From NCBI GenBank assembly GCA_965224495.1, contig CBDCZI010000025.1, positions 243,495-307,494 of the forward strand: a stretch of 64,000 nt of DNA, in the 5' to 3' direction. The position numbers were made by a program, and so were the translations under genes. Each line of letters begins with the position of its first letter. Positions within the stretch are counted from its first letter, which is position 1. This document shows, piece by piece, positions 1 through 64,000 of this stretch. The notes beneath the pieces are model-generated. The model searched no databases and was not told the DNA's origin. It was given only the letters and a program-made list of their open reading frames with translations. The stretch is from Cytophagales bacterium. GTDB taxonomy: Bacteria; Bacteroidota; Bacteroidia; Cytophagales; JAAEPT01.

Positions 1-151
1 TATTCAAGAAGAATCAACGATTAAAAATGCGAACATTAAAAGTTCGATGCTAGGAAGTAAGGTATATTACGAAGGGGTTGCTCAAAATGTAAGTATTGGA
101 GATTATAATGTAATTAAACCTTAATACCAATAGGTAAGGATTATTTAAAAG

Positions 152-1972
152 ATGAGTTTAAAGAAATATCTTTTTATATTATTGATTGGGGGAGCAGTTT
201 GTTCCCCTTTTTCTGTTTTTTCACAAAAGAAGAAACAACAGGATAAGATTGTACTTACTCAAAAAGATTCTTTGCAGTTAGATGTGCTTTTTATTGATGC
301 TACGGCTGAATTTCTAAACGGAAATTTCCGTGATGCCATTAAAACGTATGAAGATGTAAAGAAAAGTTACCCTAACGATGCGACAATTTACCACCAGATT
401 GCAAAATGCCATAATGGTTTAGAGTCCGTGGGAAAGGCAATTCAGCACGAAGAAATAGCGATAGAATTAGCTCCTGAAAACAAATATTACTACCTCTACT
501 TAGCTGAGTTGTACAGAAAAGCCAAGGCGTGGAATGAACTTGCTGTTTGTTATGAGGAAATGCTCAAAAACACCAAAGGAACAGCGAAGTACCATTACGA
601 ATTAGGGCATTTGTATACTTATTTTTTTCAGAGTGAGAAACGTAAATATGTCTATTTAGAAGAAAAACCCAATAACAATTACCTTACCCAACGTATTCCG
701 AAAAAGGAGCGAAAAAAAATGGATAAGCTTGTTGTGAAAGCATTGACTGAATACAAACTGTATGGTGATTTTTTTGGTGTTGATGAAGAGTTAGTACAAG
801 ACCGACAAGAGATTTTAACAAGCTCTGGGCAGGTAGAATTGGCTGTAAAGGAAGGTGAAGTTTTAGTGAACAAATACCCCGAACGAGTGAGTTATGTGAT
901 TAGAAATTCACAGTTATACTCCCGAAATAAGCAATACCAAAAAGCAATAGATTACTTATTGAAAAAACAAAAATCAAAAAATGATTACCGTATCGTATTA
1001 GCATTAATCTCTAATTATGAAAAAATAGGAGCTACCGATAAGGTCAATGAGAATATTAAAGCATTAATAAAAGACAAAACAGCCCCTTTGTCTGGGAAAA
1101 AAGAGCTTTTAATCCAATTGGTGAAATCGGCTAAAGGAGAGGAAGAGATGAAGTATGTTTTGGACTTAGCAAAAAATCTGGAACAATCGCACCCTGAGGA
1201 TAGTCAAACGAAATTTCTCTTGGCAGATATTTATTTCTTTAAAGGAGATATGTCAAATGCTCGAAATACCTATCTTTTGGCACTTGAAAAAGACGGAGCA
1301 AACAACTACGGATGGGAACAAGTATTGAATATTGATGTAAACCAAAATGATTATACAGCGTTAAAAAAAGACGCCTCAAAAGCAGTGTTCCATTTTAAGG
1401 AAGAGGCTATTTTTCATTACTGGTTAGCTACAGCTTATTTGCATCAGAAAGAAAATGAGAAGGCGATTCAAAGTTTCCTTAACGCTTCCGAGCTGACGAA
1501 AAACGCGAAGTTATTGGTGCGGATATATGCTGAAATGGGAGATGCTTACCACCGTATCAAAGCGTTTGATAAGTCAGATAAAGCGTACGAAGAAGCATTG
1601 ATTTATTCGCCAAACAACGCTTATGTGTTAAATAATTACAGTTATTATTTATCCCTTAGAAAAGAACATTTACATAAGGCAAAATCAATGGCTAAACGAT
1701 TGGTCTTATTGAACCCCAACGAACCCGCTTATTTGGATACTTACGGTTGGGTATTGTACCAATTGAAACAGTACAAAGAGGCGAGTTTGTATTTAGAAAA
1801 AGCAGTTTCACAAACCAAAAGCGGTACGATATTCGAGCATTATGGAGATGTGTTGTACCAATTAAATAAGATAGATGACAGTGTCGTTTGGTGGAAGAAA
1901 GCCAAGAAGGCAGGGGTGAAAACTCTTGAAATAGACAAGAAAATTAAAGATAAAAAACTCTATGAAAAATAA
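152..1972 (+). CDS. Secreted tetratricopeptide-repeat (TPR) protein
   Basis: 606-aa ORF with an N-terminal signal peptide (MSLKKYLFILLIGGAVCSPFSVFSQ). Multiple TPR-like 34-aa units (e.g. DKAYEEALIYSPNNAYVLNNYSYYL, YKEASLYLEKAVSQ). First gene of the TPR/DUF4292/M23 triad common in Bacteroidota. Confidence 0.8.
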   Translation: MSLKKYLFILLIGGAVCSPFSVFSQKKKQQDKIVLTQKDSLQLDVLFIDATAEFLNGNFRDAIKTYEDVKKSYPNDATIYHQIAKCHNGLESVGKAIQHEEIAIELAPENKYYYLYLAELYRKAKAWNELAVCYEEMLKNTKGTAKYHYELGHLYTYFFQSEKRKYVYLEEKPNNNYLTQRIPKKERKKMDKLVVKALTEYKLYGDFFGVDEELVQDRQEILTSSGQVELAVKEGEVLVNKYPERVSYVIRNSQLYSRNKQYQKAIDYLLKKQKSKNDYRIVLALISNYEKIGATDKVNENIKALIKDKTAPLSGKKELLIQLVKSAKGEEEMKYVLDLAKNLEQSHPEDSQTKFLLADIYFFKGDMSNARNTYLLALEKDGANNYGWEQVLNIDVNQNDYTALKKDASKAVFHFKEEAIFHYWLATAYLHQKENEKAIQSFLNASELTKNAKLLVRIYAEMGDAYHRIKAFDKSDKAYEEALIYSPNNAYVLNNYSYYLSLRKEHLHKAKSMAKRLVLLNPNEPAYLDTYGWVLYQLKQYKEASLYLEKAVSQTKSGTIFEHYGDVLYQLNKIDDSVVWWKKAKKAGVKTLEIDKKIKDKKLYEK

Positions 1973-2711
1973 AGGTATTTATTTCATTGTATTCCTTTCT
2001 TTGTTGTTGACGGGCTGTAAGACAAATTCTAAAAAAACGGCTTCAAAAATACAGGCTGAAGCGATTGATTTTGATTATTACACTTCTCGTGCAAAAATAA
2101 AAGTCGATAAACAAGGAATGGATTTTTCTGTTTTGATGAATTTGAGAATGCAGAAAGACAAGTTGATTTGGATTAATCTATCAAATACAATGATAGGAAA
2201 GGTCGGTAAATGTAAAATCACACCTGATTCAGTCTTTGTTTTAAGAGATTTTCAGGCAAAGGAGTATTACAAAGGAAGTATCGCTGATTTGAACAAACGC
2301 ATCGGCTATGAGTTGAGCTACGAGATGGTTCAAAAAATATTTTTTGGGGAAATGCCTTTGATGAAATTAGAAGGTTCGACGATAAAAAAAGAAAATGGTG
2401 AATTGATTATTACACAAAAAGAAAGTTTATTTACGTTAGAAAATTACTTGAACCCAAAAACAAAAAAGCTGAATCGTTTAAAGATTTCACAGGTAGGTAA
2501 ATCCGAATATCTGGAGTTGATTTATTCGGATTATGAAAAAGTCGATGGTCGTTTGATTCCTACGGTGATGCACTTGCAAAGTAACTCTAAACGAGGTTTT
2601 TTTAGTGATGTAAATGAGTTAAAGACCAAGTACCAAAAGAATAAATTCACTACCGAAGAGTTGTCATTTCCTTTTAAGGTTACGAGCAGATATGAGTACA
2701 AAAAGATTTAA
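1962..2711 (+). CDS. DUF4292/LolA-like lipoprotein
   Basis: 249-aa ORF with a lipoprotein signal (LSLLLTGC). Overlaps the upstream TPR gene stop. Synteny with the TPR and M23 genes is typical for DUF4292. Confidence 0.6.
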   Translation: MKNKGIYFIVFLSLLLTGCKTNSKKTASKIQAEAIDFDYYTSRAKIKVDKQGMDFSVLMNLRMQKDKLIWINLSNTMIGKVGKCKITPDSVFVLRDFQAKEYYKGSIADLNKRIGYELSYEMVQKIFFGEMPLMKLEGSTIKKENGELIITQKESLFTLENYLNPKTKKLNRLKISQVGKSEYLELIYSDYEKVDGRLIPTVMHLQSNSKRGFFSDVNELKTKYQKNKFTTEELSFPFKVTSRYEYKKI

Positions 2712-3900
2712 AATACTTGTTTTATTTCTGTTGCTTGCAACTGTTTCTTTTTCTCAAAAGAAGTCAAAAAAGCAGTTAGAGAAGGAAAAGAAGGAAATCA
2801 AGGCTAAAATTATAGAGGCTGAAAAAATACTTTCAGAAACACAGAGCAAACAACAAGTTTCTGTAGGAGAGTTGACTGCCCTAAAAAACCTGATCACGGT
2901 TAATACAGCGTATTCCAATACCATAAATGAGGAGTTGACGAATATCAAAAAAGATATCGTGAATATCAAACACAAAATTGGTTCTCTGAATACCGAATTA
3001 GATACTTTGCGGTCAAAATATGCGGAGATGTTGTATGCAACGCAAAAAACAGTAGCTGACCAAGAGCAAATAATTTTCTTGTTTTCGTCGGATAATTACA
3101 ACCAGCTTACCTTGCGAATAAAGTACCTCGAAATGATAAGAAAGGCGAGGAAAGCACAGTATGGTAAAATTATTGACACCAAGAATAAACTCATTAAGCA
3201 AGAGTTGGTTTTAGAAATAAAAACACTTGAAAAACAAAAATCTATTGCAGATTTTAAAGTCGAAAAGGTACGTCTGGATAGCCTCAATAACGAACAATGG
3301 GTAGTAGCTGAATTGTTAGCCGAACAAGAGAAAGGCATACGGAAAGATATCAAAAAATTCCATAAACAACAGCAGAAAATCGACCGACTGATAGAGGCTA
3401 TTATTAAGGCAGAAATAGCACGTAAAAAAAGGTTAGAAAAAACACGTGCTTTAGCTGAGCATAAAAAAACACGTATCAACAGTAAAAACTTTGCTTCTAA
3501 TCGAGGGAAACTTTCGTGGCCAGTAGATAAGGGGTTTGTTTCTCGTAAATTTGGGATGCAAGCACACCCAACCATTCCTGGTATTAAGGTAAATAACCCT
3601 GGTATTGGTCTGCAAACCCAAAAGGGAGCGTCTGTAAAAGCGGTGTTTCAAGGGACGGTAATGACGGTGGCAGAAATTCCTGGTTCAGGAAAATTAGTGA
3701 TGCTTTCACACGGAAATTATTATACGGTTTATAGTAAATTGAAAACAGTAACCGTTAAAAAAGGAGATATCGTAGCTTACCGACAAGTAGTCGGCACAGT
3801 AAGTACTTCTCGTAAAGGGGTAACTGAGTTGGGGTTTCAGATTTGGAAAGAGATGAAAAAAGAAAACCCAGAATATTGGTTAAATAAAACTAAAAAATAA
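2692..3900 (+). CDS. EnvC-like coiled-coil protein with degenerate LytM (M23) domain, a probable murein hydrolase activator
   Basis: Signal peptide, then about 250 aa of heptad-rich coiled coil, then a C-terminal LytM fold (LSHGNYYTVYSKL...GDIVAYRQVVGTV). Both metal-ligand motifs are replaced: NPGIGLQ instead of HxGID, and ELGFQIW instead of HLHFE. Confidence 0.75.
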   Translation: MSTKRFKILVLFLLLATVSFSQKKSKKQLEKEKKEIKAKIIEAEKILSETQSKQQVSVGELTALKNLITVNTAYSNTINEELTNIKKDIVNIKHKIGSLNTELDTLRSKYAEMLYATQKTVADQEQIIFLFSSDNYNQLTLRIKYLEMIRKARKAQYGKIIDTKNKLIKQELVLEIKTLEKQKSIADFKVEKVRLDSLNNEQWVVAELLAEQEKGIRKDIKKFHKQQQKIDRLIEAIIKAEIARKKRLEKTRALAEHKKTRINSKNFASNRGKLSWPVDKGFVSRKFGMQAHPTIPGIKVNNPGIGLQTQKGASVKAVFQGTVMTVAEIPGSGKLVMLSHGNYYTVYSKLKTVTVKKGDIVAYRQVVGTVSTSRKGVTELGFQIWKEMKKENPEYWLNKTKK

Positions 3901-3932
3901 CGATTTAAATCAAATTGACCGATGACAAGCAT

Positions 3933-4943
3933 ATGAAATTTCAAGAGAACTACAATTTACAAGCATTGAATACTTTTGGGTTAGCTTGTGTTGCTAAACG
4001 TTTTTTAAGAGTAGAGTCAGTAGATGAATTGCTTGGGTTTCTTGAAAACTACAACAAAGAATCCTTGTTGATTTTAGGTGGAGGAAGTAATCTTTTGTTT
4101 ACTCAAAACTTTGAAGGTACGGTCTTGAAAAATGAAATCAAAGGCATTGAGGTCGTCAAAGAGGATGATGAAAACATTTGGTTAAAAGTAGGGGCTGGAG
4201 AGGTTTGGCACGATTTGGTCCTTCATTGCGTGGCTGAAAATTGGTCGGGGATAGAAAATTTATCACTTATACCAGGAACAGTTGGGGCTTCGCCTATTCA
4301 AAATATTGGAGCGTATGGTGTTGAAGCAAAAGATGTAATACAAACCGTTGAAACCATTAATATAGCGACACAAGTAAAGCGAGTTTTTGAAGCAGGGGAA
4401 TGTCAATTTGGTTATAGAGACAGTGTTTTTAAAAGGGAGTTAAAAGGACAGCTTGTTATTACTTCGGTTGTATTTAAACTTAATAAAAATGCAGATATAA
4501 ATATTTCTTATGGAGCGATACAATTGGTGTTGGACGAAAAAGGGATAATAAAACCTACAATTAAAGATGTTAGTGATACGATTATAAGTATCCGTCAAAG
4601 TAAATTACCCAACCCAAAAGAGATAGGTAACGCAGGGAGCTTTTTTAAAAACCCTGTAATCTCAATGGAACTATATAACCAGCTTAAGATCTCTCACCCG
4701 AAAATACCAGGTTATCCGATTGATGAAAAAACGATAAAAATTCCTGCTGGATGGTTGATAGAACAAGCAGGATGGAAAGGGAAAGTTATCGGAGAGATAG
4801 GTGTACACAAAAACCAAGCGTTGGTATTGGTTAATTATGGAAACGGCTCAGGTAAAGAACTCAAAAAGTTAGCGTTTGAAATAAAAGACGACGTTTTCAG
4901 TAAATTTAACGTAGAGATAGTACCAGAGGTAAATATTCTCTAA
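3933..4943 (+). CDS. murB: UDP-N-acetylenolpyruvoylglucosamine reductase
   Basis: FAD-binding PCMH-type N-terminus (LILGGGSNLLF) and the MurB C-terminal motif (GNAGSFFKNP...AGWLIEQAGWKG). The track ORF starts at TTG 3915; the first ATG is 3933. Confidence 0.9.
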   Translation: MKFQENYNLQALNTFGLACVAKRFLRVESVDELLGFLENYNKESLLILGGGSNLLFTQNFEGTVLKNEIKGIEVVKEDDENIWLKVGAGEVWHDLVLHCVAENWSGIENLSLIPGTVGASPIQNIGAYGVEAKDVIQTVETINIATQVKRVFEAGECQFGYRDSVFKRELKGQLVITSVVFKLNKNADINISYGAIQLVLDEKGIIKPTIKDVSDTIISIRQSKLPNPKEIGNAGSFFKNPVISMELYNQLKISHPKIPGYPIDEKTIKIPAGWLIEQAGWKGKVIGEIGVHKNQALVLVNYGNGSGKELKKLAFEIKDDVFSKFNVEIVPEVNIL

Positions 4944-4945
4944 CT

Positions 4946-5257
4946 ATGTTAAGTACCCTCAATCATTACCAGCGTATACGCAAGCACAACGATGAATTAG
5001 TGTTAAAAATGGAGTATCAAGATGATGCTGTATTGTTTTTACTAAAAGAAAACACGAAATTCAGTTCTCAATTGCCTTTTGAAATTTCTTTTTTAGTAAA
5101 AGGAAAGCAAACGGTTTACACTTTGATAAAAAGCAGGGAGCTGTTTGACGAAGAGTTTATCCGAAAAGCGATAAACAGTACCGAACAGCAACTCCTTAAA
5201 GGACTTGTGAATAGCTATATTGAAATAGAAGAAACCTTTTTTAAGGAAAACAGTTAG
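4946..5257 (+). CDS. Hypothetical protein (103 aa)
   Basis: ORF begins 2 nt after the murB stop. No recognisable motif. Confidence 0.45.
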   Translation: MLSTLNHYQRIRKHNDELVLKMEYQDDAVLFLLKENTKFSSQLPFEISFLVKGKQTVYTLIKSRELFDEEFIRKAINSTEQQLLKGLVNSYIEIEETFFKENS

Positions 5258-5365
5258 TTATCTTCTGAAAAACACAAAATATACAATGATAAAGGTAATA
5301 GTGACGAGGTACATGACTAAATCTACCCGTAGATAGTCTTTGTATTTATTGAAAAATTGCTTCAT
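5258..5365 (-). CDS. Possible 35-aa single-pass membrane microprotein
   Basis: Translated by hand: ATG at 5365, stop at 5258-5260, giving MKQFFNKYKDYLRVDLVMYLVTITFIIVYFVFFRR. One hydrophobic helix flanked by basic residues. Lies 13 nt downstream of the RHH gene on the same strand. It is below the length shown in the ORF track. Confidence 0.25.
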   Translation of the reverse strand: MKQFFNKYKDYLRVDLVMYLVTITFIIVYFVFFRR

Positions 5366-5378
5366 TGAGTAGTAAACG

Positions 5379-5582
5379 TTAAAACAACTCGGTTTGTTCG
5401 CGTTGAATATCGAGGTCTTTGTCTCTGATTACGCCTTTTGTCATATTAAGTACCAAATCGGGAATAGACATACCTAACTTTTTAGCCACAGCTTTAATCA
5501 AATCTTTTTCAGATTCTGAAATTTGGAGAACTAACCGTTGAGTTCTTCCGCCACGTACTTTTTTTGGTCTTCCTGCGCTCAT
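5379..5582 (-). CDS. Small ribbon-helix-helix (CopG/MetJ-like) DNA-binding protein
   Basis: 67 aa. Basic N-terminus (GRPKKVRGGRTQR), then a beta-strand/helix/helix pattern (LVLQISESEKDLIKAVAKKLGMSIPDLVLNM) typical of RHH proteins. Confidence 0.5.
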   Translation of the reverse strand: MSAGRPKKVRGGRTQRLVLQISESEKDLIKAVAKKLGMSIPDLVLNMTKGVIRDKDLDIQREQTELF

Positions 5583-5920
5583 TTATAGTGCAAATATACA
5601 AAAATCTTACCATGCTTAAAAATAGAATATAAGTGGTTTTTTAGTGAAGAAATAGATAGGATTTAAATCACTTATAAAATGGCTAATATCTTCGTGTTTT
5701 GAAAGATGAGGTTTGTCATTTGAAAAGCTGGTTAATGGTAGTAGTTGGCTTATCTACGGTTTGAAAATAAAAAATAGTATTTAATTAGCAAAAATATATT
5801 TTTTATAAAGTAGCGTCTAATGTATACTTAATCATAGCGTTACGGGTATTTTTGTTTGTTTCTAGTAATGGTATAATTGCCAAAGCGACTTAGCGAGTAT
5901 GTATAGTTGTGCACATTGTG

Positions 5921-5928
5921 TATTTTTG
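5921..5928 (+). promoter_or_regulatory. Candidate Bacteroidota -7 promoter box (TATTTTTG) for sucA
   Basis: Matches the TAnnTTTG consensus, 22 nt upstream of the sucA ATG in an AT-rich 370-bp intergenic region. Confidence 0.3.
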
Positions 5929-5949
5929 TATAAGTTAAATTAATAAAGG

Positions 5950-8712
5950 ATGGACAAATATTCTTACATAGCTAATGCTCACGGTAATTATATCGAGGAG
6001 TTATATGCAGATTATCAGAAAGACCCAAGCGCTGTTGACGAGAGTTGGCAAAAGTTTTTTGAAGGATTTGAATTTCAAGAAACGCAGTTTGGAGGAAATG
6101 GAGCTACGTCTTCGCCTGTTTCGGCGAACGATAAAGAAGTGAGCGTTTACCGTTTGATTCGTGCGTACCGTTCTAGAGGGCATTTGCGTTCGACGACAAA
6201 CCCTGTTCGCCAGAGAAAAGACCGTAACCCAGGGTTAGACTTGGAGGATTATAACTTGACTTCGGCAGATTTAGATTCGGTTTTTAATGTAGGAACTGAA
6301 ATTGGAATTGGTGCGGCGACGTTGAGAGATATTATTGCTGGATTGAAAAAAATCTACGAGGGGAATATCGGGTTTGAGTACATGTATATCAGACACCGTG
6401 ACCGTCAGGAGTGGTTTCGTCAACGTATTGAGAAAAAATCGTTGAACTACAAGCCAAAGCCTGATAATGTCAAAAGAATATTATCAAAATTGAATGAGGC
6501 AGTTGTTTTTGAAAACTTCTTGCACACAAAATATATTGGACAAAAACGTTTTTCTCTTGAGGGAGGGGAAACGACTATTCCTGCTTTAGATGCCTTGATT
6601 CAAAAAGGAGCTGAAGTTGGTGTAGAAGAATTTGTTATTGGAATGGCACACCGTGGTCGTTTAAATATTCTTTGTAATATCATGGGTAAAACCTATGAGC
6701 AAATATTTAACGAATTTGAAGGTGCTGCACCAGACTCTACAATGGGAGATGGTGATGTGAAATACCACATGGGCTTTTCATCAGTTCAAAAAACAACTTC
6801 TGGAAAAGAAGTGATGCTGAAATTGATGCCCAACCCTTCGCACCTTGAAGCGGTAAACCCTGTGGTTGAAGGTTACGCTCGTTCTAAAATAGAGCGTTTG
6901 TATAACAATGACGCAACCAAAGTTTGTCCGATATTAATACACGGTGATGCAGCAGTTGCTGGTCAAGGTATTGTTTATGAGGTGACTCAAATGCAGAAAT
7001 TATCGGGTTACAAAACAGGTGGTACGATTCACTTTGTTATTAACAACCAGGTTGGTTTCACGACTGATTTTGAAGATGCTCGTTCTTCTATTTACTGTAC
7101 AGATGTTGCAAAAGTAATTGACGCACCAGTTTTTCACGTGAATGGAGATGATCCAGAAGCGGTTGTTTTCTGTATGAAATTGGCGATGGAATACCGTCAG
7201 AAATTTGAGCGTGATGTCTTTATCGATATGGTTTGTTACCGTCGTCATGGACACAATGAAGCTGATGAACCAAAGTTTACTCAGCCTACTTTATATAACG
7301 TTATTTCTAAACACAGTAACCCTCGTGAGATTTACAGTAAAATGTTGATTGACCGTGGAGATATTCAAGCTGACTTGGCAAAGCAAATGGACAAAGAGTT
7401 CCGTGCATTGTTACAAGACCGCTTGAATATGGTGAAACAGAAAACCTTAGCTTATAAGTTTCAAGACACTGAAAAAGAGTGGAAAACTTTAACTAAAGCT
7501 GTCCCTGCTGATTTTGAAAATTCTCCTGACACGTCTATTCCTAAATCGGCTATTGACAAAGTAGGCAAAGCATTAACTACTTTGCCTGATGGTTTTAAAC
7601 CAATTAAGCAAATTGACAGGTTATTCAAAACAAGGAGAACACAATTTGAAGACACACGTGTCTTTGATTGGGCAGCTGCCGAGTTAATGGCTTATGGTTC
7701 TTTAATGTTGGAAGGACACAAAGTACGTTTGTCTGGTCAAGATGTACAACGTGGTACATTCTCTCATCGTCACGCAGTGATAAAAGATGCAGAAACTAAC
7801 CAAGGTTACAATAGTTTAAATGCCTTAGAGACAGAAATTAAATTTGATGTTTTTAACTCCTTCTTATCAGAATACGGAGTATTAGGTTTTGAATACGGGT
7901 ATGCAATGGCTGACCCTAATGTATTGACTATTTGGGAAGCTCAATTTGGAGATTTTGCCAATGGTGCACAAACGATGATTGACCAATTTATTGCTTCTGG
8001 CGAAACAAAATGGAGAAGAATGAATGGTTTGGTGATGCAATTGCCTCACGGTCAAGAAGGACAAGGGCCTGAACATTCGTCTGCTCGTTTAGAGCGTTTC
8101 TTGAAAGGTTGTGCTGATTACAATAATGTAGTGATTAACCCTACAACACCTGCCAATCAATTTCACGCATTGAGAAGACAATTGAAATGGAACTTTAGAA
8201 AGCCATTGATTATTATGTCTCCAAAATCATTGTTACGTCACCCAGCAGTGGTTTCTCCTGAAGTAGATTTTACAAAAGGAAAATTCCAAGAGGTTATTGA
8301 TGATGCTACAGTAAAAGCGAAAGACGTAAAACGTATCCTTTTCTGTTCTGGAAAAGTGTATTACGATTTGGCTGAAGAGCAAGCAAAAGGAAAACGTAAA
8401 GATGTTGCTATTGTTCGTTTAGAGCAGTTGTATCCTTTCCCATATACTAAAATTGATGAAGTATTAGAAAAATACTCAAATCATACAGAAATTGCTTGGG
8501 TACAAGATGAGCCTTATAACGCTGGTGCTTGGGGATTCATTTTAAGAGCACTTTACGATCATCATATTAATGTAATGGATGTGAAAGTGATTGCAAGAGA
8601 CGAATCATCTTCTCCTGCGGTTGGTTACATGAAAACTTTCAAGGCAATTCAACAAGAATTGGTAGAAGAAGCTTTTGGTAAATTCGAAAAGAAAAAAAGA
8701 GTAAAAAAATAA
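5950..8712 (+). CDS. sucA: 2-oxoglutarate dehydrogenase E1 component
   Basis: 920 aa. ThDP-binding region (GDAAVAGQGIVYE...NNQVGFTT), the HRHGHNEADEP motif, and the transketolase-like C-terminal half. Confidence 0.95.
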   Translation: MDKYSYIANAHGNYIEELYADYQKDPSAVDESWQKFFEGFEFQETQFGGNGATSSPVSANDKEVSVYRLIRAYRSRGHLRSTTNPVRQRKDRNPGLDLEDYNLTSADLDSVFNVGTEIGIGAATLRDIIAGLKKIYEGNIGFEYMYIRHRDRQEWFRQRIEKKSLNYKPKPDNVKRILSKLNEAVVFENFLHTKYIGQKRFSLEGGETTIPALDALIQKGAEVGVEEFVIGMAHRGRLNILCNIMGKTYEQIFNEFEGAAPDSTMGDGDVKYHMGFSSVQKTTSGKEVMLKLMPNPSHLEAVNPVVEGYARSKIERLYNNDATKVCPILIHGDAAVAGQGIVYEVTQMQKLSGYKTGGTIHFVINNQVGFTTDFEDARSSIYCTDVAKVIDAPVFHVNGDDPEAVVFCMKLAMEYRQKFERDVFIDMVCYRRHGHNEADEPKFTQPTLYNVISKHSNPREIYSKMLIDRGDIQADLAKQMDKEFRALLQDRLNMVKQKTLAYKFQDTEKEWKTLTKAVPADFENSPDTSIPKSAIDKVGKALTTLPDGFKPIKQIDRLFKTRRTQFEDTRVFDWAAAELMAYGSLMLEGHKVRLSGQDVQRGTFSHRHAVIKDAETNQGYNSLNALETEIKFDVFNSFLSEYGVLGFEYGYAMADPNVLTIWEAQFGDFANGAQTMIDQFIASGETKWRRMNGLVMQLPHGQEGQGPEHSSARLERFLKGCADYNNVVINPTTPANQFHALRRQLKWNFRKPLIIMSPKSLLRHPAVVSPEVDFTKGKFQEVIDDATVKAKDVKRILFCSGKVYYDLAEEQAKGKRKDVAIVRLEQLYPFPYTKIDEVLEKYSNHTEIAWVQDEPYNAGAWGFILRALYDHHINVMDVKVIARDESSSPAVGYMKTFKAIQQELVEEAFGKFEKKKRVKK

Positions 8713-8754
8713 ACGGCACTGAATTATTCAGTACTGTATTTATATAACATTCAT

Positions 8755-8778
8755 GTCCTCTGTGTTTGCACAGAGGAC
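8755..8778 (+). promoter_or_regulatory. Perfect 10-bp hairpin in the sucA-sucB spacer
   Basis: GTCCTCTGTG-TTTG-CACAGAGGAC with no following U-tract. Possibly an mRNA processing or stability element rather than a terminator. Confidence 0.4.
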
Positions 8779-8792
8779 TAAATACTAAAAAA

Positions 8793-10280
8793 ATGGCATT
8801 AGAAATGAAAATCCCTGCTGTCGGGGAATCGATAACAGAAGTAACTATCGCACAATGGATGAAAGCGGATGGTGATTTTGTTGAAATGGATGAAATTATT
8901 TGCGAGTTAGAGTCTGACAAAGCAACTTTCGAGTTGAATGCAGAAACTTCTGGTATTTTAAGAATTAAGGCTGCCGAAGGTGAAGATGTAGAAATCGGAG
9001 CAGTCGTTTGTGTAATTGAAGAAGGAGAAGGCGTTGCCTCAGCACCTACACCAGTAGCGTCATCTACAGAAGGACCAGCTGCAACAGGTCAAACAATTGA
9101 AATGATTGTCCCTACTGTGGGAGAATCAATTACGGAAGTAACCGTTTCTAACTGGACAAAATCAGATGGTGATTTTGTTGAAATGGACGAAATAATTTGT
9201 GAGTTAGAATCAGATAAAGCGACTTTTGAATTGAACGCAGAAGCTCAAGGTATTTTGAGAATTGTTGGTCAAGAAGGAGATGATTTAGAAATCGGAGCTG
9301 TGATCTGTAAAATTGAAGTGATGGAAGGAGCTGCACCAACAACTACAGCATCTGCTTCAGCACCTACAAGTGCACCAACTACAGGTTCTTCTCACGCTAC
9401 GGGTCACCCTTCTCCTGCTGCTGGGAAAATCTTAGCTGAAAAAGGTATCGCTGCATCAGCAGTTACTGGAACAGGTGTTGGAGGAAGAATTACTAAAGAA
9501 GATGCAATGTCAGCTAAAAAAACGGTTCCTGTTGCTTCTAAATCTTCTGCTCCTACAGCAGTTGCAGCTCCAGTTGGAGATAGAAATACTCGAAGAGAAA
9601 AGATGTCTAAGCTTCGTAAAACTATTGCCAAACGTTTGGTGACAGTAAAAAACGAAACAGCTATGTTGACTACTTTCAATGAAGTAGATATGCAACCTAT
9701 TATGGATTTGCGTAAGCAGTACAAAGATATGTTTAAGGAAAAAAATGAAGTGAACTTAGGTTTCATGTCATTCTTTACGAAAGCATCTGCTATTGCTCTT
9801 CAAGAATGGCCTGCTGTTAATGCGTTTATCGATGGAGAAGAAATAGTTTACAACGACTATGCTGACATTTCTATCGCTGTATCTGCACCAAAAGGGTTGG
9901 TAGTACCAGTAATCAGAAATGCTGAAAAATTGACTTTCGCAGGAATTGAAAAAGAAGTTGTTCGTTTGGCTCTTAAAGCTCGTGCAGGAAAACTTTCAAT
10001 CGCAGAAATGAACGGAGGTACTTTCACAATTACAAACGGAGGTATCTTTGGTTCTATGTTATCGACACCTATTATCAACGCTCCACAGTCAGCGATTTTA
10101 GGAATGCACAACATTGTTCAAAGACCAGTAGCAATTAACGGAAAAGTAGAAATCAGACCAATTATGTATTTGGCTCTTTCTTACGATCACCGTATCATCG
10201 ACGGAAAAGAATCTGTTTCTTTCTTAAAAAGAGTAAAGGAATTGTTAGAAGATCCTTCGAGAATGCTTCTTGAAATATAA
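8793..10280 (+). CDS. sucB: Dihydrolipoyllysine-residue succinyltransferase (E2o) with two tandem lipoyl domains
   Basis: Two lipoyl domains each carry the ELESDKA lipoyl-lysine motif. Ala/Pro/Thr linkers, a peripheral subunit-binding domain ([13 protein letters not shown]) and a catalytic domain with DHRIIDG follow. The track ORF starts upstream at a non-ATG codon; the ATG at 8793 gives MALEMKIP. Confidence 0.95.
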
Positions 10281-10290
10281 TTGAGATAAA

Positions 10291-10321
10291 AGTCGTGAGT
10301 CGTAAGTCGTGAGTCGTAAGT
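10291..10321. repeat. Left arm of 31-nt inverted repeat built from GTCGTRA heptamers
   Basis: AGTCGTGAGTCGTAAGTCGTGAGTCGTAAGT. Pairs with 10852-10882, with two G-U pairs and one mismatch when read as RNA. Confidence 0.85.
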
Positions 10322-10378
10322 TTAAGTTCTATTAAACTTGTCGATTAATGATTTACTTTTACGATGGTTAATTGAGTT

Positions 10379-10732
10379 ATGAATAATTACAAAGACCTTA
10401 AAGTATGGCAAAAATCTATTCGTTTAACTACTGAAGGTTACCGAATAGTGAAAAACATGCCTACCGAAGAGAAGTTTGGATTAATCTCACAAATTACCCG
10501 ATGTACTGTTTCAATTCCCTCTAATATAGCAGAAGGAAGCGGACGAAATTCACCAAAAGAGTTTAGACAATTTTTGGGAATAGCTATGGGGTCTTCATTT
10601 GAACTTGATACTCAATTATTGATAGCCAAAAATATTGGTTATTTAACAGAAGAAAGCTATAACTTATTGACTGCTGAATTAGTCGAAATTCAACGTATGT
10701 TGTCTGGCTTAAAGCGGTCACTAAATATTTAA
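10379..10732 (+). CDS. Four-helix-bundle protein (23S rRNA intervening-sequence protein / Avd-like family)
   Basis: 117 aa. The N-terminal YKDLKVWQKS and IPSNIAEGSGR motifs are characteristic of the PF05635-type family. Confidence 0.85.
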   Translation: MNNYKDLKVWQKSIRLTTEGYRIVKNMPTEEKFGLISQITRCTVSIPSNIAEGSGRNSPKEFRQFLGIAMGSSFELDTQLLIAKNIGYLTEESYNLLTAELVEIQRMLSGLKRSLNI

Positions 10733-10851
10733 TTTCACTGTGAGTAATTAGAAGTGTAAATAAATCTAATTACTCACAACGTTAAAAATGTTAGTCACAA
10801 ACAAGCAAGTTGTAATTATAGTACTCAATAAATTATATGAATTGGGTAACT

Positions 10852-10882
10852 ACTTACGACTTACTACTTACGACTTACGACT
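10852..10882. repeat. Right arm of 31-nt inverted repeat
   Basis: ACTTACGACTTACTACTTACGACTTACGACT. Ends 9 nt before the lpdA ATG. Confidence 0.85.
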
Positions 10883-10891
10883 AGATAAAAT

Positions 10892-12289
10892 ATGTACGAC
10901 GTAACAGTAATCGGATCGGGACCTGGAGGCTATGTAGCCGCTATTAGATGTGCCCAATTAGGATTTAAAACAGCAATCATCGAAAAGTATCCTGCTTTAG
11001 GAGGTACTTGTTTAAATGTAGGGTGTATTCCATCAAAAGCTTTGTTGGATTCATCAGAACACTTTCATAACGCAACACACACGTTTGAAGAACATGGGAT
11101 TAAAATCAACACACCAAAAGTTGATATTAAGAAAATGATCGGACGTAAAAACGGTGTTGTTGATCAAATGAACCAAGGAATTGCGTATTTGATGCAAAAG
11201 AATAAAATTGACGTCCTTGCGGGGGTTGGTTCTTTTATTGATAAAAACACCCTCAAAGTAACTGCACTTGATGGAAAAACACAAGAAGTAAAAACGAAGA
11301 AAACGATTATTGCAACAGGTTCTAAACCGATGTCGATTCCTTCTATTCCTATAGATAAAGATAGAATCATCACTTCTACAGAGGCATTGAACTTAAAAGA
11401 AGTACCTAAACACATGGTCGTAATTGGCGGTGGAGTAATTGGTTTGGAATTAGGTTCTGTTTATGCTCGTTTAGGAACAAAGATTACTGTCGTAGAATAT
11501 GCTGACGCTTTAATTCCTACAATGGACAAAATGTTAGGAAAAGAGATACAAAAAGTACTTAAAAAAGAAGGGTTTGTATTTAATTTCAAAACAAAAGTAA
11601 CAGGCGTAACTTCTGACGGTAAAAAGGTAACTGTAAAAGCAGAAGACGCAAAAGGGAAAGCAATTTCTATTGACGCAGATTACTGTTTAGTTTCTATCGG
11701 TCGTAAAGCTTACACCGCAGGATTGGGACTAGAAAATATTGGTCTAAAAACCAACGACAGAGGACAAGTGGACGTTAACGACCACTTAGAAACAGGCATC
11801 GAAGGTATCTATGCAATTGGTGATGTCGTAAAAGGTCCTATGCTTGCTCACAAAGCGGAGGAAGAAGGTGTTTTTGTTGCTGAAGCAATGGCAGGACAAA
11901 AACCACATATCAATTACAACTTAATCCCAGGTGTAGTTTATACATGGCCAGAAGTTGCAGCTGTTGGACAAACAGAAGAGCAATTGAAAGCAGCAGGTAT
12001 AGCTTATAAATCAGGGTCTTTTCCTTTCAAAGCATCAGGAAGAGCTGTCGCTTCGATGGATACTGACGGACAAGTAAAAGTATTGGCTGATAAGGTTACA
12101 GATGAAATTTTAGGTGTTCATATTATCGGTCCTCGTGCGGCAGATATGATTGGAGAGGCCGTGGTTGCCATGGAATTCAGAGCATCTGCAGAAGACATTA
12201 CACGTATGTCTCATGCCCATCCAACATTCACAGAAGCAATTAAAGAAGCATGTTTGGCTGCAACAGACAAACGCTCGATTAATTTCTAA
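10892..12289 (+). CDS. lpdA: Dihydrolipoyl dehydrogenase (E3)
   Basis: FAD motif GSGPGGY, redox-active disulfide CLNVGCIPSK, NAD motif GGGVIGLE, and the C-terminal HAHPTFTE active-site His-Glu. Confidence 0.95.
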   Translation: MYDVTVIGSGPGGYVAAIRCAQLGFKTAIIEKYPALGGTCLNVGCIPSKALLDSSEHFHNATHTFEEHGIKINTPKVDIKKMIGRKNGVVDQMNQGIAYLMQKNKIDVLAGVGSFIDKNTLKVTALDGKTQEVKTKKTIIATGSKPMSIPSIPIDKDRIITSTEALNLKEVPKHMVVIGGGVIGLELGSVYARLGTKITVVEYADALIPTMDKMLGKEIQKVLKKEGFVFNFKTKVTGVTSDGKKVTVKAEDAKGKAISIDADYCLVSIGRKAYTAGLGLENIGLKTNDRGQVDVNDHLETGIEGIYAIGDVVKGPMLAHKAEEEGVFVAEAMAGQKPHINYNLIPGVVYTWPEVAAVGQTEEQLKAAGIAYKSGSFPFKASGRAVASMDTDGQVKVLADKVTDEILGVHIIGPRAADMIGEAVVAMEFRASAEDITRMSHAHPTFTEAIKEACLAATDKRSINF

Positions 12290-12306
12290 GAGACTTAATA
12301 TTTAAT

Positions 12307-12347
12307 AAAAAAACCACTTTTGACAGTTTGTCGAAAGTGGTTTTTTT
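12307..12347 (+). terminator. Rho-independent (bidirectional) terminator after lpdA
   Basis: AAAAAAACCACTTT...AAAGTGGTTTTTTT stem with flanking A and T tracts. Confidence 0.8.
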
Positions 12348-12371
12348 ATGTTATTGAAATAAAAGCATAAA

Positions 12372-12400
12372 AAAAGCCTCACATTTCTGTGAAGCTTTTG
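12372..12400 (-). terminator. Terminator downstream of tRNA-Val
   Basis: On the minus strand: AAGCTTCAC-AGAAAT-GTGAGGCTT followed by TTTTTTT. Confidence 0.65.
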
Positions 12401-12475
12401 TGGGCCCTGTAGGATTCGAACCTACGACCCCTTGCTTGTAAGGCAAATGCTCTAAACCAACTGAGCTAAGGGCCC
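12401..12475 (-). tRNA. tRNA-Val (anticodon TAC)
   Basis: The reverse complement reads GGGCCCTTAGCTCAGTTGGTTTAGAGCATTTGCCTTACAAGCAAGGGGTCGTAGGTTCGAATCCTACAGGGCCCA. It has a 7-bp acceptor stem, a GTTCGAATC T-loop and anticodon loop CTTACAA. CCA is not encoded. Confidence 0.9.
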
Positions 12476-12651
12476 TTTATTTCCTCTAAAGGAATACAAA
12501 GGTAACAATTTCATTTATTAAGACAAACCATACGACCATTATTTTAAAAGACGCGTAAAATAATTACACTCTTTAGAAAAAAGGATAAGATAAATTTTCA
12601 TCAATTCACTTCAATCGAGTAACTTACACGAAAGTTTTAATTACCGCTTTT

Positions 12652-15600
12652 ATGAAAAAATTAATAAAAGGGCTACTCTATTTTTTAGGTGGAGTGATTG
12701 CCTTACTTCTTTTGGTGACAATATTAGTTCCTGTACTGTTTAAAGACAATATAAAGTTGGCTATTGATGAGCAGTTAAAAAAAGAAGTCAATGCAAACGT
12801 AGTTTATGACTGGGATAAATTTGGACTAACTATTTTTAAGGATTTCCCCAATATTTCTGTAAAAATAGAAGATGTCGGCGTGATTAATTACGCACCTTTC
12901 AAAGGGGATACTTTGGCGATGATAGAAGAATTTGGCGTTACTTTAGACCTCTTTTCGGTTATAGGTGGAGAGCAAATGAAAGTAAACCGTGTGTATTTTG
13001 AAAACCCTACAATTAAAATATTGACGAACAAAGAAGGGGTTGGGAATTATAAGATATTAAATAATACGGGCGAAGATAATGACAGTACAGCTACGAGTGA
13101 GCCTTTAAAGATAAAGTTAGACTATTGGGAAATCACTAACGGTCGGTGGGTGTATGATGACCAACGTACTTCTACAACTGTTGTGTTGAATGGACTCAAT
13201 CACTCAGGGAAAGGGGATATATCAGCCATCTATGATTTAGCTTTGAAAACCTCGGTGGACGACATGAGTGTTTTACTTAATGGAGATAGTTATTATGAAC
13301 ACAGTACATTTGACTCGGGTATTGTTATTAATATTGATTTGGCGAATAATAAATATACATTTAAAGAAAATACATTAAAACTGAATGATTTTGCTTTTGG
13401 CTTTGATGGTTTTGTCCTTAACCGTGAAGAGGAAACGGAGATGTACTTGACCTACAAGGCAAAAGAAACAACATTTAAAAATGTACTGTCGTTAGTTCCA
13501 GGTGTTTTTTTAGAAGGGTTTGAGGATATCGAAACAGCAGGGAAGTTAGGTTTTGGTGGTTATGTAAAAGGAGTCTTGTCTGATACACAAAAACCAGGAT
13601 TTTTATTGAACTTATCGATCAAAGATGCCATGTTCAAATACCCTAATTTACCAACAGCAATCAATAATATTCAATTGGATTTGAAGGTGGACAATGAAGA
13701 TGCTAATATGGATGTAATCGCTGTTGAGTTGAAGAAACTACACATGGATTTAGGTTCTAACCCTGTAGATCTGAATTTGGTGATGGACGTATTGAAATCG
13801 GAAGATTTTGATATTAAAGATGCAAACTTAAAAGCTGATGTGAAGTTGAGCGAAGTCACTTCTTTTTATCCAATCAAAGATATTAATATGAAAGGGTTGT
13901 TGGCGATAGATTTACATGCAAAGGGAGTTTATAGCGGTAATAAAGAGTTGTTGCCTACTGTTTTTGGTGATTTGAAACTGACAAAGGGTTGGGTGAAATC
14001 GACAAAATACAAAGTGACGGCAGAAAACATACTGTGTGATGCTTGGGTTAATTACACACAGAAGTCTTCGCCGACAGATACTATTTTAAAAGTTAAACAT
14101 TTGGGTGCGTCGATTGATGGAGAGCGTTTTCAATCAAAATTAGCTATTTGGAACCGTGATGATATTTCGTGGGATGTAGCGATTAAAGGTCTGGTGGATT
14201 TGGATAAGGTGATGAAACTTGCACCTATCGAAGGAACTACATTAAAAGGAAAAATAAAAGTGGACAACCTACGGTCAAGAGGACGTATGAGTGATTTGGA
14301 TGCAGGGAATTATACGGCATTGAAAACGTATGGGAAAGCGACAATTACTAATTTTGAGTACGTCGAAAAAGAAGTTTTACCACAAGGGGTGAAAATCACA
14401 CAGTCTCGATTTGAAATTAATCCAAAAACGATTGATTTAAAATCATTTAATGGTTTCTTAGGAAAGAGTGATATGAGATTGAATGGTCAGCTTTCGAATT
14501 ACATGGCTTATGTCAATGATGTTATCAAAGGAAGAACAACAGCTAAAGGGGTGTTGAAAGGTAACTTGACTTATTATTCTAAACTGTTTCATACCGACGA
14601 ATGGATGTCAGAGGAAGAAACGGCGGAAGGAAGTACAACAACCAAAGGAAGCTTTGAAGACAACGCGATTCCTAAAAATATCCACTTTGTAATGGATGCT
14701 AAAATAGATAAAATCCTTTACGAGAATGCTGATATGACAGACGCTTCGGGAAAATTAGTTATCAAAAATGGTATTGTCGATATGAAGAACTTGAAAATGG
14801 TTATTTTAGGAGGGAACTTTGTGTTAAATGGACAATACAATACGTCTGTGCCAACAAAACCAACTTTCGATTTCACCATGGACATTGATAAACTGTCTTT
14901 TCAAGATTCTTACAATGCGTTTAGTACAGTAAGAAGTATCGCTCCGATAGCAAAAAATATTGAGGGTGATTTTTCTACAAAATTAAAAGTAAGTGGACCT
15001 ATTGGTCTTGATTTATTACCCGTTTTAGGTCAGATTAATGGTTTAGGCGATTTCTTTGTTGAGAACGCAAAAGTACAAGGCTTTGGCTTACTTAGTCGAG
15101 TAGCACAAGTAACTAATTTTTCTAATATAGGAGGGAGTAAGGCTGAATCAAACAACCTGACCCTACAAAATGCTTTGTTAACTGCAAAAATAGAAGACGG
15201 TAAAGTGATTTTCAAACCATTTACCTCTACCTCAGGGAAATCAAATATAACTATCGGAGGAAGTAGAAGTTTAGATGGTATACTTGATTTGGATATGTCA
15301 TTTGATATGCCAATGGGAGCTATCGGTAACTCTGCAAAAAATGTATTAGCAGGTTTTGGGTTAAATGATGTTGTAGGAGATAGAGTCACTGTACCCCTGA
15401 AAATTACAGGAAGTGAGAACAAACCCAAAATAGAAATCCTAGGAGCAAAATCGACAGGAGGACAAACAACAATCAAAGATGCCGTAGTCACAAAAGCAAA
15501 AGACGAGGCAAAAGTAGAAATAGACAAAGTAAAAGAAGCTGAAAAGGCTAAAATATTAGCCGAAGCACAAAAACAGGGCGATAAGCTAAGAATGGAATCA

Positions 15601-15816
15601 TACAAAGTCGCCAAGCAAATAAAAGACGAAGCAAACAAGCAAGCACAACACCTCGAAGACCAAGCCAAAAACCCTTGGGATAAACCTTTTGCCAAATTAG
15701 CAGGAGACAAAGTAAGAGCCGAAGGTGTGAAAAGAGCCAATCAAGTCACTGCTCAAGCCAACAAAAAGGCAGATTTATTGATGGCAGAAGCACACAAAAA
15801 GATTGACAAACTTTAA
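12652..15816 (+). CDS. AsmA-family outer-membrane biogenesis protein
   Basis: 1054 aa. One N-terminal TM anchor, then a long beta-rich periplasmic region typical of AsmA/TamB-like proteins, then a Lys/Ala/Glu-rich helical tail. Confidence 0.7.
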   Translation: MKKLIKGLLYFLGGVIALLLLVTILVPVLFKDNIKLAIDEQLKKEVNANVVYDWDKFGLTIFKDFPNISVKIEDVGVINYAPFKGDTLAMIEEFGVTLDLFSVIGGEQMKVNRVYFENPTIKILTNKEGVGNYKILNNTGEDNDSTATSEPLKIKLDYWEITNGRWVYDDQRTSTTVVLNGLNHSGKGDISAIYDLALKTSVDDMSVLLNGDSYYEHSTFDSGIVINIDLANNKYTFKENTLKLNDFAFGFDGFVLNREEETEMYLTYKAKETTFKNVLSLVPGVFLEGFEDIETAGKLGFGGYVKGVLSDTQKPGFLLNLSIKDAMFKYPNLPTAINNIQLDLKVDNEDANMDVIAVELKKLHMDLGSNPVDLNLVMDVLKSEDFDIKDANLKADVKLSEVTSFYPIKDINMKGLLAIDLHAKGVYSGNKELLPTVFGDLKLTKGWVKSTKYKVTAENILCDAWVNYTQKSSPTDTILKVKHLGASIDGERFQSKLAIWNRDDISWDVAIKGLVDLDKVMKLAPIEGTTLKGKIKVDNLRSRGRMSDLDAGNYTALKTYGKATITNFEYVEKEVLPQGVKITQSRFEINPKTIDLKSFNGFLGKSDMRLNGQLSNYMAYVNDVIKGRTTAKGVLKGNLTYYSKLFHTDEWMSEEETAEGSTTTKGSFEDNAIPKNIHFVMDAKIDKILYENADMTDASGKLVIKNGIVDMKNLKMVILGGNFVLNGQYNTSVPTKPTFDFTMDIDKLSFQDSYNAFSTVRSIAPIAKNIEGDFSTKLKVSGPIGLDLLPVLGQINGLGDFFVENAKVQGFGLLSRVAQVTNFSNIGGSKAESNNLTLQNALLTAKIEDGKVIFKPFTSTSGKSNITIGGSRSLDGILDLDMSFDMPMGAIGNSAKNVLAGFGLNDVVGDRVTVPLKITGSENKPKIEILGAKSTGGQTTIKDAVVTKAKDEAKVEIDKVKEAEKAKILAEAQKQGDKLRMESYKVAKQIKDEANKQAQHLEDQAKNPWDKPFAKLAGDKVRAEGVKRANQVTAQANKKADLLMAEAHKKIDKL

Positions 15817-15839
15817 GAGAATCCAAACAATTTTACAGA

Positions 15840-15872
15840 CAGCTAGTAGAGAAACCTACAAGCTGTTTTTTT
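15840..15872 (+). terminator. Rho-independent terminator after the AsmA-family gene
   Basis: CAGCTAGTAG-AGAAAC-CTACAAGCTG followed by TTTTTTT. Confidence 0.7.
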
Positions 15873-15903
15873 ATTCAGCTTTTATGCAGAACTTTGTAGT
15901 ACG

Positions 15904-16944
15904 ATGAGCGAAGAATTAGAAAACGAGATAAACGAAAACGAGGAGGAGAACGGATTGTTTGAGCACCACCGTATTGTGGCAGACCCAAAACAAGATTTAT
16001 TGAGAGTAGATAAATTTTTGATGGCACGTTTGCCCAACGTAACGAGAAATAAATTACAAACAGCAATCAAAGACGAGTTTGTAAAAGTCAATGGAAAGGC
16101 GATTAAATCGAATTACAAAGTGCATCCAGGCGATGAAGTAACCGTTCATTTGACAACACCCCCTCGCAACGAAGGTGTCGTTCCAGAAGAGATGGACTTG
16201 AACATTGTTTATGAAGATGACGATTTATTGGTTGTTCATAAACCCGCAGGTATGGTTGTTCATCCTGCCTATAACAATTGGTCAGGAACATTGGTTAATG
16301 GATTAGTTCATTACCTAAACAACCTTCCTACCTCTCGCAATGGAGAGATTAGACCAGGGCTAATTCATCGTATAGATAAAGACACTTCGGGACTTTTGGT
16401 CGTTGCTAAGACTGAGATAGCGATGAACAGTTTGGCAAAACAATTCTACGATCATAGTGTTGAGCGTACCTATTATGCGTTGGTTTGGGGCGACCTAAAA
16501 CACGAAGAAGGAACGATTACAGGTCACGTAGGACGAAGTTTGAAAAACAGAAAAGTAATGACCGTTTTCCCTGATGGAGAATACGGAAAACACGCCGTAA
16601 CACATTATAAAGTATTGCGTCGTTTTCATTATGTGACGCTTATTCAGTGTAACTTGGAGACAGGACGAACACACCAAATTCGTGCACACATGAAAGATTT
16701 GGGACATCCTTTGTTTAACGATTCGACTTATGGAGGAGACCGAATTTTGAAAGGAGAGGTTTATACCAAATACAAGAAATTTGTAGAAAACACCTTTAAG
16801 GTCTTGCCACGTCAAGCCTTACACGCTAAGACTTTAGGTTTCATTCATCCAACAACAAATGAGCACGTTCAGTTTGATACCGAGTTGCCAGACGATATCA
16901 AAGAAGCATTAGAGCGTTGGGAAAACTATACACAGCATCATTAA
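15904..16944 (+). CDS. rluD: 23S rRNA pseudouridine synthase, RluA/RluD family
   Basis: S4 RNA-binding domain at the N-terminus. Catalytic motif HRIDKDTSGLLVVAK, and the QIRAH motif. Confidence 0.9.
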   Translation: MSEELENEINENEEENGLFEHHRIVADPKQDLLRVDKFLMARLPNVTRNKLQTAIKDEFVKVNGKAIKSNYKVHPGDEVTVHLTTPPRNEGVVPEEMDLNIVYEDDDLLVVHKPAGMVVHPAYNNWSGTLVNGLVHYLNNLPTSRNGEIRPGLIHRIDKDTSGLLVVAKTEIAMNSLAKQFYDHSVERTYYALVWGDLKHEEGTITGHVGRSLKNRKVMTVFPDGEYGKHAVTHYKVLRRFHYVTLIQCNLETGRTHQIRAHMKDLGHPLFNDSTYGGDRILKGEVYTKYKKFVENTFKVLPRQALHAKTLGFIHPTTNEHVQFDTELPDDIKEALERWENYTQHH

Positions 16945-16962
16945 ACATAGTTTTAATGACAA

Positions 16963-16998
16963 GAAACGTCTGTGAGTCTATCTTACAGACGTTTTTTT
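16963..16998 (+). terminator. Rho-independent terminator after rluD
   Basis: GAAACGTCTGT...ACAGACGTTT followed by a T-tract. Confidence 0.8.
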
Positions 16999-17016
16999 AT
17001 GTCGAAAATATAGAAG

Positions 17017-17179
17017 TTGGAGCATCCCCTCTGTGATGAAATGATTTTTCGGTGTAGGTTAGTAAAAGAAGCGATAGAAATGAAAATAACCGATAAAAAT
17101 AACGGAGGGTCGGGCTTACGGCTATATCTTTTTAGGGCAGAAAAAGCCCTAAAAAGGATACCGCCTTTATCCCTATGCC
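17017..17179 (+). repeat. Dispersed structured intergenic element, copy A (candidate ncRNA or MITE-like repeat)
   Basis: Shares blocks TTGGAGCATCCCC / GGGTCGGGCTT / ATCTTT..AAAGGAT hairpin / ATCCCTATGCC with copies at 25131-25368(-), 37655-37826(-), 45648-45803(+) and 52881-53041(+). Confidence 0.8.
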
Positions 17180-17371
17180 AAAAGAATACAGTGTGCATTG
17201 TGTTGAGTGCCTAATTTTGTTTGTCGTCTAAGTGTTTCGTGCTATCCAAAACGAGCGAGGGCGATAGTCGAATCCAATAAACAGAACATATTACCCTACC
17301 AAATTCTTTTCTTTTGACTAATAGCACAAAAAAGATACGTCTAAACCATCTATAATAGAAATCCCACGAAC

Positions 17372-17387
17372 TACTTTTGTATCTTTG
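17372..17387 (+). promoter_or_regulatory. Two tandem TAnnTTTG boxes upstream of the ABC exporter gene
   Basis: TACTTTTG followed by TATCTTTG, 19-34 nt upstream of the TTG start at 17406. Confidence 0.3.
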
Positions 17388-17405
17388 TAAAATAAAACGA
17401 AGTAG

Positions 17406-19193
17406 TTGCAAAAAAAAGACACAAATACCGTAGAAAAAGGCAATCAATTTGATTGGAAAGTCGTCAAACGCTTGTTTCAGTTTATTGGTGTGTATAAACC
17501 CTATTTTTATGTCTTGTGCGTCACTATTTTTACACTGTCAATCATCTCTCCCTTTACAGCTTTATTAACGATTAAAGCGATAAATGGACCAATAAAAAGT
17601 CACGACTTACTCGGATTGCGTAATATATTACTTCTTATGTTAGGGGTATTATTAACCCAAAGTTTGTTGCAATTTATCAATACGTATTTATCGAGCTGGC
17701 TGGGGCAACACATTATTAAAGATTTACGAATAAAGCTTTACCGTCATCTATCATCTTTTAAAGTTTCTTACTACGACGAAACACCTGTCGGACGTTTAGT
17801 TACACGAAACGTAAGTGATATTGAAACCATTGCCGATGTATTTAGTCAAGGCATAGCTGCAATGTTAGCAGATGTATTGATGTTACTGTTCATTATGACT
17901 TATATGTTTTATATCAATGTCCGCCTGACATTTGTGAGTTTAGCTGCTATTCCATTTTTGTTTTATGCAACGTATCTATTCAAAGAAAAAATAAAACATT
18001 CGTTTGATAATGTACGCTCTGCCGTGGCTAACCTCAATACTTATGTCAACGAACACCTAACAGGAATGTTGGTTGTACAGGTTTTCAATAAAGAGAAACG
18101 TGTGTTAGATGAGTTTAGAGTAATCAATAAAGAACACCGTAGTGCCTTATTAAATACCGTCAAATATTACAGTATTTATTTTCCCGTGGCAGAAGTTATT
18201 GCAGCCGTAGGTATCGGTTTTTTAGTTTGGTTTGCAGGAAGAGAGACTTTATTGGGTAAGCTCAGTGATGAAGGTGAAGTAATAGGATTTATTATGCTGA
18301 TAGGTATGTTTTTTCGTCCTTTACGATTGATAGCTGACCGTTTCAATCAACTGCAATTAGGAATAGTAAGTACTTCTCGTATCATCAAATTATTAGACGA
18401 AGACCACTCGATACAAGATGACGGCACAACATTAATTAAAAACTTAAAAGGAAAGATAGAATTTAAAAAAGTTGGCTTTTCTTACAACGAAAACGAGCCG
18501 ATAGTTAAAGATGTCTCTTTTAAAATCAAGGAAGGCGAAATGGTGGCTATTGTGGGAGCAACAGGAGCAGGAAAAACAACGTTGGTCAATTTACTGAACC
18601 GCTTTTATGATTTCACTTCAGGAGATATTACCTTAGACGACATTTCGATTAAAGAAATGCCCATCGCAGATTTGCGAAAAGCAATTGGTATCGTACAGCA
18701 AGACGTGTTTTTGTTTACCGATACGGTATATGAAAACATTGTATTAGGAGATTCTTCTATTACAAAAGAAGAAGTTTGGAAAACGATAGACCTCGTCGGG
18801 GGTACGGCGTTTATCAAACAGTTACCCGAAGGTTTAGATTACAAGATTCAAGAACGAGGTGGCAACTTATCTGTTGGGCAAAGGCAATTATTGTCTTTTG
18901 TAAGAGCAATGGTGCACAACCCTAAAATTTTAGTCTTAGACGAAGCAACCTCTTCTGTGGATAGTAAAACGGAGAATTTGATACAACACGCCATAGAAAA
19001 GATGATGATAAACCGTACGTCTTTGGTTATCGCTCACCGTTTATCGACTATAGAAAAAGCAGATAGAATTATTGTTTTGGATAAAGGCGTAGTCGTCGAG
19101 CAAGGCAGTCACCAAAAGTTAATTGCACAAGGAGGGTATTACAAAAACCTACACCAAATGCAGTTTGCAGACACACAAAGTGAAAACGAATGA
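17406..19193 (+). CDS. ABC transporter, fused permease/ATPase (MsbA-like exporter)
   Basis: Six-TM type-I exporter domain. Walker A GATGAGKTT, signature LSVGQRQ, Walker B ILVLDEATS. There is no in-frame ATG near the N-terminus, so a TTG start is inferred. Confidence 0.9.
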   Translation: MQKKDTNTVEKGNQFDWKVVKRLFQFIGVYKPYFYVLCVTIFTLSIISPFTALLTIKAINGPIKSHDLLGLRNILLLMLGVLLTQSLLQFINTYLSSWLGQHIIKDLRIKLYRHLSSFKVSYYDETPVGRLVTRNVSDIETIADVFSQGIAAMLADVLMLLFIMTYMFYINVRLTFVSLAAIPFLFYATYLFKEKIKHSFDNVRSAVANLNTYVNEHLTGMLVVQVFNKEKRVLDEFRVINKEHRSALLNTVKYYSIYFPVAEVIAAVGIGFLVWFAGRETLLGKLSDEGEVIGFIMLIGMFFRPLRLIADRFNQLQLGIVSTSRIIKLLDEDHSIQDDGTTLIKNLKGKIEFKKVGFSYNENEPIVKDVSFKIKEGEMVAIVGATGAGKTTLVNLLNRFYDFTSGDITLDDISIKEMPIADLRKAIGIVQQDVFLFTDTVYENIVLGDSSITKEEVWKTIDLVGGTAFIKQLPEGLDYKIQERGGNLSVGQRQLLSFVRAMVHNPKILVLDEATSSVDSKTENLIQHAIEKMMINRTSLVIAHRLSTIEKADRIIVLDKGVVVEQGSHQKLIAQGGYYKNLHQMQFADTQSENE

Positions 19194-19648
19194 AAGTAAA
19201 AAGTAGCTTTATTATTTTAGTGTTGTTGTTTTCATTGAAAAGTTTTGGTCAAGACAATGGTATAGGTGTTCGAGCGGTAAATATTCCTGACATTGTTGGT
19301 TTGGGTGTAACGTATAAACACATGTTACACGGTCGTATGTCTTATGAAATAACGGCAGGTTCAAACTTAACTACCGATGTAGGATTTGTGAAAGCAGATT
19401 TTAATTTTGTGCAACGTCCGATTTCTATTCAAGGCCTGGATTGGTATTCGGGAATTGGCGTACAAAGTTGGCTGACAAAAAACACAGTAAAAGCAGGTCC
19501 TGAATTTACTTTGGGACTTGATTGGGATACCGTTTCACTGCCTATTGGACTCTTTTTAGACGGTTCGTTTTTTGTGCCATTGGCTCGAAACACGGCAGTA
19601 CGTCCTGTGTGGCAAATTGGCGGAGGTGTACGGTTTCTATTTGAATAA
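19190..19648 (+). CDS. Small secreted beta-rich protein, possible outer-membrane beta-barrel
   Basis: 152 aa with a signal peptide, alternating hydrophobic pattern and an aromatic C-terminus (VRFLFE). ATGA overlap with the ABC gene stop. Confidence 0.45.
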   Translation: MKVKSSFIILVLLFSLKSFGQDNGIGVRAVNIPDIVGLGVTYKHMLHGRMSYEITAGSNLTTDVGFVKADFNFVQRPISIQGLDWYSGIGVQSWLTKNTVKAGPEFTLGLDWDTVSLPIGLFLDGSFFVPLARNTAVRPVWQIGGGVRFLFE

Positions 19649-19672
19649 GCAAGAATAATAAAACAGAAGATT

Positions 19673-20182
19673 ATGAATATTTCAGGGAAAATGTTGGCTA
19701 TCGCAGGAGCTTTTGTACTTGTTGGTTATGTATTGGTTAATAAATTTGCGACACCCTCAGTTTTGGCAGAATTAACGGAAGAGCCTCAACAAAAATGGTT
19801 GGTTTTGGGTAAATCTATCGAGGGAGGAATGGCTTCTGACCAATTTGAAACTTTTTTTAAATCGATGAATGACTTGAAAAAAGCAATGGGTGACTCATTA
19901 CCCGAGCTCACACGCTATTATGAAGAACCAACAAAAGAAAACGGAAAACATACCCTCGTTTTTTCGGGTGTAATTGTGCCAGACAGCACCTTTTCTCAAC
20001 AAGGATTTGTGTTAAAAGAGATTGTTTTACCCGCAAGTGTACAAGTGAAACACCGTTTGAGTGCAGGATTGTATCCCGCAATTGATGAATATGCCGAATT
20101 GAAAAAAATAAAATTAGACAAAGACCACGTAGTAGAAATTTTAGCGAAAGACTACACGGCTATCTTGATGCAAAAGAAGTAA
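19673..20182 (+). CDS. Hypothetical membrane-anchored protein
   Basis: 169 aa with an N-terminal TM anchor. No motif recognised. Confidence 0.45.
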   Translation: MNISGKMLAIAGAFVLVGYVLVNKFATPSVLAELTEEPQQKWLVLGKSIEGGMASDQFETFFKSMNDLKKAMGDSLPELTRYYEEPTKENGKHTLVFSGVIVPDSTFSQQGFVLKEIVLPASVQVKHRLSAGLYPAIDEYAELKKIKLDKDHVVEILAKDYTAILMQKK

Positions 20183-20208
20183 GTGGTTCTATGTACTACT
20201 CAAAATGG

Positions 20209-20655
20209 TTATTTAAAACTCTCCAATGCTTTTTTGATATGTAAAACAGGATCGGTAAGTGTGTTGATGATATCAATAACTTCACCACCCTTTTTGACAA
20301 TATAGGTTACTCTTCCAGGTATGAAAAACAAGTTTTTTGGTACACCCATTTCTTTCCTTATACGGTTTTTTTCGTCTGACAAAATGGAGAAGGACAGCTT
20401 GAACCGTTCAGAAAATTCCTTGTGAGAAGCTACACTGTCACCACTGATGCCGATAACTGCTGTGTTTTGGCTTTTGAATTCTTCGAAATGGTCACGGAAA
20501 GAACAAACCTCTTTGATACACCCACTCGTATTGTCTTTTGGGTAAAAAAACAAGACAAGGTTTGCACTCTTTGCTAATTCATTTACGTCTATTGACTCGT
20601 CGTATTGGTTTTGTAACTTTATTTGTGGTAGTTGGCTACCTATCGTAACTTTCAT
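20209..20655 (-). CDS. bcp: Peroxiredoxin, Bcp/AhpC-TSA family
   Basis: The FFYPKDNTSGC peroxidatic-Cys motif and a thioredoxin-fold length of 148 aa. Confidence 0.85.
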   Translation of the reverse strand: MKVTIGSQLPQIKLQNQYDESIDVNELAKSANLVLFFYPKDNTSGCIKEVCSFRDHFEEFKSQNTAVIGISGDSVASHKEFSERFKLSFSILSDEKNRIRKEMGVPKNLFFIPGRVTYIVKKGGEVIDIINTLTDPVLHIKKALESFK

Positions 20656-20814
20656 ATTTCAGTGATTTTTGTTCAATTTAGCATTATTTTCAATGATTTT
20701 GTTTAATAGGTAATTCTTTATTGATATATTGAATATAATAAACGAGAAAAAGTGATTTAGGGTTGAAACTAATAACCGAAAACAGCGTTTAAAAAAGTAG
20801 AAAACACAACGATT

Positions 20815-21270
20815 ATGACACATAAATTAGATTACAGAGAGAGTTTGATGGCTCTAACGACAATTGTAGCTTGGGCAGATGGTGAAAATCAAGATGCAGA
20901 GGTGGATGCAAGAGTACAAATGATTTTGGAAGAGAAAATTAGCGATACGGTTATAGATGCTTTTAAAATCAAATATGACGAAATCGGGAGTAACGAAAAG
21001 CTATTTGAATTAGCTGTTTTGGCATTAAACGGAGAAAGTACGGAAAAAAAGGCGGGAGCTTTGGCTTGGATGTGGCAAGTTGCTAACGTGGCAGAAGAGG
21101 GTGTTCGTGGACGTTTAGATTACATTGAAGACGTTTGGAAAAACAACAAAGATAATGTTGATTTGGCTGAGCTAAAATGGATTAACAGAGCGAAAAAAGA
21201 TTTGGATGTTGAATTGGCTGATTTTAAAACAGCTTTTTCAAAAATATCTAAAGCGGGTAGAATTATTTAA
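20815..21270 (+). CDS. TerB-like helical protein (hypothetical)
   Basis: 151 aa, acidic and all-helical. The N-terminal LMALTTIVAWADGE pattern resembles TerB-type domains. Weak call. Confidence 0.4.
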   Translation: MTHKLDYRESLMALTTIVAWADGENQDAEVDARVQMILEEKISDTVIDAFKIKYDEIGSNEKLFELAVLALNGESTEKKAGALAWMWQVANVAEEGVRGRLDYIEDVWKNNKDNVDLAELKWINRAKKDLDVELADFKTAFSKISKAGRII

Positions 21271-21290
21271 TTCTCCCTACTGAGTTTTTT

Positions 21291-21324
21291 AAGGCGTTAG
21301 ACGGATTGTTTAACGCCTTTTTTT
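21291..21324 (+). terminator. Hairpin plus T-tract after the TerB-like gene
   Basis: AAGGCGTTA...TAACGCCTT followed by TTTTT. Overlaps the 3' end of the convergent gene. Confidence 0.6.
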
Positions 21325-22475
21325 GTGCTTCCGTTTAAGAGTAATAAGACAAATAGAGGGTAGTAAGCCGTGCGGTAGCGTACTAATGAACCGAAATTAG
21401 GTGAGGCTATCGGTAAAATAATGGCTAAAAAAAGGATAAATAAAACGCTTACCAACAAAAGTGTTTTGTGATTGATTTGTGGTTTATTCCATATTGTGTA
21501 AGATAAAAAAAGAAGGGTAAAAGTATTTTCTATTCCTAATAAAAGAGAAAACACACTCCAGCTTTCAACTAAAATAGGGCGAAATAAACCTGTAAATAAA
21601 GCATTGGGAATATTTTTGAGAAAGGATAGCAAGGTGCCGTCATAAGAGATGTTAATGAGGGCTTGAACGGAGGAATGATTAGACGTTCGGGTGTGGTTAT
21701 GATGTAATGCTTCAAGGAAAAAATCAAATTGCATATTAGGATGTAGAATGGAAATGGCTGAAGTAATAACGAGAACAAGAAGTCCCGACAGAACAAGCAA
21801 TGTAATATTACTTATTTTTTTTCGTGTAAAATGAATGACAAAAAACACCAAAGACAGCACGACCAAAGGAGCAAAAAGGTAATATTTTAAATAAAAGAGG
21901 AAGGTACTTAGACCTATAAAGGCAAGTAAATAAACAAAAAGAAAAGGTGCGTTACGTCGAACCCTCAACAGGATTAAAAAGAGAAGGTTGATCACAGCAA
22001 ACGAAATAGTTTCTTTCATCAACCCCGAAGTCCAGAAAACTACTGAAGGAATAAAGAAAAGAGCAATTTGAACAGTCCATTTTTTAAGATGTAGCCGTTT
22101 AAGTTCTAGGTAAAAAAACCATGTTGATAAAAAAGAAATAGTACTTAGCTGTATTGCTAAAAACCAATAGTTAGAGTCAGATAGTCGATAAATTGGATAG
22201 ATTAATTGAACAAAAAACCATGCCCTTGGTTGGTCGGAAAAGAAGAATCCTTGTGACGAATTTGTAGCTAATAATTCTAAATCGTGTAGGTAATTAAAGG
22301 TGTCGCCTCCATGATAATGATTTTGATAAAGCCAACCGATACCTAAGGCTGAAATTATTTTTAAACTCAAACCCAAAGTAAAAACAAGGCGTTCTTTCTT
22401 GTCTATACATTTTTGGAACAAAAAGCGTAGAGCTAAAAGGAGTGATAATGTAAAAATGAGAGTTAAAATTATCAT
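21297..22475 (-). CDS. Polytopic integral membrane protein (about 10 TM), unknown function
   Basis: 392 aa, highly hydrophobic, with a 4-nt ATGA overlap with the upstream DUF2851 gene. Possibly polymerase- or glycosyltransferase-like, but no motif recognised. Confidence 0.55.
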   Translation of the reverse strand: MIILTLIFTLSLLLALRFLFQKCIDKKERLVFTLGLSLKIISALGIGWLYQNHYHGGDTFNYLHDLELLATNSSQGFFFSDQPRAWFFVQLIYPIYRLSDSNYWFLAIQLSTISFLSTWFFYLELKRLHLKKWTVQIALFFIPSVVFWTSGLMKETISFAVINLLFLILLRVRRNAPFLFVYLLAFIGLSTFLFYLKYYLFAPLVVLSLVFFVIHFTRKKISNITLLVLSGLLVLVITSAISILHPNMQFDFFLEALHHNHTRTSNHSSVQALINISYDGTLLSFLKNIPNALFTGLFRPILVESWSVFSLLLGIENTFTLLFLSYTIWNKPQINHKTLLLVSVLFILFLAIILPIASPNFGSLVRYRTAYYPLFVLLLLNGSTKKGVKQSV

Positions 22476-23737
22476 TTGCGACGAACGAGGTAGTTACCAA
22501 TTTTACAAGATAAACACTTCTTGGGTAAACATTTGTAATCTAAAAGTTCTAATAAACCCTGTGTGTCAAATGCTGATATAGGTTTAATACCTAAATCGAT
22601 AAATAAATCTATCTTGTGGTTGTTTTCAGCAGGTAATTCGTCGAGTAAATCAGTGAGGTACTCAAAAATAAGCGGGTCATTTTCTCTTTTAAATTTCAAA
22701 TAAATAAAGGGGATAATCGCATTGATTACCACCGAATAAAACGAAGTTTTACCCATTGTTTTTGTACGTTCTTTACTCTCTTTGTCGAAAGTATAATGTG
22801 TCTTCCAATAAGGAGTAACGTCTTTTTGAAAACGCTTAGTTATCGCTGACAAGGGTTTGTTGGTGTTTACGTCATCAAATAGCTCTTGAAAATCGGTTAC
22901 TAATTGTGCGAATTGAGCCATTCTAATCGTTGGAAAATTTGGTGGACGCATTTTGGAAAATTTCCATTGCGTATAAGTGACTTCGGGCAATTGAAATTTG
23001 TGTTTCAGGTGTTCCCACTCTTTCATCAACTGTTTAGGGTAAGCATCTTCCCAAGAGTTGATAAGTAAACCAGAAACACCAAAAAGTAAGGATTCCAATT
23101 GCGCAATGTTCATCCTATGCTTTAGTAAAACAGCTAAAGGCATCTGTTGAGCCATGTTTAAAAATGCCTCGGCATTGACTTTAAAACCAAAGCTTTGTGC
23201 CAATAGCTCATAAAAAATAGTTTTTAATTCACCTGTTTTGTTCGTTTTCCATTTTTCTGTCTTTCGATCCAAACGATGTACTATTTGACTATCTAACTCT
23301 GCTTTTAAATAGATGTCAGGTGTTTGAGAAAGTTTTTTATGGCAAGGGATAGAAGTCAGTGATTGATTTAAAATCGCATAATTTGTCACATACTTTTCTT
23401 CTGTCAAAGGAGCTAACGCTATTGTCGGTATTTCTCGACCAGTGGTGTCGGTTATCGGTATATTGTAGTTCCAGACGACGTGTAAAACCACTGAATCGTA
23501 CGCCTTGTCATGCTGATGCTTGTGTTCAAACCAATCCGAAGACTTGACGTGTATTTCTACATTGCCACACCATTCCATTCCATCGATTACCACACGAGCA
23601 TCCGAAAAGTCGGGTCCTGAATTGTTGTTTTGGAAACCTGCTTTCTTGATTTGTACCGATTTTCCGCAATGTGTGCGTAAATCGGTATGTTCAAAAAGCT
23701 GAAATTTCCATAAGAAATAGATGAAATCTTCTTTCAT
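22472..23737 (-). CDS. DUF2851-family protein
   Basis: 421 aa. The N-terminal MKEDFIYFLWKFQLF and EIHVKSSDWFEHKH motifs are typical of the Bacteroidota DUF2851 family, recalled from memory. Confidence 0.6.
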   Translation of the reverse strand: MKEDFIYFLWKFQLFEHTDLRTHCGKSVQIKKAGFQNNNSGPDFSDARVVIDGMEWCGNVEIHVKSSDWFEHKHQHDKAYDSVVLHVVWNYNIPITDTTGREIPTIALAPLTEEKYVTNYAILNQSLTSIPCHKKLSQTPDIYLKAELDSQIVHRLDRKTEKWKTNKTGELKTIFYELLAQSFGFKVNAEAFLNMAQQMPLAVLLKHRMNIAQLESLLFGVSGLLINSWEDAYPKQLMKEWEHLKHKFQLPEVTYTQWKFSKMRPPNFPTIRMAQFAQLVTDFQELFDDVNTNKPLSAITKRFQKDVTPYWKTHYTFDKESKERTKTMGKTSFYSVVINAIIPFIYLKFKRENDPLIFEYLTDLLDELPAENNHKIDLFIDLGIKPISAFDTQGLLELLDYKCLPKKCLSCKIGNYLVRRK

Positions 23738-23745
23738 AATAGAGT

Positions 23746-24990
23746 TTAAATAAAATATTCAAACAACGTAGGGTCTTCATTGATGGCTTTGTAACGAAAG
23801 CCCTTGTTTTCTAAACGTTCGATAAGTAGCGGGTAATCTTCTTTGTTTTTCAATTCGATACCAACTACTGCGGGACCTGCTTCTCGTGCACTTTTTTTGG
23901 TGTATTGAAAATGAGTAATATCGTCATTGACACTCAATACTTCGTCCAAAAACTCACGTAAAGCACCCGAACGTTGAGGGAAATGTATAATGAAATAATG
24001 TTTTAACCCTTCATACAGCAACGAGCGCTCTTTAATATCTTCCATTCGTGCCAAGTCGTTGTTACTTCCGCTCACCACACAAACGACATTTTTTCCTTTT
24101 ATCTTTTCTTTGATACGGTCTAACGCACTTGTGGTTAACGCTCCTGCAGGTTCGGCGACAATTGCCTCTTCATTGTAAAGTTGTATAATGGTCGAGCAAA
24201 CTTTCCCTTCGGGAACAGTGATTATTTCTTTGATTAATGTCTGACAAATTTCAAAAGTCAAGTCGCCGACTTGTTGTACGGCAGCTCCATCAACAAATTT
24301 ATTGATTTGCTCCAACTTTACCACACCACCAAGCTCAATTGCGGTTTTCATTGAAGGAGCACCTTCGGGTTCGACTCCAATAATCTGTGTGGTAGGACTT
24401 ACTTTTTTGAAATAAGTACTTATCCCAGATGCCAACCCGCCACCACCAATAGGTACGAGTAGGTAATCAATTTTACCGACAAAGTCATTGAATATTTCTA
24501 CACCAACAGTTCCTTGTCCTTCGATTACTTTTTCGTCGTCAAAAGGATGAATAAAGGTCTTTTTTTCTTTTTGGCAAAATGACTTAGCTTCGGCAAAGGC
24601 ATCATCGAAAGTGTCACCTGTTAAGATGACCTCGACAAACTCTTTACCAAACATTTTGACTTGTTTCACTTTCTGATTAGGTGTGGTGGTTGGCATAAAA
24701 ATCCACCCTTTTATTTTTTTCTTTAGGCACGAAAAAGCAACGCCTTGTGCGTGATTACCTGCACTTGCGCAAACGACACCTTTTGTTAATTGTTCTTTCT
24801 CTAAAGATTCAATGGCATTGTATGCCCCTCGTAACTTGTACGAACGAACGAGTTGTAAATCTTCTCTTTTTAAATAGATATTACCTTCGTATTGTGCTGA
24901 TAAATTTGCGTTTAATTGCAAATCTGTGTGTTTTACAATGTGTTTTAAACGCTGTTCTGCCTTGATGATACCTTCTGTTGTTACCCCCAT
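23746..24990 (-). CDS. ilvA: Threonine ammonia-lyase (threonine dehydratase)
   Basis: PLP-lysine motif SYKLRGAYN, glycine loop GGGGLASG, and a C-terminal ACT-like regulatory domain. Confidence 0.9.
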   Translation of the reverse strand: MGVTTEGIIKAEQRLKHIVKHTDLQLNANLSAQYEGNIYLKREDLQLVRSYKLRGAYNAIESLEKEQLTKGVVCASAGNHAQGVAFSCLKKKIKGWIFMPTTTPNQKVKQVKMFGKEFVEVILTGDTFDDAFAEAKSFCQKEKKTFIHPFDDEKVIEGQGTVGVEIFNDFVGKIDYLLVPIGGGGLASGISTYFKKVSPTTQIIGVEPEGAPSMKTAIELGGVVKLEQINKFVDGAAVQQVGDLTFEICQTLIKEIITVPEGKVCSTIIQLYNEEAIVAEPAGALTTSALDRIKEKIKGKNVVCVVSGSNNDLARMEDIKERSLLYEGLKHYFIIHFPQRSGALREFLDEVLSVNDDITHFQYTKKSAREAGPAVVGIELKNKEDYPLLIERLENKGFRYKAINEDPTLFEYFI

Positions 24991-25130
24991 AATTTTTCAA
25001 ACGAATAACGAAGTTAAAAAGATTGCTTGAGGTTTAAAGATTAATTGTTACTCTTTTAAAAACTGTTGATTGTCTGTTGTTGTTTGGTGAGGGTTCTGAT
25101 TAAGAATTGTGTGTTGCCTGTGGTGTGTCT

Positions 25131-25368
25131 GTGGCTTAGGGATTGACGAGAAAATCCTTTTGCTTCTCTATTCTTCTTTAGTTTTGGAGAAGGGGAATAA
25201 GTGATGTAATGACCAAGTAGAAGTGTTCTTCACGGCAAAAGATTGCAACAAAAAGCCCGCCCCTTTGTGACTAACAAGTTGTAGTTTTCTGTTGTAGGAG
25301 GTGCTTTCTTGAGGTGTCTATGTGTCGTGATAAGAAAGGGGAAGCCCCAAATCAGTTGTAATAGACAG
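25131..25368 (-). repeat. Dispersed structured element, copy E (expanded hairpin)
   Basis: The minus-sense sequence reads TTTGGGGCTTCCCCTTT...AAAGGGGCGGGCTTT...ATCTTTTGC-(about 90 nt)-GCAAAAGGAT...CAATCCCTAAGCC. Confidence 0.7.
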
Positions 25369-25490
25369 ATGTCATTTTCTTTACGATGGAAGAAAAGTGA
25401 GGTAGTGTTGTATTCTTTTTGTAAAAAAGTGTATTTTTAGGGTTACAACTCTTTCCGTGAGCTGTATATATTGAAAGAAATCTATAGATT

Positions 25491-28400
25491 ATGAATAAGT
25501 ATAAATTAATATTGGCAGGAATTCTATTTTTTGTAATAGGTGGGTCAGCTACTTTTGGGCAAAGTTGTTCAGACGCAACACCTGTTCAGGCAGTGTTTAA
25601 TGGTGACTTTGAAAAGGGTTATTTGACCTCCGCTTCTTCACAGTATTCGGATGGAGCTGCTCGTGGTTTTAAATCAGATTTATTACCTGTCACAGATTTT
25701 ACCGGTGCAAACTGTGTTTATGGTTTTGGTGGGAAATATGGTATAGCTAAAAATTTAGGAGCTACGGGTGCTTGTGGTGCCGATTTCCCTTATATTGGAG
25801 CGGGTTACCCAGGAGCGATGGTTTTTGAAGATCATACACCAACTGAAGGAGGTGATGGGTTTGCTTTACTTGTCGATTTTATAGCGGCGGCGAATAGTTC
25901 TTCTGTATATACGGGAGGATTACCTGTGGCGTGGTTGCAAGAAGTGACAATATTCCCTAGTGAAACTTATTATTTTTCGGCTTGGTTTGGGAATTATACA
26001 ACGACACCAGGTACACCTGAATTGTATTTTGTCGTTACGCCTATTGATGCAGCAAATAATTTGGTGATAGCTGAACGTACGGTTGTAGGTACAGCTCAAC
26101 CCACAGGTGTAATGCAGTGGCAACAGTTTTCTGGTGAATGGAACCCTACAGGTGTTTATACTAAAGCTCAAATTTCGATAGAAGTAGATTTTACTTTGAC
26201 AGCACCAGCAAGTGGAGCGGATTTTGCGTTTGATGATATTTCTTTTAAAAATGGTTGTGATGACTTATTAGCAGGTGGAGATTTTGATCCTGATTTAGGA
26301 ACTGATTTTTCTTTGTGTAACACAGGGGGGACTTCTACTTTGGATTTTGGAGGAGCATCAAATGCTTTCCAACAAATTAGATGGTATGAGGTAACAGGAA
26401 CGGGAACAGATAATTTGATAGCGGCAGCGAATGATACGAAAACATTGCCGGTTTCTATTAGCGGTACGAACTCGACAGGTAAATACCGTGTTTGTATTCA
26501 AGAAGCAGGTAAATGTGCAAGAAATAGTATAGTAGAAGTAAAAGATGATTTGGCAGCATTGTCTATTGCCGATATTGAACTGTGTACAAACCCAACGGAA
26601 ACGGTGGATTGTACAGTCGATTTTGTTTCACCAATCAATTCTATTACTTGGAAAAAGGATGGTACAACAGAAGCAACAGATGTAAGAACATTGACAATTT
26701 CTTCGCCAGGTAATTATTCCGTTGATATTGTAGGAGACGGAAATTGTGATGCAAGTGAGACATTTACAGTAACTTCTTTGATTCCTATTGCTGATGAAGA
26801 TCCGTTTAGTCTTTGTGCGGGTAAAACAATGGATTTGACGGTTACAGACCCAACAGCAGGAGGTAATATAGATTGGTACACAACAGCGACAGGGGGCGTG
26901 CCTGTATTAACGAGTGCAACTTTGTTGTCTTATTCAGCAGGGACATTGCCTTTTACTTATTATGTAGAGAATGCAGCGCAGGATAATTATACAGCAGGTT
27001 ATGCAACTACAGGACCAACTTTTTCAAATAGTGATCCGCAAAGACGTGTTGACTTTGTCTCAGATATTCCATTGGTAATTAATTCAGTACAAATAAAACC
27101 GACAGTGTCTTCGGGTATTTGTTGGTCACCTGGTGGAACACAAAATTATACGATTGGCTTGTATTTAGGAACTGGAGCGGGAGCAACAGCAACAGGGCAA
27201 ACAGTAACGCAAGCAATCAATTGTACGGGAGGAATACAAACAGTTGCCTTAGGGTTTAATGTACCCGCAGGTAATTACCAATTAAGACTAGAGAAAGGAG
27301 CGGGGTTAGGTGCAGGGACTGACCAACATTACATACCAACAGCAACGATAGTGTCTCTTCCTGGTGTGATAACAATTAATAAATCTAATGATCCACTTTA
27401 TGGAGGACCATTTTTTAATTGGGATATCGGTGTGCCAAAAGGTTGTGCACGTATTCCTGTAAATGTGATTGAAAAATTAACAGGTTGTTGTCCCGTTTTT
27501 GATGGTGTAGCAATTAATGAAGCAAGTGTGACAACTTGTTCGGTAGGAGGAACAGAAACATTTACAGCAAACAAGGTCGGTGCGAATTTAGCAGTTAATT
27601 TATATGAATTTCGATGGCTAAATGGAGCTACTGAAGTGAAAACATGGACAGCAGGGAGTGCTGGGCTATCTTTAACAAATGCAGAACTTATAGCAGGTGG
27701 TGCAGGGACTTATACTGTAGAATTGAGAATAATAGGAAATGTAACCTGTACGGCAGTTTCGTCAGGTGTAACCTTAACAGTCAACACGACCCCAACCACT
27801 CCAGTCCTAGCAGGAACACAAGCTTACTGTGCGGGAGACAATATTTCTCTTAATGTAACAGCAGGAACAGTAACAACAGGAGCAACTTACGCGTGGGAAA
27901 AAGATGTGGCGGCAATAGCGGGAACAACAGCAACTTACACAAAAGCAAGTTCAGTAACAACAGACGCGGGTAGCTATACAGTAACAGCAACAAAAGATGG
28001 TTGTTCGAGTGCGGAGAGTGCGAGTTATGCATTAACGGTAAATGAAGTACCAGCCAAACCAACGATAACAGCTAACCCAACAGCCACTTCTATTTGTACA
28101 GGAGACGCGGTAACGTTAACAAGTGCATCGGTAACAACGGGAGTGACTTATGTATGGACAAAAGGAACAGCAAGTGGAACAAACGATAAGGATATCGTAA
28201 TAGCATCTGCGGTAACGGGAGACGGCGGAACTTATACCACAACGGCTACAAAGACAGAAAACGGAAAAGCATGTATATCACCAGCAAGTGATAACTTTGT
28301 TTTAACAGTCAACACGACCCCAGTTACCCCAATACTAGCAGGAACACAAGCTTACTGTGCGGGAGAGAGTTTATCAATAAACGTAACGCCAGGCACAGCA

Positions 28401-31400
28401 ACAACAGGAGCAACTTACGCGTGGAAAAAAGATGCGGCAGCAATAGCGGGAACAACAGCAACTTACACAAAAGCAAGTTCAGTAACAACAGACGCGGGTA
28501 GCTATACAGTAACAGCAACAAATGCAGGTTGTTCGAGTGCGGAGAGTGCGGGTTATGCGGTAACGGTAGATGAGGCAGTAACTATTGCTGCTATTACACC
28601 AGCAGCAGTATGTTTTCCAGGAACAGTAGATATTACAACAGGAGCAGTAACTCCAGGGACAGCAACAGTAACTTACCATGTAGGAGCAGGAGGAACAGGA
28701 GCAATTCAGCCGACAGCCACAGCAGTAACAGGCACAGCAGTTTACTCAGTAAAAGCAGTGAATGGACAATGTAACACAACTTCAGACGTTAACGTAACAG
28801 TAACCCCCTTACCATTAGCCCCAACAGTAGCACCCTTATCTTACTGTAAAGACGCAACAGGAGCGGCAGTCTTAACAGCAACAGGAGCAGGATTAACCTG
28901 GTACACGGCAGCGACAAGCGGAACGGCAACAGCACCAACCCCATCAACAGCAATCGTAACGACATTCGATTATTATGTTAGTCAGACAGTCACAAGTTGT
29001 GAAGGACCAAGAGCAAACTTACAGGTAACGATAAACGCTTTACCAACGGTAAGCGCGACAAGTGATGATGCGGATAATAAGATTTGTTTAGGAGACAATG
29101 TAACCTTAACAGGAGGCGGAGCAGACACTTATGTTTGGGATAACTCAGTAACAGATAGGACAGCGTTTACGCCAACGGGAACGGTGAACTACACGGTAAC
29201 AGGAACAAACACAGCAACAACTTGTACAAACACAGCAAGTGTTCAAGTAGAAGTAAATGCTTTACCAACAGTAACGGCAACAGTAACAGGAAGCCCCGCA
29301 TGTTTAGGAGCAAATGTAACACTGACAGGAGGTGGAGCAAGTACATATACTTGGGATAACGGAGTAGCTAACGCAACAGCCTTTGCGACCACAGCAGTAG
29401 GAACAACAACCTACGAGGTCGAAGGAACAGACGCAAACGGATGTAAAAAGAAAGCCACGGTAGATGTGGTAGTAAACGCTTTACCAACAGCAGTATTAAC
29501 AGGAACAGCAAGTATCTGTAACAAAGCAGGAGTAACAACAGACTTAAACATTGCATTAACAGGAGCGCAACCTTGGGAAGTAGTTTACAACAACCCGATA
29601 ACAGGAAACCAAACGATTAACCCAACAAGTTCACCCGCTACAGTAGCAGTAAATAACGCAGGAGATTACACTTTAGTCAGTGTGAAAGATGCCAATAACT
29701 GTACAGCCACAAGTGCAACAGGCACAGCAACGATAGACTATTTAGACGAAGTAATTGCAACCTACGAAACAAAATGTTCAGGAGATGAAGTAGGAACTTT
29801 AGTATTAGGAGGGACAGATTTTCAAATTGTATTGACGGTAACACAAGGGGATTTGTCATCAATTACGGCTACAGAAACTACGGTTCACGGAGTGACATTC
29901 ACACGAGAAGGAACAACGAATCAGTGGGTTTCAGGAGCGATAGATGAATCAAACACAGTAGTAGCAGATATCAAAGATGGTAATGATTGTAATACACTTA
30001 CCCGTTCAGGTATGAATACAAGATGTTCATGTCCAGCAACAGGAACAACGGTAATAGGGACTGGTGGATTACTCACTGAAACGATTTGTAACGATGCGGG
30101 AGTAGAATCAACGGTAACGGTAACTTACAATGGAGGATCAAGTGATTACAGAATTACACTAGACCAACCAACGAGTGCGGATGTAATAAAAGACAATGAA
30201 ACAGGAACAACGACTTTTGCTGTAAGTGAAGCAGGAACCTATAACGTAGAAATTTATAGCAACGGTAACGCCTGTCCTGTCAATGGAGGAAGTGTAACAC
30301 TTGCTCATCACACGACGCCCGTAGCACAATTAACAGCAACAAGTGCAACAACAGTTTGTGCAGGAGACAATGTGACTTTGGAAGTGAAATTAACCGCAGG
30401 AGATGCACCATTTACCTTTAACTTAGATAACACGACACCAGTAAGTAGTGTAGCAAAAACAGGAGCAACAACAACCTTTACAGAAGCTATAAGTACAACA
30501 GGAGATTACAGTATCACCAATGTAAAAGACAACAACGGTTGTATAGGAACAGCAAGTGGAGCGGTAACGATTGCAAACCATGCGAACACAGCAGCAACAG
30601 CAATAACTAAATGTGACACCCCATTAGGCGGAGTAACCTTAGCAGCAGATGAATTTCAAATCGTAGTAACAGCAACAGCAGGAACATTTACAAGTGACCC
30701 AATTACAGAAACTACAGCTCACGGTGTGACTTTCTCACGAGTAGGGTTAACAGACGTTTGGTATTCAGGAGCAATAAACGAGGCAAACGCAGTAGATTTA
30801 GACTTTGCAGATGACAACGGGTGTAACACCGTAGATTTAGATGGCTTACAAAAAAGATGCTCATGTCCAGCAGAGATAGATGATTTTACTATTGACAAGA
30901 CAGAGATTTGTGCAAGTCCCTCACAAACAGCAACGCTAACAGTAACTTATTCAGGAGGAGATGCAACAGATACGTACACGCTTTCATTAACAGGAGCAGA
31001 AACACAGAGTAATGCAGGAGCAGCAGGAAGTACAAGCACCACCTTTACAGTAAGTACACCAGGAACTTATAATGTAGCAATAACAAACATTACGCAAGGG
31101 AACTGTGTGATTAACGGAACAACACAAAAGGTTTTAGCTCATTACACTACACCAAAAGCAGAGATAACAGGAGATGCAAGTATTTGTGATGATGCACCAA
31201 CAGTAACGACACCATTGACAATTACCTTAACAGATGGAGTAGCACCATTTACTTTAGACGTATCCAACGGAGTTGGAGCAATTACAGGAGCAACCACCGC
31301 ACACACAGAAAACGTTTCAGCAAGTGGAAGTTATACGTTAAGTAATTTAGTAGATAACAACGGGTGTGAAGGAACCGTAAGTGGAAGTGCAACAATCACT

Positions 31401-34400
31401 CACTTAGCAAAAGTAGCAGCAACGCCAACAACACGTTGTGATGATGAAAGCCCATTAGGAAGCATCAGCTTAACTGACTCAGAATACCAAATTGTCGTAA
31501 CAGCAACAGCTGGAGATATGGCTAGTTTGGTAATAACAGGGGCAACGTTCCAAGAAACAGCAGCAGGTTCGGGTATCTGGTATAGTGGAGCAATAGCCGA
31601 AACAGTAACTTCAGCCGTTCATGTAACGGATGTTAATGATTGTGAGGGAGGAATAGACCTTACAGGGATAACAAGAACATGTTCTTGCCAAGCCAAAGGA
31701 GTAACTACCCTGACAACAGGAACAATTTGTGCAGAAGGAAATACAACAATAGAGGTAGTAACCAGTGGGCTAACAGGGAACTATAACGTAACCTTGACCC
31801 AACCAGATGCAACGACACAAGTCGCTTCAAGTAAGCCTACAGGAACAGAAGTGTTTACAGTAAGCCAAGCAGGAGATTATACCGTAGTGGTACAAGATGC
31901 AACAGATGGTTGTGTTGCAAATGGAGGAACGGTAAGACTTGCTCATTACCCCGTACCAACAGCAACAATAGCAGGAGATGCAAGTATTTGTGCAGCAGGA
32001 ACAGTGTCAACAAGTACAGGATTAGCTGTTACATTAACCGCAGGGACAGCACCTTTTGCTATTGATTTATTAGGAGGAACAGCAACGGAAAACTTAACCA
32101 ACCTAACAAGTCCTCATACCCAAGGCGTGAGTACAGCAGGTGTTTATACGTTGACTAATTTAGTAGATGCTAACGGATGCCAAGGAACAATTGCACCAAC
32201 AGAGAAAGCAACAATCACCAACTTTGAGAAGGTGATTGCTTCAGGAAGTGCGGTATGTAATAGCACACCTTCATTAGTATTAGGAGGCGTTACATTATCA
32301 CCTACACAATACCAAGTAGTAGTAGAAGTAACGCAAGGAGATTTGGCTTCAACGGTAGTCACTAAATTAGTGGGGGGAGTGTCATTGACAAGACTTCCTT
32401 TAACAAACAAGTGGTACAGTGGAGCGATAGACGAAACGACAGCCACAGATGTCCACGTAACAGACGGTAACAATTGTGAAGGAGGAATAGATATTACAGG
32501 ACTACAAAACCAATGTTCTTGTCCTATTGCAGCAACAGCTACTTTATTACCAGGGAGTATTTGTGATGATGGAACTTCAACAGCGACCTTAACAGTAAAT
32601 GTAACCAGTAGTAATACGACCGATATGACAGATTACACGATAGCGGTAACAGGAGCAGAAACGGTTGGTTCGACAGAAACGCCAGATGCTTCAGGAGCAG
32701 TGGTAAATAAAACTTACAATGTAAATACAAACGGAGCTTATGCCATTAAGGTAACAAGTAACGGACAAAATGGAGCTTGTGTTGTATCAGCAGGAGGGCA
32801 AAACTTAACGGTAAATGCTTTACCAACAGCAAGTATCACAACAACAGGTACAGCGTTGGAATACTGTCAAGGAGAAACACCAATAACCTTAACGGCAACA
32901 CAAGTGATTGGAGCAACAAGTTACGAATGGTTCAAAGGTGGAGTTACACAAGGAACAACCTTAACCAACAGCAAAACAAATGCAACAGCAGATGCAGCAT
33001 GGACGGTGAAAGTAACCGACGCAAATGGTTGTGATCAAACGTCAAATCCAGTAGCGGTAATAGAAAATGCTTTACCAATAGCAAGTATAACGACAACAGG
33101 AACAGCATTGGCGTACTGTAAAGACGGAGCAGGAGTTGTATTAAGAGCGACAAACGTACCAAATGCAACTACCTACGAATGGTTCAAAGAAACAACTTCA
33201 GTAACAATAGGAGCAGGAGATACAAAGACAGGAGCGTTAGCAGGAAGTTGGACAGTAAAAGTAATTGATGATAACACTTGTACAGCAACTTCAACGGCAG
33301 TAAGCGTTATTGAAAACCCATTACCAACACCAAGTATTACGACAAGTGGAACGGACTTAGCATACTGTAAAAATGCAACAGGAGTAACACTAGCAGCAAC
33401 AGGCGGAGTAGATTACGCATGGATAAAAGACAACGGAACACCAACAGCTTACTCGACAACAGCCACAACAAGTGATGCGAAGTTTGGTAACTGGCAAGTA
33501 AAAGTAAAAGACGCTAAAGGGTGTGAAGCAACTTCATTAGCAGTAACCGTAACAGAAAACACCCTACCAACGGCTACCTTGACAAGCGCAACAAACCCTG
33601 TGATTTATTGTGCAGGAACAAGCGCACCAATAATTACGGTGGCGATTACAGGAAATGGACCATTTACTTATGACTATACAGGAGGGGCAAACGGAACAGG
33701 GCAAAGTACAGGAACAATAACAACAAGTAACACGGACAACGCAGCGACCACTTACCAACTCACGAAGGTAACAGATGCTAACAACTGTGAAGGGACAAGC
33801 TTTGGAGCAAGTGTTGTGGTGACACAAGAAGAAGTGCCAGGCGTACCAACACTGAGATCGGACGCAGAAACAACGGTATGTGAAGCAACTGTATTTAATA
33901 TTACAGCAACTTCGGTAGCAGTAGGAACGCCAACGATTATTTGGGAACAAGGAGGGACAGGAACAGAAGCGAGCCCATCGATTGTAGTAGGTAATACGGC
34001 AGGAAGCGTAACGATTTACCAAGCCAAAGCAAAAATTGGAAACTGTCCATCGGAAAGTTCTTTACCCTTAGTAGTTACAGTAAAAGAAAGTGCAACAGTA
34101 AGTTTAACGGTAAATAAAACAACAGTTTGTGAGGAAGAAAAGGTGGTATTTACAGCCTCATCAACCCACGCGGACCCAGGGGTAACTTACGACTGGTATT
34201 TGAATATAGAGGTCGCAGGGATAAACACAGAGATAAAGACAGTGACAACGATAAACCCAACTTATGAAGTGAAATTAACAGACAGTGACGTTTTATACAG
34301 TGTGAAGATAGCCAACAACAGTTCTTGTGTAGGAGCAGAGGTAAGTTCTAATTTACAAGCGGTAGCAGTAACGAAGTTACCAAAACCAACATTGAATAGC

Positions 34401-35162
34401 TTAAGTGAGAGCTTATGTGGTACAGATGGAGGTTTTGACTTGGTGGCAAGGGATGAAAACGGAGTGATTTATACGAGTGGAATAGATTGGCGCGATGGAA
34501 ATGACGATAAATTATTAGAAACAAGTGGGAGCTACCATGTAACTAAAACAGGGACTTACGCAGTGTATGTCACTAAAAACGGATGTCGTTCAAAAATACA
34601 CTCAGGAAGAACGGTAGCACAAGTGGTTGTTCAGGAATTGAGTTTAGACTTTAGTCCATCAGAGACCCAAGACATCGAAGAAGATGAAGAGGTGGTGTTA
34701 GAGGCAATTGTAGGAGGAGGAATAGGCGTATTAGAATACGCTTGGACTCGAACAGAGACAGGGAATGTGACCGGTAGTTCATCAAGTTATGTTTACCCAG
34801 CAAGCAAGACAGAAAACGTATCGGTAGTGGTAACTGATACGCAGACCAACTGTACGGTAAGTAGTGGGGTGACGGAGATAAATGTATTGAAATCATTTAA
34901 AGTACCCAATGCGTTTACACCAAACGGAGATGGATTTAATGATACGTGGAACATTGAAGGGTTAGAAACTTATAGAAACTCGGTGATGAATGTTTATAAC
35001 CGTTGGGGACAATTGGTTTACAGTAACCACGGGTCATACACAGAGGCATGGGACGGAAGAAGAAATGGTAAAGACTTACCTATCGGAACGTACTATTATG
35101 TGATTACCCTAAACCAAGACGGCAAAGAAAACGTGAGTGGTGATGTAACTATCGTGAGGTAA
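25491..35162 (+). CDS. Giant repeat-rich cell-surface protein with T9SS type-B C-terminal sorting domain (SprB-like adhesin class)
   Basis: 3223 aa with a signal peptide. Dozens of Thr/Ala/Gly-rich Ig-like modules carry conserved Cys pairs. The last about 88 aa match the gliding-motility-associated CTD ([15 protein letters not shown]...YNRWGQLVY...WDGR...[10 protein letters not shown]). Confidence 0.9.
29476..32815 (+). repeat. Four tandem macro-repeats of about 275 aa (822-834 nt) inside the giant gene
   Basis: A CSC(P/Q) landmark recurs at 30024, 30858, 31680 and 32514. Each unit has three sub-domains (..ASIC..PF.., [27 protein letters not shown], and ..TVTY.GG..Y..L...G.Y.V....C..NGG...LAH). 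Confidence 0.85.
34896..35159 (+). other. T9SS type-B C-terminal sorting domain of the giant protein
   Basis: [72 protein letters not shown]. Confidence 0.9.
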
Positions 35163-35163
35163 T

Positions 35164-36168
35164 ATGCAAATGAACTATAGCCCTTTTAGCCAAAAGTACA
35201 GGTATGGATTCCAAGGGCAGGAGAAAGATGATGAAATAAAAGGGGAAGGAAACTCTATCAATTATAAGTACCGTATGCATGATGCTAGAATTGGTAGGTT
35301 CTTATCATTAGACCCACTGGCACCAAGTTACCCACATAACTCACCTTATGCTTTTAGTGAGAATAGGGTGATTGATGGGGTTGAACTAGAAGGGTTAGAA
35401 GTTGATTTGACTAGTGGTAAAGAGTGGGCTTATGTGTTGGATGGTCTAGGTACTTTATTCAGTTGGGATCATTTTAAGGGGGAGGCTAGTGTCCCAGTGA
35501 TAGCTGTAAAAAATAAAGATTTTGTTTATGATAACACGATTAGTGTTGGAGCACTTACATGGGGACGGTCAACAACATTTAATTATAGAGGGGATACACA
35601 AGCTGAAGAAACATATGATCATGTTGGTATTACATTTGATCTTTTTAACAGTAATCCTGCAACTACGGTGGCTGATGTTGCTTTAGGTTCGTTGAATCAT
35701 ACATTTTCACTTGGAGTAGTTAATAATTTAGATCCTGATGGGGATGGTGAAAATGACTATTCAGGTTTCTTTATTGGAATAGGTGCTTCTTATGATGGTG
35801 TTGGGGCTAATCACAGTGGATGGAGAACGAAAGGAAAGTGGGTGAGTTCAACATGTATAACTTTAAGTGTAAAAGATTTGCTTTTGTCTATGGCAACAGG
35901 AGGAAATGCTAATGTATCCATTAACTTTGATTTTTTCATTGACCCAAATAGCTCAGATTCAGCACTTGAACAATTCCTTAAAGCGAATGATGATTTTTGG
36001 AATTCAGTAGGGGAATCAGGAGTAGAAGTTACAGATTCTATGAGAAAACAATTAGAGGCAGCAACGAGTATTATGAAAGAATCTATTATTAATGGAGATA
36101 GTTATGATACATACTCAGATAAATATGAAAAACAGGAGACCCCTGATGTTCAAAATACTGGTTTATAA
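35164..36168 (+). CDS. Orphan Rhs-repeat-associated-core fragment fused to an unrecognised C-terminal (putative toxin) domain
   Basis: The N-terminal 80 aa match the Bacteroidota Rhs core terminus ([19 protein letters not shown]...[43 protein letters not shown]). There is no signal peptide and no YD-repeat shell. The ATG lies 1 nt after the giant-gene stop. Confidence 0.75.
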
Positions 36169-36204
36169 GTCATTTGTGGTGTTGGTGTACAAAAACAATA
36201 AAAG

Positions 36205-36801
36205 ATGAATTACTCAATTTGGAATAGAAGGGTGCTGTTGTTAATAATTCTATTTTTAATAGTTGGTTTCCTTTTCCATATTATATACCCTAGCACAGTA
36301 ATGTTAATAGTTCCATCGAAGATTTTGGCAATTGAAGGTTTATTAACTCTAGTTATTACGGGAATAATTGAATTGCTATTTTATTTTAGGGATAAATCTA
36401 ATTATATCATTAAATGGGCTAAGATGATTATATTTTTCCCCTTATTATTAGTTAGTTCTGGGTATTGCCTAAAAGGTTATTTTGAAATTTTAGCATCTAA
36501 TATGATGACCTACAATCTTGTAAATGTACAGCTGATAATAGAGGATAAACAAAAAAAATCAATACATGGAGAGACATATTCTCTAATCTGTTATGTACCA
36601 GTCTACAGTAGAAAAATTAAAGTACCTATTGAAAACAAGTTTTATAGAGATATTGAAAAAGGTGATTTATTGGAACTAAATCTTCGTCATAACGACTTAG
36701 GCTTAGTTTTTTCTGATTATTTTCACCTTATAACAGAGGTAACGCCTCATAAGGTGAAATCTAAACCATCCTCATTACTGAATGAAAACACACGTGACTA
36801 G
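36205..36801 (+). CDS. Polytopic membrane protein, candidate cognate immunity protein
   Basis: 198 aa with 3-4 N-terminal TM helices plus a small soluble C-terminal domain. Visibly more AT-rich than flanking genes. Sits immediately downstream of the toxin ORF. Confidence 0.55.
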   Translation: MNYSIWNRRVLLLIILFLIVGFLFHIIYPSTVMLIVPSKILAIEGLLTLVITGIIELLFYFRDKSNYIIKWAKMIIFFPLLLVSSGYCLKGYFEILASNMMTYNLVNVQLIIEDKQKKSIHGETYSLICYVPVYSRKIKVPIENKFYRDIEKGDLLELNLRHNDLGLVFSDYFHLITEVTPHKVKSKPSSLLNENTRD

Positions 36802-36995
36802 CATTTGCAATGCGAAATGTTAGGAATCTTTCCATCAACCTTTCCTACGTTTCGAAAGCTCAAAAATGATATGAAAAAGATAGCCTTGCATCGAAAGTGA
36901 TGTGAGGCTATTCTTGTTTTGTGGTGATTTTGGGTGATAGGTTTGATGGTCTTTGCGGAGGTTTTACATGTTTTATTGGACCCTGGGACCAATAC

Positions 36996-37151
36996 CTAAA
37001 CCTTCTGAATTCTGTTCTTTCTGTTCAATCTATTGACTACAGCTTCCATTTCTTCTGGCATTTCAAATTTGTCTTTATGATATATGTTAATTAGAAATTC
37101 TGATAAGTGTTCACTGAACTCACCAATGACTTTCAAGAAATCAATAGGCTC
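36996..37151 (-). pseudogene. 3' fragment of an unknown gene truncated at repeat X
   Basis: Only the C-terminal about 50 aa (..EPIDFLKVIGEFSEHLSEFLINIYHKDKFEMPEEMEAVVNRLNRKNRIQKV*) look protein-like. The upstream part of track ORF 36996..37274 is a translation of repeat X. Confidence 0.35.
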
Positions 37152-37259
37152 ATCCCGCTCGCGCGCGTATAAAAAATGATGGCTAGAGCGCATTTGCAAT
37201 GCGTTCAATGTGAGTAAATAACGAAGAACTGAAAGGTCAAGGTAGAAAATACCAATACG
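37152..37259. repeat. Local repeat X, copy 2
   Basis: ATCCCGCTCG...GCATTTGCAATGCGTTCAATGTGAGTAAATAACGAAGAACTGAAAGG...AATACG. Aligns with 37469-37557, and a 14-nt core GCATTTGCAATGCG also occurs at 36801-36814. Confidence 0.6.
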
Positions 37260-37284
37260 TACCAACCACCGCACAAACCCACTG

Positions 37285-37310
37285 GTCTAAGCGTCTCGCT
37301 TAGACTTTTT
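37285..37310 (+). terminator. Orphan hairpin plus T-tract
   Basis: GTCTAAGCG-TCT-CGCTTAGAC followed by TTTTT. There is no intact upstream gene. Confidence 0.5.
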
Positions 37311-37378
37311 AATGATACTGGAGTGTCTATATTTAGTGTGACGGTATTTTTAAGTCCGTAACTTATTATATTTGGATT

Positions 37379-37468
37379 ATGGAAAGGAAGAAGTACGAGA
37401 ATGATTTTAAAGTAATGGTAGTAGAATTACTAGAGCAGGCAGAACAGTAAAAGAGCTTAGCGATGAGT
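37379..37468 (+). mobile_element. IS3-family orfA (HTH) remnant, frameshifted and truncated
   Basis: MERKKYENDFKVMVVELLE, then after a frame change GRTVKELSDEY. This is the typical N-terminus of IS3-family OrfA. The sequence is cut off by repeat X at 37469. Confidence 0.55.
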
Positions 37469-37557
37469 ATCCCGCTCGAGTGCATTTACAATGCTTTTAA
37501 TGTGCCTAAACAACGAAGAACTTAAAAGGCACAAAGTAAACAGACAACAGTAATACG
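37469..37557. repeat. Local repeat X, copy 3
   Basis: ATCCCGCTCGAGTGCATTTACAATGCTTTTAATGTGCCTAAACAACGAAGAACTTAAAAGG...AATACG. Confidence 0.6.
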
Positions 37558-37654
37558 GATATACGAACTCTAGTATATTACCCTCGTTGTAAACGAGTGC
37601 TAGAAGGTTTACACACAGACGATAGAAAGTCAATTAAGAACTAATAAACGCGTG

Positions 37655-37826
37655 AGGGATAGAGACGGCATCCTTTTTGGGCTTTTTCTGCCCGAAAAGA
37701 TACAGTCGAAAGCCCGACCCGAGGGGTGCTATGAAATAGTGTTTTTATGGTGCTGAACTCTTTGCTATGAAAAGCAGTAAAACAAAACAAAAGAGGGGTA
37801 CGTCCAAATCTACACGTTATTTAAAA
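37655..37826 (-). repeat. Dispersed structured element, copy D (divergent)
   Basis: The minus-sense sequence reads TTTGGACGTACCCCTC...GGGTCGGGCTTTCGAC..ATCTTTTCGGGC-AGAAAAA-GCCCAAAAAGGAT..CTCTATCCCTCACGC. The long-range helix is not preserved. Confidence 0.6.
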
Positions 37827-37845
37827 GCCCGTCGAGGCTCTCGAC

Positions 37846-38538
37846 TCAATAAGGTTTGACGTTATTCTTTTTCTTTGCTTCAGCTTTCTTTTTTGCTCGG
37901 TTTCTTTCTACATCTTTAAAAAACCTATTCCACGCAAACGGATCTAATACAGACAGCGAATTAAATAGGTACCTGTTTTCGATATATTGTACCTGTTGTT
38001 GCATATAGTAGGCATGATTCATTCCTGAGGTCATTGTCGAGTTATTAAGTAACTGCGTCATGATTTGATGGTTTAGGTTTTTGTCGGCATTATTCAATTC
38101 TTTGTCATAGACTTCGGAATATGCCAACACGGCATCCTTGAAAACTTGTTCAGGAGGGAGTCCGCCCAAAGTTACTTCTGGTAAAACAATAGTGTCTTGA
38201 GAAAGCATAATCTTCATAAAGTAGGTGTCTACGCTGTCAGGGATTTCAGGAATACGAACACTTCGTCCACGAAAACCAATCGCACGAATAATAATACTAT
38301 CACCTTCGACGGCTGGAAAAGAAAAATAACCCAATAAACTAGTTGTTGCTCCTCGATGATTTATAGGGTCAAAGACGCTCGCGCCCGCTACACCGTACAA
38401 ACTATCTCCTTCAAGTACCAACCCATGAAACTGAACGATTTTTTTCCCTTCTTTTGTATGTGTGTTTTTATCACTTTGAGCAAAAATAATTGTGCCTAGC
38501 AGTAAAAAAACGACTGTAAATAGATGCTTTATTTTCAT
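37846..38538 (-). CDS. Secreted CarboxypepD_reg-like domain protein
   Basis: 230 aa with a signal peptide. The FHGLVLEGDSLYGVAGASV...TTSLLGYFSFPAVEGDSIIIRAIGF pattern is that of the carboxypeptidase-regulatory-like fold. Confidence 0.6.
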   Translation of the reverse strand: MKIKHLFTVVFLLLGTIIFAQSDKNTHTKEGKKIVQFHGLVLEGDSLYGVAGASVFDPINHRGATTSLLGYFSFPAVEGDSIIIRAIGFRGRSVRIPEIPDSVDTYFMKIMLSQDTIVLPEVTLGGLPPEQVFKDAVLAYSEVYDKELNNADKNLNHQIMTQLLNNSTMTSGMNHAYYMQQQVQYIENRYLFNSLSVLDPFAWNRFFKDVERNRAKKKAEAKKKNNVKPY

Positions 38539-38661
38539 TGTTAACCTTCTTATTGTTTGTAAATATACATTTAGCAGTTTGTATTTGGTGTTTTTTGGTA
38601 CGTGTTTTTTTTCTATTCTCTTATAGAAAGGCTATATTTAAAGCTTTATTGATCTTGTGTT

Positions 38662-39060
38662 ATGCGGTTTACATCTTTCCAACTCAATGTTGGTTCTAAA
38701 ATATTCAAAACTCTCAGCGAAGAATCTCGGCTAAGAATAATGTTTCTGTTTCATACTAACGGTCAAATGTGTATTTCTGATATAGAACAGATATTAGATT
38801 TTACGCAATCAAAAACTTCTCGCCATATTTCCTTTATTAGAAACAATGGTTTGTTTACGATTTACAAACACGACAATTGGACTTTTTATTCTATTAAAGA
38901 AGAGTATATGGGGATTATCTCGCAAATGCTCTCGTTTATGGAGAAAGATAGTACCATTGCTAAAGATCAAGAAACGTACGAAACGCTTTATGCAAATAAT
39001 ATTTTAGCGATTAGAAAACTGCACAACCTACAACGGACTTACAAACTTCCCGAATTGTAA
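38662..39060 (+). CDS. ArsR/SmtB-family winged-helix transcriptional regulator
   Basis: FKTLSEESRLRIMFLF...MCISDIEQILDFTQSKTSRHISFIRNNGL matches the ArsR HTH. Confidence 0.7.
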   Translation: MRFTSFQLNVGSKIFKTLSEESRLRIMFLFHTNGQMCISDIEQILDFTQSKTSRHISFIRNNGLFTIYKHDNWTFYSIKEEYMGIISQMLSFMEKDSTIAKDQETYETLYANNILAIRKLHNLQRTYKLPEL

Positions 39061-40869
39061 TTAATCTAAACTCGAATCTCTTTGGTGACGCTTTAATCGC
39101 TGACGGTAAACACTAAAAATACTTGATTTAGAGATAAATCCTACGTATTCCGAACCATCGACAACAGGTAAATTCCATTTCCCTGTAACTTCAAATTTTT
39201 TCATTACCGTAGCCATGCCGTCGGTAGTTTTGATAACCACTTTTGGGATATGCATGATGGTACGAACCATTACATCTTGTTGTTTTTGTGGATCAAACAT
39301 TATCTTACGTACATCATCTAAAGAGATTACGCCTACCAAACCACAACTGCTATCTACTACGGGGAAAACATTCCTTTTAGATAGTTTTACTTGTTCAATT
39401 AAATCACATAAGAAGCCGTCTGGGTGTACTGTTTTGAAATCTCTTTCTATCATTTTAGAAAGTTTCATTCTGTCTAATACCATCTTGTCACGGTTAGCAA
39501 TCACCAAATCTCCTCGTTCGACCAAATGTTTGGTGTAGATAGAGTAAGGTTCAAAATAAGAAATTGCCACGTACGAAATCGCTGAAACTAACATCAAAGG
39601 AAGCATTAAAGCGTAACCACCTGTGATTTCTGCAATTAAGAAAATACCTGTTAATGGTGCGTGTAATACACCACTAAACACACCACACATACCTACCAAA
39701 GCAAAGCTGGCAGGAGATACGTCTCCAATTCCTGTATGATTGATTACTGTAGCGATTAAATAACCTGTCAATGCGCCAATCATCAATGAAGGGGCGAATA
39801 TCCCTCCCGAACCACCCGAACCAATAGTCAATGCCGTAGCTATTGCTTTTACTAAAATCAAAGCAAAAATAATACCCAACAATACGAGTATTTCGTCGTA
39901 ATATTGGTTGTTTAAGAACAGCGTTTGTTCTAATATATGTGCTGTGTTTCCTGAAATCAAATCTTTAATTGTAGTATAACCCTCTCCGTAGAGACCAGGG
40001 AGTACAGCGACCAATAAAGCTAATAATGTACCGCTTACTAGCAAGCGGACATAGTCATTTTTTATTTGATGAACCAGTCCTTCGAAATAATACTGCATGC
40101 GTGTAAAGTGCAAGGCAACGATACCGCTTACCACACCTAAAACCAAGTAAAAAGGTACTTCACTTGCCGTAAAATGATCTACGACATCAAACTTAAATAA
40201 TATTTCTTCGCCTAATAATACTTGTGAAATGGTTGCACCACTTACTGCTGCCAACAATAAAGGAATGAAAATCTCAATTGAAATATCTACAACAATAACT
40301 TCGATAACAAAGATAACACCTGCAATCGGTGAGTTAAAAATACCAGCTACTGCCCCTGCAGCTCCACAAGCCAACAGTAAGGTTCTGTATTTGTAATTGA
40401 GGTGCATTTGTTTTGCGATATTTGCTCCAATAGCCGAACCTGTAACTACAATCGGTGCCTCTAATCCGACTGATCCACCAAAACCAACAGTTATTGCACT
40501 GGTAATCATTCTCGAAAAGGTCATTGAGGGTTTTATTTTACTTGACCCTTTATTGATAATAAATAGAATGTTAGAAATTCCATGACCTAACCGTTCGCCA
40601 AAAATAAATGTTGAAATCAAAAAAGTAATCAATAAACCAACAAAAGGATAGACAACATACCAATAATTAGAAAAAGATAAGGTGTCGTTTCCACTCAAAA
40701 AATGGTGTATGTAATGTACCACACTTTTTAACGTTACCGCTGCCAAACCTGCACCTATACCTACAATTACGCTCAAAAACAGAACGAAATTTTTATTTGA
40801 AACATGTCTAATTCTCCACCTTAATACGGTCGAAGCGATACTTCTTGAATGCATAAGTGCAAAGGTCAT
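39061..40869 (-). CDS. ClC-family chloride channel/antiporter with C-terminal CBS pair
   Basis: GSGIPE-like and GxEGP selectivity motifs (GFGGSVGLEAP; GSGGSGGIFAPSL) and two CBS domains in the last about 140 aa. Its stop abuts the ArsR stop. Confidence 0.85.
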   Translation of the reverse strand: MTFALMHSRSIASTVLRWRIRHVSNKNFVLFLSVIVGIGAGLAAVTLKSVVHYIHHFLSGNDTLSFSNYWYVVYPFVGLLITFLISTFIFGERLGHGISNILFIINKGSSKIKPSMTFSRMITSAITVGFGGSVGLEAPIVVTGSAIGANIAKQMHLNYKYRTLLLACGAAGAVAGIFNSPIAGVIFVIEVIVVDISIEIFIPLLLAAVSGATISQVLLGEEILFKFDVVDHFTASEVPFYLVLGVVSGIVALHFTRMQYYFEGLVHQIKNDYVRLLVSGTLLALLVAVLPGLYGEGYTTIKDLISGNTAHILEQTLFLNNQYYDEILVLLGIIFALILVKAIATALTIGSGGSGGIFAPSLMIGALTGYLIATVINHTGIGDVSPASFALVGMCGVFSGVLHAPLTGIFLIAEITGGYALMLPLMLVSAISYVAISYFEPYSIYTKHLVERGDLVIANRDKMVLDRMKLSKMIERDFKTVHPDGFLCDLIEQVKLSKRNVFPVVDSSCGLVGVISLDDVRKIMFDPQKQQDVMVRTIMHIPKVVIKTTDGMATVMKKFEVTGKWNLPVVDGSEYVGFISKSSIFSVYRQRLKRHQRDSSLD

Positions 40870-40941
40870 TAATTAATATTAATAAATGAATGTTATCTTT
40901 AAGATTATTAATAGAAAGGACTTTTATTTTACAATAACGAG

Positions 40942-41886
40942 ATGAATTTGACAGAAAATAAAATCACGTCGCTTTTTGCTATCAAATATCCGATTATTCA
41001 AGGAGGAATGGTTTGGTGTAGCGGTTGGAAATTGGCAAGTGCCGTAAGTAACGCAGGAGGACTGGGTCTGATTGGCTCTGGCTCGATGCGTCCTGAACTT
41101 CTTAGAGAGCATATTCAAAAATGTAAAAAGGCAACAGACAAACCTTTTGGAGTCAATCTACCGCTGATTTATCCCGCTATAGAAGACCATATCGCTGTTC
41201 TTATAGAGGAGGGTGTGAAAATAGTGTTTACCTCAGCAGGAAATCCTAAGAAATTTACGCCTTTACTTAAAGAGCATCATATCACCGTTGTTCATATCGT
41301 TTCGAGTAGTAAGTTCGCCTTAAAAGCACAAGAAGCTGGTGTAGACGCTATTGTCGCTGAGGGTTTTGAGGCAGGTGGACACAATGGAAGAGAAGAAACA
41401 ACTACTTTTTGCCTTATTCCAGAAGTTGCAAATAAGGTCACAATTCCTGTGTTGGCGGCAGGAGGTGTCGGAACGGGACGGGCGATTGTCGCTTCATTTG
41501 CTTTAGGAGCAGATGGCGTACAAATTGGTAGTTTGTTTGCTACAAGTAAAGAGTCTTCGGCACATATTAATTTCAAAAAGTTAATTACAGCTACTTCTGA
41601 GGGAGGCACCTTGCTAAGTTTGAAGAAATTAATTCCTGTTCGCTTATTGAAAAATGAATTTCAACAACAGGTTTTTGAAAAAGAAAACCAAGGTGCAAAT
41701 GACGATGAATTACGAGAGTTATTAGGTAAGGGGCGAGCGAAAAAAGGTATTCTTGAGGGAGATTTGGTGAATGGCGAATTAGAAATTGGGCAGGTTGCTT
41801 CGCAAATCAAAGAAATACAGTCAGTAGCTACTATTATGGCTAGATTGGTTACTGAAACAGAAAAGGTATTGGCGGAATTTCATTAA
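40942..41886 (+). CDS. Nitronate monooxygenase / FabK-like FMN oxidoreductase
   Basis: The YPIIQGGM, AEGFEAGGH and AAGG..G motifs of the NMO (2-nitropropane dioxygenase) TIM-barrel family. Confidence 0.8.
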   Translation: MNLTENKITSLFAIKYPIIQGGMVWCSGWKLASAVSNAGGLGLIGSGSMRPELLREHIQKCKKATDKPFGVNLPLIYPAIEDHIAVLIEEGVKIVFTSAGNPKKFTPLLKEHHITVVHIVSSSKFALKAQEAGVDAIVAEGFEAGGHNGREETTTFCLIPEVANKVTIPVLAAGGVGTGRAIVASFALGADGVQIGSLFATSKESSAHINFKKLITATSEGGTLLSLKKLIPVRLLKNEFQQQVFEKENQGANDDELRELLGKGRAKKGILEGDLVNGELEIGQVASQIKEIQSVATIMARLVTETEKVLAEFH

Positions 41887-41889
41887 CTT

Positions 41890-42072
41890 GTGTGTGTGAA
41901 AAAACGGTTGATTTGGTTATCACCTGTCATCCTTGTATTAGGTTTATTAAGTTATTTAGTATTCCAAATAGCAGGTGATTATGACTCTTTTTTCATTGTT
42001 TATTCGGAGAACAAAACAGATACAATAAAATTAAAACGCCTTAATTCTTCCCGTTTCAATACCATATTTTGA
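41890..42072 (+). CDS. Possible small membrane protein
   Basis: 60-aa ORF with a GTG start and one TM helix (LIWLSPVILVLGLLSYLVF). No other support. Confidence 0.25.
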   Translation: MCVKKRLIWLSPVILVLGLLSYLVFQIAGDYDSFFIVYSENKTDTIKLKRLNSSRFNTIF

Positions 42073-42081
42073 TTATAAATA

Positions 42082-43965
42082 ATGAACCAACAAGCAATCA
42101 CTCATTTCAAACACCAACTGCAACTTATAGAAATAGAAAAAGAAGCAGAAATCACGATAAACAAACAATTTATCGAGACAGCCTCTGTCAACGAGCGTGT
42201 AAAAAAAGGCTTTAGTTGGTACCCACTTTACATCAAAGAAGAGGGATTTGGTTTGGGAGATTATCCTTATTTACTTATCGAACGAACAAAAAACAAGGGA
42301 GCAAAGCACCGTTTTAGAAGTGGTAACCCTGTCGAGTTGTTTGATGCCAAAGGAAATGATAAAATTCAAGGTGTCATTCACTACATCAAAGATGACCAGA
42401 TGAAACTTATTTTTCATCGAGACGAATTACCTCATTGGGTATCTACCGCAAGTTTGGGACTAAATTTTTTAGTAGATGAGAAATCTTTTTTAGAAATGGA
42501 AAAGGCAATTAAATTTTTACTCGGAACAGAAAACCACCGAACGATTGAATTAGCGGAAACTATTTTAGGTATTCGTCAGCCTTATTTTTTAGACATTCCT
42601 CATCCTATCGAAATACCTCAACTTAATATTTCGCAAAATAAAGCGTTAAATAATATGGTGTCGGCACATGATATTGGAATTATTCACGGGCCACCAGGTA
42701 CAGGGAAAACAACCACATTAGTACAGGTTATTAAACAATTAGCAAAAGGAGAAAAGCATATTTTGGTTTGTACACCAAGTAATGCTGCCGCTGACTTGTT
42801 AACTGAAAAATTAGCTAATCAGAAATTAAACGTTGTGCGAGTAGGTAGTATTTCTCGTGTAGATGAGGCTTTATTACCACATACTTTAGATGAAAAACTA
42901 AAAAGTATGAAGGAATATGGCGAAATAAAAAAGCTCAAAAAACAAGCTGCCGAATACCGACGAATGGCAGGGAAGTACAAGCGTAGTTTTGGAAAATCAG
43001 AGCGAGAACAACGTAACTTAATGTACAAAACTGCCAAGTCATTAAGTCGTGATGCAAACGATTACGAAGACCATTTGATAGACAAACTCTTTGACGAGGC
43101 AGACGTAATTACTTGTACTTTGGTTGGTTCAACTTCTCGTTATGTGGCAAACAGACGCTTTCACACAGTTATTATCGATGAGGCAGCACAAGCGTTAGAA
43201 CCTGCAACGTGGATAGCTATTAACAAAGCGAAAAAAGTAATTTTGGCAGGAGACCCTTTTCAATTACCTCCGACTATCAAATCAAGAGAGGCTGCCAAAG
43301 AAGGTTTACAAGTCACCTTATTAGAGCGTTGTATCAAAGAACAAATGCAAGTCAATTTACTTGACACACAATACCGAATGCACGAAAAGATTATGGATTT
43401 CTCTAATCAGCAGTTTTATGGAGGGAAATTAAAAGCAGATTACTCGGTCAAAGACCATTTGATTGGCGAAGACAAACCCGTGCAGTTTATCGATACGGCG
43501 GGTTGTGGGTTTGAAGAGAAAAAATCGAGAGAAAGTCGAAGTCTATACAATCAAGGTGAATTGGATTTAGTTGTTAAGCTCATCGAACAGCATGTGACTA
43601 TTCATCAAGACAACTATTCGGTAGGTGTTATTTCTCCTTACCGAGAGCAAACTGAACGTTTGACTACCAGTATAAATAAAGCCTACAACTACTTACCTTT
43701 TGTGAAAATTGACACGATAGATGCTTTTCAAGGACAGGAAAGAGATTTGATTATTATTTCTTTGGTTCGTTCCAATGAAAATGCGGAGATAGGTTTTTTG
43801 AAAGATTACCGACGCTTAAATGTGGCACTCACAAGAGCAAGAAAAAAGCTAATTGTTATTGGGGACTCGGCAACCCTTGGTTCAGACAAGTTTTACGGTA
43901 AATTCATGGATTACATTGATAGTATCGATGCTTACCATTCGGCTTACGAATACCTTTATGATTAA
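42082..43965 (+). CDS. SF1 (Upf1/IGHMBP2-like) DNA/RNA helicase
   Basis: Walker A GPPGTGKTT, motif II IIDEAAQ, GDPFQLPPT, and VALTRARKKLIVIGD. Confidence 0.85.
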   Translation: MNQQAITHFKHQLQLIEIEKEAEITINKQFIETASVNERVKKGFSWYPLYIKEEGFGLGDYPYLLIERTKNKGAKHRFRSGNPVELFDAKGNDKIQGVIHYIKDDQMKLIFHRDELPHWVSTASLGLNFLVDEKSFLEMEKAIKFLLGTENHRTIELAETILGIRQPYFLDIPHPIEIPQLNISQNKALNNMVSAHDIGIIHGPPGTGKTTTLVQVIKQLAKGEKHILVCTPSNAAADLLTEKLANQKLNVVRVGSISRVDEALLPHTLDEKLKSMKEYGEIKKLKKQAAEYRRMAGKYKRSFGKSEREQRNLMYKTAKSLSRDANDYEDHLIDKLFDEADVITCTLVGSTSRYVANRRFHTVIIDEAAQALEPATWIAINKAKKVILAGDPFQLPPTIKSREAAKEGLQVTLLERCIKEQMQVNLLDTQYRMHEKIMDFSNQQFYGGKLKADYSVKDHLIGEDKPVQFIDTAGCGFEEKKSRESRSLYNQGELDLVVKLIEQHVTIHQDNYSVGVISPYREQTERLTTSINKAYNYLPFVKIDTIDAFQGQERDLIIISLVRSNENAEIGFLKDYRRLNVALTRARKKLIVIGDSATLGSDKFYGKFMDYIDSIDAYHSAYEYLYD

Positions 43966-43966
43966 A

Positions 43967-44007
43967 AAATTAGAGAAAGTTCATAAATAAAGAACCTTCT
44001 CTAATTT
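43967..44007. terminator. Bidirectional terminator between the convergent helicase and scramblase-like genes
   Basis: AAATTAGAGAAAGTTC...GAACCTTCTCTAATTT, with one mismatch. Confidence 0.65.
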
Positions 44008-44013
44008 AAAAAG

Positions 44014-44607
44014 TTAAGCGGTTTTTAAAACCATATCAATACAAATCACTGAAGCCAAAATCAACCTTCTTCTATCGTCATCAGGAGCTACACTTTCATC
44101 GATAGAAAGCATGTAATTATCAGCCGTAGTAAAGAGTTCTTTACCCAATCCAGCCCATTTTTTAGTTACAGATGCTAATTCTTTTTGGTCATCATCTAAA
44201 AATTTAAAATCCCAACCCGTCCATTTTCCTTTCAAAGCGAAAGCTTTTTTGTTGTCAATATCAAAGATATCAAACTTACTCTTTATAGGAGAAAATCGTT
44301 GTTTAAACGTACCAATAACCTCCTCTGAGTCATTAAACACACTTACAGTTGATAAGAAAAAAGATGATTTTTTATTCAAACGTATGATTTGTTTGCCATC
44401 CAATGTCTTGATGATTACATTAAAAGGAGTCATGCTTTTGTACTTAGAAAAACGCAACATTTTAGTCCAAAAACTCAATTTGTCCTCACGACAATGTAAA
44501 ATCTCCTCTTTGGTATCAGGACAAAGAATATCGTAATTGTTTGCCGCTTTAAACATACCTACATGTTCTTTTACAAAGAAATGGTTTCTATTCAATATTT
44601 CACTCAT
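44014..44607 (-). CDS. Scramblase/LURP1-like (tubby-C-like fold) protein
   Basis: 197 aa. Pattern of beta strands ending in a hydrophobic C-terminal helix (LILASVICIDMVL), as in the phospholipid scramblase/DUF567 families. Confidence 0.55.
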   Translation of the reverse strand: MSEILNRNHFFVKEHVGMFKAANNYDILCPDTKEEILHCREDKLSFWTKMLRFSKYKSMTPFNVIIKTLDGKQIIRLNKKSSFFLSTVSVFNDSEEVIGTFKQRFSPIKSKFDIFDIDNKKAFALKGKWTGWDFKFLDDDQKELASVTKKWAGLGKELFTTADNYMLSIDESVAPDDDRRRLILASVICIDMVLKTA

Positions 44608-44689
44608 AACTGGTTATTTAGTTTATCAAACAATAATATACGGCTAATCATTTAGAATAAATGGTAGGTAATCGTAATTTTGAAAAACA

Positions 44690-45625
44690 ATGGTGGAAAA
44701 ATCAACTAATTACAAAACTGTCGCTTTGCTGTTGGGGGCATTCGGCGTTATATTTTACTCAACCAAGGCGGTTTTCGTCAAGATGGCTTACCAATATGGC
44801 ATTGACCCAATAACATTAATGTCCTACCGATTGTTGTTTTCTATGCCTTTTTATGTTGTTATTTTCCTTGTTTCTAATTACCGAAAAAAAGAAAAGAAGA
44901 CGGGCAAATCGCCAATTAAGCCCAAAGAAATTGCGTTAATTATTTTCTTAGGGTTTATCGGTTATTATATCTCCAGTTTATTAGATTTTGTTGGACTACA
45001 ATATATAGACGCAAGTTTAGAACGTTTAATACTATTCGTTTACCCGACTATTGTTGTGATTTTATCCAAAATATTCTTAAAAAAGCCAGTCACCAAACAA
45101 CAACTTTTAGCCATCGCACTGACCTACCTTGGGGTGTTTGTTATCTTTAGTCAAAGCCTCTTTGGAGATGCCACTTTCCAATCACCAAACTTAGGTTTTG
45201 GTGTCGGTCTTATCTTTCTTTGTGCCTTCACTTACGCCACTTATTTAGTCGGTTCTCATCGCTTATTACCACGCTTTGGAACGATTAATTTCACGACCAT
45301 TGTGATGACCATTTCTTTCGTTTCCGTAGCGATACACTACCATTTCTCCTTTGGTTTCAATTACGAAACCTACCATCCCAACGTGTATTATTTATCTTTT
45401 GCGATGGCAATTGTCAGCACATTATTGCCCTCCTATATGATTGCCGAAGCCATCAAACGCATCGGAGCAAACACGGTTGGTATTTTAGGTAGTTTAGGAC
45501 CTGTTTCGACCATCAGTTTATCCATGCTTTTCTTGGGCGAACGCTTAACTTTGGTTCAATACATCGGTGCATTTATTATTTTGGGAGGGATTTTTATTGT
45601 CAGTCAAAAAAAGAAAACAGAATAA
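44690..45625 (+). CDS. EamA/DMT-family permease
   Basis: 311 aa, 10 TM, with two EamA-like halves. Confidence 0.8.
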   Translation: MVEKSTNYKTVALLLGAFGVIFYSTKAVFVKMAYQYGIDPITLMSYRLLFSMPFYVVIFLVSNYRKKEKKTGKSPIKPKEIALIIFLGFIGYYISSLLDFVGLQYIDASLERLILFVYPTIVVILSKIFLKKPVTKQQLLAIALTYLGVFVIFSQSLFGDATFQSPNLGFGVGLIFLCAFTYATYLVGSHRLLPRFGTINFTTIVMTISFVSVAIHYHFSFGFNYETYHPNVYYLSFAMAIVSTLLPSYMIAEAIKRIGANTVGILGSLGPVSTISLSMLFLGERLTLVQYIGAFIILGGIFIVSQKKKTE

Positions 45626-45647
45626 GTAATTTTAGTGTTTTTTTTAT

Positions 45648-45803
45648 TTGGAGCATCCCCTTAGTAATGAAATGTTTTCTCGGATTTTCATAGCTATAAA
45701 TTCGATAGAAAGAGAGATAACCGATAAAATCAACAAAGGGGACGGGCTTTCACCTATATCTTTGTTCGTTCCTCACAAAGGATGTCGGCTCTATCCCTAT
45801 GCC
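45648..45803 (+). repeat. Dispersed structured element, copy B
   Basis: TTGGAGCATCCCCTT...AAGGGGACGGGCTTT...ATCTTTGT-TCGTTCCTC-ACAAAGGAT...CTATCCCTATGCC. Confidence 0.8.
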
Positions 45804-45860
45804 GAATAGACGACGAGAAAAAGTGTTTGTAGCCACCTTTATTTCGTAGATATCATTTCC

Positions 45861-47105
45861 TTAATGCGTGTGTTCCGTTTCTTCTTTGGTCATTTCTGCT
45901 AATAAATAATAAGCAGAGCTTGTTGCAAATACCGTTTCTTTAGCCATTTTTTTAAGAAATTTTATTTCCACAAAGCCCTTCTCTTTTTGCCCAAGAATCA
46001 CCTCTGTTTTAGTGAAAGTTGATTTACGTTGTTCTTCGTGACCATGACCATGATGGTGGTCATCGTGTGCGTGCGTACCGTGGTTGCTAACCTGCTTTTT
46101 AACAAACACATACGTACGGTTTTTATCAGTTACAACAGCCTCTTCAGGCAATACTGTTGTACTGTCTGTCTGTCCGACCACGATTTTTCCTTTCACGTAC
46201 ATCCCCGAGAGCAAATGCATTTTTTCAGCGTGAATATGTGCGTGGATATGTACAGCACGAGGATTGTTTTCAAAAGCAGGGCTAATAGCAAACACTTCTC
46301 CTTCCATTTTTTTGCCATTATTACTCACCTCAAAAATAATTTTTTGTCCGACTTTCACCTTAGCAATGTCCTTTTCGTAAACCTTTAAAGCGACGTGCAA
46401 ATCATCGTTATTTACCACCTCAAACAACTTGTTTTGTGGCTGAACAAACGCACCAATATTTGTTTGTACCAAACTCACCACGCCTTTTATAGGAGATTTA
46501 ATATAAATAGACGGATAGATTTTACCTTGTTCTACTCTACTCGGACTCAAGCCTAACATACGCAATTTTGCTTTTAGCCCTTCGACATTTGCTAACGTTG
46601 CACGGTAATTGGCAGTTACTTTTTGTAGATTCTTACCCGAACCCACTTTTTCTTTGTAAAGTATTTCTTGGCGTTTTTTCTCTTTTTGCAAATAAATCAA
46701 TTCATTCAAATGGCTCAAATAATCTTGTTGCATTTGTACAATTTCGGGATGCTCCAAATGTGCTAATATTTGCCCTTTCGCAACCTTAGAACCTTCAATG
46801 ACACGTACTTTTTTTATCACTCCACCAACCAAAGACGAAACGTCTGCTTTGTCGTTGGGAGGCAATTCAAGTTCTCCATTAGCATAAACAAATGTGGCTA
46901 AAGGTTTACGTAAAATGAGACCTGTTTTTAGCTTGATTAGTTTTTGTTGTTGGATAGTCAAAACAACTTCCGTTGTACTGTGTTCTGCATGTTCATCGTG
47001 TCCATGTTCATTATGACCGTGTCCCTCGTGTCCTGTTTCTTGTTTTTTTCCGCAAGAGATTGCCAACAAGAGGATACACAAATAAATAATGTTTCTATTT
47101 TTCAT
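45861..47105 (-). CDS. RND efflux periplasmic adaptor (CzcB/CusB-like) with His-rich tracts
   Basis: Lipoprotein-like signal (LLLAISC) and a membrane-fusion-protein fold. His-rich segments GHEGHGHNEHGHDEHAEH and HGTHAHDDHHHGHGHEE. Confidence 0.85.
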   Translation of the reverse strand: MKNRNIIYLCILLLAISCGKKQETGHEGHGHNEHGHDEHAEHSTTEVVLTIQQQKLIKLKTGLILRKPLATFVYANGELELPPNDKADVSSLVGGVIKKVRVIEGSKVAKGQILAHLEHPEIVQMQQDYLSHLNELIYLQKEKKRQEILYKEKVGSGKNLQKVTANYRATLANVEGLKAKLRMLGLSPSRVEQGKIYPSIYIKSPIKGVVSLVQTNIGAFVQPQNKLFEVVNNDDLHVALKVYEKDIAKVKVGQKIIFEVSNNGKKMEGEVFAISPAFENNPRAVHIHAHIHAEKMHLLSGMYVKGKIVVGQTDSTTVLPEEAVVTDKNRTYVFVKKQVSNHGTHAHDDHHHGHGHEEQRKSTFTKTEVILGQKEKGFVEIKFLKKMAKETVFATSSAYYLLAEMTKEETEHTH

Positions 47106-47129
47106 CTTTTTATAACTTAATAAATGAAT

Positions 47130-50100
47130 CTATTTTCCTAACAAATAATCTATCTCAACCACCGATTGGTTGTATTGATTAAGTGTTTTTAAATAATTAA
47201 ATTTTATAGCCAATGCTACGTCGATACTTTGCACGTATTCAATGTAATTAATCGCCTCGTAAGCGAAACTCTTTTGTGCATTACCTAAGATTAAATTAGC
47301 TTGAGAAATACCTTTTGTTTCGTAATAAGCAATACCTAATTTCAATTTGTGGTGCGTTTGAATCAGGTGTTTGTATTTGCCCAATAACTGTGTTTTGTAA
47401 TAATTAGCCTGTGTTTCAGCTTTCATTTTGTCTAAGCCCGATGCCTTTACTTTTGCCGAATTTCCTTTAAACCAAATAGGAATAGCGACACCAAATTGTA
47501 CACCTTGAAACCTTTTTTTTCCTTCAAAATAAGTCGGTGTATTGTCCACATCTTGCCAGCCGACCATTGATTGATTAAAATAACCGACACGGAAATCGGG
47601 TAAATTACTAGCCTTTAATACCGCTTTTTTTTGCTCTGCCAATGTTGATTGATGCATATAATAACTCAATAAAGGATTTGAGGAGATGGCATTTGTATCA
47701 AGAACAAAAACACGTTTTTGAAGCTTTTCGTGTGTCGCATCAACCAAATAATCGACATTTAACAAGGTCTTTAATTGCGTTTGATAAATAGAAATATCGG
47801 CTAGGTTTTGTTCCTTTTCCATTTCGATTTGCATCACCTGAGCTTCGGCATTTACAAACTCTAAATAGCTTGTTTCCTCGGTTTCGTAACGGATTTTTGT
47901 AGCGTGGGCAAACTGTTGGTAAATACTATCTTGAAAAATCAACAACTGCTGACGTTGGTGTAAATAAGCCAAATGCAACCAAACGGCTTTCACTTCTTTT
48001 TTAAGTTCGTTGCCCGTAATCGCCTTTTGCAATTCGCTAGTTACAATTTGCCCTTTTGCTAATTGTACTTGCTTCTTATAAAGAGAAGGAAATTGAAATT
48101 TCTGGTTAATTTCAAAACCAAAATCATTGTTGATACTATTTATTTGTCCGTAATTAAAATCAAAATTGGTCTTTTTAATAGAGATAGCCGATGATTTTAA
48201 GGTTTTCTGTCTTTCAATTTCCAAATCAGCTAATTGCATACTGCCGTTTTTAGACAAAGCAATTTCAACAGCCTTCTCTATTGGTAAAAGGGTCGTTTGT
48301 GCTTTAATAGGTGCGGTAAACACACAGAAAACCACCAAGAGAGCAAGTAGGTGAGGTGAAAGTTTTATTTTATTCATCGTTTTATTTTCTATCATAGCAT
48401 ACAACACAGGCAAGACCACCAAAGTTAATAAAGAAGAAGTTAAAAGACCACCAATAACCACGGTAGCTAAAGGACGTTGTACTTCTGCACCAGCCGAAAC
48501 TGATATAGCCATTGGTAAAAAACCTAAAACATCGGTGGTGGCCGTCAAAAATATTGGTCGGATACGTTCTTTAGCACCTTTCAAAATCCGTTCTTTTAAG
48601 GTCATATTTTCTCCTTGTGTCGTTTTCAAATCATTAAAACTTGCGATTAAAACCAAGCCATTGAGTACAGCAACACCAAACAACACAATAAAACCAACAC
48701 CTGCCGAAATACTAAACGGCATACCCATCACCCACAACGAAAACACACCACCAACCGCAGAAAGAGGGATGGCAATGTAAATAATCATTGTTTGCCAAAA
48801 AGATTTGAGGGCAAGGTAAAGCAAAACAAAAATCAAAAACAACACCAAGGGTACAACGATTAATAAACGGTCTTTTGCTCTTTGCAAATTTTCAAATGTA
48901 CCGCCATATTTAATGTAATAACCCGTTGGTAAATCAAGTTCTGCATCTATTTTTGTTTGTACTTCTTCCACAAAAGACTGTATATCTCGCCCTCGGACAT
49001 TTACACCGACATAAATTCGTCGGTTGGTGTTTTCACGAGAGACTTGCATCAAACCAGGTTGAAAATCTATTTTTGCTACTTCTCGCAAAGGAATATGCGA
49101 GCCATCAGCCAAAGGAATGAAGATATTTTCTAAATCTGTAATGCCTTTACGGTGTGTTTCTTTTAAGCGAATAACCAAGTCAAACCGTTTTTCGCCTTCA
49201 AAAACGACACCTGCGGTCTCTCCAGCAAACGCCATTTTGATGATACTATTAAGTTCTTCAATAGACAGACCATATTGTGCCATTCGGTCACGCTGAAAAC
49301 GCACAGACATTTGCGGTAACCCTTGTGTTGCTTCTACCTTCAAATCGCCAACTCCTTCGACTGTTTGCACGATAGAAGCGATTTGTTGTGATTTTTCGGT
49401 CAATATAGCTAAACTTTCGCCATACAATTTGATAGCCACATCTTGGCGAACACCTGTCAGTAATTCATTAAATCGCATTTGAACAGGTTGTGTAAATTCA
49501 AAATTTATACCAGGTAAAACAGCCAACTCTTTTTTGAATTTTTTGACTAACTCTTCTTTTGAAGAAGCAGAAACCCACTCTTTTTTAGGTTTCAGTAAAA
49601 CAAACATATCCGCAACATCCATCGGCATCGGGTCGATAGGTATTTCAGAAACACCGATACGAGCAACCACTTCTTTCACCTCGGGAAACTTAGCTAACAA
49701 TATTTCTTCTATGTAATTGGTCGATTGTATCGCTTCATCGAGCGAACTACCAGGTTTTAATAAAGCGTGTAAAGCAAGGTCTCCTTCATCAAGATTGGGC
49801 ATAAACTCACCACCCATTCTGCTAAATAGGAAAATAGCTACCGCCATAAAAGCAACTGAAAGTCCTAAAACTAACTTTGTTTTTGTCAATACCCACGACA
49901 ATAATTTCACGTAGTTGTTCTCTAACCAAACAATAAAACGGTCGCCGAAAGTTAATTTTTTCTTTGCTTTTTTATTCATAAACAAAGCCGAAACCATAGG
50001 TACGTAAGTCAAGCACAAAATCATTGCACCCATTACCGCAAAACTAAAAGTCATCGCCATTGGTTTAAACATTTTACCTTCAACACCCGTCAAAGTCAAA

Positions 50101-51479
50101 ATGGGGAGAAACACAATCAGAATAATTAATTGACCAAAAAAGGCGGAATTCATCATCTTACTCGATGAATTGTAGGTGATATTGTCTAATTCGTCATTGG
50201 TCAACGGTTGCTCTTTTTGGCGAACAAACTGCATTGTGTAAAAAGCGACACTCTCGACTATTATCACTGCTCCATCGACAATAATACCGAAATCTATCGC
50301 TCCCAAACTCATTAGGTTTGACCAAACGCCAAACAAATTCATCATAATATAAGCAAACAATAAAGACAAGGGAATGGTAGAAGCAACGATAAGCCCTCCT
50401 CTAAAATTACCCAAAAACAAAACCAAAACAAGCACGACAATCAAACCTCCTTCCAAAAGGTTAGTCGAAACAGTAGAAGTAGTACGGTCAATTAAATCTG
50501 AACGGTCAAGGAAAGGTTCGATAGAGATACCCTTAGGCAACGATTTCTCGATTTCCACGACTCTCTTTTTAATTAAATCAATCACTTCATTAGAGTTTGC
50601 ACCCTTCAGCATCAATACCATTCCACCGACGGCTTCACCTTTACCATCTTTGGTAAATGCCCCATAACGAATGGCTTTCCCAAAAGAAACACGAGCAATA
50701 TCACGCACCAAAATCGGTGTTTTATTCACCGTTTTCACGACTATTTGCTCAATATCACCCAACGAATGAATCAGCCCTTCGCCACGAATAAAGTTTGCTT
50801 GATGATTTTTAACAATATAAGCACCTCCTGTATTTCCGTTGTTTTGCTCTAAAGCAGAAAACACATCCGAGATTGTTATTCCCATACTTTTTAAATGATT
50901 GGGGTCGATAGCGACTTCATATTGTTTAATATTACCACCAAAACTATTGACCTCTATCACGCCCTGCACCATTGCCATTTGACGTTTCACTATCCAATCT
51001 TGGTGCGTACGTAACTCGGTCAAACTGTAATTATAGCCTTCAGCCACTTTCAAACTGTATTGGTAAACTTCGCCCAAACCAGTCGCTATTGGCCCCATAA
51101 ATGGTTTGCCAAACTGCTTTGGTATATTGATTTCGTTGAGCTTTTCGGCGATTAATTGACGAGGTAAAAACGTGCCTTTATCGTCTTCAAAAACAATAGT
51201 AACCACCGATAACCCAAAGCGAGAAATCGAACGGATTTCTGTGACACCAGGTAAATTAGCCATCGCCAATTCGACAGGGTAAGTAACAAACTGTTCAATA
51301 TCCTCCGTTCCCAAATTGGGAGAAGTGGTAATCACTTGTACCTGATTGTTGGTAATGTCAGGCACGGCATCAACAGGAACTTTATTCATCGAATAAATCC
51401 CAAAAGCAATCCAAACAAGCAAGAGCAAACCAATGAGTAACTTGTTCTTAATAGAAAAAGAAATAATTTTATTTATCAT
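47130..51479 (-). CDS. CzcA/CusA-family heavy-metal RND pump fused in frame to a TolC/CzcC-like outer-membrane factor
   Basis: The first about 1034 codons are a 12-TM HME-RND protein (MINKIISFSIKNK...). With no stop codon they continue into MNKIKLSPHLLALLVVFCVFTAPIKAQ plus about 390 aa of TolC-like repeats. The ATG at 51479 is preferred over the track TTG at 51491. Confidence 0.85.
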   Translation of the reverse strand: MINKIISFSIKNKLLIGLLLLVWIAFGIYSMNKVPVDAVPDITNNQVQVITTSPNLGTEDIEQFVTYPVELAMANLPGVTEIRSISRFGLSVVTIVFEDDKGTFLPRQLIAEKLNEINIPKQFGKPFMGPIATGLGEVYQYSLKVAEGYNYSLTELRTHQDWIVKRQMAMVQGVIEVNSFGGNIKQYEVAIDPNHLKSMGITISDVFSALEQNNGNTGGAYIVKNHQANFIRGEGLIHSLGDIEQIVVKTVNKTPILVRDIARVSFGKAIRYGAFTKDGKGEAVGGMVLMLKGANSNEVIDLIKKRVVEIEKSLPKGISIEPFLDRSDLIDRTTSTVSTNLLEGGLIVVLVLVLFLGNFRGGLIVASTIPLSLLFAYIMMNLFGVWSNLMSLGAIDFGIIVDGAVIIVESVAFYTMQFVRQKEQPLTNDELDNITYNSSSKMMNSAFFGQLIILIVFLPILTLTGVEGKMFKPMAMTFSFAVMGAMILCLTYVPMVSALFMNKKAKKKLTFGDRFIVWLENNYVKLLSWVLTKTKLVLGLSVAFMAVAIFLFSRMGGEFMPNLDEGDLALHALLKPGSSLDEAIQSTNYIEEILLAKFPEVKEVVARIGVSEIPIDPMPMDVADMFVLLKPKKEWVSASSKEELVKKFKKELAVLPGINFEFTQPVQMRFNELLTGVRQDVAIKLYGESLAILTEKSQQIASIVQTVEGVGDLKVEATQGLPQMSVRFQRDRMAQYGLSIEELNSIIKMAFAGETAGVVFEGEKRFDLVIRLKETHRKGITDLENIFIPLADGSHIPLREVAKIDFQPGLMQVSRENTNRRIYVGVNVRGRDIQSFVEEVQTKIDAELDLPTGYYIKYGGTFENLQRAKDRLLIVVPLVLFLIFVLLYLALKSFWQTMIIYIAIPLSAVGGVFSLWVMGMPFSISAGVGFIVLFGVAVLNGLVLIASFNDLKTTQGENMTLKERILKGAKERIRPIFLTATTDVLGFLPMAISVSAGAEVQRPLATVVIGGLLTSSLLTLVVLPVLYAMIENKTMNKIKLSPHLLALLVVFCVFTAPIKAQTTLLPIEKAVEIALSKNGSMQLADLEIERQKTLKSSAISIKKTNFDFNYGQINSINNDFGFEINQKFQFPSLYKKQVQLAKGQIVTSELQKAITGNELKKEVKAVWLHLAYLHQRQQLLIFQDSIYQQFAHATKIRYETEETSYLEFVNAEAQVMQIEMEKEQNLADISIYQTQLKTLLNVDYLVDATHEKLQKRVFVLDTNAISSNPLLSYYMHQSTLAEQKKAVLKASNLPDFRVGYFNQSMVGWQDVDNTPTYFEGKKRFQGVQFGVAIPIWFKGNSAKVKASGLDKMKAETQANYYKTQLLGKYKHLIQTHHKLKLGIAYYETKGISQANLILGNAQKSFAYEAINYIEYVQSIDVALAIKFNYLKTLNQYNQSVVEIDYLLGK

Positions 51480-51542
51480 ACAAAAAGACAATAAGAAATG
51501 TGCGGTAACAACACGTTACCGATAAAATAAGCCAACGAAAAA

Positions 51543-51851
51543 CTATCCTATTTTAGGAGGTTGATCTATTTTATTACTAAAAAGTGTCGTGTACAAATCT
51601 AAATAAACAACCACTTGTGGTTGGAAAACGACAGCTAACTCACGGCTAAAAAAAGTAATGTCTAATTGAAAAACTACATTTGTACTGCAACAATCACAAG
51701 TACAAAAAGGCGAACAATGGTCTTCGTGTTCCGACGAATCGTGGTCGTGATTTTCAGAAAGTTCGTGCGTATGTCCGCTTTCATTATCAGCACAAGGAAT
51801 GGCATTTAATGACAAAATAACAACAGACAATAAGATAGCGAACCACTTCAT
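51543..51851 (-). CDS. Small secreted Cys/His-rich protein at the head of the czc-like operon
   Basis: 102 aa with a signal peptide. Contains HTHELSENHDHDSSEHEDHCSPFCTCDCC. Resembles the small DUF found upstream of Bacteroidota metal-efflux operons, recalled from memory. Confidence 0.55.
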   Translation of the reverse strand: MKWFAILLSVVILSLNAIPCADNESGHTHELSENHDHDSSEHEDHCSPFCTCDCCSTNVVFQLDITFFSRELAVVFQPQVVVYLDLYTTLFSNKIDQPPKIG

Positions 51852-51876
51852 AAAGTGAATATACGGTAAAAAGGTA

Positions 51877-52827
51877 TTACAGACCTCCTTTTTTCTGTAA
51901 ATCAGCGAAATAAGCGATAGTTTTTTCTAAACCTTGCTCCAATTGAATCGTTGGTTGCCAGTCCAATTCTTTTTTTGCCAACTGAATATCAGGCTGACGT
52001 TGTTTTGGGTCATCTTGAGGCATATCCAAATGAATAATTTTTGATTTAGACCCCACACCAGCAATCACTTTTTCTGCCAATTCGAGCATCGTAAACTCAT
52101 TCGGATTTCCAATATTACAAGGACCAGTAAAGCCATCACGCGAATTCATCAAACGCATCATCCCTTCAATATTATCGTCCACATAGCAAAAACTACGAGT
52201 CTGTAAACCATCGCCATACATCGTGATATCTTTCCCCTCCAACGCCTGAACGATGAAATTAGAAACCACACGCCCATCACGAGGATTCATTTTCGGACCA
52301 TACGTATTGAAAATACGCATCACCTTAATATCCACATTATTTTGGTTGTGGTAGTCAAAAAACAAGGTTTCCGCACATCGTTTTCCCTCATCATAACACG
52401 AGCGTATCCCTATCGGATTGACGTGTCCCCAATAACTTTCAGGTTGCGGATGCACCAAGGGGTCGCCATAAACCTCACTTGTACTCGCTTGTAAAACCTT
52501 CGCACCGACACGTTTAGCCAATCCCAGCATATTTATCGCCCCCATAACCGACGTTTTTGTCGTTTTTATCGGGTTATGTTGGTAATGAATCGGCGAAGCA
52601 GGACAAGCTAAATTATAAATTTGGTCAACTTCCGCAAAAAATGGAGCAATCACATCGTGACGAATCAATTCAAAATAAGGATTATCGAGTAAATGCACGA
52701 CATTTTGTTTATTTCCAGTAAAGAAATTATCAAGGCAAATCACCTCATTTCCTTCCTCTAACAAGCGTTCACACAAATGCGAACCCAAAAAACCAGCACC
52801 ACCAGTAACTAAAACCCTATTTTTCAT
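51877..52827 (-). CDS. UDP-glucuronate decarboxylase (UDP-xylose synthase), SDR family
   Basis: GGAGFLGSH Rossmann motif and the YDEGKR catalytic Tyr-x3-Lys. Strong similarity to UXS enzymes. Confidence 0.9.
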
Positions 52828-52880
52828 AACTACTCTATTTTGAAGTCACTAAGGTACGAATTTTTATTGAGTAGTATCAT

Positions 52881-53041
52881 TTGGAGCATCCCCCTTTTCG
52901 ATGAATTATTTTTCACTATTTCATAGCCCAAATTACCGATAGAAAGAGAGATAGTCGATAAAAAGGAAGAAGGGGTCGGGCTTTATCGTTCTCAATCTTT
53001 GTTCGTTCCTCACAAAGGATTTCCACTTCAATCCCTAAGCC
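52881..53041 (+). repeat. Dispersed structured element, copy C
   Basis: TTGGAGCATCCCCCTTTTC...GAAGAAGGGGTCGGGCTTT...ATCTTTGT-TCGTTCCTC-ACAAAGGAT...CAATCCCTAAGCC. Confidence 0.8.
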
Positions 53042-53074
53042 GTCTATTCGCTTTCGCACCAAAAACAAATAAGG

Positions 53075-54826
53075 TTACTTTTCAAACATAGTGTTAGCTA
53101 AAGTCAGCATAAAAATACCATCTCCCATAATTGTAACGGTCGTTTCAGCGGTCATGTAATCGTGGGCGTCGTCGTAATAAACTGCCGAATAGGTGTTGAA
53201 TTCGTCTTCCCATCTTGGCTGATAAGTAAAGCCTAACTCTTTGTGAGAAACGAGGTCGCCTGGACCAGGCGATATCTCTCCAATAGGGTAGAGGTTTTGT
53301 TGGAGTTTGTAAATCTGCATATAACTGTTTTTCAGGGGTTTTTTAAGTTTTTTTGAGCCTATAAAACTCACTCCCCAATTGTTTAGCCCAAAAGAATAAT
53401 TAACAACATTTAAGAAAATTGATTTGTAAAATGTCTTTTTCTGTTGGTGGGTTCTTATCCCCGCATTGTTGGCGACAATAAGCATAGAACCCATTGTTCC
53501 CCAAGTCAATTGGTGCGGTTGATTGAAAATATTGGTGCGCTTATCCATTTCAGCATCAAAAACATTAAGGTCTTCAATGAGGTTTATCGGTTGGGTTTTA
53601 TTAATCGCCCACATACGGTTGTGTACCATCATATTGCACGTACCCCAAGCCGCCCACCAGCCTGTACCTGCTGCAGTCGAATAAGTGATAGCATCTTTTT
53701 TGTAACTTTCTTTTTTTGTTAAAAGATATAACTCTTCAGCAGCTAATGCCATGTTATCGTTTTCTGTATCGTCGGCATAAAACTGTTCCCCACCTGTTCC
53801 GCCAGTGTTTGGGGCATCTAAAGGGAGGTTGTCGTAATCTGGTTCTTGCTCATTTCCTTTCCACCAAGCAGGGCTTTCTTTACTATTTTTGGCAACTTGG
53901 TAGATAGCGATAGCTTTTTCTTTGTATTGTTTTGCTAACTCTTTTTGCCCAATTTTATTAAAAACATTAGCTCCTAAAGCTAAGGCAGCGGCAGTATATC
54001 CCATTTGTGTTTTTGATAAAGCTGAATATGCCTCTCTACGTCCGTTTAAAATGTCATTTTCGGGTAATCGGTCACCGATTTGGTGGTCTAAATAACCACC
54101 TACTTGAATGATGAAAACGTCATTTTTAGGCATCGTTTGTAATAAATAGTCTAATCCAAATTTCGCTTCATCTAAAATATCCACCAACTCGCTTGTCGAA
54201 TATTTTTTCTTAAATAACTCTGGGTTTAGCTCGTAACTTCTTAGTAATAAGTAGGTCGTATAAGCATTTGTTAAGGTAAATTTGATATAGTCACCTGCGT
54301 CATACCACCCTCCCTGCATGTTTACAGGAGTGATAGAGGTGTTTAGCCCCCAATTGTTGTTTTGACTGTTTGTTCTCGTATAAACTTTGCAACTACTGTC
54401 ACCTTTATGAGCAGGTCTGTGGTCTAAAACGTCATCTGTACCGCTTCTACGTACTTTCATATAACGCAACATATCACTTATGTAGGGTTGGTAAGGTTGG
54501 TCAGCGATAGTAAATGTGATTTGTTCACCGTTAATTGAAAAGGTGTAAATGCCTTTGGTTTTGAGTTTGTTGAATTTTATTTCGTAGTTGTATTTTTTGG
54601 AAGTGTAACCTGTTATTCCAGTTGTTGCTTTTTTCAGCGTACCAAATAAAACCAAACTGTCGTTTGTTGCTATTTTCCATTCTTTTGTAGCTAAGTTTTC
54701 ATCCGAAATAACCACAATACGTTTGTTTTGAGAAGTAATATAACCCGCTTGATTGTAGCGAATATAGGTTTTGCCAAAACTAAGTACGCTAGTAAAAGTA
54801 AAAAGAAGGGATAATAGATATTTCAT
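53075..54826 (-). CDS. Glycoside hydrolase family 9 (endoglucanase-like) with N-terminal Ig-like domain
   Basis: Signal peptide, GH9 signature [12 protein letters not shown], and an (alpha/alpha)6 catalytic-domain length. Confidence 0.8.
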
Positions 54827-54837
54827 AATAGGTTATT

Positions 54838-55962
54838 TTAGACAAAGAGGTTGCTTGCTATTTGGTCAGCAAATTGTTGTCCTTTATTAGTTAATGTTAT
54901 TTTGTTGTCTTTAATAGATATTTCATCAGTGGCAAGATGCTGATTGATGATTTTTTGTTGAATTTTAATTAAGTCAAATTGCAATTCTTTTTTTAAAAAC
55001 CCTAAATCAATACCCCAAATGGTACGCAAGCGAGTCATAATGTGTTCGTTTATTTTATCCTCTCGTGTTAGTGTTTCTGTTGTTTGGTAAGCTGTATTGT
55101 TTTCAATTGCTTGTATGTATTTGTTATTATTGGAAATATTCCATGTTCTTTTTTTACCATCAAAAGAGTGGGCACTCGGGCCTAAGCCGAGATAATAAAC
55201 ACCTTTCCAATAATTACTGTTATGGTTCGATTCATGAGTTGGTTTAGCAAAATTTGAGATTTCATATTGAATATAACCAGCTTTTTTGAGTGCTATTTTT
55301 AAATAATCCCATTGTTGTAAAGCTTTCTCATCAGAGAGAGCAGAAAACGTGCCCTTTTTTATCCATTTCCCAAAAACGGTTTTATCTTCAATAGTTAGCC
55401 AGTAAGCAGAAATATGTTCAGGGTTTTGAGAAAGTAAAATTGCTACGTCTTCCCTAAACGAAGCGTCGGTGGAGCGTGGTAATCCGAAAATTAAATCGAT
55501 ATTAATACTTTTGAACCCAACTAAACGTGCATTTTCAATACAATCAATAGCTTGCCTTTGATCGTGAGAGCGATTAAGACTCTTTAAGATATCTTCTTGG
55601 TAAGTCTGCGTACCTATACTTAATCGGTTGATGCCAACAGAAAATAATGACGCTGTGTTTTCTTTTGTTAAATCGTCAGGGTTTGCTTCTAATGTGATTT
55701 CTGCTTTTGGGTTGACGTTGAAATTGTTTTTTATTTTTTGTAAAATTGCCGTTATCTCTTTTGTTGTAAGTAAGGAAGGTGTACCTCCTCCAAAATAAAT
55801 AGTATTGATTGTCGCGTCTTCTAGCAACTGCTTTTGTTGTGAGATTTCTTTTAATAAGCAGTCAATCAACGCTGTTTTGTTCTTTAGTGACGTACTGAAA
55901 TGAAAATCACAATAGTAACAAGCTTTTTTACAAAAGGGGATATGTAGGTAGATTCCGCTCAA
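54838..55962 (-). CDS. hemW: Radical SAM heme chaperone HemW (HemN-like)
   Basis: YLHIPFCKKACYYCDF CxxxCxxC motif and the GGGTPS motif. TTG start inferred because there is an in-frame stop 3 codons upstream. Confidence 0.85.
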   Translation of the reverse strand: MSGIYLHIPFCKKACYYCDFHFSTSLKNKTALIDCLLKEISQQKQLLEDATINTIYFGGGTPSLLTTKEITAILQKIKNNFNVNPKAEITLEANPDDLTKENTASLFSVGINRLSIGTQTYQEDILKSLNRSHDQRQAIDCIENARLVGFKSINIDLIFGLPRSTDASFREDVAILLSQNPEHISAYWLTIEDKTVFGKWIKKGTFSALSDEKALQQWDYLKIALKKAGYIQYEISNFAKPTHESNHNSNYWKGVYYLGLGPSAHSFDGKKRTWNISNNNKYIQAIENNTAYQTTETLTREDKINEHIMTRLRTIWGIDLGFLKKELQFDLIKIQQKIINQHLATDEISIKDNKITLTNKGQQFADQIASNLFV

Positions 55963-56032
55963 TAGATTTCTTTAGACACAAAGATAGAGAGGAAAAGAAT
56001 AGTATTTTCAAAAAACTTCTCGATAATGAACT

Positions 56033-57124
56033 ATGGGTGAATTGTTTTGCTTATTTTTATCGCTAATGGATTTTAAGCACGATTTAACCTATTGTTTTTT
56101 AACCTTTTTTTGGGCGTTTGTCATCACTTTATTTGCGATGCCATCTATTATAGATATGGCACATGCAAAAAAAATATTAGACAAACCCAATGAAAGAACC
56201 ATGCACTTTGTTTTGACACCTCGATTGGGAGGGATAGGGATATTTGCCGGTTTTTTCTCTGCGTTAACTATTTTTGGTGATTTTAAAACAGATGATTTAG
56301 GCGTGCAAATGTTGTTAGCTAGTTCCGTGATTTTGTTTTTTATTGGTTTGAAAGATGATATTATTCCTGTATCTGTATTTAAGAAATTTTTCGTTCAAGT
56401 GATTGCTTCAAGTATTGTTATCTTTTTTGGAGGAGTTAGAATAGAAAGTTTTTATGGCTTTGTGGATATTATTGGTTTGGAAGAAGGCGTGAGTTACGGT
56501 ATCACCTTCATTGTATTGATAGGTTTGACAAATGCAATTAACTTAATAGATGGTATTGATGGTTTAGCAGGCTCTATCGTGTTGTTTATCTCTTTAGTTT
56601 TAGGGGTAGCCTTTTTGTTTGGTCATTCTCCTTATGTGTTTGTTGCTATCGCTTTGGCGGGGTCTTTATTAGGGTTTTTGAGGTATAATTTTCATCGTGC
56701 AAAAATATTCATGGGTGATACGGGTTCTCTTTTATCGGGGTTTGTATTGGCCGTTTTAGCGATTAAATCCATTGATTTGGAAATAGAAGGCGTGAATATG
56801 CCAGCGATGACATTGGCGGTTTTGATTATCCCTGTAGTAGATACCTTGAGGGTATTTACTTTACGGACCTTAGATGGTAAATCACCATTCTCACCAGATA
56901 AACGCCATTTACATCATGTATTGTCTTCTTTTGGGCTAAATTCCAAATTGGTTGTTGCACTTTTGTTGTTGGTCAATTTGTTGTTTGTTATCTCTGTTTA
57001 TTATTTAGGGCAAACGTACTCAATAACATATTTAGTCCTTTATATATTTGTGTTGGTGTTGTTGAGCCTAGGGTTACTCGTATTGGTGTCTAAAATGTTT
57101 GCTCGTTTGAATGATGAGAAATAG
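56033..57124 (+). CDS. MraY/WecA-family polyprenyl-phosphate N-acetylhexosamine-1-phosphate transferase (GT4)
   Basis: NAINLIDGIDGLA and FMGDTGS motifs, 10-11 TM. An alternative ATG lies at 56066. Confidence 0.85.
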   Translation: MGELFCLFLSLMDFKHDLTYCFLTFFWAFVITLFAMPSIIDMAHAKKILDKPNERTMHFVLTPRLGGIGIFAGFFSALTIFGDFKTDDLGVQMLLASSVILFFIGLKDDIIPVSVFKKFFVQVIASSIVIFFGGVRIESFYGFVDIIGLEEGVSYGITFIVLIGLTNAINLIDGIDGLAGSIVLFISLVLGVAFLFGHSPYVFVAIALAGSLLGFLRYNFHRAKIFMGDTGSLLSGFVLAVLAIKSIDLEIEGVNMPAMTLAVLIIPVVDTLRVFTLRTLDGKSPFSPDKRHLHHVLSSFGLNSKLVVALLLLVNLLFVISVYYLGQTYSITYLVLYIFVLVLLSLGLLVLVSKMFARLNDEK

Positions 57125-58196
57125 TTTACTGACCTTTTTCGTTTGCTTGGTTTTTAGCAACAGCTTGTTCGCTCAGGTAGACACTTCTAATTTCATCCAT
57201 GAAAAGGATTTGAGTCAGCATTTTTATTATTACGATTTGTTAGATAACACGGTATTGCCTTTGGTCACTGATACCAAAGATAAAAATGTACTTTACCTAT
57301 TCTTGTCTTCCTCTGAAGTAAAAGGAAAGAAAATAACATTTACACCGCAAGGGTTGCAGCATATTTATTGTGATGGTCGTTTTTTACTTGACGTAGATAA
57401 GGAAACAGTACTCAATTTAAATGAGTTAAAACTTAATAAGAAGCAAACACACACACTCGCTTTTTATAGTTCGTCGGGTGTGATTTTTGAAGGAGGTGTA
57501 TGGTTGGTAGATGATTCGAAGAATGCTTTAGTAAAGACTAAAACAGTTCAAAACCAAGGAGTACTTCGTTTTCAGGAGCAAAACATGACATCAATCTATG
57601 TTGTGTTGATTTTAGTGTTTGTTGTCTTGGGGTATATGAGGTACACGCAATCACCTTATTTATCTGCTTACTTTGACGTTTCAAAATTCACTTACCGCAC
57701 AGGAGTAGAAGATTTCATCTATATGAACCCATTTACCAAACAATCTATTTTGTTACTGTTTTTGGTCGCTTTGTTGTATGCTGTTGGTTTGGTGAATAGG
57801 GACGTGTTTTTTGGGACTTATTCACGATTTGAAGGTGGTAATTTATTAATCACAGGAACCATTATTTTGGCGGTGGTATTTTTGAAATATGCTTATTTGT
57901 ATTTAATCAACTTGCTCTTTGGAGGGAATAAAATTTATAAAGTGCATTTTTTTGAATTTGCACGCTTTTTTGCCTTGTTTGGTTTAGCTTTTTTGTTTTT
58001 ATCGTTAAAAGGGAACTTTTTTTTAAGTGGAATATTGGTTGTAGTGTATCTGATTTGGCTGTTATGGCTACTCTTTGAGTTAGTTAAGAAGTCACGTTAT
58101 AGAAATGTGTATTTATTTTCTTACCTTTGCATTTCAGAGCTCTTCCCTGTTTTGCTTTTAGTGAAAATCATAGGGGTAGGAGCAATGTCTATGTAA
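57111..58196 (+). CDS. DUF4271-family membrane protein
   Basis: 361 aa. N-terminal periplasmic domain plus 6 TM. The conserved Bacteroidota pairing with the downstream hemD-like gene is recalled from memory. Confidence 0.55.
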   Translation: MMRNSLLTFFVCLVFSNSLFAQVDTSNFIHEKDLSQHFYYYDLLDNTVLPLVTDTKDKNVLYLFLSSSEVKGKKITFTPQGLQHIYCDGRFLLDVDKETVLNLNELKLNKKQTHTLAFYSSSGVIFEGGVWLVDDSKNALVKTKTVQNQGVLRFQEQNMTSIYVVLILVFVVLGYMRYTQSPYLSAYFDVSKFTYRTGVEDFIYMNPFTKQSILLLFLVALLYAVGLVNRDVFFGTYSRFEGGNLLITGTIILAVVFLKYAYLYLINLLFGGNKIYKVHFFEFARFFALFGLAFLFLSLKGNFFLSGILVVVYLIWLLWLLFELVKKSRYRNVYLFSYLCISELFPVLLLVKIIGVGAMSM

Positions 58197-58205
58197 AAAC
58201 TACCT

Positions 58206-58979
58206 ATGAGCCAAGAAACTGTCGACCGATCTAAAAAAATAGCTAAGCTATTAATCTCTCAACCAGAGCCCGCAAACGGGAATTCTCCATATTTTAAATT
58301 AGCTGATAAATACGGTATGGCCGTAGAGTTTAAGCAGTTTATAAAAATAGAAGGTGTTTCAGTAAAAGAGTTTAGAAAAGAAAAAATAGATTTCTTAGCT
58401 TATACGGCGGTAGTTTTTACCAGTAGAAATGCCGTAGATCATTATTTTAGAATATGTAAAGAATTAGGTATAGAGATGCCTGCAGATATGAAATATTTCT
58501 GTGTTTCGGAACAAAGTGCTAACTATTTGCAGAAATATATTACAATTCGTAAGCGTAAAATGTTTATAGGGTTGAAGACGGCTTCAGATTTGATAGAGGT
58601 AATCTCAAAACACTCAAAAGAGAAGTTTGTATTCCCTTGCTCAGATATTAGAAAAGCAGAGATACCTCGTTTTATGAAAGAAAACGATATTGAATACAAA
58701 GAAGCTGTTTTGTATAGAACAGTAGCTGCGGATTTATCTCAAGTTAATATTGATGAATTTGACATGGTTGCGTTTTTTAGCCCTTCAGGAGTAAGCTCTT
58801 TGAAAACTAATTTCCCTCAATTTAAACAAGCAGGGATAAGAATTGCTGCTTTTGGACCAACAACAGCGAAAGCTGTTCTTGATAATGGGTTGTTGCTTGA
58901 CGTAGAGGCGCCAATGCCTAATGCTCCCTCTATGACAGGGGCAATTGAACTTTATGTAAAAGAGTTAAATAACAAATAG
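58206..58979 (+). CDS. hemD: Uroporphyrinogen-III synthase (HemD-like)
   Basis: 257 aa with the two-lobe HEM4 pattern (VVFTSRNAVDHYF ... VAFFSPSGVSSL ... AAFGPTTA). Confidence 0.7.
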   Translation: MSQETVDRSKKIAKLLISQPEPANGNSPYFKLADKYGMAVEFKQFIKIEGVSVKEFRKEKIDFLAYTAVVFTSRNAVDHYFRICKELGIEMPADMKYFCVSEQSANYLQKYITIRKRKMFIGLKTASDLIEVISKHSKEKFVFPCSDIRKAEIPRFMKENDIEYKEAVLYRTVAADLSQVNIDEFDMVAFFSPSGVSSLKTNFPQFKQAGIRIAAFGPTTAKAVLDNGLLLDVEAPMPNAPSMTGAIELYVKELNNK

Positions 58980-59080
58980 TTTACTTTTTACGTAAAGCCA
59001 CTTACTGTTTAGTTTGAAAAGTGAAGGTAAGTTACTATTTTGTGTGTCAACTCTTTCTTTTTTACTGTTGAGTGTGTTTT

Positions 59081-60124
59081 ATGAAATTAAAAAATAGTCT
59101 TTTTATCGTTTTTTTGAGTTTGTTGAGTAGTGTCTCACTTGCTCAGCAAGACCCTCATTTTAGCCATTTTATGTTTAACTCGGTGTATTACAACCCAGGT
59201 TATACAGCTATTGAAGGAGTGAGTCGTGCAACATTAATTCATCGCTCACAATGGCTGGGGTACAAATCTTCAAATGAAGCAGACGGAAGAGGTGCGCCAA
59301 CGACACAGGGATTGACGGTGACCTATCCAATAAAGATGTTTGGTTCTACTGTCTTTAATAGTGGGGCGGGTTTGTCTATTGTAAATGATAAATTAGGGCC
59401 TTTGAGAAATTTTGAATTGAAAGGGTCTTTCGCTTATAATGTAAAACTTTCTACGGGAGGTATTTTAGGTGGAGGTTTAGGTGTAGGTTTTTGGCGTCAA
59501 AGTATAGATGGTTCGCTATTGAGAGCAGCAGATGATGATGATGTAGTTGTTGACGGGTTAGTCGGTCAAAAAAACGCACAGTTAAAACCAGATTTATCGT
59601 TAGGTGTTTGGTATAAGACAAAAAAATATGAAGGCGGTGTTTCTGTGCGTCATGCGATACCTAGCCGTTACAGTTATGGAATTGATAAAGACTCTATCTC
59701 ATCTAAGCTAATGCAACATTTATATATAACGGGACGTTATAATATCTATACTGGTTCTGATTTGCTCATATCACCAACAGCTATGATTTATACAGACTTC
59801 TCTGGTTTGTCGATTAATTATGGCGTATTGACTTCTTATCGAGACATGAAATATTGGGCAGGATTGACTCTACGTCAGTCAACAGCTAAGAAAGCGGGGG
59901 ATAGTAAGAACACAGTAAGTAATAATGATGTAGTTATTTTGATAGGAGCATCATTTTTGAAACAAAAAGAATTAAGAGTAGGGTATTCGTTGGATATTGT
60001 TACAAGTGGTGTGAAAGCCAAAAGAGGAACTTCGCATGAGATATTACTTTCTTATGTGTTACCTATAGGTAAAGACGATGAGAAACCGCCGTTGCGTTCT
60101 CCTCGTTACCGTCATGAAAATTAA
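59081..60124 (+). CDS. porP: T9SS membrane protein PorP/SprF family
   Basis: Signal peptide followed by QQDPHFSHFMFNSVYYNPGYT, the family hallmark, and a beta-barrel-like remainder. The ATG at 59081 is preferred over the track start at 59072. Confidence 0.85.
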   Translation: MKLKNSLFIVFLSLLSSVSLAQQDPHFSHFMFNSVYYNPGYTAIEGVSRATLIHRSQWLGYKSSNEADGRGAPTTQGLTVTYPIKMFGSTVFNSGAGLSIVNDKLGPLRNFELKGSFAYNVKLSTGGILGGGLGVGFWRQSIDGSLLRAADDDDVVVDGLVGQKNAQLKPDLSLGVWYKTKKYEGGVSVRHAIPSRYSYGIDKDSISSKLMQHLYITGRYNIYTGSDLLISPTAMIYTDFSGLSINYGVLTSYRDMKYWAGLTLRQSTAKKAGDSKNTVSNNDVVILIGASFLKQKELRVGYSLDIVTSGVKAKRGTSHEILLSYVLPIGKDDEKPPLRSPRYRHEN

Positions 60125-60381
60125 TTTTAGAGGAGAAAAGTTTGTCTATTGGGTTTGAGGATTGAAAATAGAGGAGATAGACAGCCTTTTAGAAAATAAA
60201 TTTTATATAAAGTTTTGTGAATACCAATTATTATTCGCATCTTGTAGTCTATTCTGAAATCGAATCTATTAAAAAGTTGTCTTTTGGATCGGATAACGTG
60301 GTCTTTTTTAGAGTAGTATTTAGTAAGAAAGAGTTCTCTTTCTCTTAATATTTGAGTTGTCATAAGGAAAAATTTAGTGTT

Positions 60382-61409
60382 ATGAATAGTATTAGTTTGA
60401 TTAAAAAGGCCTTTTGGCACTAGCTTTGGGTGCGACTGCATTCTTGACTAGTTGTGGAGGAGGTTACGAAGGTGGGGGTGACCTTGTAGGTGTGCCTGAC
60501 CGTGAAGGATGGGGACAAACATTGCCTTTTGGTATGGTTGTGTGTCCTTCTGGAACATTTCATATGGGGCAGGCGGATGAAAACGTACCTTCGTCTCAAA
60601 CAAACCCTAACCGTCAGATAACGATTGGTGGGTTTTACATGGATGATACGGAAATCACAAATAATGAGTACCGTCAATTCGTTAACGCTATTTTAGAAGA
60701 TTCTTTAGAAGTGTTAGGTGAGGAGTATATTATGACTGAACTTTATCCTGATACTACTGTTTGGGTTAGAGATTTTACGCACCACATGGGAGATCCTATG
60801 ATGGAGTACTATTATATGCACCCTGCGTTTGATGAATATCCAGTGGTTGGTGTAGATTGGTTTGCTGCAAAATATTTTTGTGAGTGGAGAACGGATTACA
60901 TGAATGAATGGAGAGCTGAAAACGGATTGTTTGCTATGCCTAGATTTAGACTTCCTTCGGAAGCTGAGTGGGAATATGCAGCAAGAGGTGGTCGTGATAT
61001 GGCTAAATACCCATGGGGTAATCCTTATATTAGAAATGCAAAAGGTTGTATGTTAGCTAACTTTAAGCCAGGACGTGGTAACTATTATGATGATGGTTTC
61101 ATGTACACTGCGCCAGTAGCTTCTTACTTTTCAAATGATTACGGTCTTTATGATATGGCGGGAAATGTGGCCGAATGGTGTGAAGATGCTTTTGAGGAAG
61201 CAGCAGTGCCTAAGGTTTGGGATTTGAATCCTACATACTATAAAGATGATGAGCCAAGAAAATTAATCAGAGGTGGTTCTTGGAAAGATATCGCTTACTA
61301 CTTGGAAACAGGTACAAGAACTTACGAATACCAAGATACAACGAAGTCGTTTGTAGGTTTCAGAAGTGTAATGATTTATTTAGGTCGTTCGTCAGGATAC
61401 GAATTCTAA
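60382..61409 (+). CDS. gldK: Gliding-motility/T9SS lipoprotein GldK (PorK), FGE-sulfatase fold; signal peptide split by an apparent 1-nt indel
   Basis: The FGE-like core (RLPSEAEWEYAARGG...YDMAGNVAEWC...RGGSW) follows the lipobox LTSCGG. The ATG at 60382 encodes MNSISLIKKAF, then runs into a stop. The main frame is open only from TTG 60414. Confidence 0.85.
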
Positions 61410-61462
61410 AATGTTTGTTTAGTAAATTTTAATAATTAGTATAACTTTTAAATTTAATTAAT

Positions 61463-62266
61463 ATGTCGAAAGAAGGAGGATTTAAGGAAAAATTCTATGG
61501 GGATATAGCTCCAGTTATTACAGGTCTAGGTGCCGCAGTAGTTATTTTGGGTGCGTTGTTTAAAATTCAGCATTACCCAGGAGCAAGTTTAATGCTTATC
61601 GTGGGGCTTGGTACTGAAGCAGCATTGTTTGTAATGTTTGCATTTGCGCCAAAAGAGCCACATTACGATTGGGAAAAAGTTTATCCTCAATTAGCTGAAG
61701 AGTATGATTCTTACGATGATGAAGGAGGTCTTGCTATTGCAGATAACTCAAACGTTGTAGCTAAATTAGGAGATATGATGGCTGACTCAGGAATTAACGA
61801 AGATGTAATGTCTAAATTAGGAACTAGTTTTGCTTCTTTAAATGATACGGTTAGTCAAATTGGTGATTTATCAAGTGCAGCTTCTGCTTCATCTGATTAC
61901 GCTAACAAGGCAACTGAGGCGTCTAAGCAATTAGAAGCGGTAGGTGTTGCTTACAAAACAACTGCTGAAGCAATGTCAGGAATGGCTAATGCTGCAACTG
62001 ATGCTAAAGCATACCATACAGAAGTTCAAAATATTACAAAGAATTTAGGTTCTTTAAATGCTGTTTACGAAATGGAGTTACAAGATGCTAACAACCATAT
62101 CAAAGCGATGAACAAATTTTACGGTAACCTATCATCTGCAATGGAAAACATGACAGATGCAAGTAAAGATACTGAGAAAATGAAGACAGAGATTAGTAAA
62201 TTAACTACTAACTTGACTCAAATGAACTCAGTTTACGGTAACATGTTATCTGCAATGAAAGGGTAA
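61463..62266 (+). CDS. gldL: Gliding-motility/T9SS motor protein GldL (PorL)
   Basis: The two N-terminal TM helices carry the conserved GAAVVILGALFKIQH...GLGTEAALF. The cytoplasmic tail is helical. Confidence 0.9.
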   Translation: MSKEGGFKEKFYGDIAPVITGLGAAVVILGALFKIQHYPGASLMLIVGLGTEAALFVMFAFAPKEPHYDWEKVYPQLAEEYDSYDDEGGLAIADNSNVVAKLGDMMADSGINEDVMSKLGTSFASLNDTVSQIGDLSSAASASSDYANKATEASKQLEAVGVAYKTTAEAMSGMANAATDAKAYHTEVQNITKNLGSLNAVYEMELQDANNHIKAMNKFYGNLSSAMENMTDASKDTEKMKTEISKLTTNLTQMNSVYGNMLSAMKG

Positions 62267-62318
62267 TCCTTACATTGAAAATTAAATTATTGTTTTTAAA
62301 AATATAAACTATTGATAT

Positions 62319-64000
62319 ATGGCAGGTGGAAAAGAAACCCCACGTCAGAAAATGGTTGGGTTAATGTACTTGGTACTTCTTGCTCTTTTGGCTCTTCAAG
62401 TAGGGTCGGAGATAATGGTGAAGTTTCAACAACTAAACGACTCAATGCAATTTCTGGTAAAAGAATCTCAAGGTAAGTCACAAGGGATTTTGGCAAACAT
62501 TGGGGCAAAAGTAAAAGAAAGGGGTAGCAGACCAAAAGAGGTAAAAGCCCTTAATCAAGCAAATGCTTTGAATGCGCAAACAACGGCATTGATTTCTAAA
62601 ATTCAGAGCTATAAAGATGAGTTAATTGAATTGACTGGTGGCTATAACCTTGATGATGCGGGTGAAAAAATTAGTTACAAGGGGATGAAAGATTCAGACA
62701 ATACATCAATGTTGATGGTTGGTATTGGTGATGATCATCACCAATATAAGGACGCTAAGCAAAAAACTACCGACGGTAAAGGTTATGCTTGGTCTCTTCA
62801 AAAGGATTTGAATACTTTTATGGGGGTATTAAACAAAGCTTATGTAGATGTTGATATCGCTACAGGAGGAAAAGGTACTGATAAAGTTCACTTTGGCGAT
62901 AAATTAGCATTGAATGGTGATGAAGATCCCTTGTTTATGAAAACAGAGAACAAGAAAAAAACTTGGCCTATGTTGAACTTTGATCACACACCTATGATTG
63001 CTTCTTTGGCTTTCTTAACAGAAAAAACAGTCTAAGTTAGCTCAATTTGAAGGGGAGATTTTAGCTAAACTGAAAGGTGTAGTTGGAGCAGCTGATTTTA
63101 AAGTTGAAAAGTTAGATGTAATGGCTAATGCTGACGCAAGTACTGTGGCAGCAGGAACAAAGTACAAAGCGAGGATCTTTTTAACTGCCGATTTTGGTGA
63201 TAAAATGAAACCTGAAATTTCAGTTGGAGGTAGAAAATTAGCAGTTGTAGGAGGTGCAGCGGAGTATTCTTTTACTGCTAATACTGCGGGAGCTAAACCA
63301 AATAAAAATGGGTTGTATGTAAAAAGTTACACGGCTAAGATTGAAGTTCCAGATCCTTTAACTGGGAAAATGAAACCTCACATAAAGAAAGTTGAATATT
63401 TCGTTTCTAAACCAGTAATTCAGGTGATTAACGGAGGTAAACCAAAATTGTATAAAGATTGTGGTAACTTCTTGGAAATTAACGTACCTGCTTTAGGCGC
63501 TTTGTATTCTCCTTCTTTTAATGTGTCAGGAGCATCTTTGATTAAAGGGAAAGGAAAAGGATCGATTGTTGTAGTGCCAACAAAAGCATCTGTGGCACTT
63601 ACTGTAAATAGTGGAGGGAACAGAATTGGAGTAGAGCATTTTCAAGTAGTGTTAGTGCCTAAGCCTTCTATTGTTGCTACTTCTAGAGGTAGAGCAATTA
63701 ACCCAAAAGGGGTGAAAGCACCAGGTCCACGTAGTATCAAAATGGTTGCTAAAGCAGAACCTGGTTTCGCTAAAGCATTACCTAAAGATTCTAAGTATAG
63801 TGTAAGGGGATGGACAGCTACATTGGTAAGAGGAAAAAGACCAATGGGGACAAAGAAGTTCTCTAAACCAGATGGTAACTTGAGTTCTTTTGCTGCAAAA
63901 GCAAAAAATGGGGATCGTATTATGATTGAAGTTAAAAAGGTGTACAGAAGAACTTATACAGGTAAAAATGTAGCGGTTAGGATACCAATGACAATCATTA
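62319..64000 (+). CDS. gldM: Gliding-motility/T9SS protein GldM (PorM), interrupted by a frameshift; continues past the window end
   Basis: N-terminus MAGGKETPRQKMVGLMYLVLLALLAL is the GldM hallmark. Frame 1 stops at 63033-63035. The +1 frame is open from 63019 to 64000 and encodes the remaining GldM periplasmic domains (hand-translated, no stops). Confidence 0.85.

Follow-up and report, generated by a model that had tools for sequence, protein, structure and literature searches.

Intervening sequences (IVSs) carrying an S23p/four-helix-bundle open reading frame (ORF) occur in the 23S rRNA of Coxiella burnetii, where the element lies in helix 45, and in that of Leptospira and Brucella. For 35 years IVSs have been regarded as an oddity of 23S rRNA, and we are aware of no role for them; nor, to our knowledge, is there a known function for the conserved four-helix-bundle protein that they encode. 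Between protein-coding cistrons, the early and late transcripts of phage T7 have RNase III processing sites, and enterobacteria have intercistronic palindromes, the REP/BIME elements, which are linked to RAYT transposases.

In Coxiella, the IVS combines a 28-bp terminal stem with tandem GACAGAT heptamers, and both Coxiella and E. coli RNase III cut it mid-stem in vitro; its ORF is reported to be decaying and is probably untranslated, yet the repeats are kept (PMC4990558). Older proposals, discussed in the same paper, see IVSs as remnants of transposition (PMC4990558). In B. subtilis, RNase III cuts long-range intramolecular stems in mRNA (bioRxiv 2023.03.12.532304). Direct repeats of the heptamer TAACTGA immediately upstream of start codons are known from Beggiatoaceae, from cyanobacteria, and from some Bacteroidetes, and a role as binding sites has been proposed for them (MacGregor 2015, PMC4679880); that paper does not once mention S23p, four-helix-bundle, or intervening-sequence genes. 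Finally, 23S_rRNA_IVP genes have been noted within cas loci, an association that was read as functional, with no flanking arms described (Zhang et al. 2013, PMC3936711). Our literature search returned no description of heptamer-armed four-helix-bundle cassettes in operons; subscription journals were poorly covered, and this absence is not proof.

The cassette between sucB and lpdA

The window, by which we mean the whole 64,000-nt stretch of DNA analysed, comes from Cytophagales bacterium assembly GCA_965224495.1 (contig CBDCZI010000025.1, positions 243,495 to 307,494, forward strand). On its plus strand lies an operon composed of sucA (2-oxoglutarate dehydrogenase E1; 5950–8712; Pfam E1_dh, Transket_pyr, OxoGdeHyase_C, and 2-oxogl_dehyd_N), sucB (E2 succinyltransferase; 8766–10280, with the stop codon at 10278–10280 in the ORF list; Pfam 2-oxoacid_dh, E3_binding, and two Biotin_lipoyl matches for its two lipoyl domains), and, as the final gene, lpdA (dihydrolipoyl dehydrogenase, E3; 10892–12289; Pfam Pyr_redox_2 and Pyr_redox_dim). 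The end of the transcription unit is marked by a 20-bp hairpin followed by a T-run at 12306–12348, the only terminator-like site that a terminator scan found on the plus strand 3′ of sucB; none was found between sucB and lpdA (10280–10892). The 611-nt sucB-lpdA spacer is identical in three further public assemblies, which excludes an assembly artefact.

This spacer holds a cassette, read in the plus direction, that begins with a 5′ arm at 10291–10321 (AGTCGTGAGTCGTAAGTCGTGAGTCGTAAGT) and ends with a 3′ arm at 10852–10882 (ACTTACGACTTACTACTTACGACTTACGACT), both located by direct reading and a repeat search. The 5′ arm is an AG-type heptamer array (AGTCGTG/AGTCGTA, 4.4 units), and the 3′ arm is a CT-type array (ACTTACG/ACTTACT) that reaches 10849 according to TRF, which reports both arms as period-7 arrays of 4.4–4.6 copies. 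The pattern AGTCGTRAGTCGTR occurs six times in the window, compared to 0.02 expected, and is confined to the two arms. Over 31 positions, the arm duplex contains 28 Watson-Crick pairs, two G-U pairs (10297:10876 and 10311:10862), and one C·U mismatch (10308:10865). Only 10 nt separate the sucB stop from the 5′ arm and 9 nt the 3′ arm from the lpdA ATG, and these flanks are unpaired. The initial annotation had drawn just such a 31-position duplex of heptamer-built arms filling the spacer exactly around a gene of the 23S rRNA IVS family, and each of these points was borne out.

Between the arms lie a leader of 57 nt (10322–10378), which is longer than that of most relatives (2–50 nt), the four-helix-bundle gene (10379–10732), and a perfect 14-bp hairpin with a 12-nt loop (10739–10778, found by repeat search), which has no T-run and is missing from the closest orthologous cassettes. 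The arm duplex has a calculated energy of −47.4 kcal/mol and a mean pairing probability of 0.95, unchanged when 300 nt of each flanking gene was added. The minimum free energy (MFE) fold of the spacer closes the arm stem (z = −6.9), and the arm stem scores 66, compared to a maximum of 38 among 294 shifted control windows. The arms, the enclosed gene, and the tight fit in the spacer confirm that the cassette is a real feature. An Rfam search gave no family matching the arms or the cassette, and the 64-kb window contains neither a second PF05635 ORF nor a further heptamer array of the cassette type.

A segment bounded by inverted repeats could also be an ordinary regulatory feature of the sucB-lpdA spacer, whether an intrinsic terminator, an attenuator, or an inverton, and GC-rich terminator-like hairpins do stand in this spacer in some relatives (L143, L144, L147, L152, L158, and L160). 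We consider such a feature highly improbable here. The AT-rich arms stand 530 nt from each other with no T-run after them, and an intrinsic terminator was rejected because no short GC-rich hairpin with a U-tract lies in 10280–10892, the first being that at 12306–12348. An inverton was rejected as well, because all four independent assemblies of the locus (the window and the three others) show the cargo in one orientation and because orientation in relatives is fixed for each junction type.

The enclosed gene encodes a 117-aa protein that matches PF05635 (23S_rRNA_IVP; 1.9e-40, 137.8 bits, cut-off 33.8) and TIGR02436 (7.6e-38, 129 bits, cut-off 24) and bears the motif G..Q..R...S...N..E..R. Its relatives in the PDB are 2gsc (2.8e-20) and 2rld, crystal entries of five chains each, and a Xanthomonas family protein is a homopentamer according to Lin 2006, for which our source is the citation in PMC4990558. 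Among orthologues, the dN/dS of the gene is approximately 0.2, and the protein is under purifying selection. PADLOC gave no defence-system match. The window protein also shares a homologous four-helix-bundle fold and a pentameric family with Avd, and it has Avd-type matches to PF22296 (bAvd; 5.9e-07, 30.4 against a cut-off of 40) and NCBIfam NF033474 (4.4e-06, 26.9 bits against a cut-off of 80). Identity with the Avd of diversity-generating retroelements was nevertheless rejected, as both scores are below their cut-offs and the neighbours are sucA, sucB, and lpdA; no reverse transcriptase or template/variable repeat was found among these immediate neighbours, the only ones checked.

Comparison with intervening sequences and other elements

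Two criteria of a 23S IVS, a PF05635/TIGR02436 ORF and a terminal stem of about 25–40 bp around it, are met by the window cassette, the latter by its 31-bp duplex. A third, location in 23S rRNA (helix 9, 25, or 45), is not: the flanks are sucB and lpdA and the window contains no rRNA, and the cassette therefore has the build of an IVS without being an rRNA IVS. Tandem-heptamer arms, a trait of the Coxiella and Azospirillum IVSs rather than a formal criterion, are also present. The Azospirillum lipoferum homologue (L173) sits inside LSU rRNA (Rfam, 2540 bits) between 38-nt arms of AGAGGAC/GGATGAC heptamer units, and together with the Coxiella heptamers and 28-bp stem (PMC4990558) it upholds the likeness to rRNA IVSs first proposed for this locus, in that the architecture is shared. 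The rRNA elements and the window cassette have in common the protein family, tandem heptamer arms with an AG core, an ORF in sense to the host transcript, and an element length of 430–600 nt. They differ in their host, which is 23S rRNA in one case and an operon mRNA, at the sucB-lpdA spacer, in the other; moreover, excision by RNase III has been demonstrated for rRNA elements but is only inferred for the window cassette, and the window protein is under purifying selection, whereas the Coxiella ORF is reportedly decaying (PMC4990558).

The 3′ arm resembles the TAACTGA repeats in being a tandem 7-nt array, G-poor on the sense strand, that ends a few nucleotides before a start codon, and at 9 nt it meets the position expected of that class, namely forward heptamers ending shortly 5′ of a start. 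The units differ, only an ACT core being common to TAACTGA and ACTTACG/ACTTACT, and the window array, unlike the TAACTGA repeats, has an inverted partner and an enclosed gene. With the RNase III sites of T7 and B. subtilis the window stem shares a long duplex between cistrons, the cutting of which would separate messages and could give the upstream and downstream parts different stabilities; those sites, however, are local hairpins or sporadic long-range pairings and not a conserved, gene-carrying, repeat-armed cassette. REP/BIME elements are likewise repeated palindromes between cistrons, and the gene-less heptamer hairpins of some relatives are similarly placed, but REP/BIME elements have a different sequence, no 7-nt periodicity, and no cargo gene, and no RAYT transposases were seen with the cassettes.

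We favour, with a probability of roughly 0.55, the reading that an element of the 23S-IVS family lives in the sucB-lpdA spacer, that its arms pair, and that RNase III cleaves them, the cleavage being inferred. A PF05635 gene between inverted tandem-heptamer arms would thus reside in the sucA-sucB-lpdA operon, not in an rRNA helix, and would be transcribed along with it, an inference drawn from the lack of a sucB/lpdA terminator and from the many relatives that leave no room for a promoter between arm and ATG. In the polycistronic RNA the arms are predicted to pair as a 31-bp duplex, looping out about 530 nt of cargo and bringing the sucB stop and the lpdA start within about 20 unpaired nt; if this duplex forms in vivo, the insertion would be structurally neutral for the host transcript, as happens with the stem of an rRNA IVS. 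Duplexes of about 31 bp are canonical RNase III substrates. Cleavage would free the four-helix-bundle mRNA and split the sucAB message from that of lpdA. Co-transcription, the duplex in vivo, cleavage, and its consequences are all inferred without RNA data from this organism or from any relative examined.

Arms and operon junctions across the family

Roughly 170 related loci were examined in all. About three-quarters of roughly 90 homologues have an AG-type heptamer array upstream and a CT-type array downstream, with the unit A-G-W-M-n-Y-D, which the 5′ arm unit of the window also fits. Stem scores at 76 homologue loci in Bacteroidota and allied groups had a median of 37.5, compared to 23 for shifted controls, and 64% of these loci exceeded the control 99th percentile; the lag-7 autocorrelation was 0.40 upstream and 0.43 downstream, compared to 0.26 in controls. 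Both arms have a common unit logo (A.77, G.95, W, M, n, Y, D), the AG(W) core of which is near-invariant while positions 5–7 drift. The median pairing of arms from the same cassette was 30, compared to 17 for arms from different cassettes. When the order of units was shuffled and the register re-optimised for each shuffle, the observed score was reached by fewer than 5% of shuffles for 13 of 35 cassettes, in which mirror order therefore matters; the window cassette gave no information in this test because its heptamer units are nearly identical. The arms are thereby shown to be locus-specific and mirrored in unit order.

The cassettes adjoin cistrons within conserved operons, lying at junctions among fadB, thiolase, and acyl-CoA dehydrogenase genes, between carA and carB, metH and metF, paaC and paaD, nrdA and nrdB, and cas6 and cas4. 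The last arrangement, with the four-helix-bundle gene between cas6 and cas4, is present in Pseudanabaena (L169), and the cas-locus genes described previously belong to the same family and are embedded between operon genes as the window gene is. The present loci, however, span many unrelated operons, which suggests a hitch-hiking cassette. Altogether the distinct sites comprise 23S helix 45 and at least 12 different operon junctions. The cargo lies in sense in every locus at the fad, suc, car, and met junctions and in antisense in every locus between paaC and paaD, and this fixed orientation at each junction type examined argues against inversion. Where the cargo is antisense (paaC-paaD in three loci, L041, L042, and L064; L043, at dnaJ and an ABC transporter gene; and nrdA-nrdB in L168), the arms are kept, which fits a role for the host transcript. 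Across the family, the arm begins a median of 0 nt after the upstream stop (IQR −1 to 11) and ends a median of 9 nt before the downstream ATG (IQR 4 to 15).

This geometry would also fit a structural bypass without cleavage, a possibility that we doubt but would not set aside, in which the stem serves to maintain translational coupling of the downstream to the upstream cistron despite the insertion. A ribosome that terminates on sucB, whose stop lies 10 nt short of the stem, would melt the base of the duplex and so release the CT-rich leader together with the lpdA start that follows 9 nt later; in the absence of upstream translation, the start region would remain sequestered. The retention of arms around antisense cargo would be accounted for, and the host genes encode subunits or successive enzymes in need of balanced synthesis (sucB-lpdA, carA-carB, fadB-thiolase, paaC-paaD, and nrdA-nrdB). 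The proposal is, however, a geometric inference alone, for which translation data are lacking; if the 31-bp duplex forms, at −47 kcal/mol, RNase III would be expected to cut it; and gene-less lineages without a stem manage with sucB-lpdA spacers of 18–60 nt.

History of the cassette and its wider meaning

At the sucB-lpdA junction itself, the cassette is found in at least 13 other Cytophagales-type loci (L014, L017, L018, L020, L023, L049, L084–L086, L089, L090, L093, and L099), which shows its deep conservation there, and the window-site cassette appears to be old and vertically inherited rather than recently inserted. Cultivable bacteria that carry this sucB-lpdA cassette include Indibacter alkaliphilus LW1, Litoribacter populi, and Fulvivirga, while Flavobacterium and Pedobacter carry the one between fadB and the thiolase gene. 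In other lineages the sucB-lpdA junction holds heptamer hairpins without a gene, CT arrays on their own, or nothing recognisable, and these states line up as a decay series that starts from the cassette and passes through hairpin and solo array to complete absence. The solo arrays, (nnnTACT)x4, are kept just 5′ of the lpdA ATG in a clade (L091, L097, L105, and L145) that has lost the gene and the 5′ arm, so that they have no partner, and they resemble the TAACTGA class. The initial annotation had called for a comparison of these spacers and had named several results that would refute it, two of which mostly fail: most paralogous cassettes are armed, and where an orthologous spacer has arms without the gene, these are heptamer hairpins and not terminators of the ordinary kind. 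Within a single genome, paralogues share 21–46% identity. The nearest neighbour of a protein shares its junction site in 39 of 53 cases, compared to 33% by chance, a signal that is weak because the sequences are saturated at 45–55% identity.

Could the arms simply be relic ends of a once-mobile element, that is, terminal inverted repeats left by insertion, without present function, tolerated because they lie in a non-coding spacer and kept alike by slippage or template switching between inverted repeats at the DNA level? Such an origin would agree with the many unrelated sites, with presence and absence at orthologous sites and the decay series, with the fast turnover of heptamer units between the close relatives L085 and L086, with the lack of a G:U bias in stem mismatches, and with the older transposition-remnant proposals (PMC4990558). 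We nevertheless regard it as decidedly unlikely. Although AGATAAA(A) borders both arms in the window (repeat search), none of 33 other cassettes inspected has a flanking repeat, and we provisionally treat this candidate target-site duplication as chance. No transposase was found in or beside the cassette, there is a single copy in the 64 kb, and there are no near-identical copies among the paralogues. The gene is under purifying selection (dN/dS approximately 0.2), the junction is kept across families where a neutral spacer would have decayed, and the arms are set precisely against stop and start codons. The cassette can thus be called an insertable unit, as first suggested, in a historical sense only, given its many sites and its presence and absence; a consistent target-site duplication and recent copies are lacking.

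Several observations stand against the favoured reading of paired and RNase III-cleaved arms. Pairing alone leaves the 7-nt period, the AG core, and the AG-5′/CT-3′ polarity unexplained, and solo CT arrays last without a pairing partner. Mismatches in the stems comprise 32 G:U and 36 A:C; without an excess of G:U, they offer no direct evidence that pairing of the sense-strand RNA is selected for. In some orthologous cassettes the arms match each other poorly: those of L084 are approximately 70% complementary, and the MFE fold leaves the long stem open. Array polarity had also been considered as a strand indicator. It was dropped: an inverted repeat reads AG-type 5′ and CT-type 3′ on either strand and so says nothing about the strand that is read, and the argument fell after the antisense cases in Nostoc and at paa.

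It is also conceivable, if unlikely, that the heptamers are recognised by the four-helix-bundle pentamer, ribosomal protein S1, or another RNA- or ssDNA-binding protein, arm complementarity being secondary, for example as a means of switching the CT array on and off by masking it with the AG array. The near-invariant AG(W) core beside drifting positions, the presence of one AG/CT unit type across phyla and in rRNA IVSs, the absence of a G:U bias, the solo arrays conserved after loss of the gene and 5′ arm, and the binding sites proposed for TAACTGA repeats just 5′ of start codons (PMC4679880) are in line with this, as is the modal number of five in-phase AG units per array beside the five chains of 2gsc and 2rld and the Xanthomonas homopentamer, as cited. 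Unit number, however, varies widely, from 2 to 15 or more; the locus-specific, mirror-ordered complementarity exceeds what a motif common to all arrays would produce; in Coxiella the IVS repeats persist although the protein is apparently not produced (PMC4990558); and there are no binding data. We retain the reading of an IVS-family element with arms that are inferred to pair and to be cleaved, for which the cassette anatomy, the heptamer arms throughout the family, the matching arms of a true 23S IVS, and the decay series have been shown.

A broader and more speculative reading, which we think rather doubtful as a whole and for which no binding data exist, is that the gene and its heptamer arrays form a self-contained ribonucleoprotein module. 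Each subunit of a pentamer ring would bind one AG(W)nnnn unit, about five in all, somewhat as TRAP binds GAG repeats, and binding would control arm pairing and hence the processing and translation of the flanking genes; alternatively, it would mediate the spread of the cassette, at the RNA level, into the hairpin loops of highly transcribed RNAs, such as rRNA helices and intercistronic spacers. Solo arrays of the TAACTGA type would then be orphan operators, and the module would be widespread in Bacteroidota, cyanobacteria, and some Proteobacteria.

The window and the roughly 170 related loci show that elements of the IVS type are also found within protein-coding operons, where they occupy exact intercistronic sites of ancient conservation in central metabolism, among them sites in the operons for 2-oxoglutarate dehydrogenase, beta-oxidation, carbamoyl-phosphate synthase, methionine synthase, phenylacetate oxygenase, and ribonucleotide reductase. 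This ties together three findings that are reported apart from one another in the literature we searched, namely the Coxiella IVS heptamers, the TAACTGA repeats 5′ of start codons, and the 23S_rRNA_IVP genes in cas loci. Cultivable carriers exist in Flavobacterium, Pedobacter, Indibacter, and Nostoc. Translation initiation in Bacteroidota does not depend on Shine-Dalgarno pairing. Should the stems prove to be cut or melted in the way suggested here, they would represent a widespread post-transcriptional device that sets the relative expression of operon genes in Bacteroidota.

Anatomy of the cassette between sucB and lpdA

The 611-nt spacer between sucB (8766–10280, + strand) and lpdA (10892–12289, +), which follow sucA (5950–8712, +; all three assigned with Pfam), contains a single ORF (10379–10732, +). 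It encodes a 117-aa four-helix-bundle (4HB) protein matching PF05635 (23S rRNA-intervening sequence protein; 1.9e-40) and TIGR02436 ("four helix bundle protein"; 7.6e-38). An identity as DGR Avd was rejected, as the protein matches the Avd models only under their cut-offs and no reverse transcriptase gene is adjacent. The ORF is enclosed by two 31-nt arms, a period-7 array of AGTCGTG/AGTCGTA at 10291–10321 and its complement at 10852–10882, which lie 10 nt from the sucB stop and 9 nt from the lpdA ATG. The arm duplex comprises 28 Watson–Crick pairs, two G-U pairs, and one C·U mismatch, and amounts to −47.4 kcal/mol in isolation. The mean arm pairing probability was 0.95, also with 300 nt of each adjoining gene included, and the minimum free energy fold of the spacer closes the arm stem (z = −6.9). 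The heptamer motif has six matches in the 64 kb against 0.02 expected, all within the arms; none was found elsewhere in the window. The identical spacer is present in three further public assemblies. The description in the initial annotation of the arms, their duplex, the 4HB gene, and the 10- and 9-nt flanks was borne out by sequence reading and Pfam.

A terminator was rejected for want of a GC stem with a U-tract, and no terminator-like site was found in the sucB–lpdA interval; a strong 20-bp terminator-like hairpin lies directly after lpdA (12306–12348, +). Beyond it, the minus strand carries a convergent terminator-like hairpin (12399–12372) and a tRNA gene (12401–12475). A perfect 14-bp hairpin (TGTGAGTAATTAGA / TCTAATTACTCACA, 12-nt loop, no T-run) occupies 10739–10778, after the 4HB stop and ahead of the 3′ arm; it is absent from the closest orthologous cassettes (comparison loci L084–86), which have merely 25–45 nt in that interval. 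Elsewhere in the window, Flavo-1 RNA (RF01705) scores above the gathering threshold at 17104–17183 (−) and 37642–37723 (+), and it occurs once each in two other 4HB-cassette loci (L048, 4706–4783; L061, 4044–4149). Upstream of sucA, a 67-aa ORF (MSAGRPKKVRGG...SESEKDLIKAVAKKLGMSIPDLV; 5379–5582, −) may resemble a MobC/ribbon-helix-helix mobilisation protein.

Heptamer arms across the 4HB gene family

A homologue scan using one genome per species identified 80 loci with 4HB relatives, drawn from Bacteroidota, Balneolaceae, Ignavibacteria, and Chlorobiota, whose neighbouring genes were assigned with Pfam and tblastn. For the 76 scorable loci, the best stem that the two 200-nt flanks of the gene could form with each other had a median score of 37.5, compared to 23 for control windows shifted by 1.2–2 kb; scores exceeded the control 95th percentile in 76% of loci and the 99th in 64%, so that most paralogous cassettes have inverted arms. 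Both flanks showed strong 7-nt periodicity, with autocorrelations of 0.40 and 0.43 at lag 7, 0.37 and 0.39 at lag 14, and 0.36 at lag 21 (controls, 0.26–0.30). The unit varies by locus (AGTATCA, GAGTACT, AGACACA, TGTACAA, AGATTTG, and others), and one logo, A(.77) G(.95) T/A A/C n T/C not-C, fits all units and is common to the 5′ arm and the reverse complement of the 3′ arm. Arm complementarity is locus-specific: pairing within a cassette had a median of 30, compared to 17 for arms crossed between cassettes, with 60% above the 95th percentile. In 13 of 35 cassettes, fewer than 5% of re-optimised unit-order shuffles reached the score of the observed mirror order; for the window cassette, whose units are too alike, this shuffle is uninformative. 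The arms are thus a property of the 4HB gene family and not of the window locus alone.

The commonest context, in about 45 of the 80 loci, is a fadB-type hydroxyacyl-CoA dehydrogenase gene, 4HB, thiolase, often a second 4HB, and acyl-CoA dehydrogenase; sucB|4HB|lpdA accounts for six loci besides the window, and carA|4HB|carB, metH|4HB|metF, and C-N hydrolase|4HB|preT also occur. In all of these, the 4HB cargo is co-oriented with the operon. It is antisense between paaC and paaD in three loci (Chitinophagaceae, Balneolaceae) and between dnaJ and an ABC transporter gene in one, and all four antisense loci keep the arms. The arms adjoin the neighbouring cistrons: the upstream stop and the 5′ arm are a median of 0 nt apart (IQR −1 to 11), the 3′ arm and the downstream ATG 9 nt (IQR 4 to 15), which makes the distances in the window typical. 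In many loci, only 2–20 nt separate the 5′ arm from the cargo ATG, too short a stretch for a separate promoter, which implies that the cargo is transcribed by read-through from the operon.

Cyanobacterial plasmids carry nrdA|4HB|nrdB, with the cargo antisense and (AGTAGGG)n/(CCCTACT)n arms filling the spacers; cas6|4HB|cas4, with arrays of 10–15 AGCTAAA-type units; parA|4HB|parB, with AGGGAAA arms; and hlyD|4HB|ABC transporter, again antisense. The cas locus of Pseudanabaena galeata plasmid pPg_01 (L169, 1286–1965) is more complex than a simple arm pair, with about 15 AAAGCTA units immediately before the 4HB start, some 10 AAAGCCA units, oriented likewise, downstream, and an inverted AGCnnTT array further upstream. 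4HB-family genes within cas loci have been noted previously, without mention of arms (PMC3936711).

Pairing alone requires neither the 7-nt period, nor the near-invariant AG core, nor the fixed order of AG-type units 5′ and CT-type units 3′; as this order holds whichever strand is read, it is no strand marker. An excess of G:U over A:C among stem mismatches was not found (32 versus 36), some orthologues have poorly complementary arms (L084), and solo CT arrays retain a TACT core without a pairing partner. In Beggiatoaceae, cyanobacteria, and a few Bacteroidetes, TAACTGA heptamers have been described in tandem shortly before start codons; S1, Csp, or CsrA-type proteins were suggested to bind them, with no link made to the 4HB family (PMC4679880). 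Crystals of 4HB-family proteins are pentameric (2gsc and 2rld, five chains each), as reported by Lin 2006 according to its citation in PMC4990558, and arms most often have five in-phase AG units. Together these suggest a TRAP-like pentameric ring reading the heptamers, an idea that we consider unlikely and for which there are no binding data. Heptamer arrays are not restricted to cassette arms, as long ones lie away from any 4HB gene: TGAGGTA x32 (L022, 297–520), ATTAGAA/CTAGAGA x17 then CCAATAA x10 (L055, 3784–4007), AGAATCA x9 (L072, 4606–4666), and ATCCTAA x8 (L021, 5303–5359). In spacers without heptamers, L013 (4560–4640) and the thiolase|acyl-CoA dehydrogenase spacer of L022 carry another palindromic repeat, based on CAATTGACAA / TTGTCAATTG.

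History of the sucB–lpdA junction

The homologues most similar to the window protein (69–71% identity) all lie between sucB and lpdA. The six genome loci at this junction, from Cyclobacteriaceae, Fulvivirga, and Marivirga, have SucB and LpdA identities of 64–69% and 69–74%, and the arms of other cassettes there are built from other units (AGTAnnn, GGTACAA, AGTAGTG). A metagenome scan with LpdA sampled further spacer states, a comparison that the initial annotation had proposed. It recovered full cassettes (L089, L090, L093, L099), arms without the gene in the form of 111–162-nt heptamer hairpins (L096, L098, L118), and solo CT-type arrays, (nnnTACT)x4, that stop just short of the ATG in spacers of 39–42 nt (L091, L097, L105, L145); other spacers had GC-rich terminator-like hairpins or were very short, without heptamers. 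In a neighbour-joining tree of LpdA, the cassette is spread widely through one large clade and is basal there, with the hairpin, solo-array, and replaced states nested inside that clade, and a separate clade lacks heptamers. The simplest reading of this tree is an old cassette that would have decayed repeatedly. The fadB|thiolase and thiolase|acyl-CoA dehydrogenase spacers show the same range of states; in a Pedobacter fadB|thiolase spacer (L058, 1237–1711), AG- and CT-type arms surround a 360-nt loop that contains no ORF and does not resemble the 4HB gene, and 5 nt separate the end of the 3′ arm from the thiolase ATG.

Two 4HB copies within one genome are just 21–46% identical, which does not suggest recent transposition. 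A demonstrable transposon was rejected without a consistent target duplication, transposase, or recent copies, and an inverton because the orientation is fixed. A direct repeat, AGATAAAA, just outside both arms in the window (10284–10291 and 10883–10890) resembles a target-site duplication; it is probably due to chance, as no flanking repeat was found at 33 other cassettes. The 4HB protein is under purifying selection, with dN 0.049, dS 0.246, and a ratio of 0.20 for L085 versus L086, and 0.21 or less for more distant pairs.

Relation to 23S rRNA intervening sequences and proposed working

A tblastn search of plasmid records identified an unannotated 4HB homologue on Azospirillum lipoferum 4B plasmid AZO_p2 (L173; record 14392–14739), with no annotated protein gene around it. 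It lies in sense orientation inside a 23S rRNA gene (Rfam LSU_rRNA_bacteria, 2540 bits), at helix 45 in terms of E. coli 23S rRNA, as the flank GUACCGAAGCUGCGG indicates, and has 38-nt arms of AGAGGAC/GGATGAC units. This bona fide intervening sequence (IVS) served as our standard of comparison. The helix-45 IVS of Coxiella burnetii has an ORF of the same family, a 28-bp stem formed by terminal inverted repeats, and three to four tandem GACAGAT heptamers, differing in number among strains; its stem is cut by RNase III in vitro (Warrier et al., PMC4990558). In the register used for cassette units, GACAGAT reads AGATGAC. The likeness to an IVS asserted in the initial annotation therefore holds for both gene family and arm architecture. 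By its build the window cassette belongs with the S23p-carrying IVSs, from which it differs by not being in 23S rRNA, the one naming criterion.

The anatomy itself is established, and we are confident that the element is an IVS-family cassette. By inference, it would be part of the sucA-sucB-lpdA transcript, in which the arms would pair and loop out the cargo, so that only some 20 unpaired nucleotides would lie between the sucB stop and the lpdA start, as in a short spacer of the usual kind; an IVS stem does the same for 23S rRNA. Such looping out would explain why arms hug the neighbouring cistrons and are retained with antisense cargo, and we consider it probable that the duplex forms in operon RNA. 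Alternatively, and not exclusively, the stem might enforce translational coupling, whereby the lpdA start would be exposed by a ribosome that terminates beside the base of the stem. Cleavage may follow: a nearly perfect duplex of 31 bp is the kind of RNA that RNase III classically cuts, and long-range stems within B. subtilis mRNAs are cleaved by it (bioRxiv 2023.03.12.532304). Cleavage here would free the cargo mRNA and split sucAB from lpdA; that it takes place in vivo is an inference to which we give slightly less than even odds. For the statement as a whole, we estimate a probability of roughly 0.55.

Coxiella heptamers, 4HB genes in cas loci, and TAACTGA repeats are each known separately. 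We found no prior description of operon-embedded, heptamer-armed 4HB cassettes in literature with limited coverage of subscription journals, and an earlier report is not excluded. The window locus is an ordinary member of a class that appears to be undescribed, that occurs widely in operons of central metabolism, and that can be tested directly in cultivable bacteria.

Follow-up and report, generated by a model that had tools for sequence, protein, structure and literature searches.

Flavo-1 elements in the window

The window, the whole 64,000-nt stretch of DNA analysed here, contains five copies of one repeated, structured, intergenic element (copies A to E, Table 1). Among its genes are those for a protein with a CHU_C type IX secretion domain and for a GH9 cellulase (both by Pfam), a content that suggests a Cytophaga-like host, hence a member of the Bacteroidota. 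Copy B is sited between convergent EamA and HlyD-like genes, and copy E in the divergent region separating ilvA from the gene for a 3223-aa CHU_C protein. Copy C is co-directional with both of its flanking genes and has a TATGTTTG box 49 nt upstream; the gene at 51877-52827, which is UDP-sugar decarboxylase-like, therefore probably carries this copy in its 5' leader.

Table 1. Flavo-1 units in the window and the parts of copy A; bit scores are for Rfam RF01705 and for model R1, a covariance model built from relatives.
Feature	Position	Strand	RF01705 (bits)	R1 (bits)	Remarks
Copy A, full-length Flavo-1 unit, 163 nt (P0, P1, P2, CCAA tail)	17017-17179	-	45.4	42.6	RF01705 at 17104-17183(-)
Copy A, P0 3' strand ATGCT and CCAA tail	17017-17025	-			Reverse complement is part of the '5' block' of the first-pass annotation
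Copy A, P2 arm, 84 nt	17026-17109	-			Base CCCTC/GAGGG, the 'long-range helix' of the first-pass annotation
Copy A, P1 hairpin, Rfam-covered part	17112-17173	-			Tip TTTTTAGGGC/GCCCTAAAAA; Rfam consensus alignment
Copy A, P0 5' strand GGCAT	17175-17179	-			Pairs with 17021-17025; read from sequence
Copy E, 218 nt	25133-25350	+	36.0	37.9	P0 GGCTT/AAGCC; 69-nt insert at P1 tip
Copy D, 158 nt	37650-37807	+	49.0	55.2	P0 GCGTG/TACGT, two G-U pairs on plus strand
Copy B, 156 nt	45648-45803	-	29.4	33.1	P1 tip loop GAGGAACGA; RF01705 E = 0.038
Copy C, 161 nt	52881-53041	-	39.7	34.8	Flanking genes by Pfam

Each of the five elements is a full-length Flavo-1 unit (Rfam RF01705). The Flavo-1 family was described by Weinberg et al. 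2010 (PMC2864571) as a structured repeat of Bacteroidota, and it has since been listed with the most abundant families of bacterial 'small RNA' (PMC9029176). RF01705 was placed by cmscan on all five copies, each aligned to positions 1-76 of the 76-nt model and each on the strand opposite to that chosen in the first-pass annotation. Copies A and D score above the curated gathering score of 42 bits, and copies C, E and B below it (E-values 5e-5 to 0.04). With an Rfam hit on every copy, the earlier statement that the element matched no RNA family fails, and the element is known rather than novel. The window copies share with the database family the P1 hairpin, in which alignment to the Rfam consensus finds both symmetric 3x3 internal loops and the conserved GAU...AUCC and GAU...GCC arms, as well as a Bacteroidota host with many copies per genome. 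They differ from the Rfam model in their divergence, which leaves three of the five below the gathering score, and in a P2 arm of 81-86 nt.

The count of five given in the first-pass annotation was reproduced: model R1, run with or without filters, locates five copies in the window and no more, its next-best match having E = 0.57. Sequence blocks of the element are over-represented in the window. Block TTGGAGCATCCCC, allowing up to two mismatches, has seven matches against 0.63 expected (three of the seven sit within ORFs and are due to chance), block GGGNCGGGCTT has six against 0.91 and block ATCCCTANGCC has five against 1.38. The density of five copies per 64 kb had been taken to imply a very abundant family, and published annotation bears this out, with 128 Flavo-1 copies in the 2.86-Mb genome of F. 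psychrophilum.

Structure of the full unit

Read on the Rfam strand, the Flavo-1 unit folds into a three-way junction, in which YTT is followed by the 5-bp closing stem P0, a single A, P1, GA, P2, the 3' strand of P0 and CCAA(A). The foot of the unit reads YTT-GCGTK-A-GGG (type 1) or TTTTTAGC-CCnG (type 2), and type 2 units end in AGCT-CCTWAAA. In the core of P1, two copies of GATTGNAGYGRAAAKCC pair into a duplex with two-fold symmetry and two G.A/A.G loops, below a variable tip; among 53 relatives both arms share one 17-mer consensus, with GATTGNAGYGRAAAKCC on both strands. Arm symmetry shows the same core in copy A, with two GNA/GNA loops. Such a symmetric and conserved core points to a putative dimeric protein partner. 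P2 is the variable arm, ranging among relatives from 3-bp hairpins or C-GNA-G mini-hairpins, through perfect 20-bp palindromes, to more than 80 nt, as in the window genome (81-86 nt). Its shortest loops are often C-GNA-G triloops, and both P2 and the P1 tips often form perfect 20-bp palindromes (z = -6 to -9). The tail is kept family-wide, with CCAA in 58 of 71 copies and then A in 63 of the 71, and the same unit ends were found at 120 loci from Flavobacteriales, Sphingobacteriales, Chitinophagales and others. Flavo-1 occurs in these three orders and in Cytophagales, and is rare in Bacteroidales.

Coverage in both the Rfam model and the published alignment (PMC2864571) is limited to P1 with its 5' flank. 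The alignment ends at AGCCCGACC; the '5' block' and the 'long-range helix' of the first-pass annotation fall outside it and outside the model, and neither includes P2, the P0 3' strand or the CCAA tail. The window copies are about twice as long as the Rfam model, and the real unit is some 20-100 nt longer than that model. The 5' block and the long-range helix are real features, additional to the database model, and the closing stem P0, a third helix that had been overlooked, links both terminal blocks.

RNAalifold returns the three-way junction, and R1 has full-length matches in nearly every locus. Covariation across the aligned relatives is strong: paired cells amount to 97.8%, against 80.4% after shuffling, and the covariation score of 0.466 (0.148 shuffled) was reached by none of 500 shuffles, while slid partners gave 0.03-0.09. 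All five P0 pairs covary among 104 relatives. In the window, P0 is GGCAT/ATGCT in A and B, GCGTG/TACGT in D and GGCTT/AAGCC in E. Both helices described earlier as changing in a compensatory way were confirmed: what was called the 'long-range helix' forms the base of the P2 arm (CCCTC/GAGGG in A, CCCCTT/AAGGGG in B, CCCCTT/AAGGGGG in C), and the 'hairpin' is the tip of P1. The conserved bulged G noted at the ATCTTT/AAAGGAT base corresponds to a CU-versus-A asymmetry in the Rfam model. Copy E carries an insert of 69 nt at the tip of P1. The element had been read on the wrong strand: the Rfam strand is favoured by the ratio of G-U to A-C pairs, which is 29:10 in all and 23:3 within P1, and by GNA/GNA loops rich in purines. 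Single-sequence folding of window copies is thermodynamically unremarkable (z = -2.7, +0.2, +1.6 and -1.6), and copy D is the only one with the three-way junction as its minimum-energy fold. Structural support for the window copies is comparative, not energetic.

Genomic context and inheritance

As the first-pass annotation had proposed, Flavo-1 is bound to no single cis-regulatory context. All four orientation classes are occupied, with 38 copies antisense to and 24 in the sense of co-directional neighbours, 23 in convergent and 17 in divergent regions, and 22 of the 38 co-directional antisense copies lie within 60 nt of a stop codon. The neighbouring genes (tal, SOD, S16, SerB, RelA, CysK and others) have no common functional theme. 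Replication-strand bias was absent by 8-kb skew, a noisy proxy: the sense strand is the G-rich strand at 63 loci and the C-rich strand at 56. Skew in the window is mostly positive, yet its copies run in the order -, +, +, -, -, so that both orientations occur on one replichore.

The homology of copies A, B and C ends exactly at P0 and at the CCAA tail. These three copies share a lineage-specific P2 insert at 66-72% identity, and a P2 palindrome of one type is common to several loci of one MAG. A search for 3-8 nt direct repeats over 70 boundary combinations in 71 copies found no excess, in keeping with the earlier remark that target duplications were not apparent; their absence fits single-strand (HUH-type) copying. 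The earlier observation that no transposase is adjacent also held for the 10 element-flanking window genes checked. No transposase or RAYT gene adjoins any of about 150 copies, the genes between paired copies at two loci (L085 and L004) are ordinary, and about 1 Mb of loci showed no parent element with a transposase.

Many copies occupy orthologous sites in different species, where the core is conserved while flanks and hairpin tips diverge, and core identity reaches about 95% between classes (L020 versus L090). The copies are old and positionally stable, not fast-moving. For the window copies, the only contigs available for an empty-site comparison were of the same species, two of which carry a copy B 100% identical to that of the window; no record was found for the RluD protein, and the other window proteins are singletons at 90% identity. 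A metagenome scan for the window subfamily returned one chance match, in a GC-rich ORF.

Copies on phages and plasmids

The Flavo-1 family is not confined to Bacteroidota but occurs also on Firmicute and Moraxella plasmids, of conjugative or phage-like type, and in ssDNA phages. In two diverged inoviruses the element is intergenic, on the packaged strand, beside a conserved GC-rich hairpin block; IMG taxa 2582581003 and 2517572240 carry an inovirus prophage of this kind. In a microvirus (L122) it is on the non-packaged strand, which is never single-stranded. F-type Moraxella plasmids have two copies on the template strand of a gene block that includes an antirestriction gene; in pMOV1 both are on the template strand upstream of gene blocks, with the antirestriction gene in the region, and oriT and the transferred strand of this plasmid are placed from gene orientation only. 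Copies on Paraclostridium plasmids score above the Rfam threshold, have compensated P0 and P2 helices, and lie within a long conserved non-coding region. On four IMG/VR contigs an ArdC-N-like gene follows immediately downstream of the element, which is on the template strand; a 570-aa protein beside four viral copies has no annotation in Pfam, NCBIfam or PHROGs. Among 50,697 isolated phage genomes none matches Flavo-1. The Paraclostridium and M. catarrhalis plasmid relatives examined all carry the element, and none has an empty site.

Transcription of Flavo-1

In a strand-specific array of F. psychrophilum, 8 of the 12 Flavo-1 features sampled fall into a single profile cluster (B546), with log2 levels of 6-8 for exponentially growing broth cultures and of 11-14 in late stationary phase or on agar. 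The same cluster contains all five sampled tRNAs, and the opposite-strand Flavo-1 segments are flat. The start of an independent transcript, Rfp7, lies 27 nt upstream of a copy. The authors of the transcriptome study nevertheless found many Flavo-1 copies outside transcribed regions. The array data indicate a pool of sense-strand RNA with tRNA-like behaviour, which leaves room for an RNA function; the signal may also reflect cross-hybridisation among the 128 copies or greater stability of the fold of one strand.

A canonical Bacteroidetes promoter, GTTGTAATTTTGCA, precedes some copies by 3-10 nt, and these copies make up the 5' end of an mRNA: the tal set (L034, L044 and L118) together with L045, L078 and L101. 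As to a promoter of its own, fewer than one-fifth of 65 copies had an exact TAnnTTTG box within 60 nt upstream, and a relaxed motif was barely enriched (44 versus 35, 30 and 22 in controls). Sequence 5' of the closing stem is T-rich and that 3' of it is A-rich, so that no U-tract follows the structure on either strand; an intrinsic terminator was rejected for lack of a U-tract after the hairpin in either orientation. A tRNA was rejected on anatomy, as was an attC site. ARAGORN predicts only a tRNA-Val at 12400-12475 in the window and no tRNA at the element copies. The stem and the CCA end (within CCAA in 58 of 71 copies) are the only features that recall a tRNA.

Nature of the element

Our preferred reading of Flavo-1, at somewhat less than an even chance, is a REP-like repeat that works as a single strand of DNA in folded form. 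The element would be non-autonomous, its active form being one folded DNA strand read by a putative conserved, probably dimeric protein through the symmetric P1 core. Exact units would be copied rarely and without target duplication, and would otherwise persist through long vertical inheritance. Where transcripts contain the sense strand by chance, they would be unusually stable by-products, and neighbouring genes would not be regulated. High copy number, mixed orientations, exact unit ends and the lack of target duplication count for this reading; perfect palindromes and C-GNA-G triloops give it a DNA flavour, and the presence on inoviruses and plasmids puts the element on replicons with a single-stranded phase. 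Persistence at orthologous sites with a conserved core has likewise been published for REPINs. REP and REPIN sequences with their RAYT (TnpA-REP) enzymes are also high-copy, extragenic and structured, occur in both orientations and often near gene ends, and consist of exact units without target duplication that persist vertically and form lineage-specific subfamilies. Flavo-1 differs from them in lacking a GT[AG]G tetranucleotide at its 5' foot, in having no repeat-flanked RAYT (Y1 HUH) gene at the loci examined, in forming a three-way junction of some 100 nt where theirs is a hairpin of 20-40 nt, and in a core conserved across the whole phylum and beyond. The last point weighs against a REP-like repeat, as the roughly 95% core identity between classes exceeds that of REP families. 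So does the absence of a partner enzyme beside about 150 copies. A partner from Bacteroidetes RAYT subclass 2.6 was rejected, because the REPs listed for it in the published table are different repeats (GCTAG plus a GC hairpin, without the Flavo-1 core AGCCCGAC). Transposons of the IS200/IS605 type insert into the lagging-strand template; Flavo-1 has no such bias (63 versus 56), and since known single-strand transposons are biased in this respect, the missing link to GC skew also counts against the REP-like reading, as do the microvirus copy on a strand that is never single-stranded, the lack of an empty site in the related plasmids examined and the tRNA-like RNA pool of the published array. 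A second explanation we consider possible though less probable: the sense-strand RNA would itself be functional, as a protein-binding structural domain in 5' leaders, intercistronic spacers or short independent transcripts, and would survive as a stable small RNA that titrates or recruits a putative conserved dimeric RNA-binding protein. Strong covariation, the G-U asymmetry and tandem G.A loops form a signature of structured RNA, variable-length peripheral hairpins surround an invariant core, and the core is kept at orthologous sites while the flanks drift. Copies that form mRNA 5' ends after GTTGTAATTTTGCA, the B546 profile common to sense-strand signal and tRNAs, and Rfp7 point the same way. 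An RNA function is harder to reconcile with an orientation that is random relative to flanking genes, with a slight antisense excess (38 versus 24), with the lack of a conserved promoter and of a terminator, and with the many copies that the transcriptome authors place outside transcribed regions. The array signal may stem from cross-hybridisation or one-strand fold stability, and more than 100 copies per genome is far above any known regulatory RNA family.

The phage and plasmid copies suggest another role for a folded strand, namely a signal on incoming or displaced ssDNA that is recognised by the host as a priming site for the complementary strand or as an ssDNA promoter, copies of which chromosomes would have co-opted or accumulated. 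We regard this as unlikely, and we give a similarly low probability to its broadest form, a universal ssDNA signal with a three-way-junction fold and a symmetric core, read by a conserved replication or repair protein and used by filamentous phages and conjugative plasmids of three phyla. Frpo/ssi and the minus-strand origins of phages Ff and G4 are comparable strand-specific ssDNA folds, and their placement is matched by the packaged strand beside a conserved hairpin block in two diverged inoviruses, apparently by the template strand upstream of gene blocks in the antirestriction region of pMOV1, and by the same strand upstream of the ArdC-N-like gene on four IMG/VR contigs. The long conserved non-coding region of the Paraclostridium plasmids would suit such a signal, and a universal host enzyme would account for cross-phylum core identity. 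The P1 duplex, however, as read from its letters, has no -35/-10 mimic of the Frpo/ssi kind, and neither sigma-70 nor Bacteroidetes promoter boxes occur in the stem; there is no similarity to the phage G4 complementary-strand origin, where R1 finds no match (its best, 6.7 bits, is elsewhere). Hundreds of chromosomal copies without replication-strand bias, the wrong orientation in the microvirus (non-packaged strand) and the absence from 50,697 isolated phage genomes also speak against it, and the pMOV1 placement depends on an oriT and transferred strand deduced from gene orientation. A stable, tRNA-like RNA with processed ends, spreading in the form of exact copies, is less likely than the universal ssDNA signal. 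A classical cut-and-paste MITE or its decayed relic, moved by a DDE transposase through terminal inverted repeats, is very improbable. Flavo-1 is short, abundant, intergenic and found in both orientations, its ends are mutually inverted (TTTGCGTT...AACGCCCAAA), and like the structured MITEs Correia, ERIC and RUP, which can alter mRNA stability, it is an abundant short intergenic repeat that folds when transcribed. Those elements have clear terminal inverted repeats, target duplications and identifiable parent IS families, none of which was found for Flavo-1: scanning 71 copies at every offset gave no target-site duplication, what is inverted at the ends amounts to the 5 bp of P0 plus TTT/AAA and covaries like a helix, and no transposase-bearing parent was seen in the loci examined. 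Internal helices that covary and are strand-asymmetric would not be needed by terminal repeats alone. Hardly more credible is a cis-acting signal for neighbouring genes, such as a terminator, attenuator, riboswitch or mRNA stabiliser. Copies do often lie a few nucleotides from a stop codon (22 of the 38 co-directional antisense copies within 60 nt) and some form 5' leaders, but the genes beside them have no functional theme in common, the copies are spread over all four orientation classes, divergent promoter regions included, and no U-tract follows the structure in either orientation.

Implications for the Flavo-1 family

A literature search by sequence strings and by repeat and MITE terms found only Flavo-1 itself, which has been given no function since 2010 despite its abundance. 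The Rfam model omits half of the element and scores divergent lineages such as that of the window below threshold, and as a result Flavo-1 copies go unannotated. The automatic sRNA-gene label for these repeats is probably misleading. If the ssDNA-signal reading were true, phages and plasmids would use the element for complementary-strand synthesis or early expression, and it would have been amplified a hundred-fold in Bacteroidota chromosomes. The analysis alters what merits testing: the real unit is a closed three-way junction with a symmetric core, its copies are old and stable, and the family extends beyond the Bacteroidota.

Identity of the repeated elements

A covariance model built from relatives identified exactly five copies of the repeated element in the window, upholding the count in the first-pass annotation. 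The result was the same with speed filters on or off, and the sixth-ranked match had E = 0.57. In the window, block TTGGAGCATCCCC, with up to two mismatches, gave seven matches against 0.63 expected, block GGGNCGGGCTT six against 0.91 and block ATCCCTANGCC five against 1.38; three of the seven matches to TTGGAGCATCCCC fall within ORFs and are unrelated. All five copies were matched by RF01705 (Flavo-1) in a cmscan search of Rfam 15, copies D and A above the gathering score of 42 bits and C, E and B under it (see the table). The elements are members of the Flavo-1 family. The earlier view that they resemble no known RNA family was therefore refuted; a significant Rfam match places them in a family already known. 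The model also lies, in all copies, on the strand opposite to that first read, and coordinates follow the Rfam strand.

Coordinates of Flavo-1 copies, orthologous sites and associated features
Feature	Sequence	Position	Strand	Length	RF01705 score (bits)
Copy A	window	17017-17179	-	163 nt	45.4
Copy B	window	45648-45803	-	156 nt	29.4
Copy C	window	52881-53041	-	161 nt	39.7
Copy D	window	37650-37807	+	158 nt	49.0
Copy E	window	25133-25350	+	218 nt	36.0
tRNA-Val (anticodon TAC)	window	12400-12475	-
Hairpin and T7	window	16963-17000
Ig-like repeat protein	window	25491-35162		3223 aa
GH9 cellulase	window	53075-54826
Typical member, Rfam match	L118	6462-6544
Typical member, full unit	L118	6462-6560
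P2-less type	L101	3476-3560
P2-less type	L104	1857-1935
P2-less type	L012	4403-4500
P2-less type	L061	2189-2311
P2-less type	L040	1139-1240
P2-less type	L064	201-286
Orthologous site, tal	L034, L044, L118
Orthologous site, aldo-keto reductase	L040, L081, L046, L105
Orthologous site, serB	L038, L057
Orthologous site, sod	L009, L112
Orthologous site, S16	L004, L005
Orthologous site, cysK	L098, L030
Orthologous site, HNH-like gene	L020 (Ferruginibacter), L090 (Flavobacterium)
Paraclostridium non-coding region	L137 (also L138, L140)	3300-4800
Moraxella plasmid units	L141 (pMOV1)	3816-3982; 6730-6896
Moraxella plasmid unit	L139	938-1097
Filamentous prophage unit	L121	337-433
Filamentous prophage unit	L127	318-408
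Viral protein gene	L123	2021-3733		570 aa
Viral protein gene	L124	8746-10458		570 aa
Viral protein gene	L128	136-1848		570 aa
Viral protein gene	L129	4384-6102		570 aa
Head-to-head units	L070	1906-2002; 2038-2131	-; +
Unit before (AAAGTCC)n	L048	6585-6689
Unit near GCTAG repeat	L038	5155-5257

Structure of the full-length unit

A pattern scan that took one genome per species returned at least 120 loci; among the matches listed were Flavobacterium, Mariniflexile, Chryseobacterium, Pedobacter, Sphingobacterium, Chitinophagaceae and others. Almost all share a larger unit, tttGCGTKAGGGAT..ATCCTTTT[hairpin]AAAAGAT..AGCCCGACCC[variable arm]GGGnMACGCCCAAA, for which RNAalifold predicted a three-way junction from 43 short members. 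Its helices are the closing stem P0 (GCGTK/MACGC), P1 (the Rfam hairpin) and P2 (the variable arm). On a typical member the Rfam match stops within P2, and the published alignment ends at AGCCCGACC. The blocks initially noticed outside the Rfam model were genuine and general, since the same larger unit occurs in relatives; reverse-complemented, the 5' block corresponds to the 3' strands of P2 and P0 plus the CCAA tail.

Among 104 model-aligned members, paired cells amounted to 97.8% (80.4% shuffled) and the covariation score to 0.466, against 0.148 shuffled, with none of 500 shuffles as high, and 0.03-0.09 with slid partners. All five P0 pairs covaried, the variants being GCGTT/AACGC, GCGTG/CACGC, GCATG/CATGC, GCGAT/ATCGC, GGCTT/AAGCC and CGGTT/AACCG; in the window P0 is GGCAT/ATGCT in copies A and B, GCGTG/TACGT in D and GGCTT/AAGCC in E. 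Conservation is limited by YTT at the 5' side and CCAA(A) at the 3' side, and G-U pairs outnumber A-C pairs 29:10 overall and 23:3 within P1. Flavo-1 has a defined fold, a strand asymmetry and exact unit boundaries. Folds of typical members were predicted correctly; long-P2 members carry perfect 20-bp palindromes (z = -6 to -9).

Both P1 arms share the 17-nt consensus GATTGNAGYGRAAA(T/G)CC, so that the core is a two-fold symmetric duplex with GNA opposite GNA twice; its purine-purine loops arise on the Rfam strand only. From this symmetry we infer that the core would be recognised by a dimeric protein. A second architecture lacks P2, TTTTTAGC-CCnGAT..P1..GCnGGA-nnn-AGCT-CCTWAAA, and it is on this type that the Rfam consensus was built. 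Its closing stem is just 3 bp, and its P1 base covaries (CCC/GGG, CCT/AGG, CCA/TGG, CCGG/CCGG).

The window lineage

The P2 arm measures 81-86 nt in all five window copies, a nearly constant length despite sequence divergence: identity is 66-72% among A, B and C, and 52-58%, near background, for D and E. Homology among the copies ends exactly at the unit ends. In minimum-energy folding they do not stand out (z = -2.7 to +1.6), and the junction is the predicted fold of D alone. The 9-mer GCTATGAAA recurs within the P2 arms of B, C and D, twice in D.

Between the pseudouridine synthase gene, which it directly follows, and copy A, 17 nt further on, a hairpin (ACGTCTGT...ACAGACGT) with T7 after it looks like the intrinsic terminator of that gene, which would leave copy A outside the transcript; the consensus scan missed this hairpin on account of its 11-nt loop. 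The protein with many Ig-like repeats ends in a CHU_C type IX secretion signal and, with the GH9 cellulase, suggests a Cytophaga-like cellulolytic organism. Window proteins are singletons at 90% identity in a collection of 15 billion proteins, and tRNA-Val is the sole tRNA.

Distribution of Flavo-1

Many of about 130 sampled copies occupy orthologous sites across species with orientation kept; at the HNH-like gene the elements of the two genera are about 95% identical. Within such sets the junction, P0 stem and P1 core are kept and the flanking DNA is not, and the P1 tip and P2 are exchanged wholesale, still as perfect hairpins. P1 tips fall into a few recurrent types, among them the loop GAGGNACGA, found in copies B and C of the window, and GAGGC-TTTTTCT-GCCTC, to which window copies A and D come close. 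Flavo-1 copies persist by position and form lineage-specific subfamilies.

Beyond Bacteroidetes chromosomes, the element also occurs at full length, P0 and P2 compensated and the CCAAA tail present, on mobile replicons of three phyla. Copies on Paraclostridium bifermentans plasmids reach 49-58 bits with the Rfam model, above threshold; they lie within a conserved non-coding region of about 1.2 kb and were present in each of the three relatives aligned. This region, flanked by amidase and DUF1659 genes, is full of GC-rich motifs; Rfam assigned nothing in it but Flavo-1, and its role could be that of an origin or of a large non-coding RNA. pMOV1, an F-type Moraxella plasmid, has two copies, and for the gene block that includes an antirestriction gene both are on the template strand. 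Units on such conjugative plasmids (Gammaproteobacteria) have a P1 tip insert of about 100 nt and lie between the rep and coupling-protein genes, near the antirestriction gene; the template strand of these genes is the one that carries them.

Two diverged inoviruses carry a full unit in an intergenic region on the packaged strand. These filamentous prophages encode Zot, secretin, rolling-circle Rep and integrase, with a tRNA 3' fragment as att (positions 1-30); about 100 nt from the unit lies a GC-rich hairpin block, strongly conserved and perhaps the origin or packaging signal of the phage. In one microvirus the copy is on the non-packaged strand, its tail overlapping the Rep stop codon. Four IMG/VR contigs have a copy upstream of an ArdC-N-like gene. 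In four viral-database contigs, a distance of 1-4 nt separates the 3' tail of an antisense unit from the end of a gene for a 570-aa protein, which has no match in Pfam, NCBIfam or PHROG; in L123 an ArdC-N-like gene follows. Flavo-1 was absent from the 50,697 isolated phage genomes searched. It is unrelated to the G4 complementary-strand origin.

Genomic context and expression

By crude ORF calls around 112 copies, 38 were co-directional antisense, 24 co-directional sense, 23 convergent and 17 divergent, and 10 overlapped a probably spurious ORF. Where a gene is antisense to the element, its stop codon is often right next to the 3' tail. Element strand showed no link to local GC skew (63 vs 56); in the window one strand is G-rich nearly everywhere, but copies lie in both orientations. 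An exact Bacteroidetes -7 box lies within 60 nt upstream of fewer than one-fifth of copies, and a relaxed motif is barely enriched. In the tal set, L045, L078 and L101 a transcription start is predicted from the -7 box a few nt before P0.

Two units in L070 stand head to head, 36 nt apart, reminiscent of a REPIN dimer. In L048 a tandem repeat, (AAAGTCC)n, starts right at the end of the tail. About 60-90 nt upstream of the unit in L038 is a different repeat, GCTAG with a GC hairpin (CGAGCGAGACGCTCG...), which matches a published REP type of Bacteroidetes RAYT subclass 2.6.

The published description of Flavo-1 lists 239 members and presents the family as a candidate Bacteroidetes small RNA; the supplement devotes one sentence to it and names no function (Weinberg et al., 2010; PMC2864571). 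A transcriptome study counted 128 copies in F. psychrophilum, concluding that many are untranscribed and that, relative to transcribed regions, their orientation is 'indistinctly' sense or antisense. In Table S3 of the strand-specific F. psychrophilum array, eight of 12 sampled Flavo-1 features share one profile (clusters A1747/A1765, within B546), with log2 values that rise from about 6-8 in exponential broth to 11-14 in cells in late stationary phase or grown on agar. This profile is independent of neighbours, even for copies antisense to an mRNA whose own segment is flat. Cluster B546 also contains all five sampled tRNAs. Cross-hybridisation among copies is likely. We read the signal as a pool of sense-strand RNA behaving like a stable small RNA.

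Nature of the element

The reading ranked first, though tentatively, is a REP/REPIN-like DNA repeat. Its main support is that copies are numerous, that promoter and terminator are absent, that the hairpins are palindromes of a DNA type, and that the element is associated with replicons passing through a single-stranded phase. In its active form it would be one folded strand to which a conserved dimeric protein binds. Against it, a partner enzyme was not found, the repeats of known Bacteroidetes RAYTs differ from Flavo-1, and replication-strand bias is lacking; the microvirus orientation and the array signal count the same way. That Flavo-1 is instead an RNA module is possible, with somewhat lower probability; the array shows that the transcript of one strand is stable, from which a function does not follow. 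A single-strand DNA priming or promoter signal appears improbable. A classical MITE is very unlikely, and no target-site duplication was found at any boundary offset scanned; just as doubtful is a cis-regulator of neighbouring genes, among which no common theme was found and to which the copies are independent in orientation.

Relative to the family as known, the closed three-way junction with P0, P2 and tail is new, as are the symmetric core, the positional conservation of copies, the wider range of hosts and replicons, and a divergent lineage whose copies, with P2 arms of 81-86 nt, are under-scored by the Rfam model.

Follow-up and report, generated by a model that had tools for sequence, protein, structure and literature searches.

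A solitary Rhs-type toxin cassette directly behind a T9SS adhesin gene: a probable orphan of the Rhs-type giants of Flavobacteriia

[quoted passage not shown] The locus lies in a stretch of 64,000 nucleotides from a Cytophagales bacterium, here termed the window. A preliminary description had offered two readings, a silent orphan cassette kept for recombination and a toxin co-expressed with, and somehow delivered by, the T9SS adhesin. The analysis reported here supports its interpretation in part. The features on which the argument draws are the following.

25491..35162, + strand: giant surface-protein gene, 3223 aa, TAA stop, with a type B T9SS sorting domain at aa 3137-3223
35160..35166, + strand: junction TAA-T-ATG (stop of the giant gene, 1-nt spacer, start of the cassette), read directly from the sequence
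35164..36168, + strand: cassette ORF, 334 aa, ATG start, read directly from the sequence
35164..35400, + strand: RHS-associated core, aa 1-79 of the cassette ORF, a TIGR03696 match and the handle common to full-length genes
35401..36168, + strand: variable C-terminal toxin domain, aa 80-334, comprising a beta-rich body and a C-terminal helical tail; a rare uncharacterised family
35958..37110, + strand: segment common to the sister-strain contigs L085 and L086, 99.9% identity (blastn)
36205..36801, + strand: putative immunity gene, 198 aa, three TM-like segments and a soluble C-terminal domain of ~100 aa (hydropathy)
36879..36912, + strand: terminator-like hairpin, a 15-pair stem followed by CTTGTTTTGT, the first after the giant gene
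59072-63035: T9SS core operon within the window, with porP/sprF, gldK-like, gldL and gldM genes

The cassette and its genomic setting

The sequence confirms that the 334-aa ORF starts 1 nt past the stop of the 3223-aa T9SS gene (the letters across the junction are gtg agg taa t atg) and is intact, with zero internal stops. The assignment of the upstream product as a T9SS-secreted surface protein is likewise upheld by a hydrophobic, signal-like segment at its N-terminus (hydropathy) and by matches to CHU_C (Pfam, 90.2 bits) and TIGR04131 (76.5 bits), which together define a type B T9SS sorting domain (CTD); its Ig-like repeats match Pfam Ig_7 and Ig-like_POM152. A search of the protein database with the last 600 aa of the giant returned no close orthologue, only CTD-level matches, none exceeding 44% identity over 14% of the query. 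A consensus scan of the 470 nt at the 3' end of the giant gene detected neither a terminator-like hairpin nor a TAnnTTTG -7 motif. The hairpin at 36879..36912, called by consensus scan only, likely ends a transcription unit comprising the giant, toxin and immunity genes, and the giant gene, which forms the context of the cassette and probably supplies its transcription, lies outside the toxin module. Along this unit GC content steps downward from 0.424 in the giant to 0.397 in the core, 0.359 in the toxin and 0.293 in the immunity gene, a staircase that fits what would be expected of imported DNA. A programmed +1 frameshift joining giant and toxin was considered and rejected, because AGG-TAA-T and CGT-TAG-T are both non-slippery contexts and the fusion would leave the CTD buried inside the product.

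The cassette ORF itself was correctly described as lacking both a signal peptide and a shell. Its first 30 aa are hydrophilic (mean hydropathy -1.65), hydrophobic segments are absent from all 334 aa (maximum KD19 1.14) and hydropathy reveals no Sec signal peptide; Pfam and NCBIfam scans detect no CTD of type A (Por_Secre_tail) or type B (CHU_C / TIGR04131), and no RHS_repeat or YD_repeat match that would point to a YD-repeat shell. Matches to the TANFOR domain are also missing from the NCBIfam scans of the cassette ORF, the giant and three full-length relatives, a negative that assumes the TIGRFAM TANFOR model to be within the NCBIfam release searched. The reported want of a T6SS, PAAR or VgrG context was borne out by a Pfam scan of 42 of the 45 window ORFs of at least 110 aa (opposite-strand ORFs nested in larger annotated ORFs being excluded) and of a 92-aa ORF adjoining the cassette, among which no T6SS, PAAR, VgrG or Rhs gene was found; nor does the 64-kb window hold a full-length rhs or shell gene. 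After the giant there is no PorP/SprF gene; the closest one opens the gldKLM operon at a distance of 24 kb, and the gldM-like gene of that operon is frameshifted in the assembly.

Downstream of the toxin ORF, at a distance of 36 nt and in the same orientation, lies the membrane-protein immunity candidate of the preliminary description, and its three TM-like segments agree with that proposal. The 198-aa protein has no family match in Pfam or NCBIfam. The ORFs located 3' of two homologues of the toxin, P0002 (179 aa) and P0080 (134 aa), likewise encode three TM-like segments, so that a 3-TM protein is found downstream in three members of the toxin family; in a further member, P0126, a 146-aa ORF is directly downstream. 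The 1-kb gap past the immunity gene, searched for remnants of PorP/SprF or of other cassettes, yielded none and contains small local repeats only. In the sister strain, homology to the window ends within the toxin gene at ~35958, a recombination or deletion breakpoint. Contig L085 retains a 72-codon stump of the toxin and an intact immunity gene, preceded by genes unrelated to those of the window (a signal-peptide coiled-coil protein and a 143-aa membrane protein). L024, at first suspected to carry the sister-strain copy, was found to hold an unrelated lipase-like cassette.

Core, toxin domain and relatives

The N-terminal part of the cassette ORF had been taken for the last segment of an Rhs/YD shell, an assignment that has to be revised in favour of the RHS-associated core. 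Residues 11-77 match TIGR03696 (Rhs_assc_core) over profile positions 14-75 of 76 with 30.2 bits (E 4.9e-7), a score slightly below the cut-off of 32.5 bits, and the Pfam scan of the cassette ORF gave zero matches. The homology appears secure in spite of the missed curated threshold, because the homologous core of full-length relatives scores 33.9-39.7 bits against the same model, above the cut-off. The initiator methionine of the cassette (M1) aligns gap-free with the conserved Met of the last YD repeat, YYPFGM, in full-length genes, and this alignment replaces an 11-13-aa deletion relative to YYPFGM...YRY that had been considered for the cassette core. Over aa 1-79 identity is high, but it falls away abruptly past ELEGLE, the boundary at which the variable toxin starts. 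ELEGLE stands at the end of the core in place of the canonical motif, DPxGL.

The C-terminal domain had been characterized as rich in both beta structure and glycine. The beta-rich body stands, but the glycine content, at 9.8-11%, amounts to moderate enrichment only. The 255-aa domain has five matches at E <= 1e-3 among 1.84 billion representatives: P0124, a 72-aa fragment of the same ORF in the sister strain; P0002, P0125 and P0126, three short core-bearing ORFs; and P0127, which rests on weak repeat matches and is probably spurious. P0080, recovered in the first search, with the whole ORF, is a further member of the family. A Pfam scan of the domain and a profile search of PDB sequences returned nothing significant, and its AF2 models reached a pLDDT of 32 (3 sequences) and 41 (5 sequences). 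Foldseek of the model against the PDB gave no match at E <= 0.001, with query-length-normalised TM-scores of at most 0.29. The toxin domain is a very rare family without a recognisable fold.

The core, on the other hand, is widespread. A protein search with the cassette ORF returned 3,737 homologues at E <= 1e-3, which excludes a chance reading frame. Among the best 120 of these, the self-match has an E-value of 3.7e-224 and the other 119 span 3.6e-57 to about 4.5e-32; all 119 are short (184-534 aa), and in most of them the local match is 70-93% identical and confined to the first ~70-80 aa (20-30% of the query). Their annotated C-termini vary and include lipase, M23, LysM, VanY and muramidase domains. 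No full-length rhs gene with a near-identical core is present among the best 120 of the 3,737 matches, the closest core there being 93% identical and from another genus. A census of core copies across 83 related loci and the window placed the 175 copies found at the end of long ORFs (29), in ORFs of intermediate length (32) or in short ones (114). The 29 long ORFs are Rhs-type giants of 2,400-3,600 aa. Full-length relatives pass TIGR03696 and most of them, including the complete giants, carry an N-terminal Sec signal peptide; YD repeats were detected in one and DUF6443 in some, and no association with PAAR, VgrG or T6SS was observed among these giants of the Flavobacteriia. Homology between short and full-length copies ends just 5' of YYPFGM, and the short ORFs share one truncation point in that they begin at the Met of this last YD repeat.

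More than half of the short copies (59/114) are preceded on the same strand by a further core copy and therefore form arrays, which stand behind a giant in L003, L022, L029, L031 and L071. Another ~28 are solitary, as is the window cassette, and adjoin genes as diverse as those for enolase, SOD, MurB and CoaX; some are next to ParE and Zeta toxin genes, and tyrosine recombinases/integrases adjoin 3/24 of the solitary cassettes. Many short copies, such as that of L046, have no start codon 5' of the core. A distinct arrangement is seen in L039, where a giant homologous to the family shells over its entire length ends directly past the last YD repeat. Four separate core-toxin genes come next, each with its own Sec signal peptide and an N-domain of ~130 aa. 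A shell-less core-toxin is not necessarily inert, since L039 encodes core and toxin separately from the shell. The giant of the window shows zero similarity to the Rhs-type giants of related loci, and recombination between the two kinds of giant through common repeats was ruled out on account of this lack of similarity.

Recurrence behind T9SS genes and competing explanations

The preliminary description had allowed that the adjacency to a CTD gene might be unique to one genome, but the arrangement recurs in three other loci. In L013 a cassette follows a CHU_C gene with the identical stop-T-ATG arrangement (TAG-T-ATG), and because this junction falls at a different position relative to the core, the two junctions arose independently. 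L079 presents the order SprB-repeat CHU_C giant, PorP/SprF, cassette, and in L060 an SprB-repeat protein with a type A CTD (Por_Secre_tail) is encoded upstream of the cassette. In the 1.1 Mb of flanking sequence and the window, all three type B CTD ORFs (3/3) lie directly upstream of a cassette and are co-oriented with it. The corresponding enrichment has a P of ~0.0065 for 2/27 against a type B background, the frequency of which itself derives from both tested cases, and a P of 0.06, not significant, against a background of all CTD cargo; enrichment of cassettes behind T9SS genes is therefore only suggestive. Two junction-spanning IUPAC scans of metagenome contigs, using patterns that join the CTD 'WDG', a gap and the core 'MHD..GRF..DP' and that were validated on the window and L013, gave 0 matches, a weak negative with no positive control within the collection. 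A match to the junction pattern in L059 was a chance match to a MORN-repeat protein.

These placements are among the arguments for a T9SS-linked effector that would be co-expressed with the type B CTD giant and would reach its targets through the adhesin or the T9SS, in a form of contact-dependent antagonism. The independent recurrence of stop-T-ATG in L013, the SprB-repeat CTD genes ahead of the L079 and L060 cassettes, the 3/3 upstream type B CTD ORFs, the lower of the two P values and the T9SS core operon inside the window all speak for it, but the dependence of that P value on the background and on the tested cases themselves, the null metagenome scans, the 24 other upstream neighbours of cassettes that are unrelated to T9SS, the loss of the toxin in the sister strain and the frameshifted gldM-like gene of the window all weigh against it. 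Moreover, the mechanism of Sec translocation does not permit a folded protein of the cytoplasm to be carried along by a Sec substrate. Export by the T9SS takes two steps and requires a Sec signal and a CTD (PMC7073777), and because the cassette ORF has neither, the proposed delivery by the adhesin is topologically unsupported. A precedent exists in the TANFOR toxins described by Jana, Salomon and Bosis in 2020, which are restricted to Bacteroidetes, carry Sec signals and no CTD, and are enriched beside SprB-repeat/CTD T9SS substrates, with the toxin sometimes on a separate downstream gene (PMC7073777). Their export through the T9SS was hypothesised, not shown (PMC7073777), and the conserved module here is the RHS-associated core, with no match to the TANFOR model. 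The view that a contact-dependent route of this kind had not been described for the T9SS thus needs qualifying, as both the adjacency of TANFOR genes to SprB/CTD genes and the T9SS-export hypothesis were already in that 2020 report (PMC7073777). Taken together, we consider a T9SS-linked effector very unlikely, and attach the same low credence to its broader form, in which SprB-like T9SS adhesin operons would be preferred expression or delivery platforms for shell-less Rhs-core toxins, the gliding adhesin providing contact and the toxin leaving by a non-canonical T9SS-linked route. The two independently formed stop-T-ATG junctions and the cassettes appended in L079 and L060 would then be signs of such a functional partnership.

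Two further explanations dispense with the adhesin. The cassette could be an autonomous cytoplasmic toxin-immunity pair, acting as an addiction or stabilisation module or released by lysis or vesicles, with neither shell nor secretion system. An intact ORF with a start codon, coupled to a presumably expressed upstream gene and directly followed by an immunity gene, is consistent with such a pair, as are the mobile-element-like company of solitary cassettes found beside ParE and Zeta toxin genes and integrases, and the encoding of core and toxin on polypeptides apart from the shell in L039. Against this, the immunity protein is a polytopic membrane protein and the full-length relatives are secreted, both of which indicate an extracytoplasmic or envelope target that the toxin approaches from the exterior, the many short copies with no start codon 5' of the core (L046) indicate a class that is not built for autonomous expression, and the sister strain, having dropped the toxin and kept the immunity gene, presents the reverse of addiction logic; an autonomous pair is consequently unlikely. 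L039 also prompts the idea of a split Rhs system loaded in trans, in which the short core-toxin would dock into or onto an Rhs-type shell encoded separately elsewhere in the genome, as the coreless shell-type giant of L039 and its four core-toxin genes might do. The core-toxins of L039, however, possess the Sec signal and the N-domain of ~130 aa that the window ORF lacks, and because of this lack the window ORF could not meet a periplasmic or exported shell. With the shell gene also absent from the window, this possibility is extremely remote.

A probable solitary orphan cassette

The cassette is thus best explained, and in our estimation probably, as a solitary orphan rhs-CT/immunity cassette, that is, as a toxin tip that was displaced, or gained by horizontal transfer, from a family of Sec-exported Rhs-type giant polymorphic toxins found throughout the Flavobacteriia, accompanied by its cognate immunity gene. 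As a classification, the orphan reading of the preliminary description is sustained by the family-wide truncation point, the conserved core, the immunity-like gene and the equivalent copies in arrays behind giants, and the cassette is one among thousands of ordinary orphan cassettes in flavobacteria. A close parallel is provided by the enterobacterial orphan rhs-CT/rhsI modules of Salmonella Typhimurium, Serratia marcescens Db10 and E. coli (PMC4524185, PMC4927057), which share with it a 5'-truncated gene, a partial core, a variable toxin and an immunity gene, and which the relatives of the window cassette also resemble in forming arrays behind full-length genes. In contrast to the enterobacterial system, the parent genes encode Flavobacteriia giants that bear Sec signal peptides and show no PAAR, VgrG or T6SS association, and the window copy is solitary, follows an unrelated T9SS gene and has inherited its ATG from YYPFGM. 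The orphan cdiA-CT/cdiI modules of CDI, displaced toxin/immunity pairs that remain homologous to the gene they came from and frequently accompany integrases or transposases (PMC4927057), offer a second likeness, in view of the integrases flanking 3/24 solitary cassettes, but CDI toxins are delivered by a T5SS filament and not by an Rhs shell, and there is zero sequence relationship. With regard to its host gene, the giant of the window is a type B CTD cargo of the SprB type, like the gliding adhesins of Flavobacterium with their cognate PorP/SprF, and L079 represents the canonical giant-PorP/SprF pair with a cassette appended; the window differs in that PorP/SprF does not follow the giant, and its cassette ORF bears no T9SS feature.

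In the established model of orphan Rhs and CDI modules, they confer immunity and form a silent store of toxins that conserved core sequence allows to recombine (PMC4524185, PMC4927057), and deployment of orphan Rhs toxins after such recombination has been shown in Salmonella. The cassette, having no recognisable promoter of its own, would be co-transcribed with the upstream T9SS adhesin gene and, through TAA-T-ATG, probably coupled to it in translation. The toxin polypeptide, if made, would remain in the cytoplasm, since it has no signal peptide, shell or CTD, and would be neutralised by the membrane immunity protein or be irrelevant beside it. The polytopic nature of the immunity proteins suggests that the target of the toxin may be in the envelope or membrane. 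It seems reasonable to postulate that the function selected locally is immunity against neighbours whose full-length genes deploy this toxin, and that the toxin part is a reserve that, as in the Salmonella orphans, could be deployed only once core recombination fuses it to a full-length gene.

Some aspects of the locus sit less comfortably with an orphan. A recombination partner in this genome is hypothetical, as the 64-kb window has no full-length rhs gene and the closest core among the best 120 protein matches is from another genus. Classic orphans directly follow their parent gene, and the window cassette follows an unrelated T9SS gene at a tight, coupling-like junction, the recurrence of which in L013 hints at selection for expression and not for silence. 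The intact 334-aa ORF, in turn, implies no obvious decay in this strain.

As an orphan Rhs cassette, the locus is ordinary, and what it contributes is a rare family in which toxins with a β-rich body are paired with 3-TM immunity proteins, an addition to a polymorphic-toxin pool of the Flavobacteriia that is very large and little studied, and the full-length members of which are Sec-exported with no known outer-membrane route. That cassettes repeatedly follow SprB-type T9SS adhesin genes is reminiscent of what was reported for TANFOR toxins. If this placement holds genome-wide, it would point either to a role of the T9SS in interbacterial antagonism or to common residence in hypervariable surface-protein islands, and either outcome would help to explain competition among marine flavobacteria.

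The cassette and its genomic setting

As the preliminary description had it, the ATG of the 334-aa ORF lies 1 nt past the TAA of a giant gene for a T9SS surface protein, and a candidate membrane immunity gene follows; the sequence confirms the junction, and the giant does carry a T9SS C-terminal sorting domain (CTD). The relevant genes are as follows.

25491..35162 (+), giant, 3223 aa, its N-terminus signal-like, with Ig-like repeats and a type B CTD (CHU_C / TIGR04131) at the C-terminus
35164..36168 (+), cassette ORF, 334 aa, confirmed from sequence
36205..36801, putative immunity gene, 198 aa, beginning 36 nt 3' of the cassette ORF, with three TM-like segments
59072-63035, T9SS core operon, from the Pfam scan of window ORFs
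59072-60124, PorP/SprF gene of this operon
60414-61409, GldK-like gene of this operon (FGE-sulfatase-fold protein)
61463-62266, GldL gene of this operon
62319 onward, GldM gene of this operon

The Pfam scan, which covered 42 of the 45 window ORFs of at least 110 aa (opposite-strand ORFs nested in larger annotated ORFs excluded) and the 92-aa ORF adjoining the cassette, found no T6SS, PAAR, VgrG or Rhs gene, bearing out the reported lack of a T6SS context. The neighbours are housekeeping genes, namely those for an ilvA-type threonine dehydratase, DUF2851, ArsR, a CLC channel, an SF1 helicase, 2-oxoglutarate dehydrogenase and an RND pump. No terminator-like hairpin was detected between giant and cassette, the first one (36879-36912) lying just past the immunity gene, and the last 470 nt of the giant gene hold no Bacteroidetes-type TAnnTTTG motif. 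Hence, the giant, toxin and immunity genes look like a single transcription unit, in which termination-reinitiation coupling may operate at TAA-T-ATG.

Several other features of the window were recorded. The gldM-like ORF ends after 238 aa and the protein resumes in the +1 frame right past an A6 run (GAAAAAACAG, 63020-63035), for which the two explanations are a true frameshift in a T9SS motor gene and a sequencing error in the homopolymer. The 1453-aa ORF 47130-51491 (-) looks like an RND pump fused to a TolC-like protein: a complete AcrB-type RND transporter (ACR_tran, aa 9-1034) is followed by OEP domains of outer-membrane factors (aa 1072-1245 and beyond). A membrane-fusion protein gene (45861-47105) adjoins it. 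A 23S rRNA intervening-sequence protein gene (bAvd-like four-helix bundle, 10379-10732) sits between the 2-oxoglutarate dehydrogenase E2 and dihydrolipoyl dehydrogenase genes. Finally, a small dispersed repeat occupies 36801-37531. Its near-palindrome GCATTTGCAATGCG is found at 36801, at the immunity gene's stop codon, and again at 37190 and 37482. A direct repeat of 58 nt (81% identity) lies at 37182 and 37474, and a related 68-nt copy (87%) on the opposite strand at 17107-17174.

An orphan member of a Flavobacteriia Rhs family

The RHS-associated core TIGR03696 matches the 334-aa ORF over residues 11-77 (E 4.9e-7; 30.2 bits, below the curated cut-off of 32.5), and the Pfam scan of this ORF gave no match. 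A protein search with it reported 3,737 homologues; among the best 120 of these, the 119 other than the ORF itself are all 184-534 aa long, and most match only over the first 70-80 residues, at 70-93% identity. Their C-termini vary where annotated (lipase, peptidase M23, LysM, VanY, muramidase and others), so that the family appears to be one of polymorphic toxins with a conserved pre-toxin segment.

Scanning one genome per species gave 78 loci, which come from Flavobacteriales, Crocinitomicaceae and relatives. In these, five further loci and the window, tblastn located 175 core copies, classified as follows by the open codons upstream of the core.

Long, 29 copies: at least 1,000, the core ending the ORF
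Intermediate, 32 copies: 100 to <1,000
Short, 114 copies: <100

Complete long genes encode 2,400-3,600 aa and pass the TIGR03696 cut-off (33.9-39.7 bits); YD repeats were seen in one and a weak DUF6443 match in some, and no TANFOR match in those examined. Most complete long genes open with a classic Sec signal peptide, and so are not T6SS-type cargo. Another same-strand core copy lies upstream in 59 of the 114 short copies, and in several loci (L003, L022, L029, L031, L071) arrays of short copies trail a giant, the textbook layout of a parent gene with trailing orphans (PMC4524185, PMC4927057).

A split arrangement was observed at one related locus (L039:2502-15374). Its giant, of 2350 aa and with a signal peptide, is homologous along its entire sequence to the full-length proteins of the family and ends about 25 aa past the last YD repeat (HYYPYGM), without core or toxin. 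Starting 11 nt later, four paralogous genes in a row (465-508 aa) each encode a signal peptide, a conserved N-domain of about 130 aa and the Rhs core, with a C-terminus that differs from gene to gene; no immunity-like ORFs were seen interleaved among them.

Full-length genes have the last YD repeat (...DV.SYSDYYPFGM..P.R.G....YRYGFQGQE) ahead of the core. Homology between short and full-length copies ends just upstream of YYPFGM, and the Met of this motif is usually the first ATG of the short ORFs. Since M1 of the window ORF aligns without gaps to that Met, the ORF starts exactly at the usual truncation point of the family. The segment that it opens with is the RHS-associated core and not, as in the earlier view, the last piece of an Rhs/YD shell. 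Some short copies (e.g. that of locus L046) lack a start codon ahead of the core, so the short class as a whole is not built for autonomous expression. The window cassette is thus an orphan rhs-CT/immunity cassette, solitary here, from a large Rhs family of Flavobacteriia: of the two readings put forward in the preliminary description, the orphan cassette holds as a classification, given the truncation point, retained core, variable C-terminus and immunity-like gene.

Two contigs of a sister strain (L085, L086) match the window at 99.9% identity between 35958 and ~37110 and carry unrelated DNA upstream of 35958. There the toxin is a 72-codon stump beside unrelated genes (one for a coiled-coil protein with a signal peptide, one for a membrane protein of 143 aa) and the 198-aa gene is intact, as a model of retention for immunity predicts. 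GC content falls stepwise from giant (0.424) through core (0.397) and toxin (0.359) to immunity gene (0.293), which is consistent with imported DNA.

The toxin domain and its putative immunity partner

An exhaustive search of 1.84 billion representatives with residues 80-334 returned five matches, indicating a very rare family: a 72-aa fragment of the same ORF in the sister strain (P0124), P0002 (47% identity), P0125 (34%), P0126 (32%) and P0127, probably a spurious repeat match. P0080 (39%), from the first protein search, is a further member, and all real members are short core-bearing ORFs. Pfam and PDB sequence searches of the domain gave nothing significant. The AlphaFold models are unreliable (pLDDT 32 and 41), though suggestive of long β-hairpins and a helical tail, and Foldseek found no match with the low-pLDDT model.

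The genes downstream of P0002 (179 aa) and P0080 (134 aa) also encode three TM-like segments, and P0126 is followed by a 146-aa ORF; pairwise sequence similarity among these partners is not significant (E 0.35). We infer that the 198-aa product is a putative cognate membrane immunity protein, and hence that the toxin may be envelope-directed. Upstream of P0080, a partial core-bearing ORF (L084:3-851) has a glycine-zipper-like C-terminus (AFAMGAASVLLAIPSGGTSLGILAIGTGATSMGLGG), which would fit membrane-active toxins circulating in the same arrays.

Cassettes and T9SS cargo genes

The alternative reading, a toxin delivered by the T9SS adhesin, is not supported. T9SS export concerns Sec-translocated proteins bearing a CTD (PMC7073777), and the 334-aa ORF has neither a signal peptide, as already described, nor a CTD; the window giant, moreover, shows no similarity to the Rhs giants. 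The adjacency itself is not unique to this genome. A CHU_C profile built from the window and run on 1.11 Mb of flanking DNA identified only two further type B CTD ORFs, both co-oriented and directly upstream of a cassette, and CTD genes precede cassettes in three loci.

L013, Flavobacteriales MAG: CHU_C gene (76.5 bits), TAG-T-ATG, core ORF with a different toxin
L079, Cyclobacteriaceae MAG: 2802-aa SprB-repeat CHU_C giant, PorP/SprF, 332 nt, core ORF, small ORF
L060: SprB-repeat / PKD / Por_Secre_tail protein ~0.8 kb upstream of the cassette

In L013 the junction precedes the YYPFGM Met by 17 codons, and in the window it is at this Met, so the identical 1-nt spacers must have arisen independently. 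The adjacency recurs in these loci, but its enrichment is less clear. A CTD gene lies upstream in 3/27 solitary cassettes (P = 0.06 against all CTD cargo, 1.7% of genes) and a type B CTD gene in 2/27 (P = 0.0065 against a background of 0.22% derived from the same tested cases), and two junction-spanning scans of a metagenome collection, run with no positive control, gave 0 matches. The link between cassettes and T9SS CTD genes is thus suggestive, not established. Against it, the upstream neighbours of the other 24 solitary cassettes are three tyrosine recombinases, ParE and Zeta toxins and housekeeping enzymes. The recombinases, of the phage-integrase family, lie 2 to 876 nt from their cassettes (L017:7718-8599; L018:17469-18548 (-); L045:13955-15034 (-)), suggesting one dispersal route.

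The idea of a T9SS-linked route of antagonism, taken as undescribed in the preliminary description, has a precedent: a tie between Bacteroidetes polymorphic toxins and SprB/CTD T9SS substrates was proposed in 2020 for TANFOR toxins, including toxins encoded on a separate downstream gene (PMC7073777). The toxin/immunity pair, its immunity role being putative, is new and rare, and its placement at the 3' end of a T9SS adhesin operon is mildly interesting as an echo of the existing TANFOR hypothesis.

Follow-up and report, generated by a model that had tools for sequence, protein, structure and literature searches.

In the heavy-metal efflux systems CzcCBA, ZneCAB, and CusCFBA of Cupriavidus metallidurans and E. 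coli, a resistance-nodulation-division (RND) inner-membrane pump (A), a periplasmic adaptor (B), and an outer-membrane factor (OMF; C) act together, and the genes of the CzcCBA type are ordered C-B-A. In the same phylum as the organism considered here, Bacteroides thetaiotaomicron has czc operons (BT2038-40, BT0678-80, and BT4693-95) in which a CusA/CzcA pump, an adaptor, and a TolC family protein are each annotated as a gene of their own, arranged B-A-C or C-B-A (PMC10434189). We analysed a locus in a stretch of 64,000 nucleotides from a Cytophagales bacterium (contig CBDCZI010000025.1), hereafter the window. The locus shares the three modules of CzcCBA, ZneCAB, and CusCFBA, with an adaptor of the HlyD_D23/CzcB type and with SilC and CusC among the best structural matches of its OMF; His-rich metal-binding stretches in accessory parts are a further common feature. 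In contrast to these systems, pump and channel are encoded as one polypeptide with a putative internal signal peptide between them, the genes run DUF6660 - A::C - B, and the OMF is a predicted non-lipoprotein, unlike CusC and SilC.

Pump and channel in one conserved reading frame

The minus strand at 47130-51479 carries a single unbroken frame of 1449 codons plus a stop. The ORF listing gives this frame as 47130..51491 (1453 aa, counted from a TTG start), and homologue alignment places the start of the gene at the ATG at 51479, yielding a protein of 1449 aa. The pump module comprises aa 1-1029, through TM12 (48393..51479, minus strand), and is followed by a signal-peptide-shaped linker of 31 residues (aa 1030-1060) and by the mature OMF (aa 1061-1449, 389 aa; 47133..48299, minus strand). 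No stop codon occurs at the pump/OMF junction, where the translation reads ...LPVLYAMIENKT-MNKIKLSPHLLALLVVFCVFTAPIKAQ..., both modules are complete, and homologues are likewise unbroken, which confirms the initial annotation of pump and OMF as one continuous frame.

The Pfam ACR_tran model matched aa 5-1030 over model positions 1-1020 of 1021 (900.8 bits), and NCBIfam TIGR00914 (CusA/CzcA) scored 1156 bits over aa 1-1036 (cutoff 701 bits). The nearest solved structure was ZneA (4k0e; E 3e-209, 700 bits, aa 1-1033), with CusA as a second solved relative (E 1e-173, 583 bits); the drug pumps MdtB, MexK, and AcrB scored below these metal pumps, at ~180-236 bits. By these homologies the module is a complete heavy-metal efflux RND pump of the CzcA/ZneA-like type, with a metal as its presumed substrate. 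The charged TM4 motif DFG-x3-DGA-x3-VEN is used in Nies' classification of HME-RND pumps. Here the motif is DFGIIVDGAVIIVES, in which DFG, DGA, and VE are present and Ser stands in place of the final Asn, and any subgroup read from it is tentative. A cytoplasmic C-terminus is the established topology of the 12-TM pumps AcrB, CusA, and ZneA, and full-length homology to ZneA and CusA predicts the same for this pump. The net-positive linker and the hydrophobic segment behind it also count toward that prediction.

The OMF matched Pfam OEP (PF02321) in two stretches from aa 1068 (63.5 bits; cutoff 22 bits), while a phmmer search of its sequence against the PDB returned zero matches, the sequence being too divergent. 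An AF2 model of aa 996-1449 had a mean pLDDT of 82.2, with most 10-residue OMF blocks at 85-97, and showed four barrel strands and four long helices per protomer. Foldseek searches with the OMF model retrieved SilC, CmeC, CusC, TolC, and OprM (E 1e-16 to 1e-13, best E 3.5e-16; TM 0.65-0.70; ~410 columns aligned). As modelled, the OMF has the full fold of a TolC protomer, its barrel strands intact.

The adaptor, a CzcB-like membrane fusion protein (45861..47105, minus strand; Pfam HlyD_D23, TIGR01730), begins 24 nt downstream of the fusion gene, and its N-terminus, MKNRNIIYLCILLLAISCGKKQETGHEGHGHNEHGHDEHAEH, combines a lipoprotein-type signal with a subsequent His-rich stretch. On the other side, 63 nt upstream, a small Cys/His/Asp-rich DUF6660 protein is encoded (51543..51851, minus strand; Pfam PF20365), which from its sequence is probably an accessory metal-binding component. 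The initial annotation had thus described the gene order correctly as small Cys/His protein, fused A-C, and then B, all on the minus strand and different from czcCBA. The fused A-C then B order is itself conserved among related loci, with the adaptor directly downstream of the fusion in 79/80, and an ORF homologous to the DUF6660 gene (CSPFCxCxCCH) lies directly upstream in 34 of 78.

All 120 protein clusters listed as best matches were full-length fusions (1427-1476 aa, 58-66% identity, 98-100% query coverage), these homologue counts not being phylogenetically independent. Among 80 related loci from species-representative genomes, 78 contained an unbroken frame of 1438-1500 aa, so that no fewer than 78 further Bacteroidota species carry the fusion in their genomes. 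The fusion-bearing loci span Flavobacteriales, Cytophagales, Chitinophagales, and Bacteroidales-type lineages, and the frame recurs in hundreds of independent assemblies, complete genomes and isolates included, at identities down to 47%. Alignment of orthologs across the junction shows a conserved stop-free fusion, contrary to the two-gene arrangement that would have been expected of orthologs if the junction were spurious. In one relative (L057) the pump, of 1043 aa, lacks an OMF domain; this pump, together with the stand-alone OMFs, indicates that fused and unfused states both occur in nature. Judged from these sequence comparisons, the pump-OMF fusion is genuine and evolutionarily conserved across several Bacteroidota orders, and this conservation, along with the signal-peptide features of the junction described below, favours the covalent fusion among the options first considered. 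Although the arrangement is widespread in Bacteroidota, we found no description of it in the searchable literature, efflux-pump papers included.

The junction between pump and channel

The junction has the n-h-c layout of a signal peptide (MNKIKLSPH / LLALLVVFCVF / TAPIKA, followed by Q at +1). The basic linker, or n-region (aa 1030-1043, IENKTMNKIKLSPH; 48351..48392), is predicted to be cytoplasmic from its translation and the charge of its homologues; the hydrophobic h-region (aa 1044-1054; 48318..48350) would form the core of the internal signal and a putative TM13, and has an AF2 pLDDT of ~50. The c-region (aa 1055-1060; 48300..48317) places Pro at -4, Ile at -3, and Ala at -1 of a predicted signal peptidase I site, A1060/Q1061 (48297..48302), all on the minus strand. 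The signal-like segment of the OMF occupies aa 1035-1060 of the 1449-aa chain and not the N-terminus of a separate precursor; since it lies after 12 TM helices, the signal is internal, signal-peptide-like yet non-canonical.

Across homologues TM12 is almost invariant, and the linker varies in length and sequence while keeping a net positive charge (median +3). Invariant columns are absent between E1031 and Q1061, so that the pattern of the junction is conserved and its sequence is not, and Q1061 itself is invariant among the aligned homologues. A small or aliphatic residue at -3, A/G/S at -1, and Q at +1 were found in 195/198 homologues compared to 100/1444 (7%) controls, the controls being other hydrophobic segments of the same proteins, with the site taken 8-32 residues past the start of the hydrophobic core and scored by this simple pattern. 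Met occurred anywhere in the linker in 72/198 homologues (84.5 expected by chance, hence no enrichment) and at the exact junction position in 2 of the 120 closest listed clusters, counts that come from protein alignments, to which GTG or TTG starts are invisible. At the level of sequence, the junction conserves a basic stretch ahead of a hydrophobic core, then a signal peptidase I site with Gln behind it, and not a Met.

The Q-rule is established for Bacteroidetes signal peptidase I substrates (PMC5837995, PMC10653852), and for the outer-membrane efflux protein Tanf_07615 of T. forsythia the peptide pyroGlu-QEVLTLDQCR was observed after ...FCAMA/Q. Within the window, 7/8 SPI-type signal peptides end in A, S, or G and then Q, and a Q-rule site is present at the homologous position in 63/68 stand-alone sister OMFs. 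The closest of these, P0121 (57% identical), reads ...CPLNA/QQDPLLLTIDKAVAIALDKNG where the window protein reads ...APIKA/QTTLLPIEKAVEIALSKNG. The signal-peptide-like segment noticed at the junction in the initial annotation is thus borne out, with the site pattern near-universal and the Gln at +1 in agreement with the Q-rule. The uncharged h- and c-region stretch has a median length of 21 in the fusions (IQR 21-24), compared to 16 (IQR 15-18) in the N-terminal signals of stand-alone relatives.

Proposed processing and its alternatives

We propose that the ribosome would produce one 1449-residue chain, of which the 12-TM pump would insert in the inner membrane and end in the cytoplasm, leaving the basic linker on the cytoplasmic side. 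The hydrophobic segment would then enter the Sec translocon from inside to outside in the manner of a signal peptide and carry the OMF domain co-translationally into the periplasm, where signal peptidase I would cut between Ala1060 and Gln1061 and free a 389-residue TolC-like protomer. Gln1061 would be cyclised to give the freed channel a pyroglutamate N-terminus, as in most exported Bacteroidetes proteins, and the protomer would trimerise and insert in the outer membrane. The signal segment would stay on the pump as a 13th, C-terminal helix, and the separately encoded downstream adaptor would bridge pump and channel. A membrane polyprotein cut at A1060/Q1061, with the channel released and the pump left with a 13th helix, is the probable reading of the junction. 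The fuller proposal, a natural RND pump-OMF polyprotein whose embedded Q-rule signal is cut by signal peptidase I, with 1:1 production, co-localised co-translational export, and retention of the 13th helix, we hold to be likely by a slightly smaller measure. A search of the literature for experimental cleavage of any member of the fusion family found none. If the proposal is true, the fusion would fix pump and channel synthesis at 1:1 and deliver the channel beside its own pump, and an outer-membrane channel would start out as the C-terminal extension of its inner-membrane partner.

Alternatively, translation could start internally at the in-frame ATG of Met1035 (48375..48377, minus strand) and yield a normal OMF precursor, instead of or besides read-through, in which case the continuous frame would be incidental, for example through loss of a stop between adjacent A and C genes. 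This ATG sits exactly where the signal peptide of a stand-alone OMF would begin (MNKIK...), a Met is found at the junction of P0003 as well, and its surroundings are rich in A, positions -3 and -6 included; Bacteroidetes initiate without a Shine-Dalgarno sequence and prefer A at -3 (PMC6847099). The context score is 4.8, obtained with a matrix that was derived from 33 of the window's gene starts without cross-validation. Just 2.5% of the 282 internal in-frame ATGs attain this score, although it is confounded because a Lys/Asn-rich basic linker is A-rich anyway in a 37% GC genome. The junction Met lacks conservation in the family and Met is unenriched in the linker, even though the fusion and the signal features are conserved, so that an internal start does not stand as a conserved mechanism, and we regard it as an unlikely explanation of the locus. 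A lineage-specific contribution, in this organism only, is possible, since an ATG in a start-like context could allow some OMF to be made separately; as a speculation, the Met1035 codon may be a relic start from a time when the OMF had a gene of its own, or it may serve as an optional internal start.

A permanently tethered fusion, in which the hydrophobic segment would persist uncut as a 13th TM helix and keep the OMF covalently bound to the pump, seems to us more improbable still. Longer hydrophobic cores tend toward uncleaved anchors, and the median uncharged segment of the fusions is nearer TM length than that of stand-alone signals; however, a small (-1)/Gln (+1) site, near-universal here, would serve no evident purpose in a helix that is not cut, the barrel strands and TolC fold are intact, and the same mature protein arises in stand-alone relatives from precursors with ordinary cleavable signals. 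In the AF2 model the first structured OMF element starts only 2-5 residues after Q1061, and ~29 helical residues then lead to the barrel strands. By homology to TolC (1EK9), this element presumably lies halfway up the periplasmic barrel, with the N-terminus of the mature OMF at the equatorial domain, a position that in assembled tripartite pumps is >100 Å away from the inner membrane. Given this distance and so short a spacer, an uncleaved tether would not be able to reach a barrel inserted in the outer membrane. A further alternative is an artefact or decay product, whether through an error of sequencing or assembly or through a stop codon lost recently to give a non-functional read-through. 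The case for such an origin is one of prior expectation, as adjacent genes are sometimes merged by errors and both fused and unfused states exist; the same unbroken frame with both halves intact in hundreds of independent assemblies, and its conservation in the listed clusters and related loci, refute a lost stop codon or sequencing error, to which we assign a negligible probability.

Comparison with stand-alone channels and with FbcH

Compared to stand-alone TolC-family OMFs of Bacteroidota (P0121, P0123, and Tanf_07615), the fusion carries a homologous mature protein with the same starting Gln, preceded by an n-h-c signal that also ends in A and then Q. The signals of the stand-alone proteins are N-terminal and begin with Met, whereas that of the fusion follows 1029 pump residues, has an uncharged stretch ~5 residues longer, and would stay on the pump after cleavage. 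By analogy, the A-then-C order seen in B. thetaiotaomicron czc operons is a plausible route to the fusion.

A comparable layout is that of the cytochrome b-c1 precursor FbcH of Bradyrhizobium japonicum, which Thöny-Meyer and co-workers reportedly described in about 1989-1991 as being cleaved at an internal signal peptide. In both cases the chain begins with a polytopic inner-membrane protein and continues through an internal signal sequence into a periplasm-facing partner of the same complex. From its sequence the fusion is predicted to fit this FbcH-type layout: its polytopic domain would end on the cytoplasmic side and lead through the internal signal to a partner that is exported. The two proteins belong to unrelated families, and the partner in FbcH is freed by processing, whereas cleavage of its counterpart in the fusion is a prediction. 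Moreover, both FbcH products remain in the inner membrane, while the channel of the fusion would have to cross the periplasm and assemble in the outer membrane.

A single reading frame for pump and outer-membrane factor

The listing of open reading frames in the window gives a minus-strand frame at 47130..51491 with 1453 aa counted from a TTG. Alignment of homologues (consensus N-terminus MINxIISFSIKNK) placed the start at the ATG at 51479, giving a product of 1449 aa. The initial annotation had described an RND pump and an outer-membrane factor (OMF) in one continuous frame, and this was confirmed, as the translation passes through the junction (...LTLVVLPVLYAMIENKTMNKIKLSPHLLALLVVFCVFTAPIKAQTTLLPIEKAVEIALSKNG...) without a stop codon, with an in-frame ATG at 48377-48375, and the product matches ACR_tran, TIGR00914 and OEP. 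The pump half corresponds to Pfam ACR_tran at aa 5-1030 (model positions 1-1020 of 1021; 900.8 bits) and to TIGR00914 of NCBIfam (CusA/CzcA; 1156 bits, cutoff 701). It aligned end to end with ZneA (4k0e; aa 1-1033, E 3e-209), CusA gave an E of 1e-173, and multidrug pumps scored far lower. From aa 1068 the OMF half has two matches to Pfam OEP (63.5 bits versus a 22-bit cutoff); a sequence search of this half against the PDB returned no match. We used an AlphaFold2 model of aa 996-1449, built on a 23-sequence alignment, with a mean pLDDT of 82.2 overall and 85-97 in most 10-residue blocks of the OMF part. In the model, a short N-terminal strand is followed by two short helices, two barrel strands and two long helices (~69 and 36 residues), and this strand/short-helix/barrel/long-helix unit is repeated, which is the full layout of a TolC protomer. 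The top Foldseek matches in the PDB were all OMFs (SilC, CmeC, CusC, TolC, OprM/N/J, VceC and MtrE), with E from 3.5e-16 to about 1e-13, TM-scores of 0.65-0.70 and ~410 columns aligned. Together, the domain matches and the model indicate that both halves of the fusion are complete, with the tested features of RND pumps and OMFs except that the OMF is not made as a separate precursor.

The gene order first read from the window (a small Cys/His protein, the fused A-C gene, then B) also stood, with all three genes on the minus strand. A Cys/His-rich DUF6660 protein of 102 aa (51543-51851, identified with Pfam) lies 63 nt upstream of the fused gene, and a CzcB-type adaptor (45861-47105; HlyD_D23, TIGR01730) lies 24 nt downstream. 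The hydrophobic N-terminus of the DUF6660 protein ends ...LNAIPC/AD (a slash marks a cleavage site throughout) and its core is rich in His, Asp and Cys (HTHELSENHDHDSSEHEDHCSPFCTCDCCS); it is a possible metal-binding accessory of the efflux system, either a small protein or a lipoprotein. The adaptor has a lipoprotein-type signal (LLLAISC) immediately followed by a His-rich run (GHEGHGHNEHGHDEHAEH), suggestive of an N-terminal metal-binding arm. The ZneA/CzcA-like scores, the His-rich adaptor and the DUF6660 protein suggest divalent metals as the substrate. Bacteroidota promoters differ in type from sigma-70 promoters; a sigma-70 scan of the operon found 18 sites versus 19.5 in shuffled sequences and was uninformative.

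Two genes past the adaptor end of the operon, a 197-aa protein (44014-44607, minus strand) matches Pfam Scramblase (70.9 bits), a family mostly discussed in eukaryotes. The window also carries two copies of the Flavo-1 RNA motif (Rfam RF01705; 17104-17183, minus strand, and 37642-37723, plus strand; 45-49 bits versus a gathering score of 42) and a tRNA (12401-12475, minus strand). The plus strand carries, at 59081-64000 and 25491-35162, a type IX secretion/gliding cluster (PorP/SprF, a GldK-like FGE-sulfatase domain protein, GldL and GldM) and a gene for an Ig-repeat protein of 3223 aa that bears a CHU_C signal for type IX secretion. The Flavo-1 motifs, the type IX secretion genes and the taxonomy of the best protein and genome matches point to a host within Bacteroidota, probably a Flavobacteriia-like one.

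Distribution and conservation of the fusion

Among the matches listed from a search of 5.8 billion protein clusters, one is the identical protein and 119 others share 58-66% identity with it. All 120 are 1427-1476 aa long, with a query coverage of 98-100%. In GTDB r232, scanned with a single genome for each species, 598 related stretches were found, the best 80 of which were examined as loci. All 80 are from Bacteroidota, except one in a metagenome-assembled genome (MAG) labelled Chlorobiota. They include Flavobacteriales (Owenweeksia, Crocinitomicaceae, Cryomorphaceae and many Flavobacteriaceae, e.g. Zobellia, Maribacter, Tenacibaculum, Aquimarina and Flavobacterium), Cytophagales (Cyclobacteriaceae, Marivirga, Rapidithrix), Chitinophagales and Bacteroidales-type lineages (Prolixibacteraceae, Marinilabilia, Maribellus). 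Cultivable species with the fused gene include Zobellia uliginosa, Tenacibaculum lutimaris, Maribacter ulvicola, Marivirga lumbricoides, Reichenbachiella faecimaris and Flavobacterium calami. The junction in the Chlorobiota-labelled MAG reads ...KKSYT/QEKE, and the occurrence of the gene under this label could reflect horizontal transfer or a binning or labelling issue.

When each of the best 80 loci was re-translated, one uninterrupted frame of 1438-1500 aa was present in 78. Of the two others, one is cut by a contig end and the second (L057, 3654-8054, from an uncultured Bacteroidaceae MAG) encodes a 56% identical pump that ends after TM12 (1043 aa), directly followed by the adaptor, and its 8-kb contig has no OMF; this locus represents the same operon in an unfused or OMF-less form. 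The adaptor gene lies directly downstream in 79 of the 80 loci. In 34 of 78, the ORF immediately upstream is DUF6660-like and contains the motif CSPFCxCxCCH. The arrangement DUF6660 - A::C - B is thus conserved as an operon. The presence of the same frame across homologues and loci excludes, on comparative grounds, a sequencing error or a recently lost stop codon, one of the options first offered for the continuous frame, and an artefact is very improbable.

The junction segment and stand-alone OMFs

To describe the junction, we combined the 120 fused clusters with the loci into a set of 198 sequences. TM12 is almost invariant, the columns between E1031 and Q1061 all vary, homologues differ by more than 20 residues in linker length, and AlphaFold confidence is ~50 in the linker. 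The pattern itself is constant, with a basic stretch (median net charge +3), a hydrophobic core, a short polar end, a small residue and Gln, and Q1061 is invariant in both curated alignments. A site conforming to a simple rule (AGSTCVIL at -3, AGS at -1, Gln at +1, 8-32 residues past the start of the hydrophobic core) was found in 195 of the 198 junctions, compared to 100 of 1444 (7%) hydrophobic segments from elsewhere in these proteins, within their pump halves; the three junctions outside the rule end MGA/Q, MNA/Q and YT/Q. In the window protein, an n region (1035-1043, MNKIKLSPH), an h region (1044-1054, LLALLVVFCVF) and a c region (1055-1060, TAPIKA, with Pro at -4, Ile at -3 and Ala at -1) precede Gln 1061 at +1. 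By its sequence, the segment parses as a textbook signal peptide, located internally rather than at the N-terminus as in Q-rule Sec/SPI signal peptides. A lipoprotein (SPase II) route for the OMF was rejected, since no Cys is conserved at the site or close to it, C1052 being an unconserved residue within the h region.

Most signal-peptidase-I substrates of Bacteroidetes expose an N-terminal Gln, the "Q-rule" (PMC5837995, PMC10653852). The source organism follows this rule: among 8 SPI-type signals in the window (signal peptides examined include those at 152, 2692, 19190, 25491, 37846 on the minus strand, 57111 and 59081), 7 end in Ala, Ser or Gly followed by Gln (e.g. ...FSVFS/QKKK, ...TIIFA/QSDK and ...SVSLA/QQDP), the sole exception being a GH9 cellulase (53075-54826, minus strand; …SFG/KTY). 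A search of 1.84 billion cluster representatives with the OMF half gave 2348 relatives, and the best 150 were classified as 42 demonstrably fused (TM12 upstream), 68 stand-alone and 40 fragments. The 68 stand-alone OMFs start with Met and a normal signal peptide, which rejects the idea that all ~400-aa relatives are fragments of fusions, and 63 of them have a (-3,-1)/Q site at the homologous position. The T. forsythia "OM Efflux protein" Tanf_07615 was observed with N-terminal pyroGlu-QEVLTLDQCR after MKQFIFLWMAVILPFCAMA/Q (supplement of the Q-rule paper), which is direct evidence that one OMF of the phylum is processed at such a site. The fused junction is therefore collinear with the precursor of an ordinary OMF, except that a start codon has become dispensable.

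The closest stand-alone OMF among the best 150, P0121, is 57% identical to the window OMF half, as close as the closest fused homologues (...CPLNA/QQDPLLLTIDKAVAIALDKNG versus ...APIKA/QTTLLPIEKAVEIALSKNG in the window). It is encoded at 1750-3081 of a 4-kb contig (L081) among unrelated genes, with no pump or adaptor, a neighbourhood that speaks against a fragment of a fusion and gives a hint that the OMF module underwent fission or duplication.

Proposed processing of the fused protein and comparison with known systems

In the structures of the RND pumps AcrB, CusA and ZneA, both termini are cytoplasmic. Full-length homology and the net-positive linker imply the same for the fused pump. The hydrophobic segment after TM12 would thus have to pass through the membrane in the outward direction, as a signal peptide does, and this would bring the A/Q site to the periplasmic side, on which signal peptidase I is active. 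Cleavage would free a 389-residue OMF, with a predicted N-terminal pyroglutamate, for transit to the outer membrane, and the pump would retain residues 1030-1060 as a 13th helix. Thus read, the junction is probably that of a cleaved polyprotein. The uncharged h+c stretch has a median of 21 residues in fusions (IQR 21-24) versus 16 in stand-alone relatives (IQR 15-18). The longer stretch fits a segment that also serves as a stable helix, and the ~5 additional residues may reflect a second role as the retained 13th TM helix; they also bring its length closer to that of signals that escape cleavage.

It is unlikely that an internal start, another option of the initial annotation, supplies the OMF in this organism, whether mainly or in parallel. 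The junction ATG of the window lies in an A-rich context, with A at -3 and -6, and initiation in Bacteroidetes proceeds without Shine-Dalgarno sequences and favours A at -3 (PMC6847099). Scored with a crude matrix from 33 gene starts in the window, this context reached 4.8, compared to a median of 6.5 for true starts, and 2.5% of 282 internal in-frame ATGs scored as high; such scores are weak evidence because they are confounded by the Lys/Asn-rich coding sequence. The start-like context and the preference for A at -3 make some independent initiation possible in this lineage. However, the Met is not kept across the family: it occupies the junction position only in the window protein and P0003 among the 120 fused clusters aligned, and Met occurs anywhere in the linker in 72 of 198 sequences versus 84.5 expected from composition.

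A permanent, uncleaved tether is still harder to credit. In assembled pumps of the AcrAB-TolC type, the equatorial point of the channel is well over 100 Å from the inner membrane. By homology with TolC (1EK9 description), the mature OMF chain presumably starts at the level of the equatorial belt, some 45 Å beneath the outer membrane. Ordered structure of the OMF sets in just 2-5 residues past Q1061 in the AlphaFold2 model, and ~29 helical residues then lead to the first barrel strand. This modelled geometry, read by analogy, makes a tether unattractive, and cleavage of the polyprotein is the reading we prefer.

Descriptions of tripartite efflux pumps have the three proteins made separately, and there is debate over how the channel in the outer membrane finds and matches its pump in the inner membrane. 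A natural fusion that is conserved among marine and soil Bacteroidota would be a built-in answer to stoichiometry (1:1 at synthesis) and co-localisation. It would also be a tractable case, found in nature, of a polytopic bacterial membrane protein from which an internal signal peptide is cleaved, and it predicts a 13-helix RND pump, in which the extra helix could affect trimer packing or partner binding. Annotation names the fused gene only as a pump and so conceals the OMF, which is then invisible in gene inventories; counts of OMFs and complete efflux systems in Bacteroidota are therefore underestimated. The finding is real, conserved and mechanistically interesting.

We found no description of a natural RND-OMF or CzcA-CzcC fusion in the searchable literature; the architecture may be mentioned elsewhere, for example in TCDB or InterPro. 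The accessible portions of a major 2021 review of tripartite pumps do not mention such a fusion, and the one paper that matched deals with a fused regulator that is unrelated. The nearest mechanistic precedent known to us for internal-signal cleavage is the cytochrome b-c1 precursor FbcH of Bradyrhizobium japonicum, which is reportedly cleaved at a signal sequence inside the chain. In Bacteroides thetaiotaomicron, the czc operons are unfused and have the gene orders B-A-C and C-B-A (PMC10434189). Like CzcCBA and ZneCAB, the operon of the window would encode functionally the same type of tripartite metal efflux system; unlike the defining habit of OMFs, its outer-membrane component is not made as a separate precursor.
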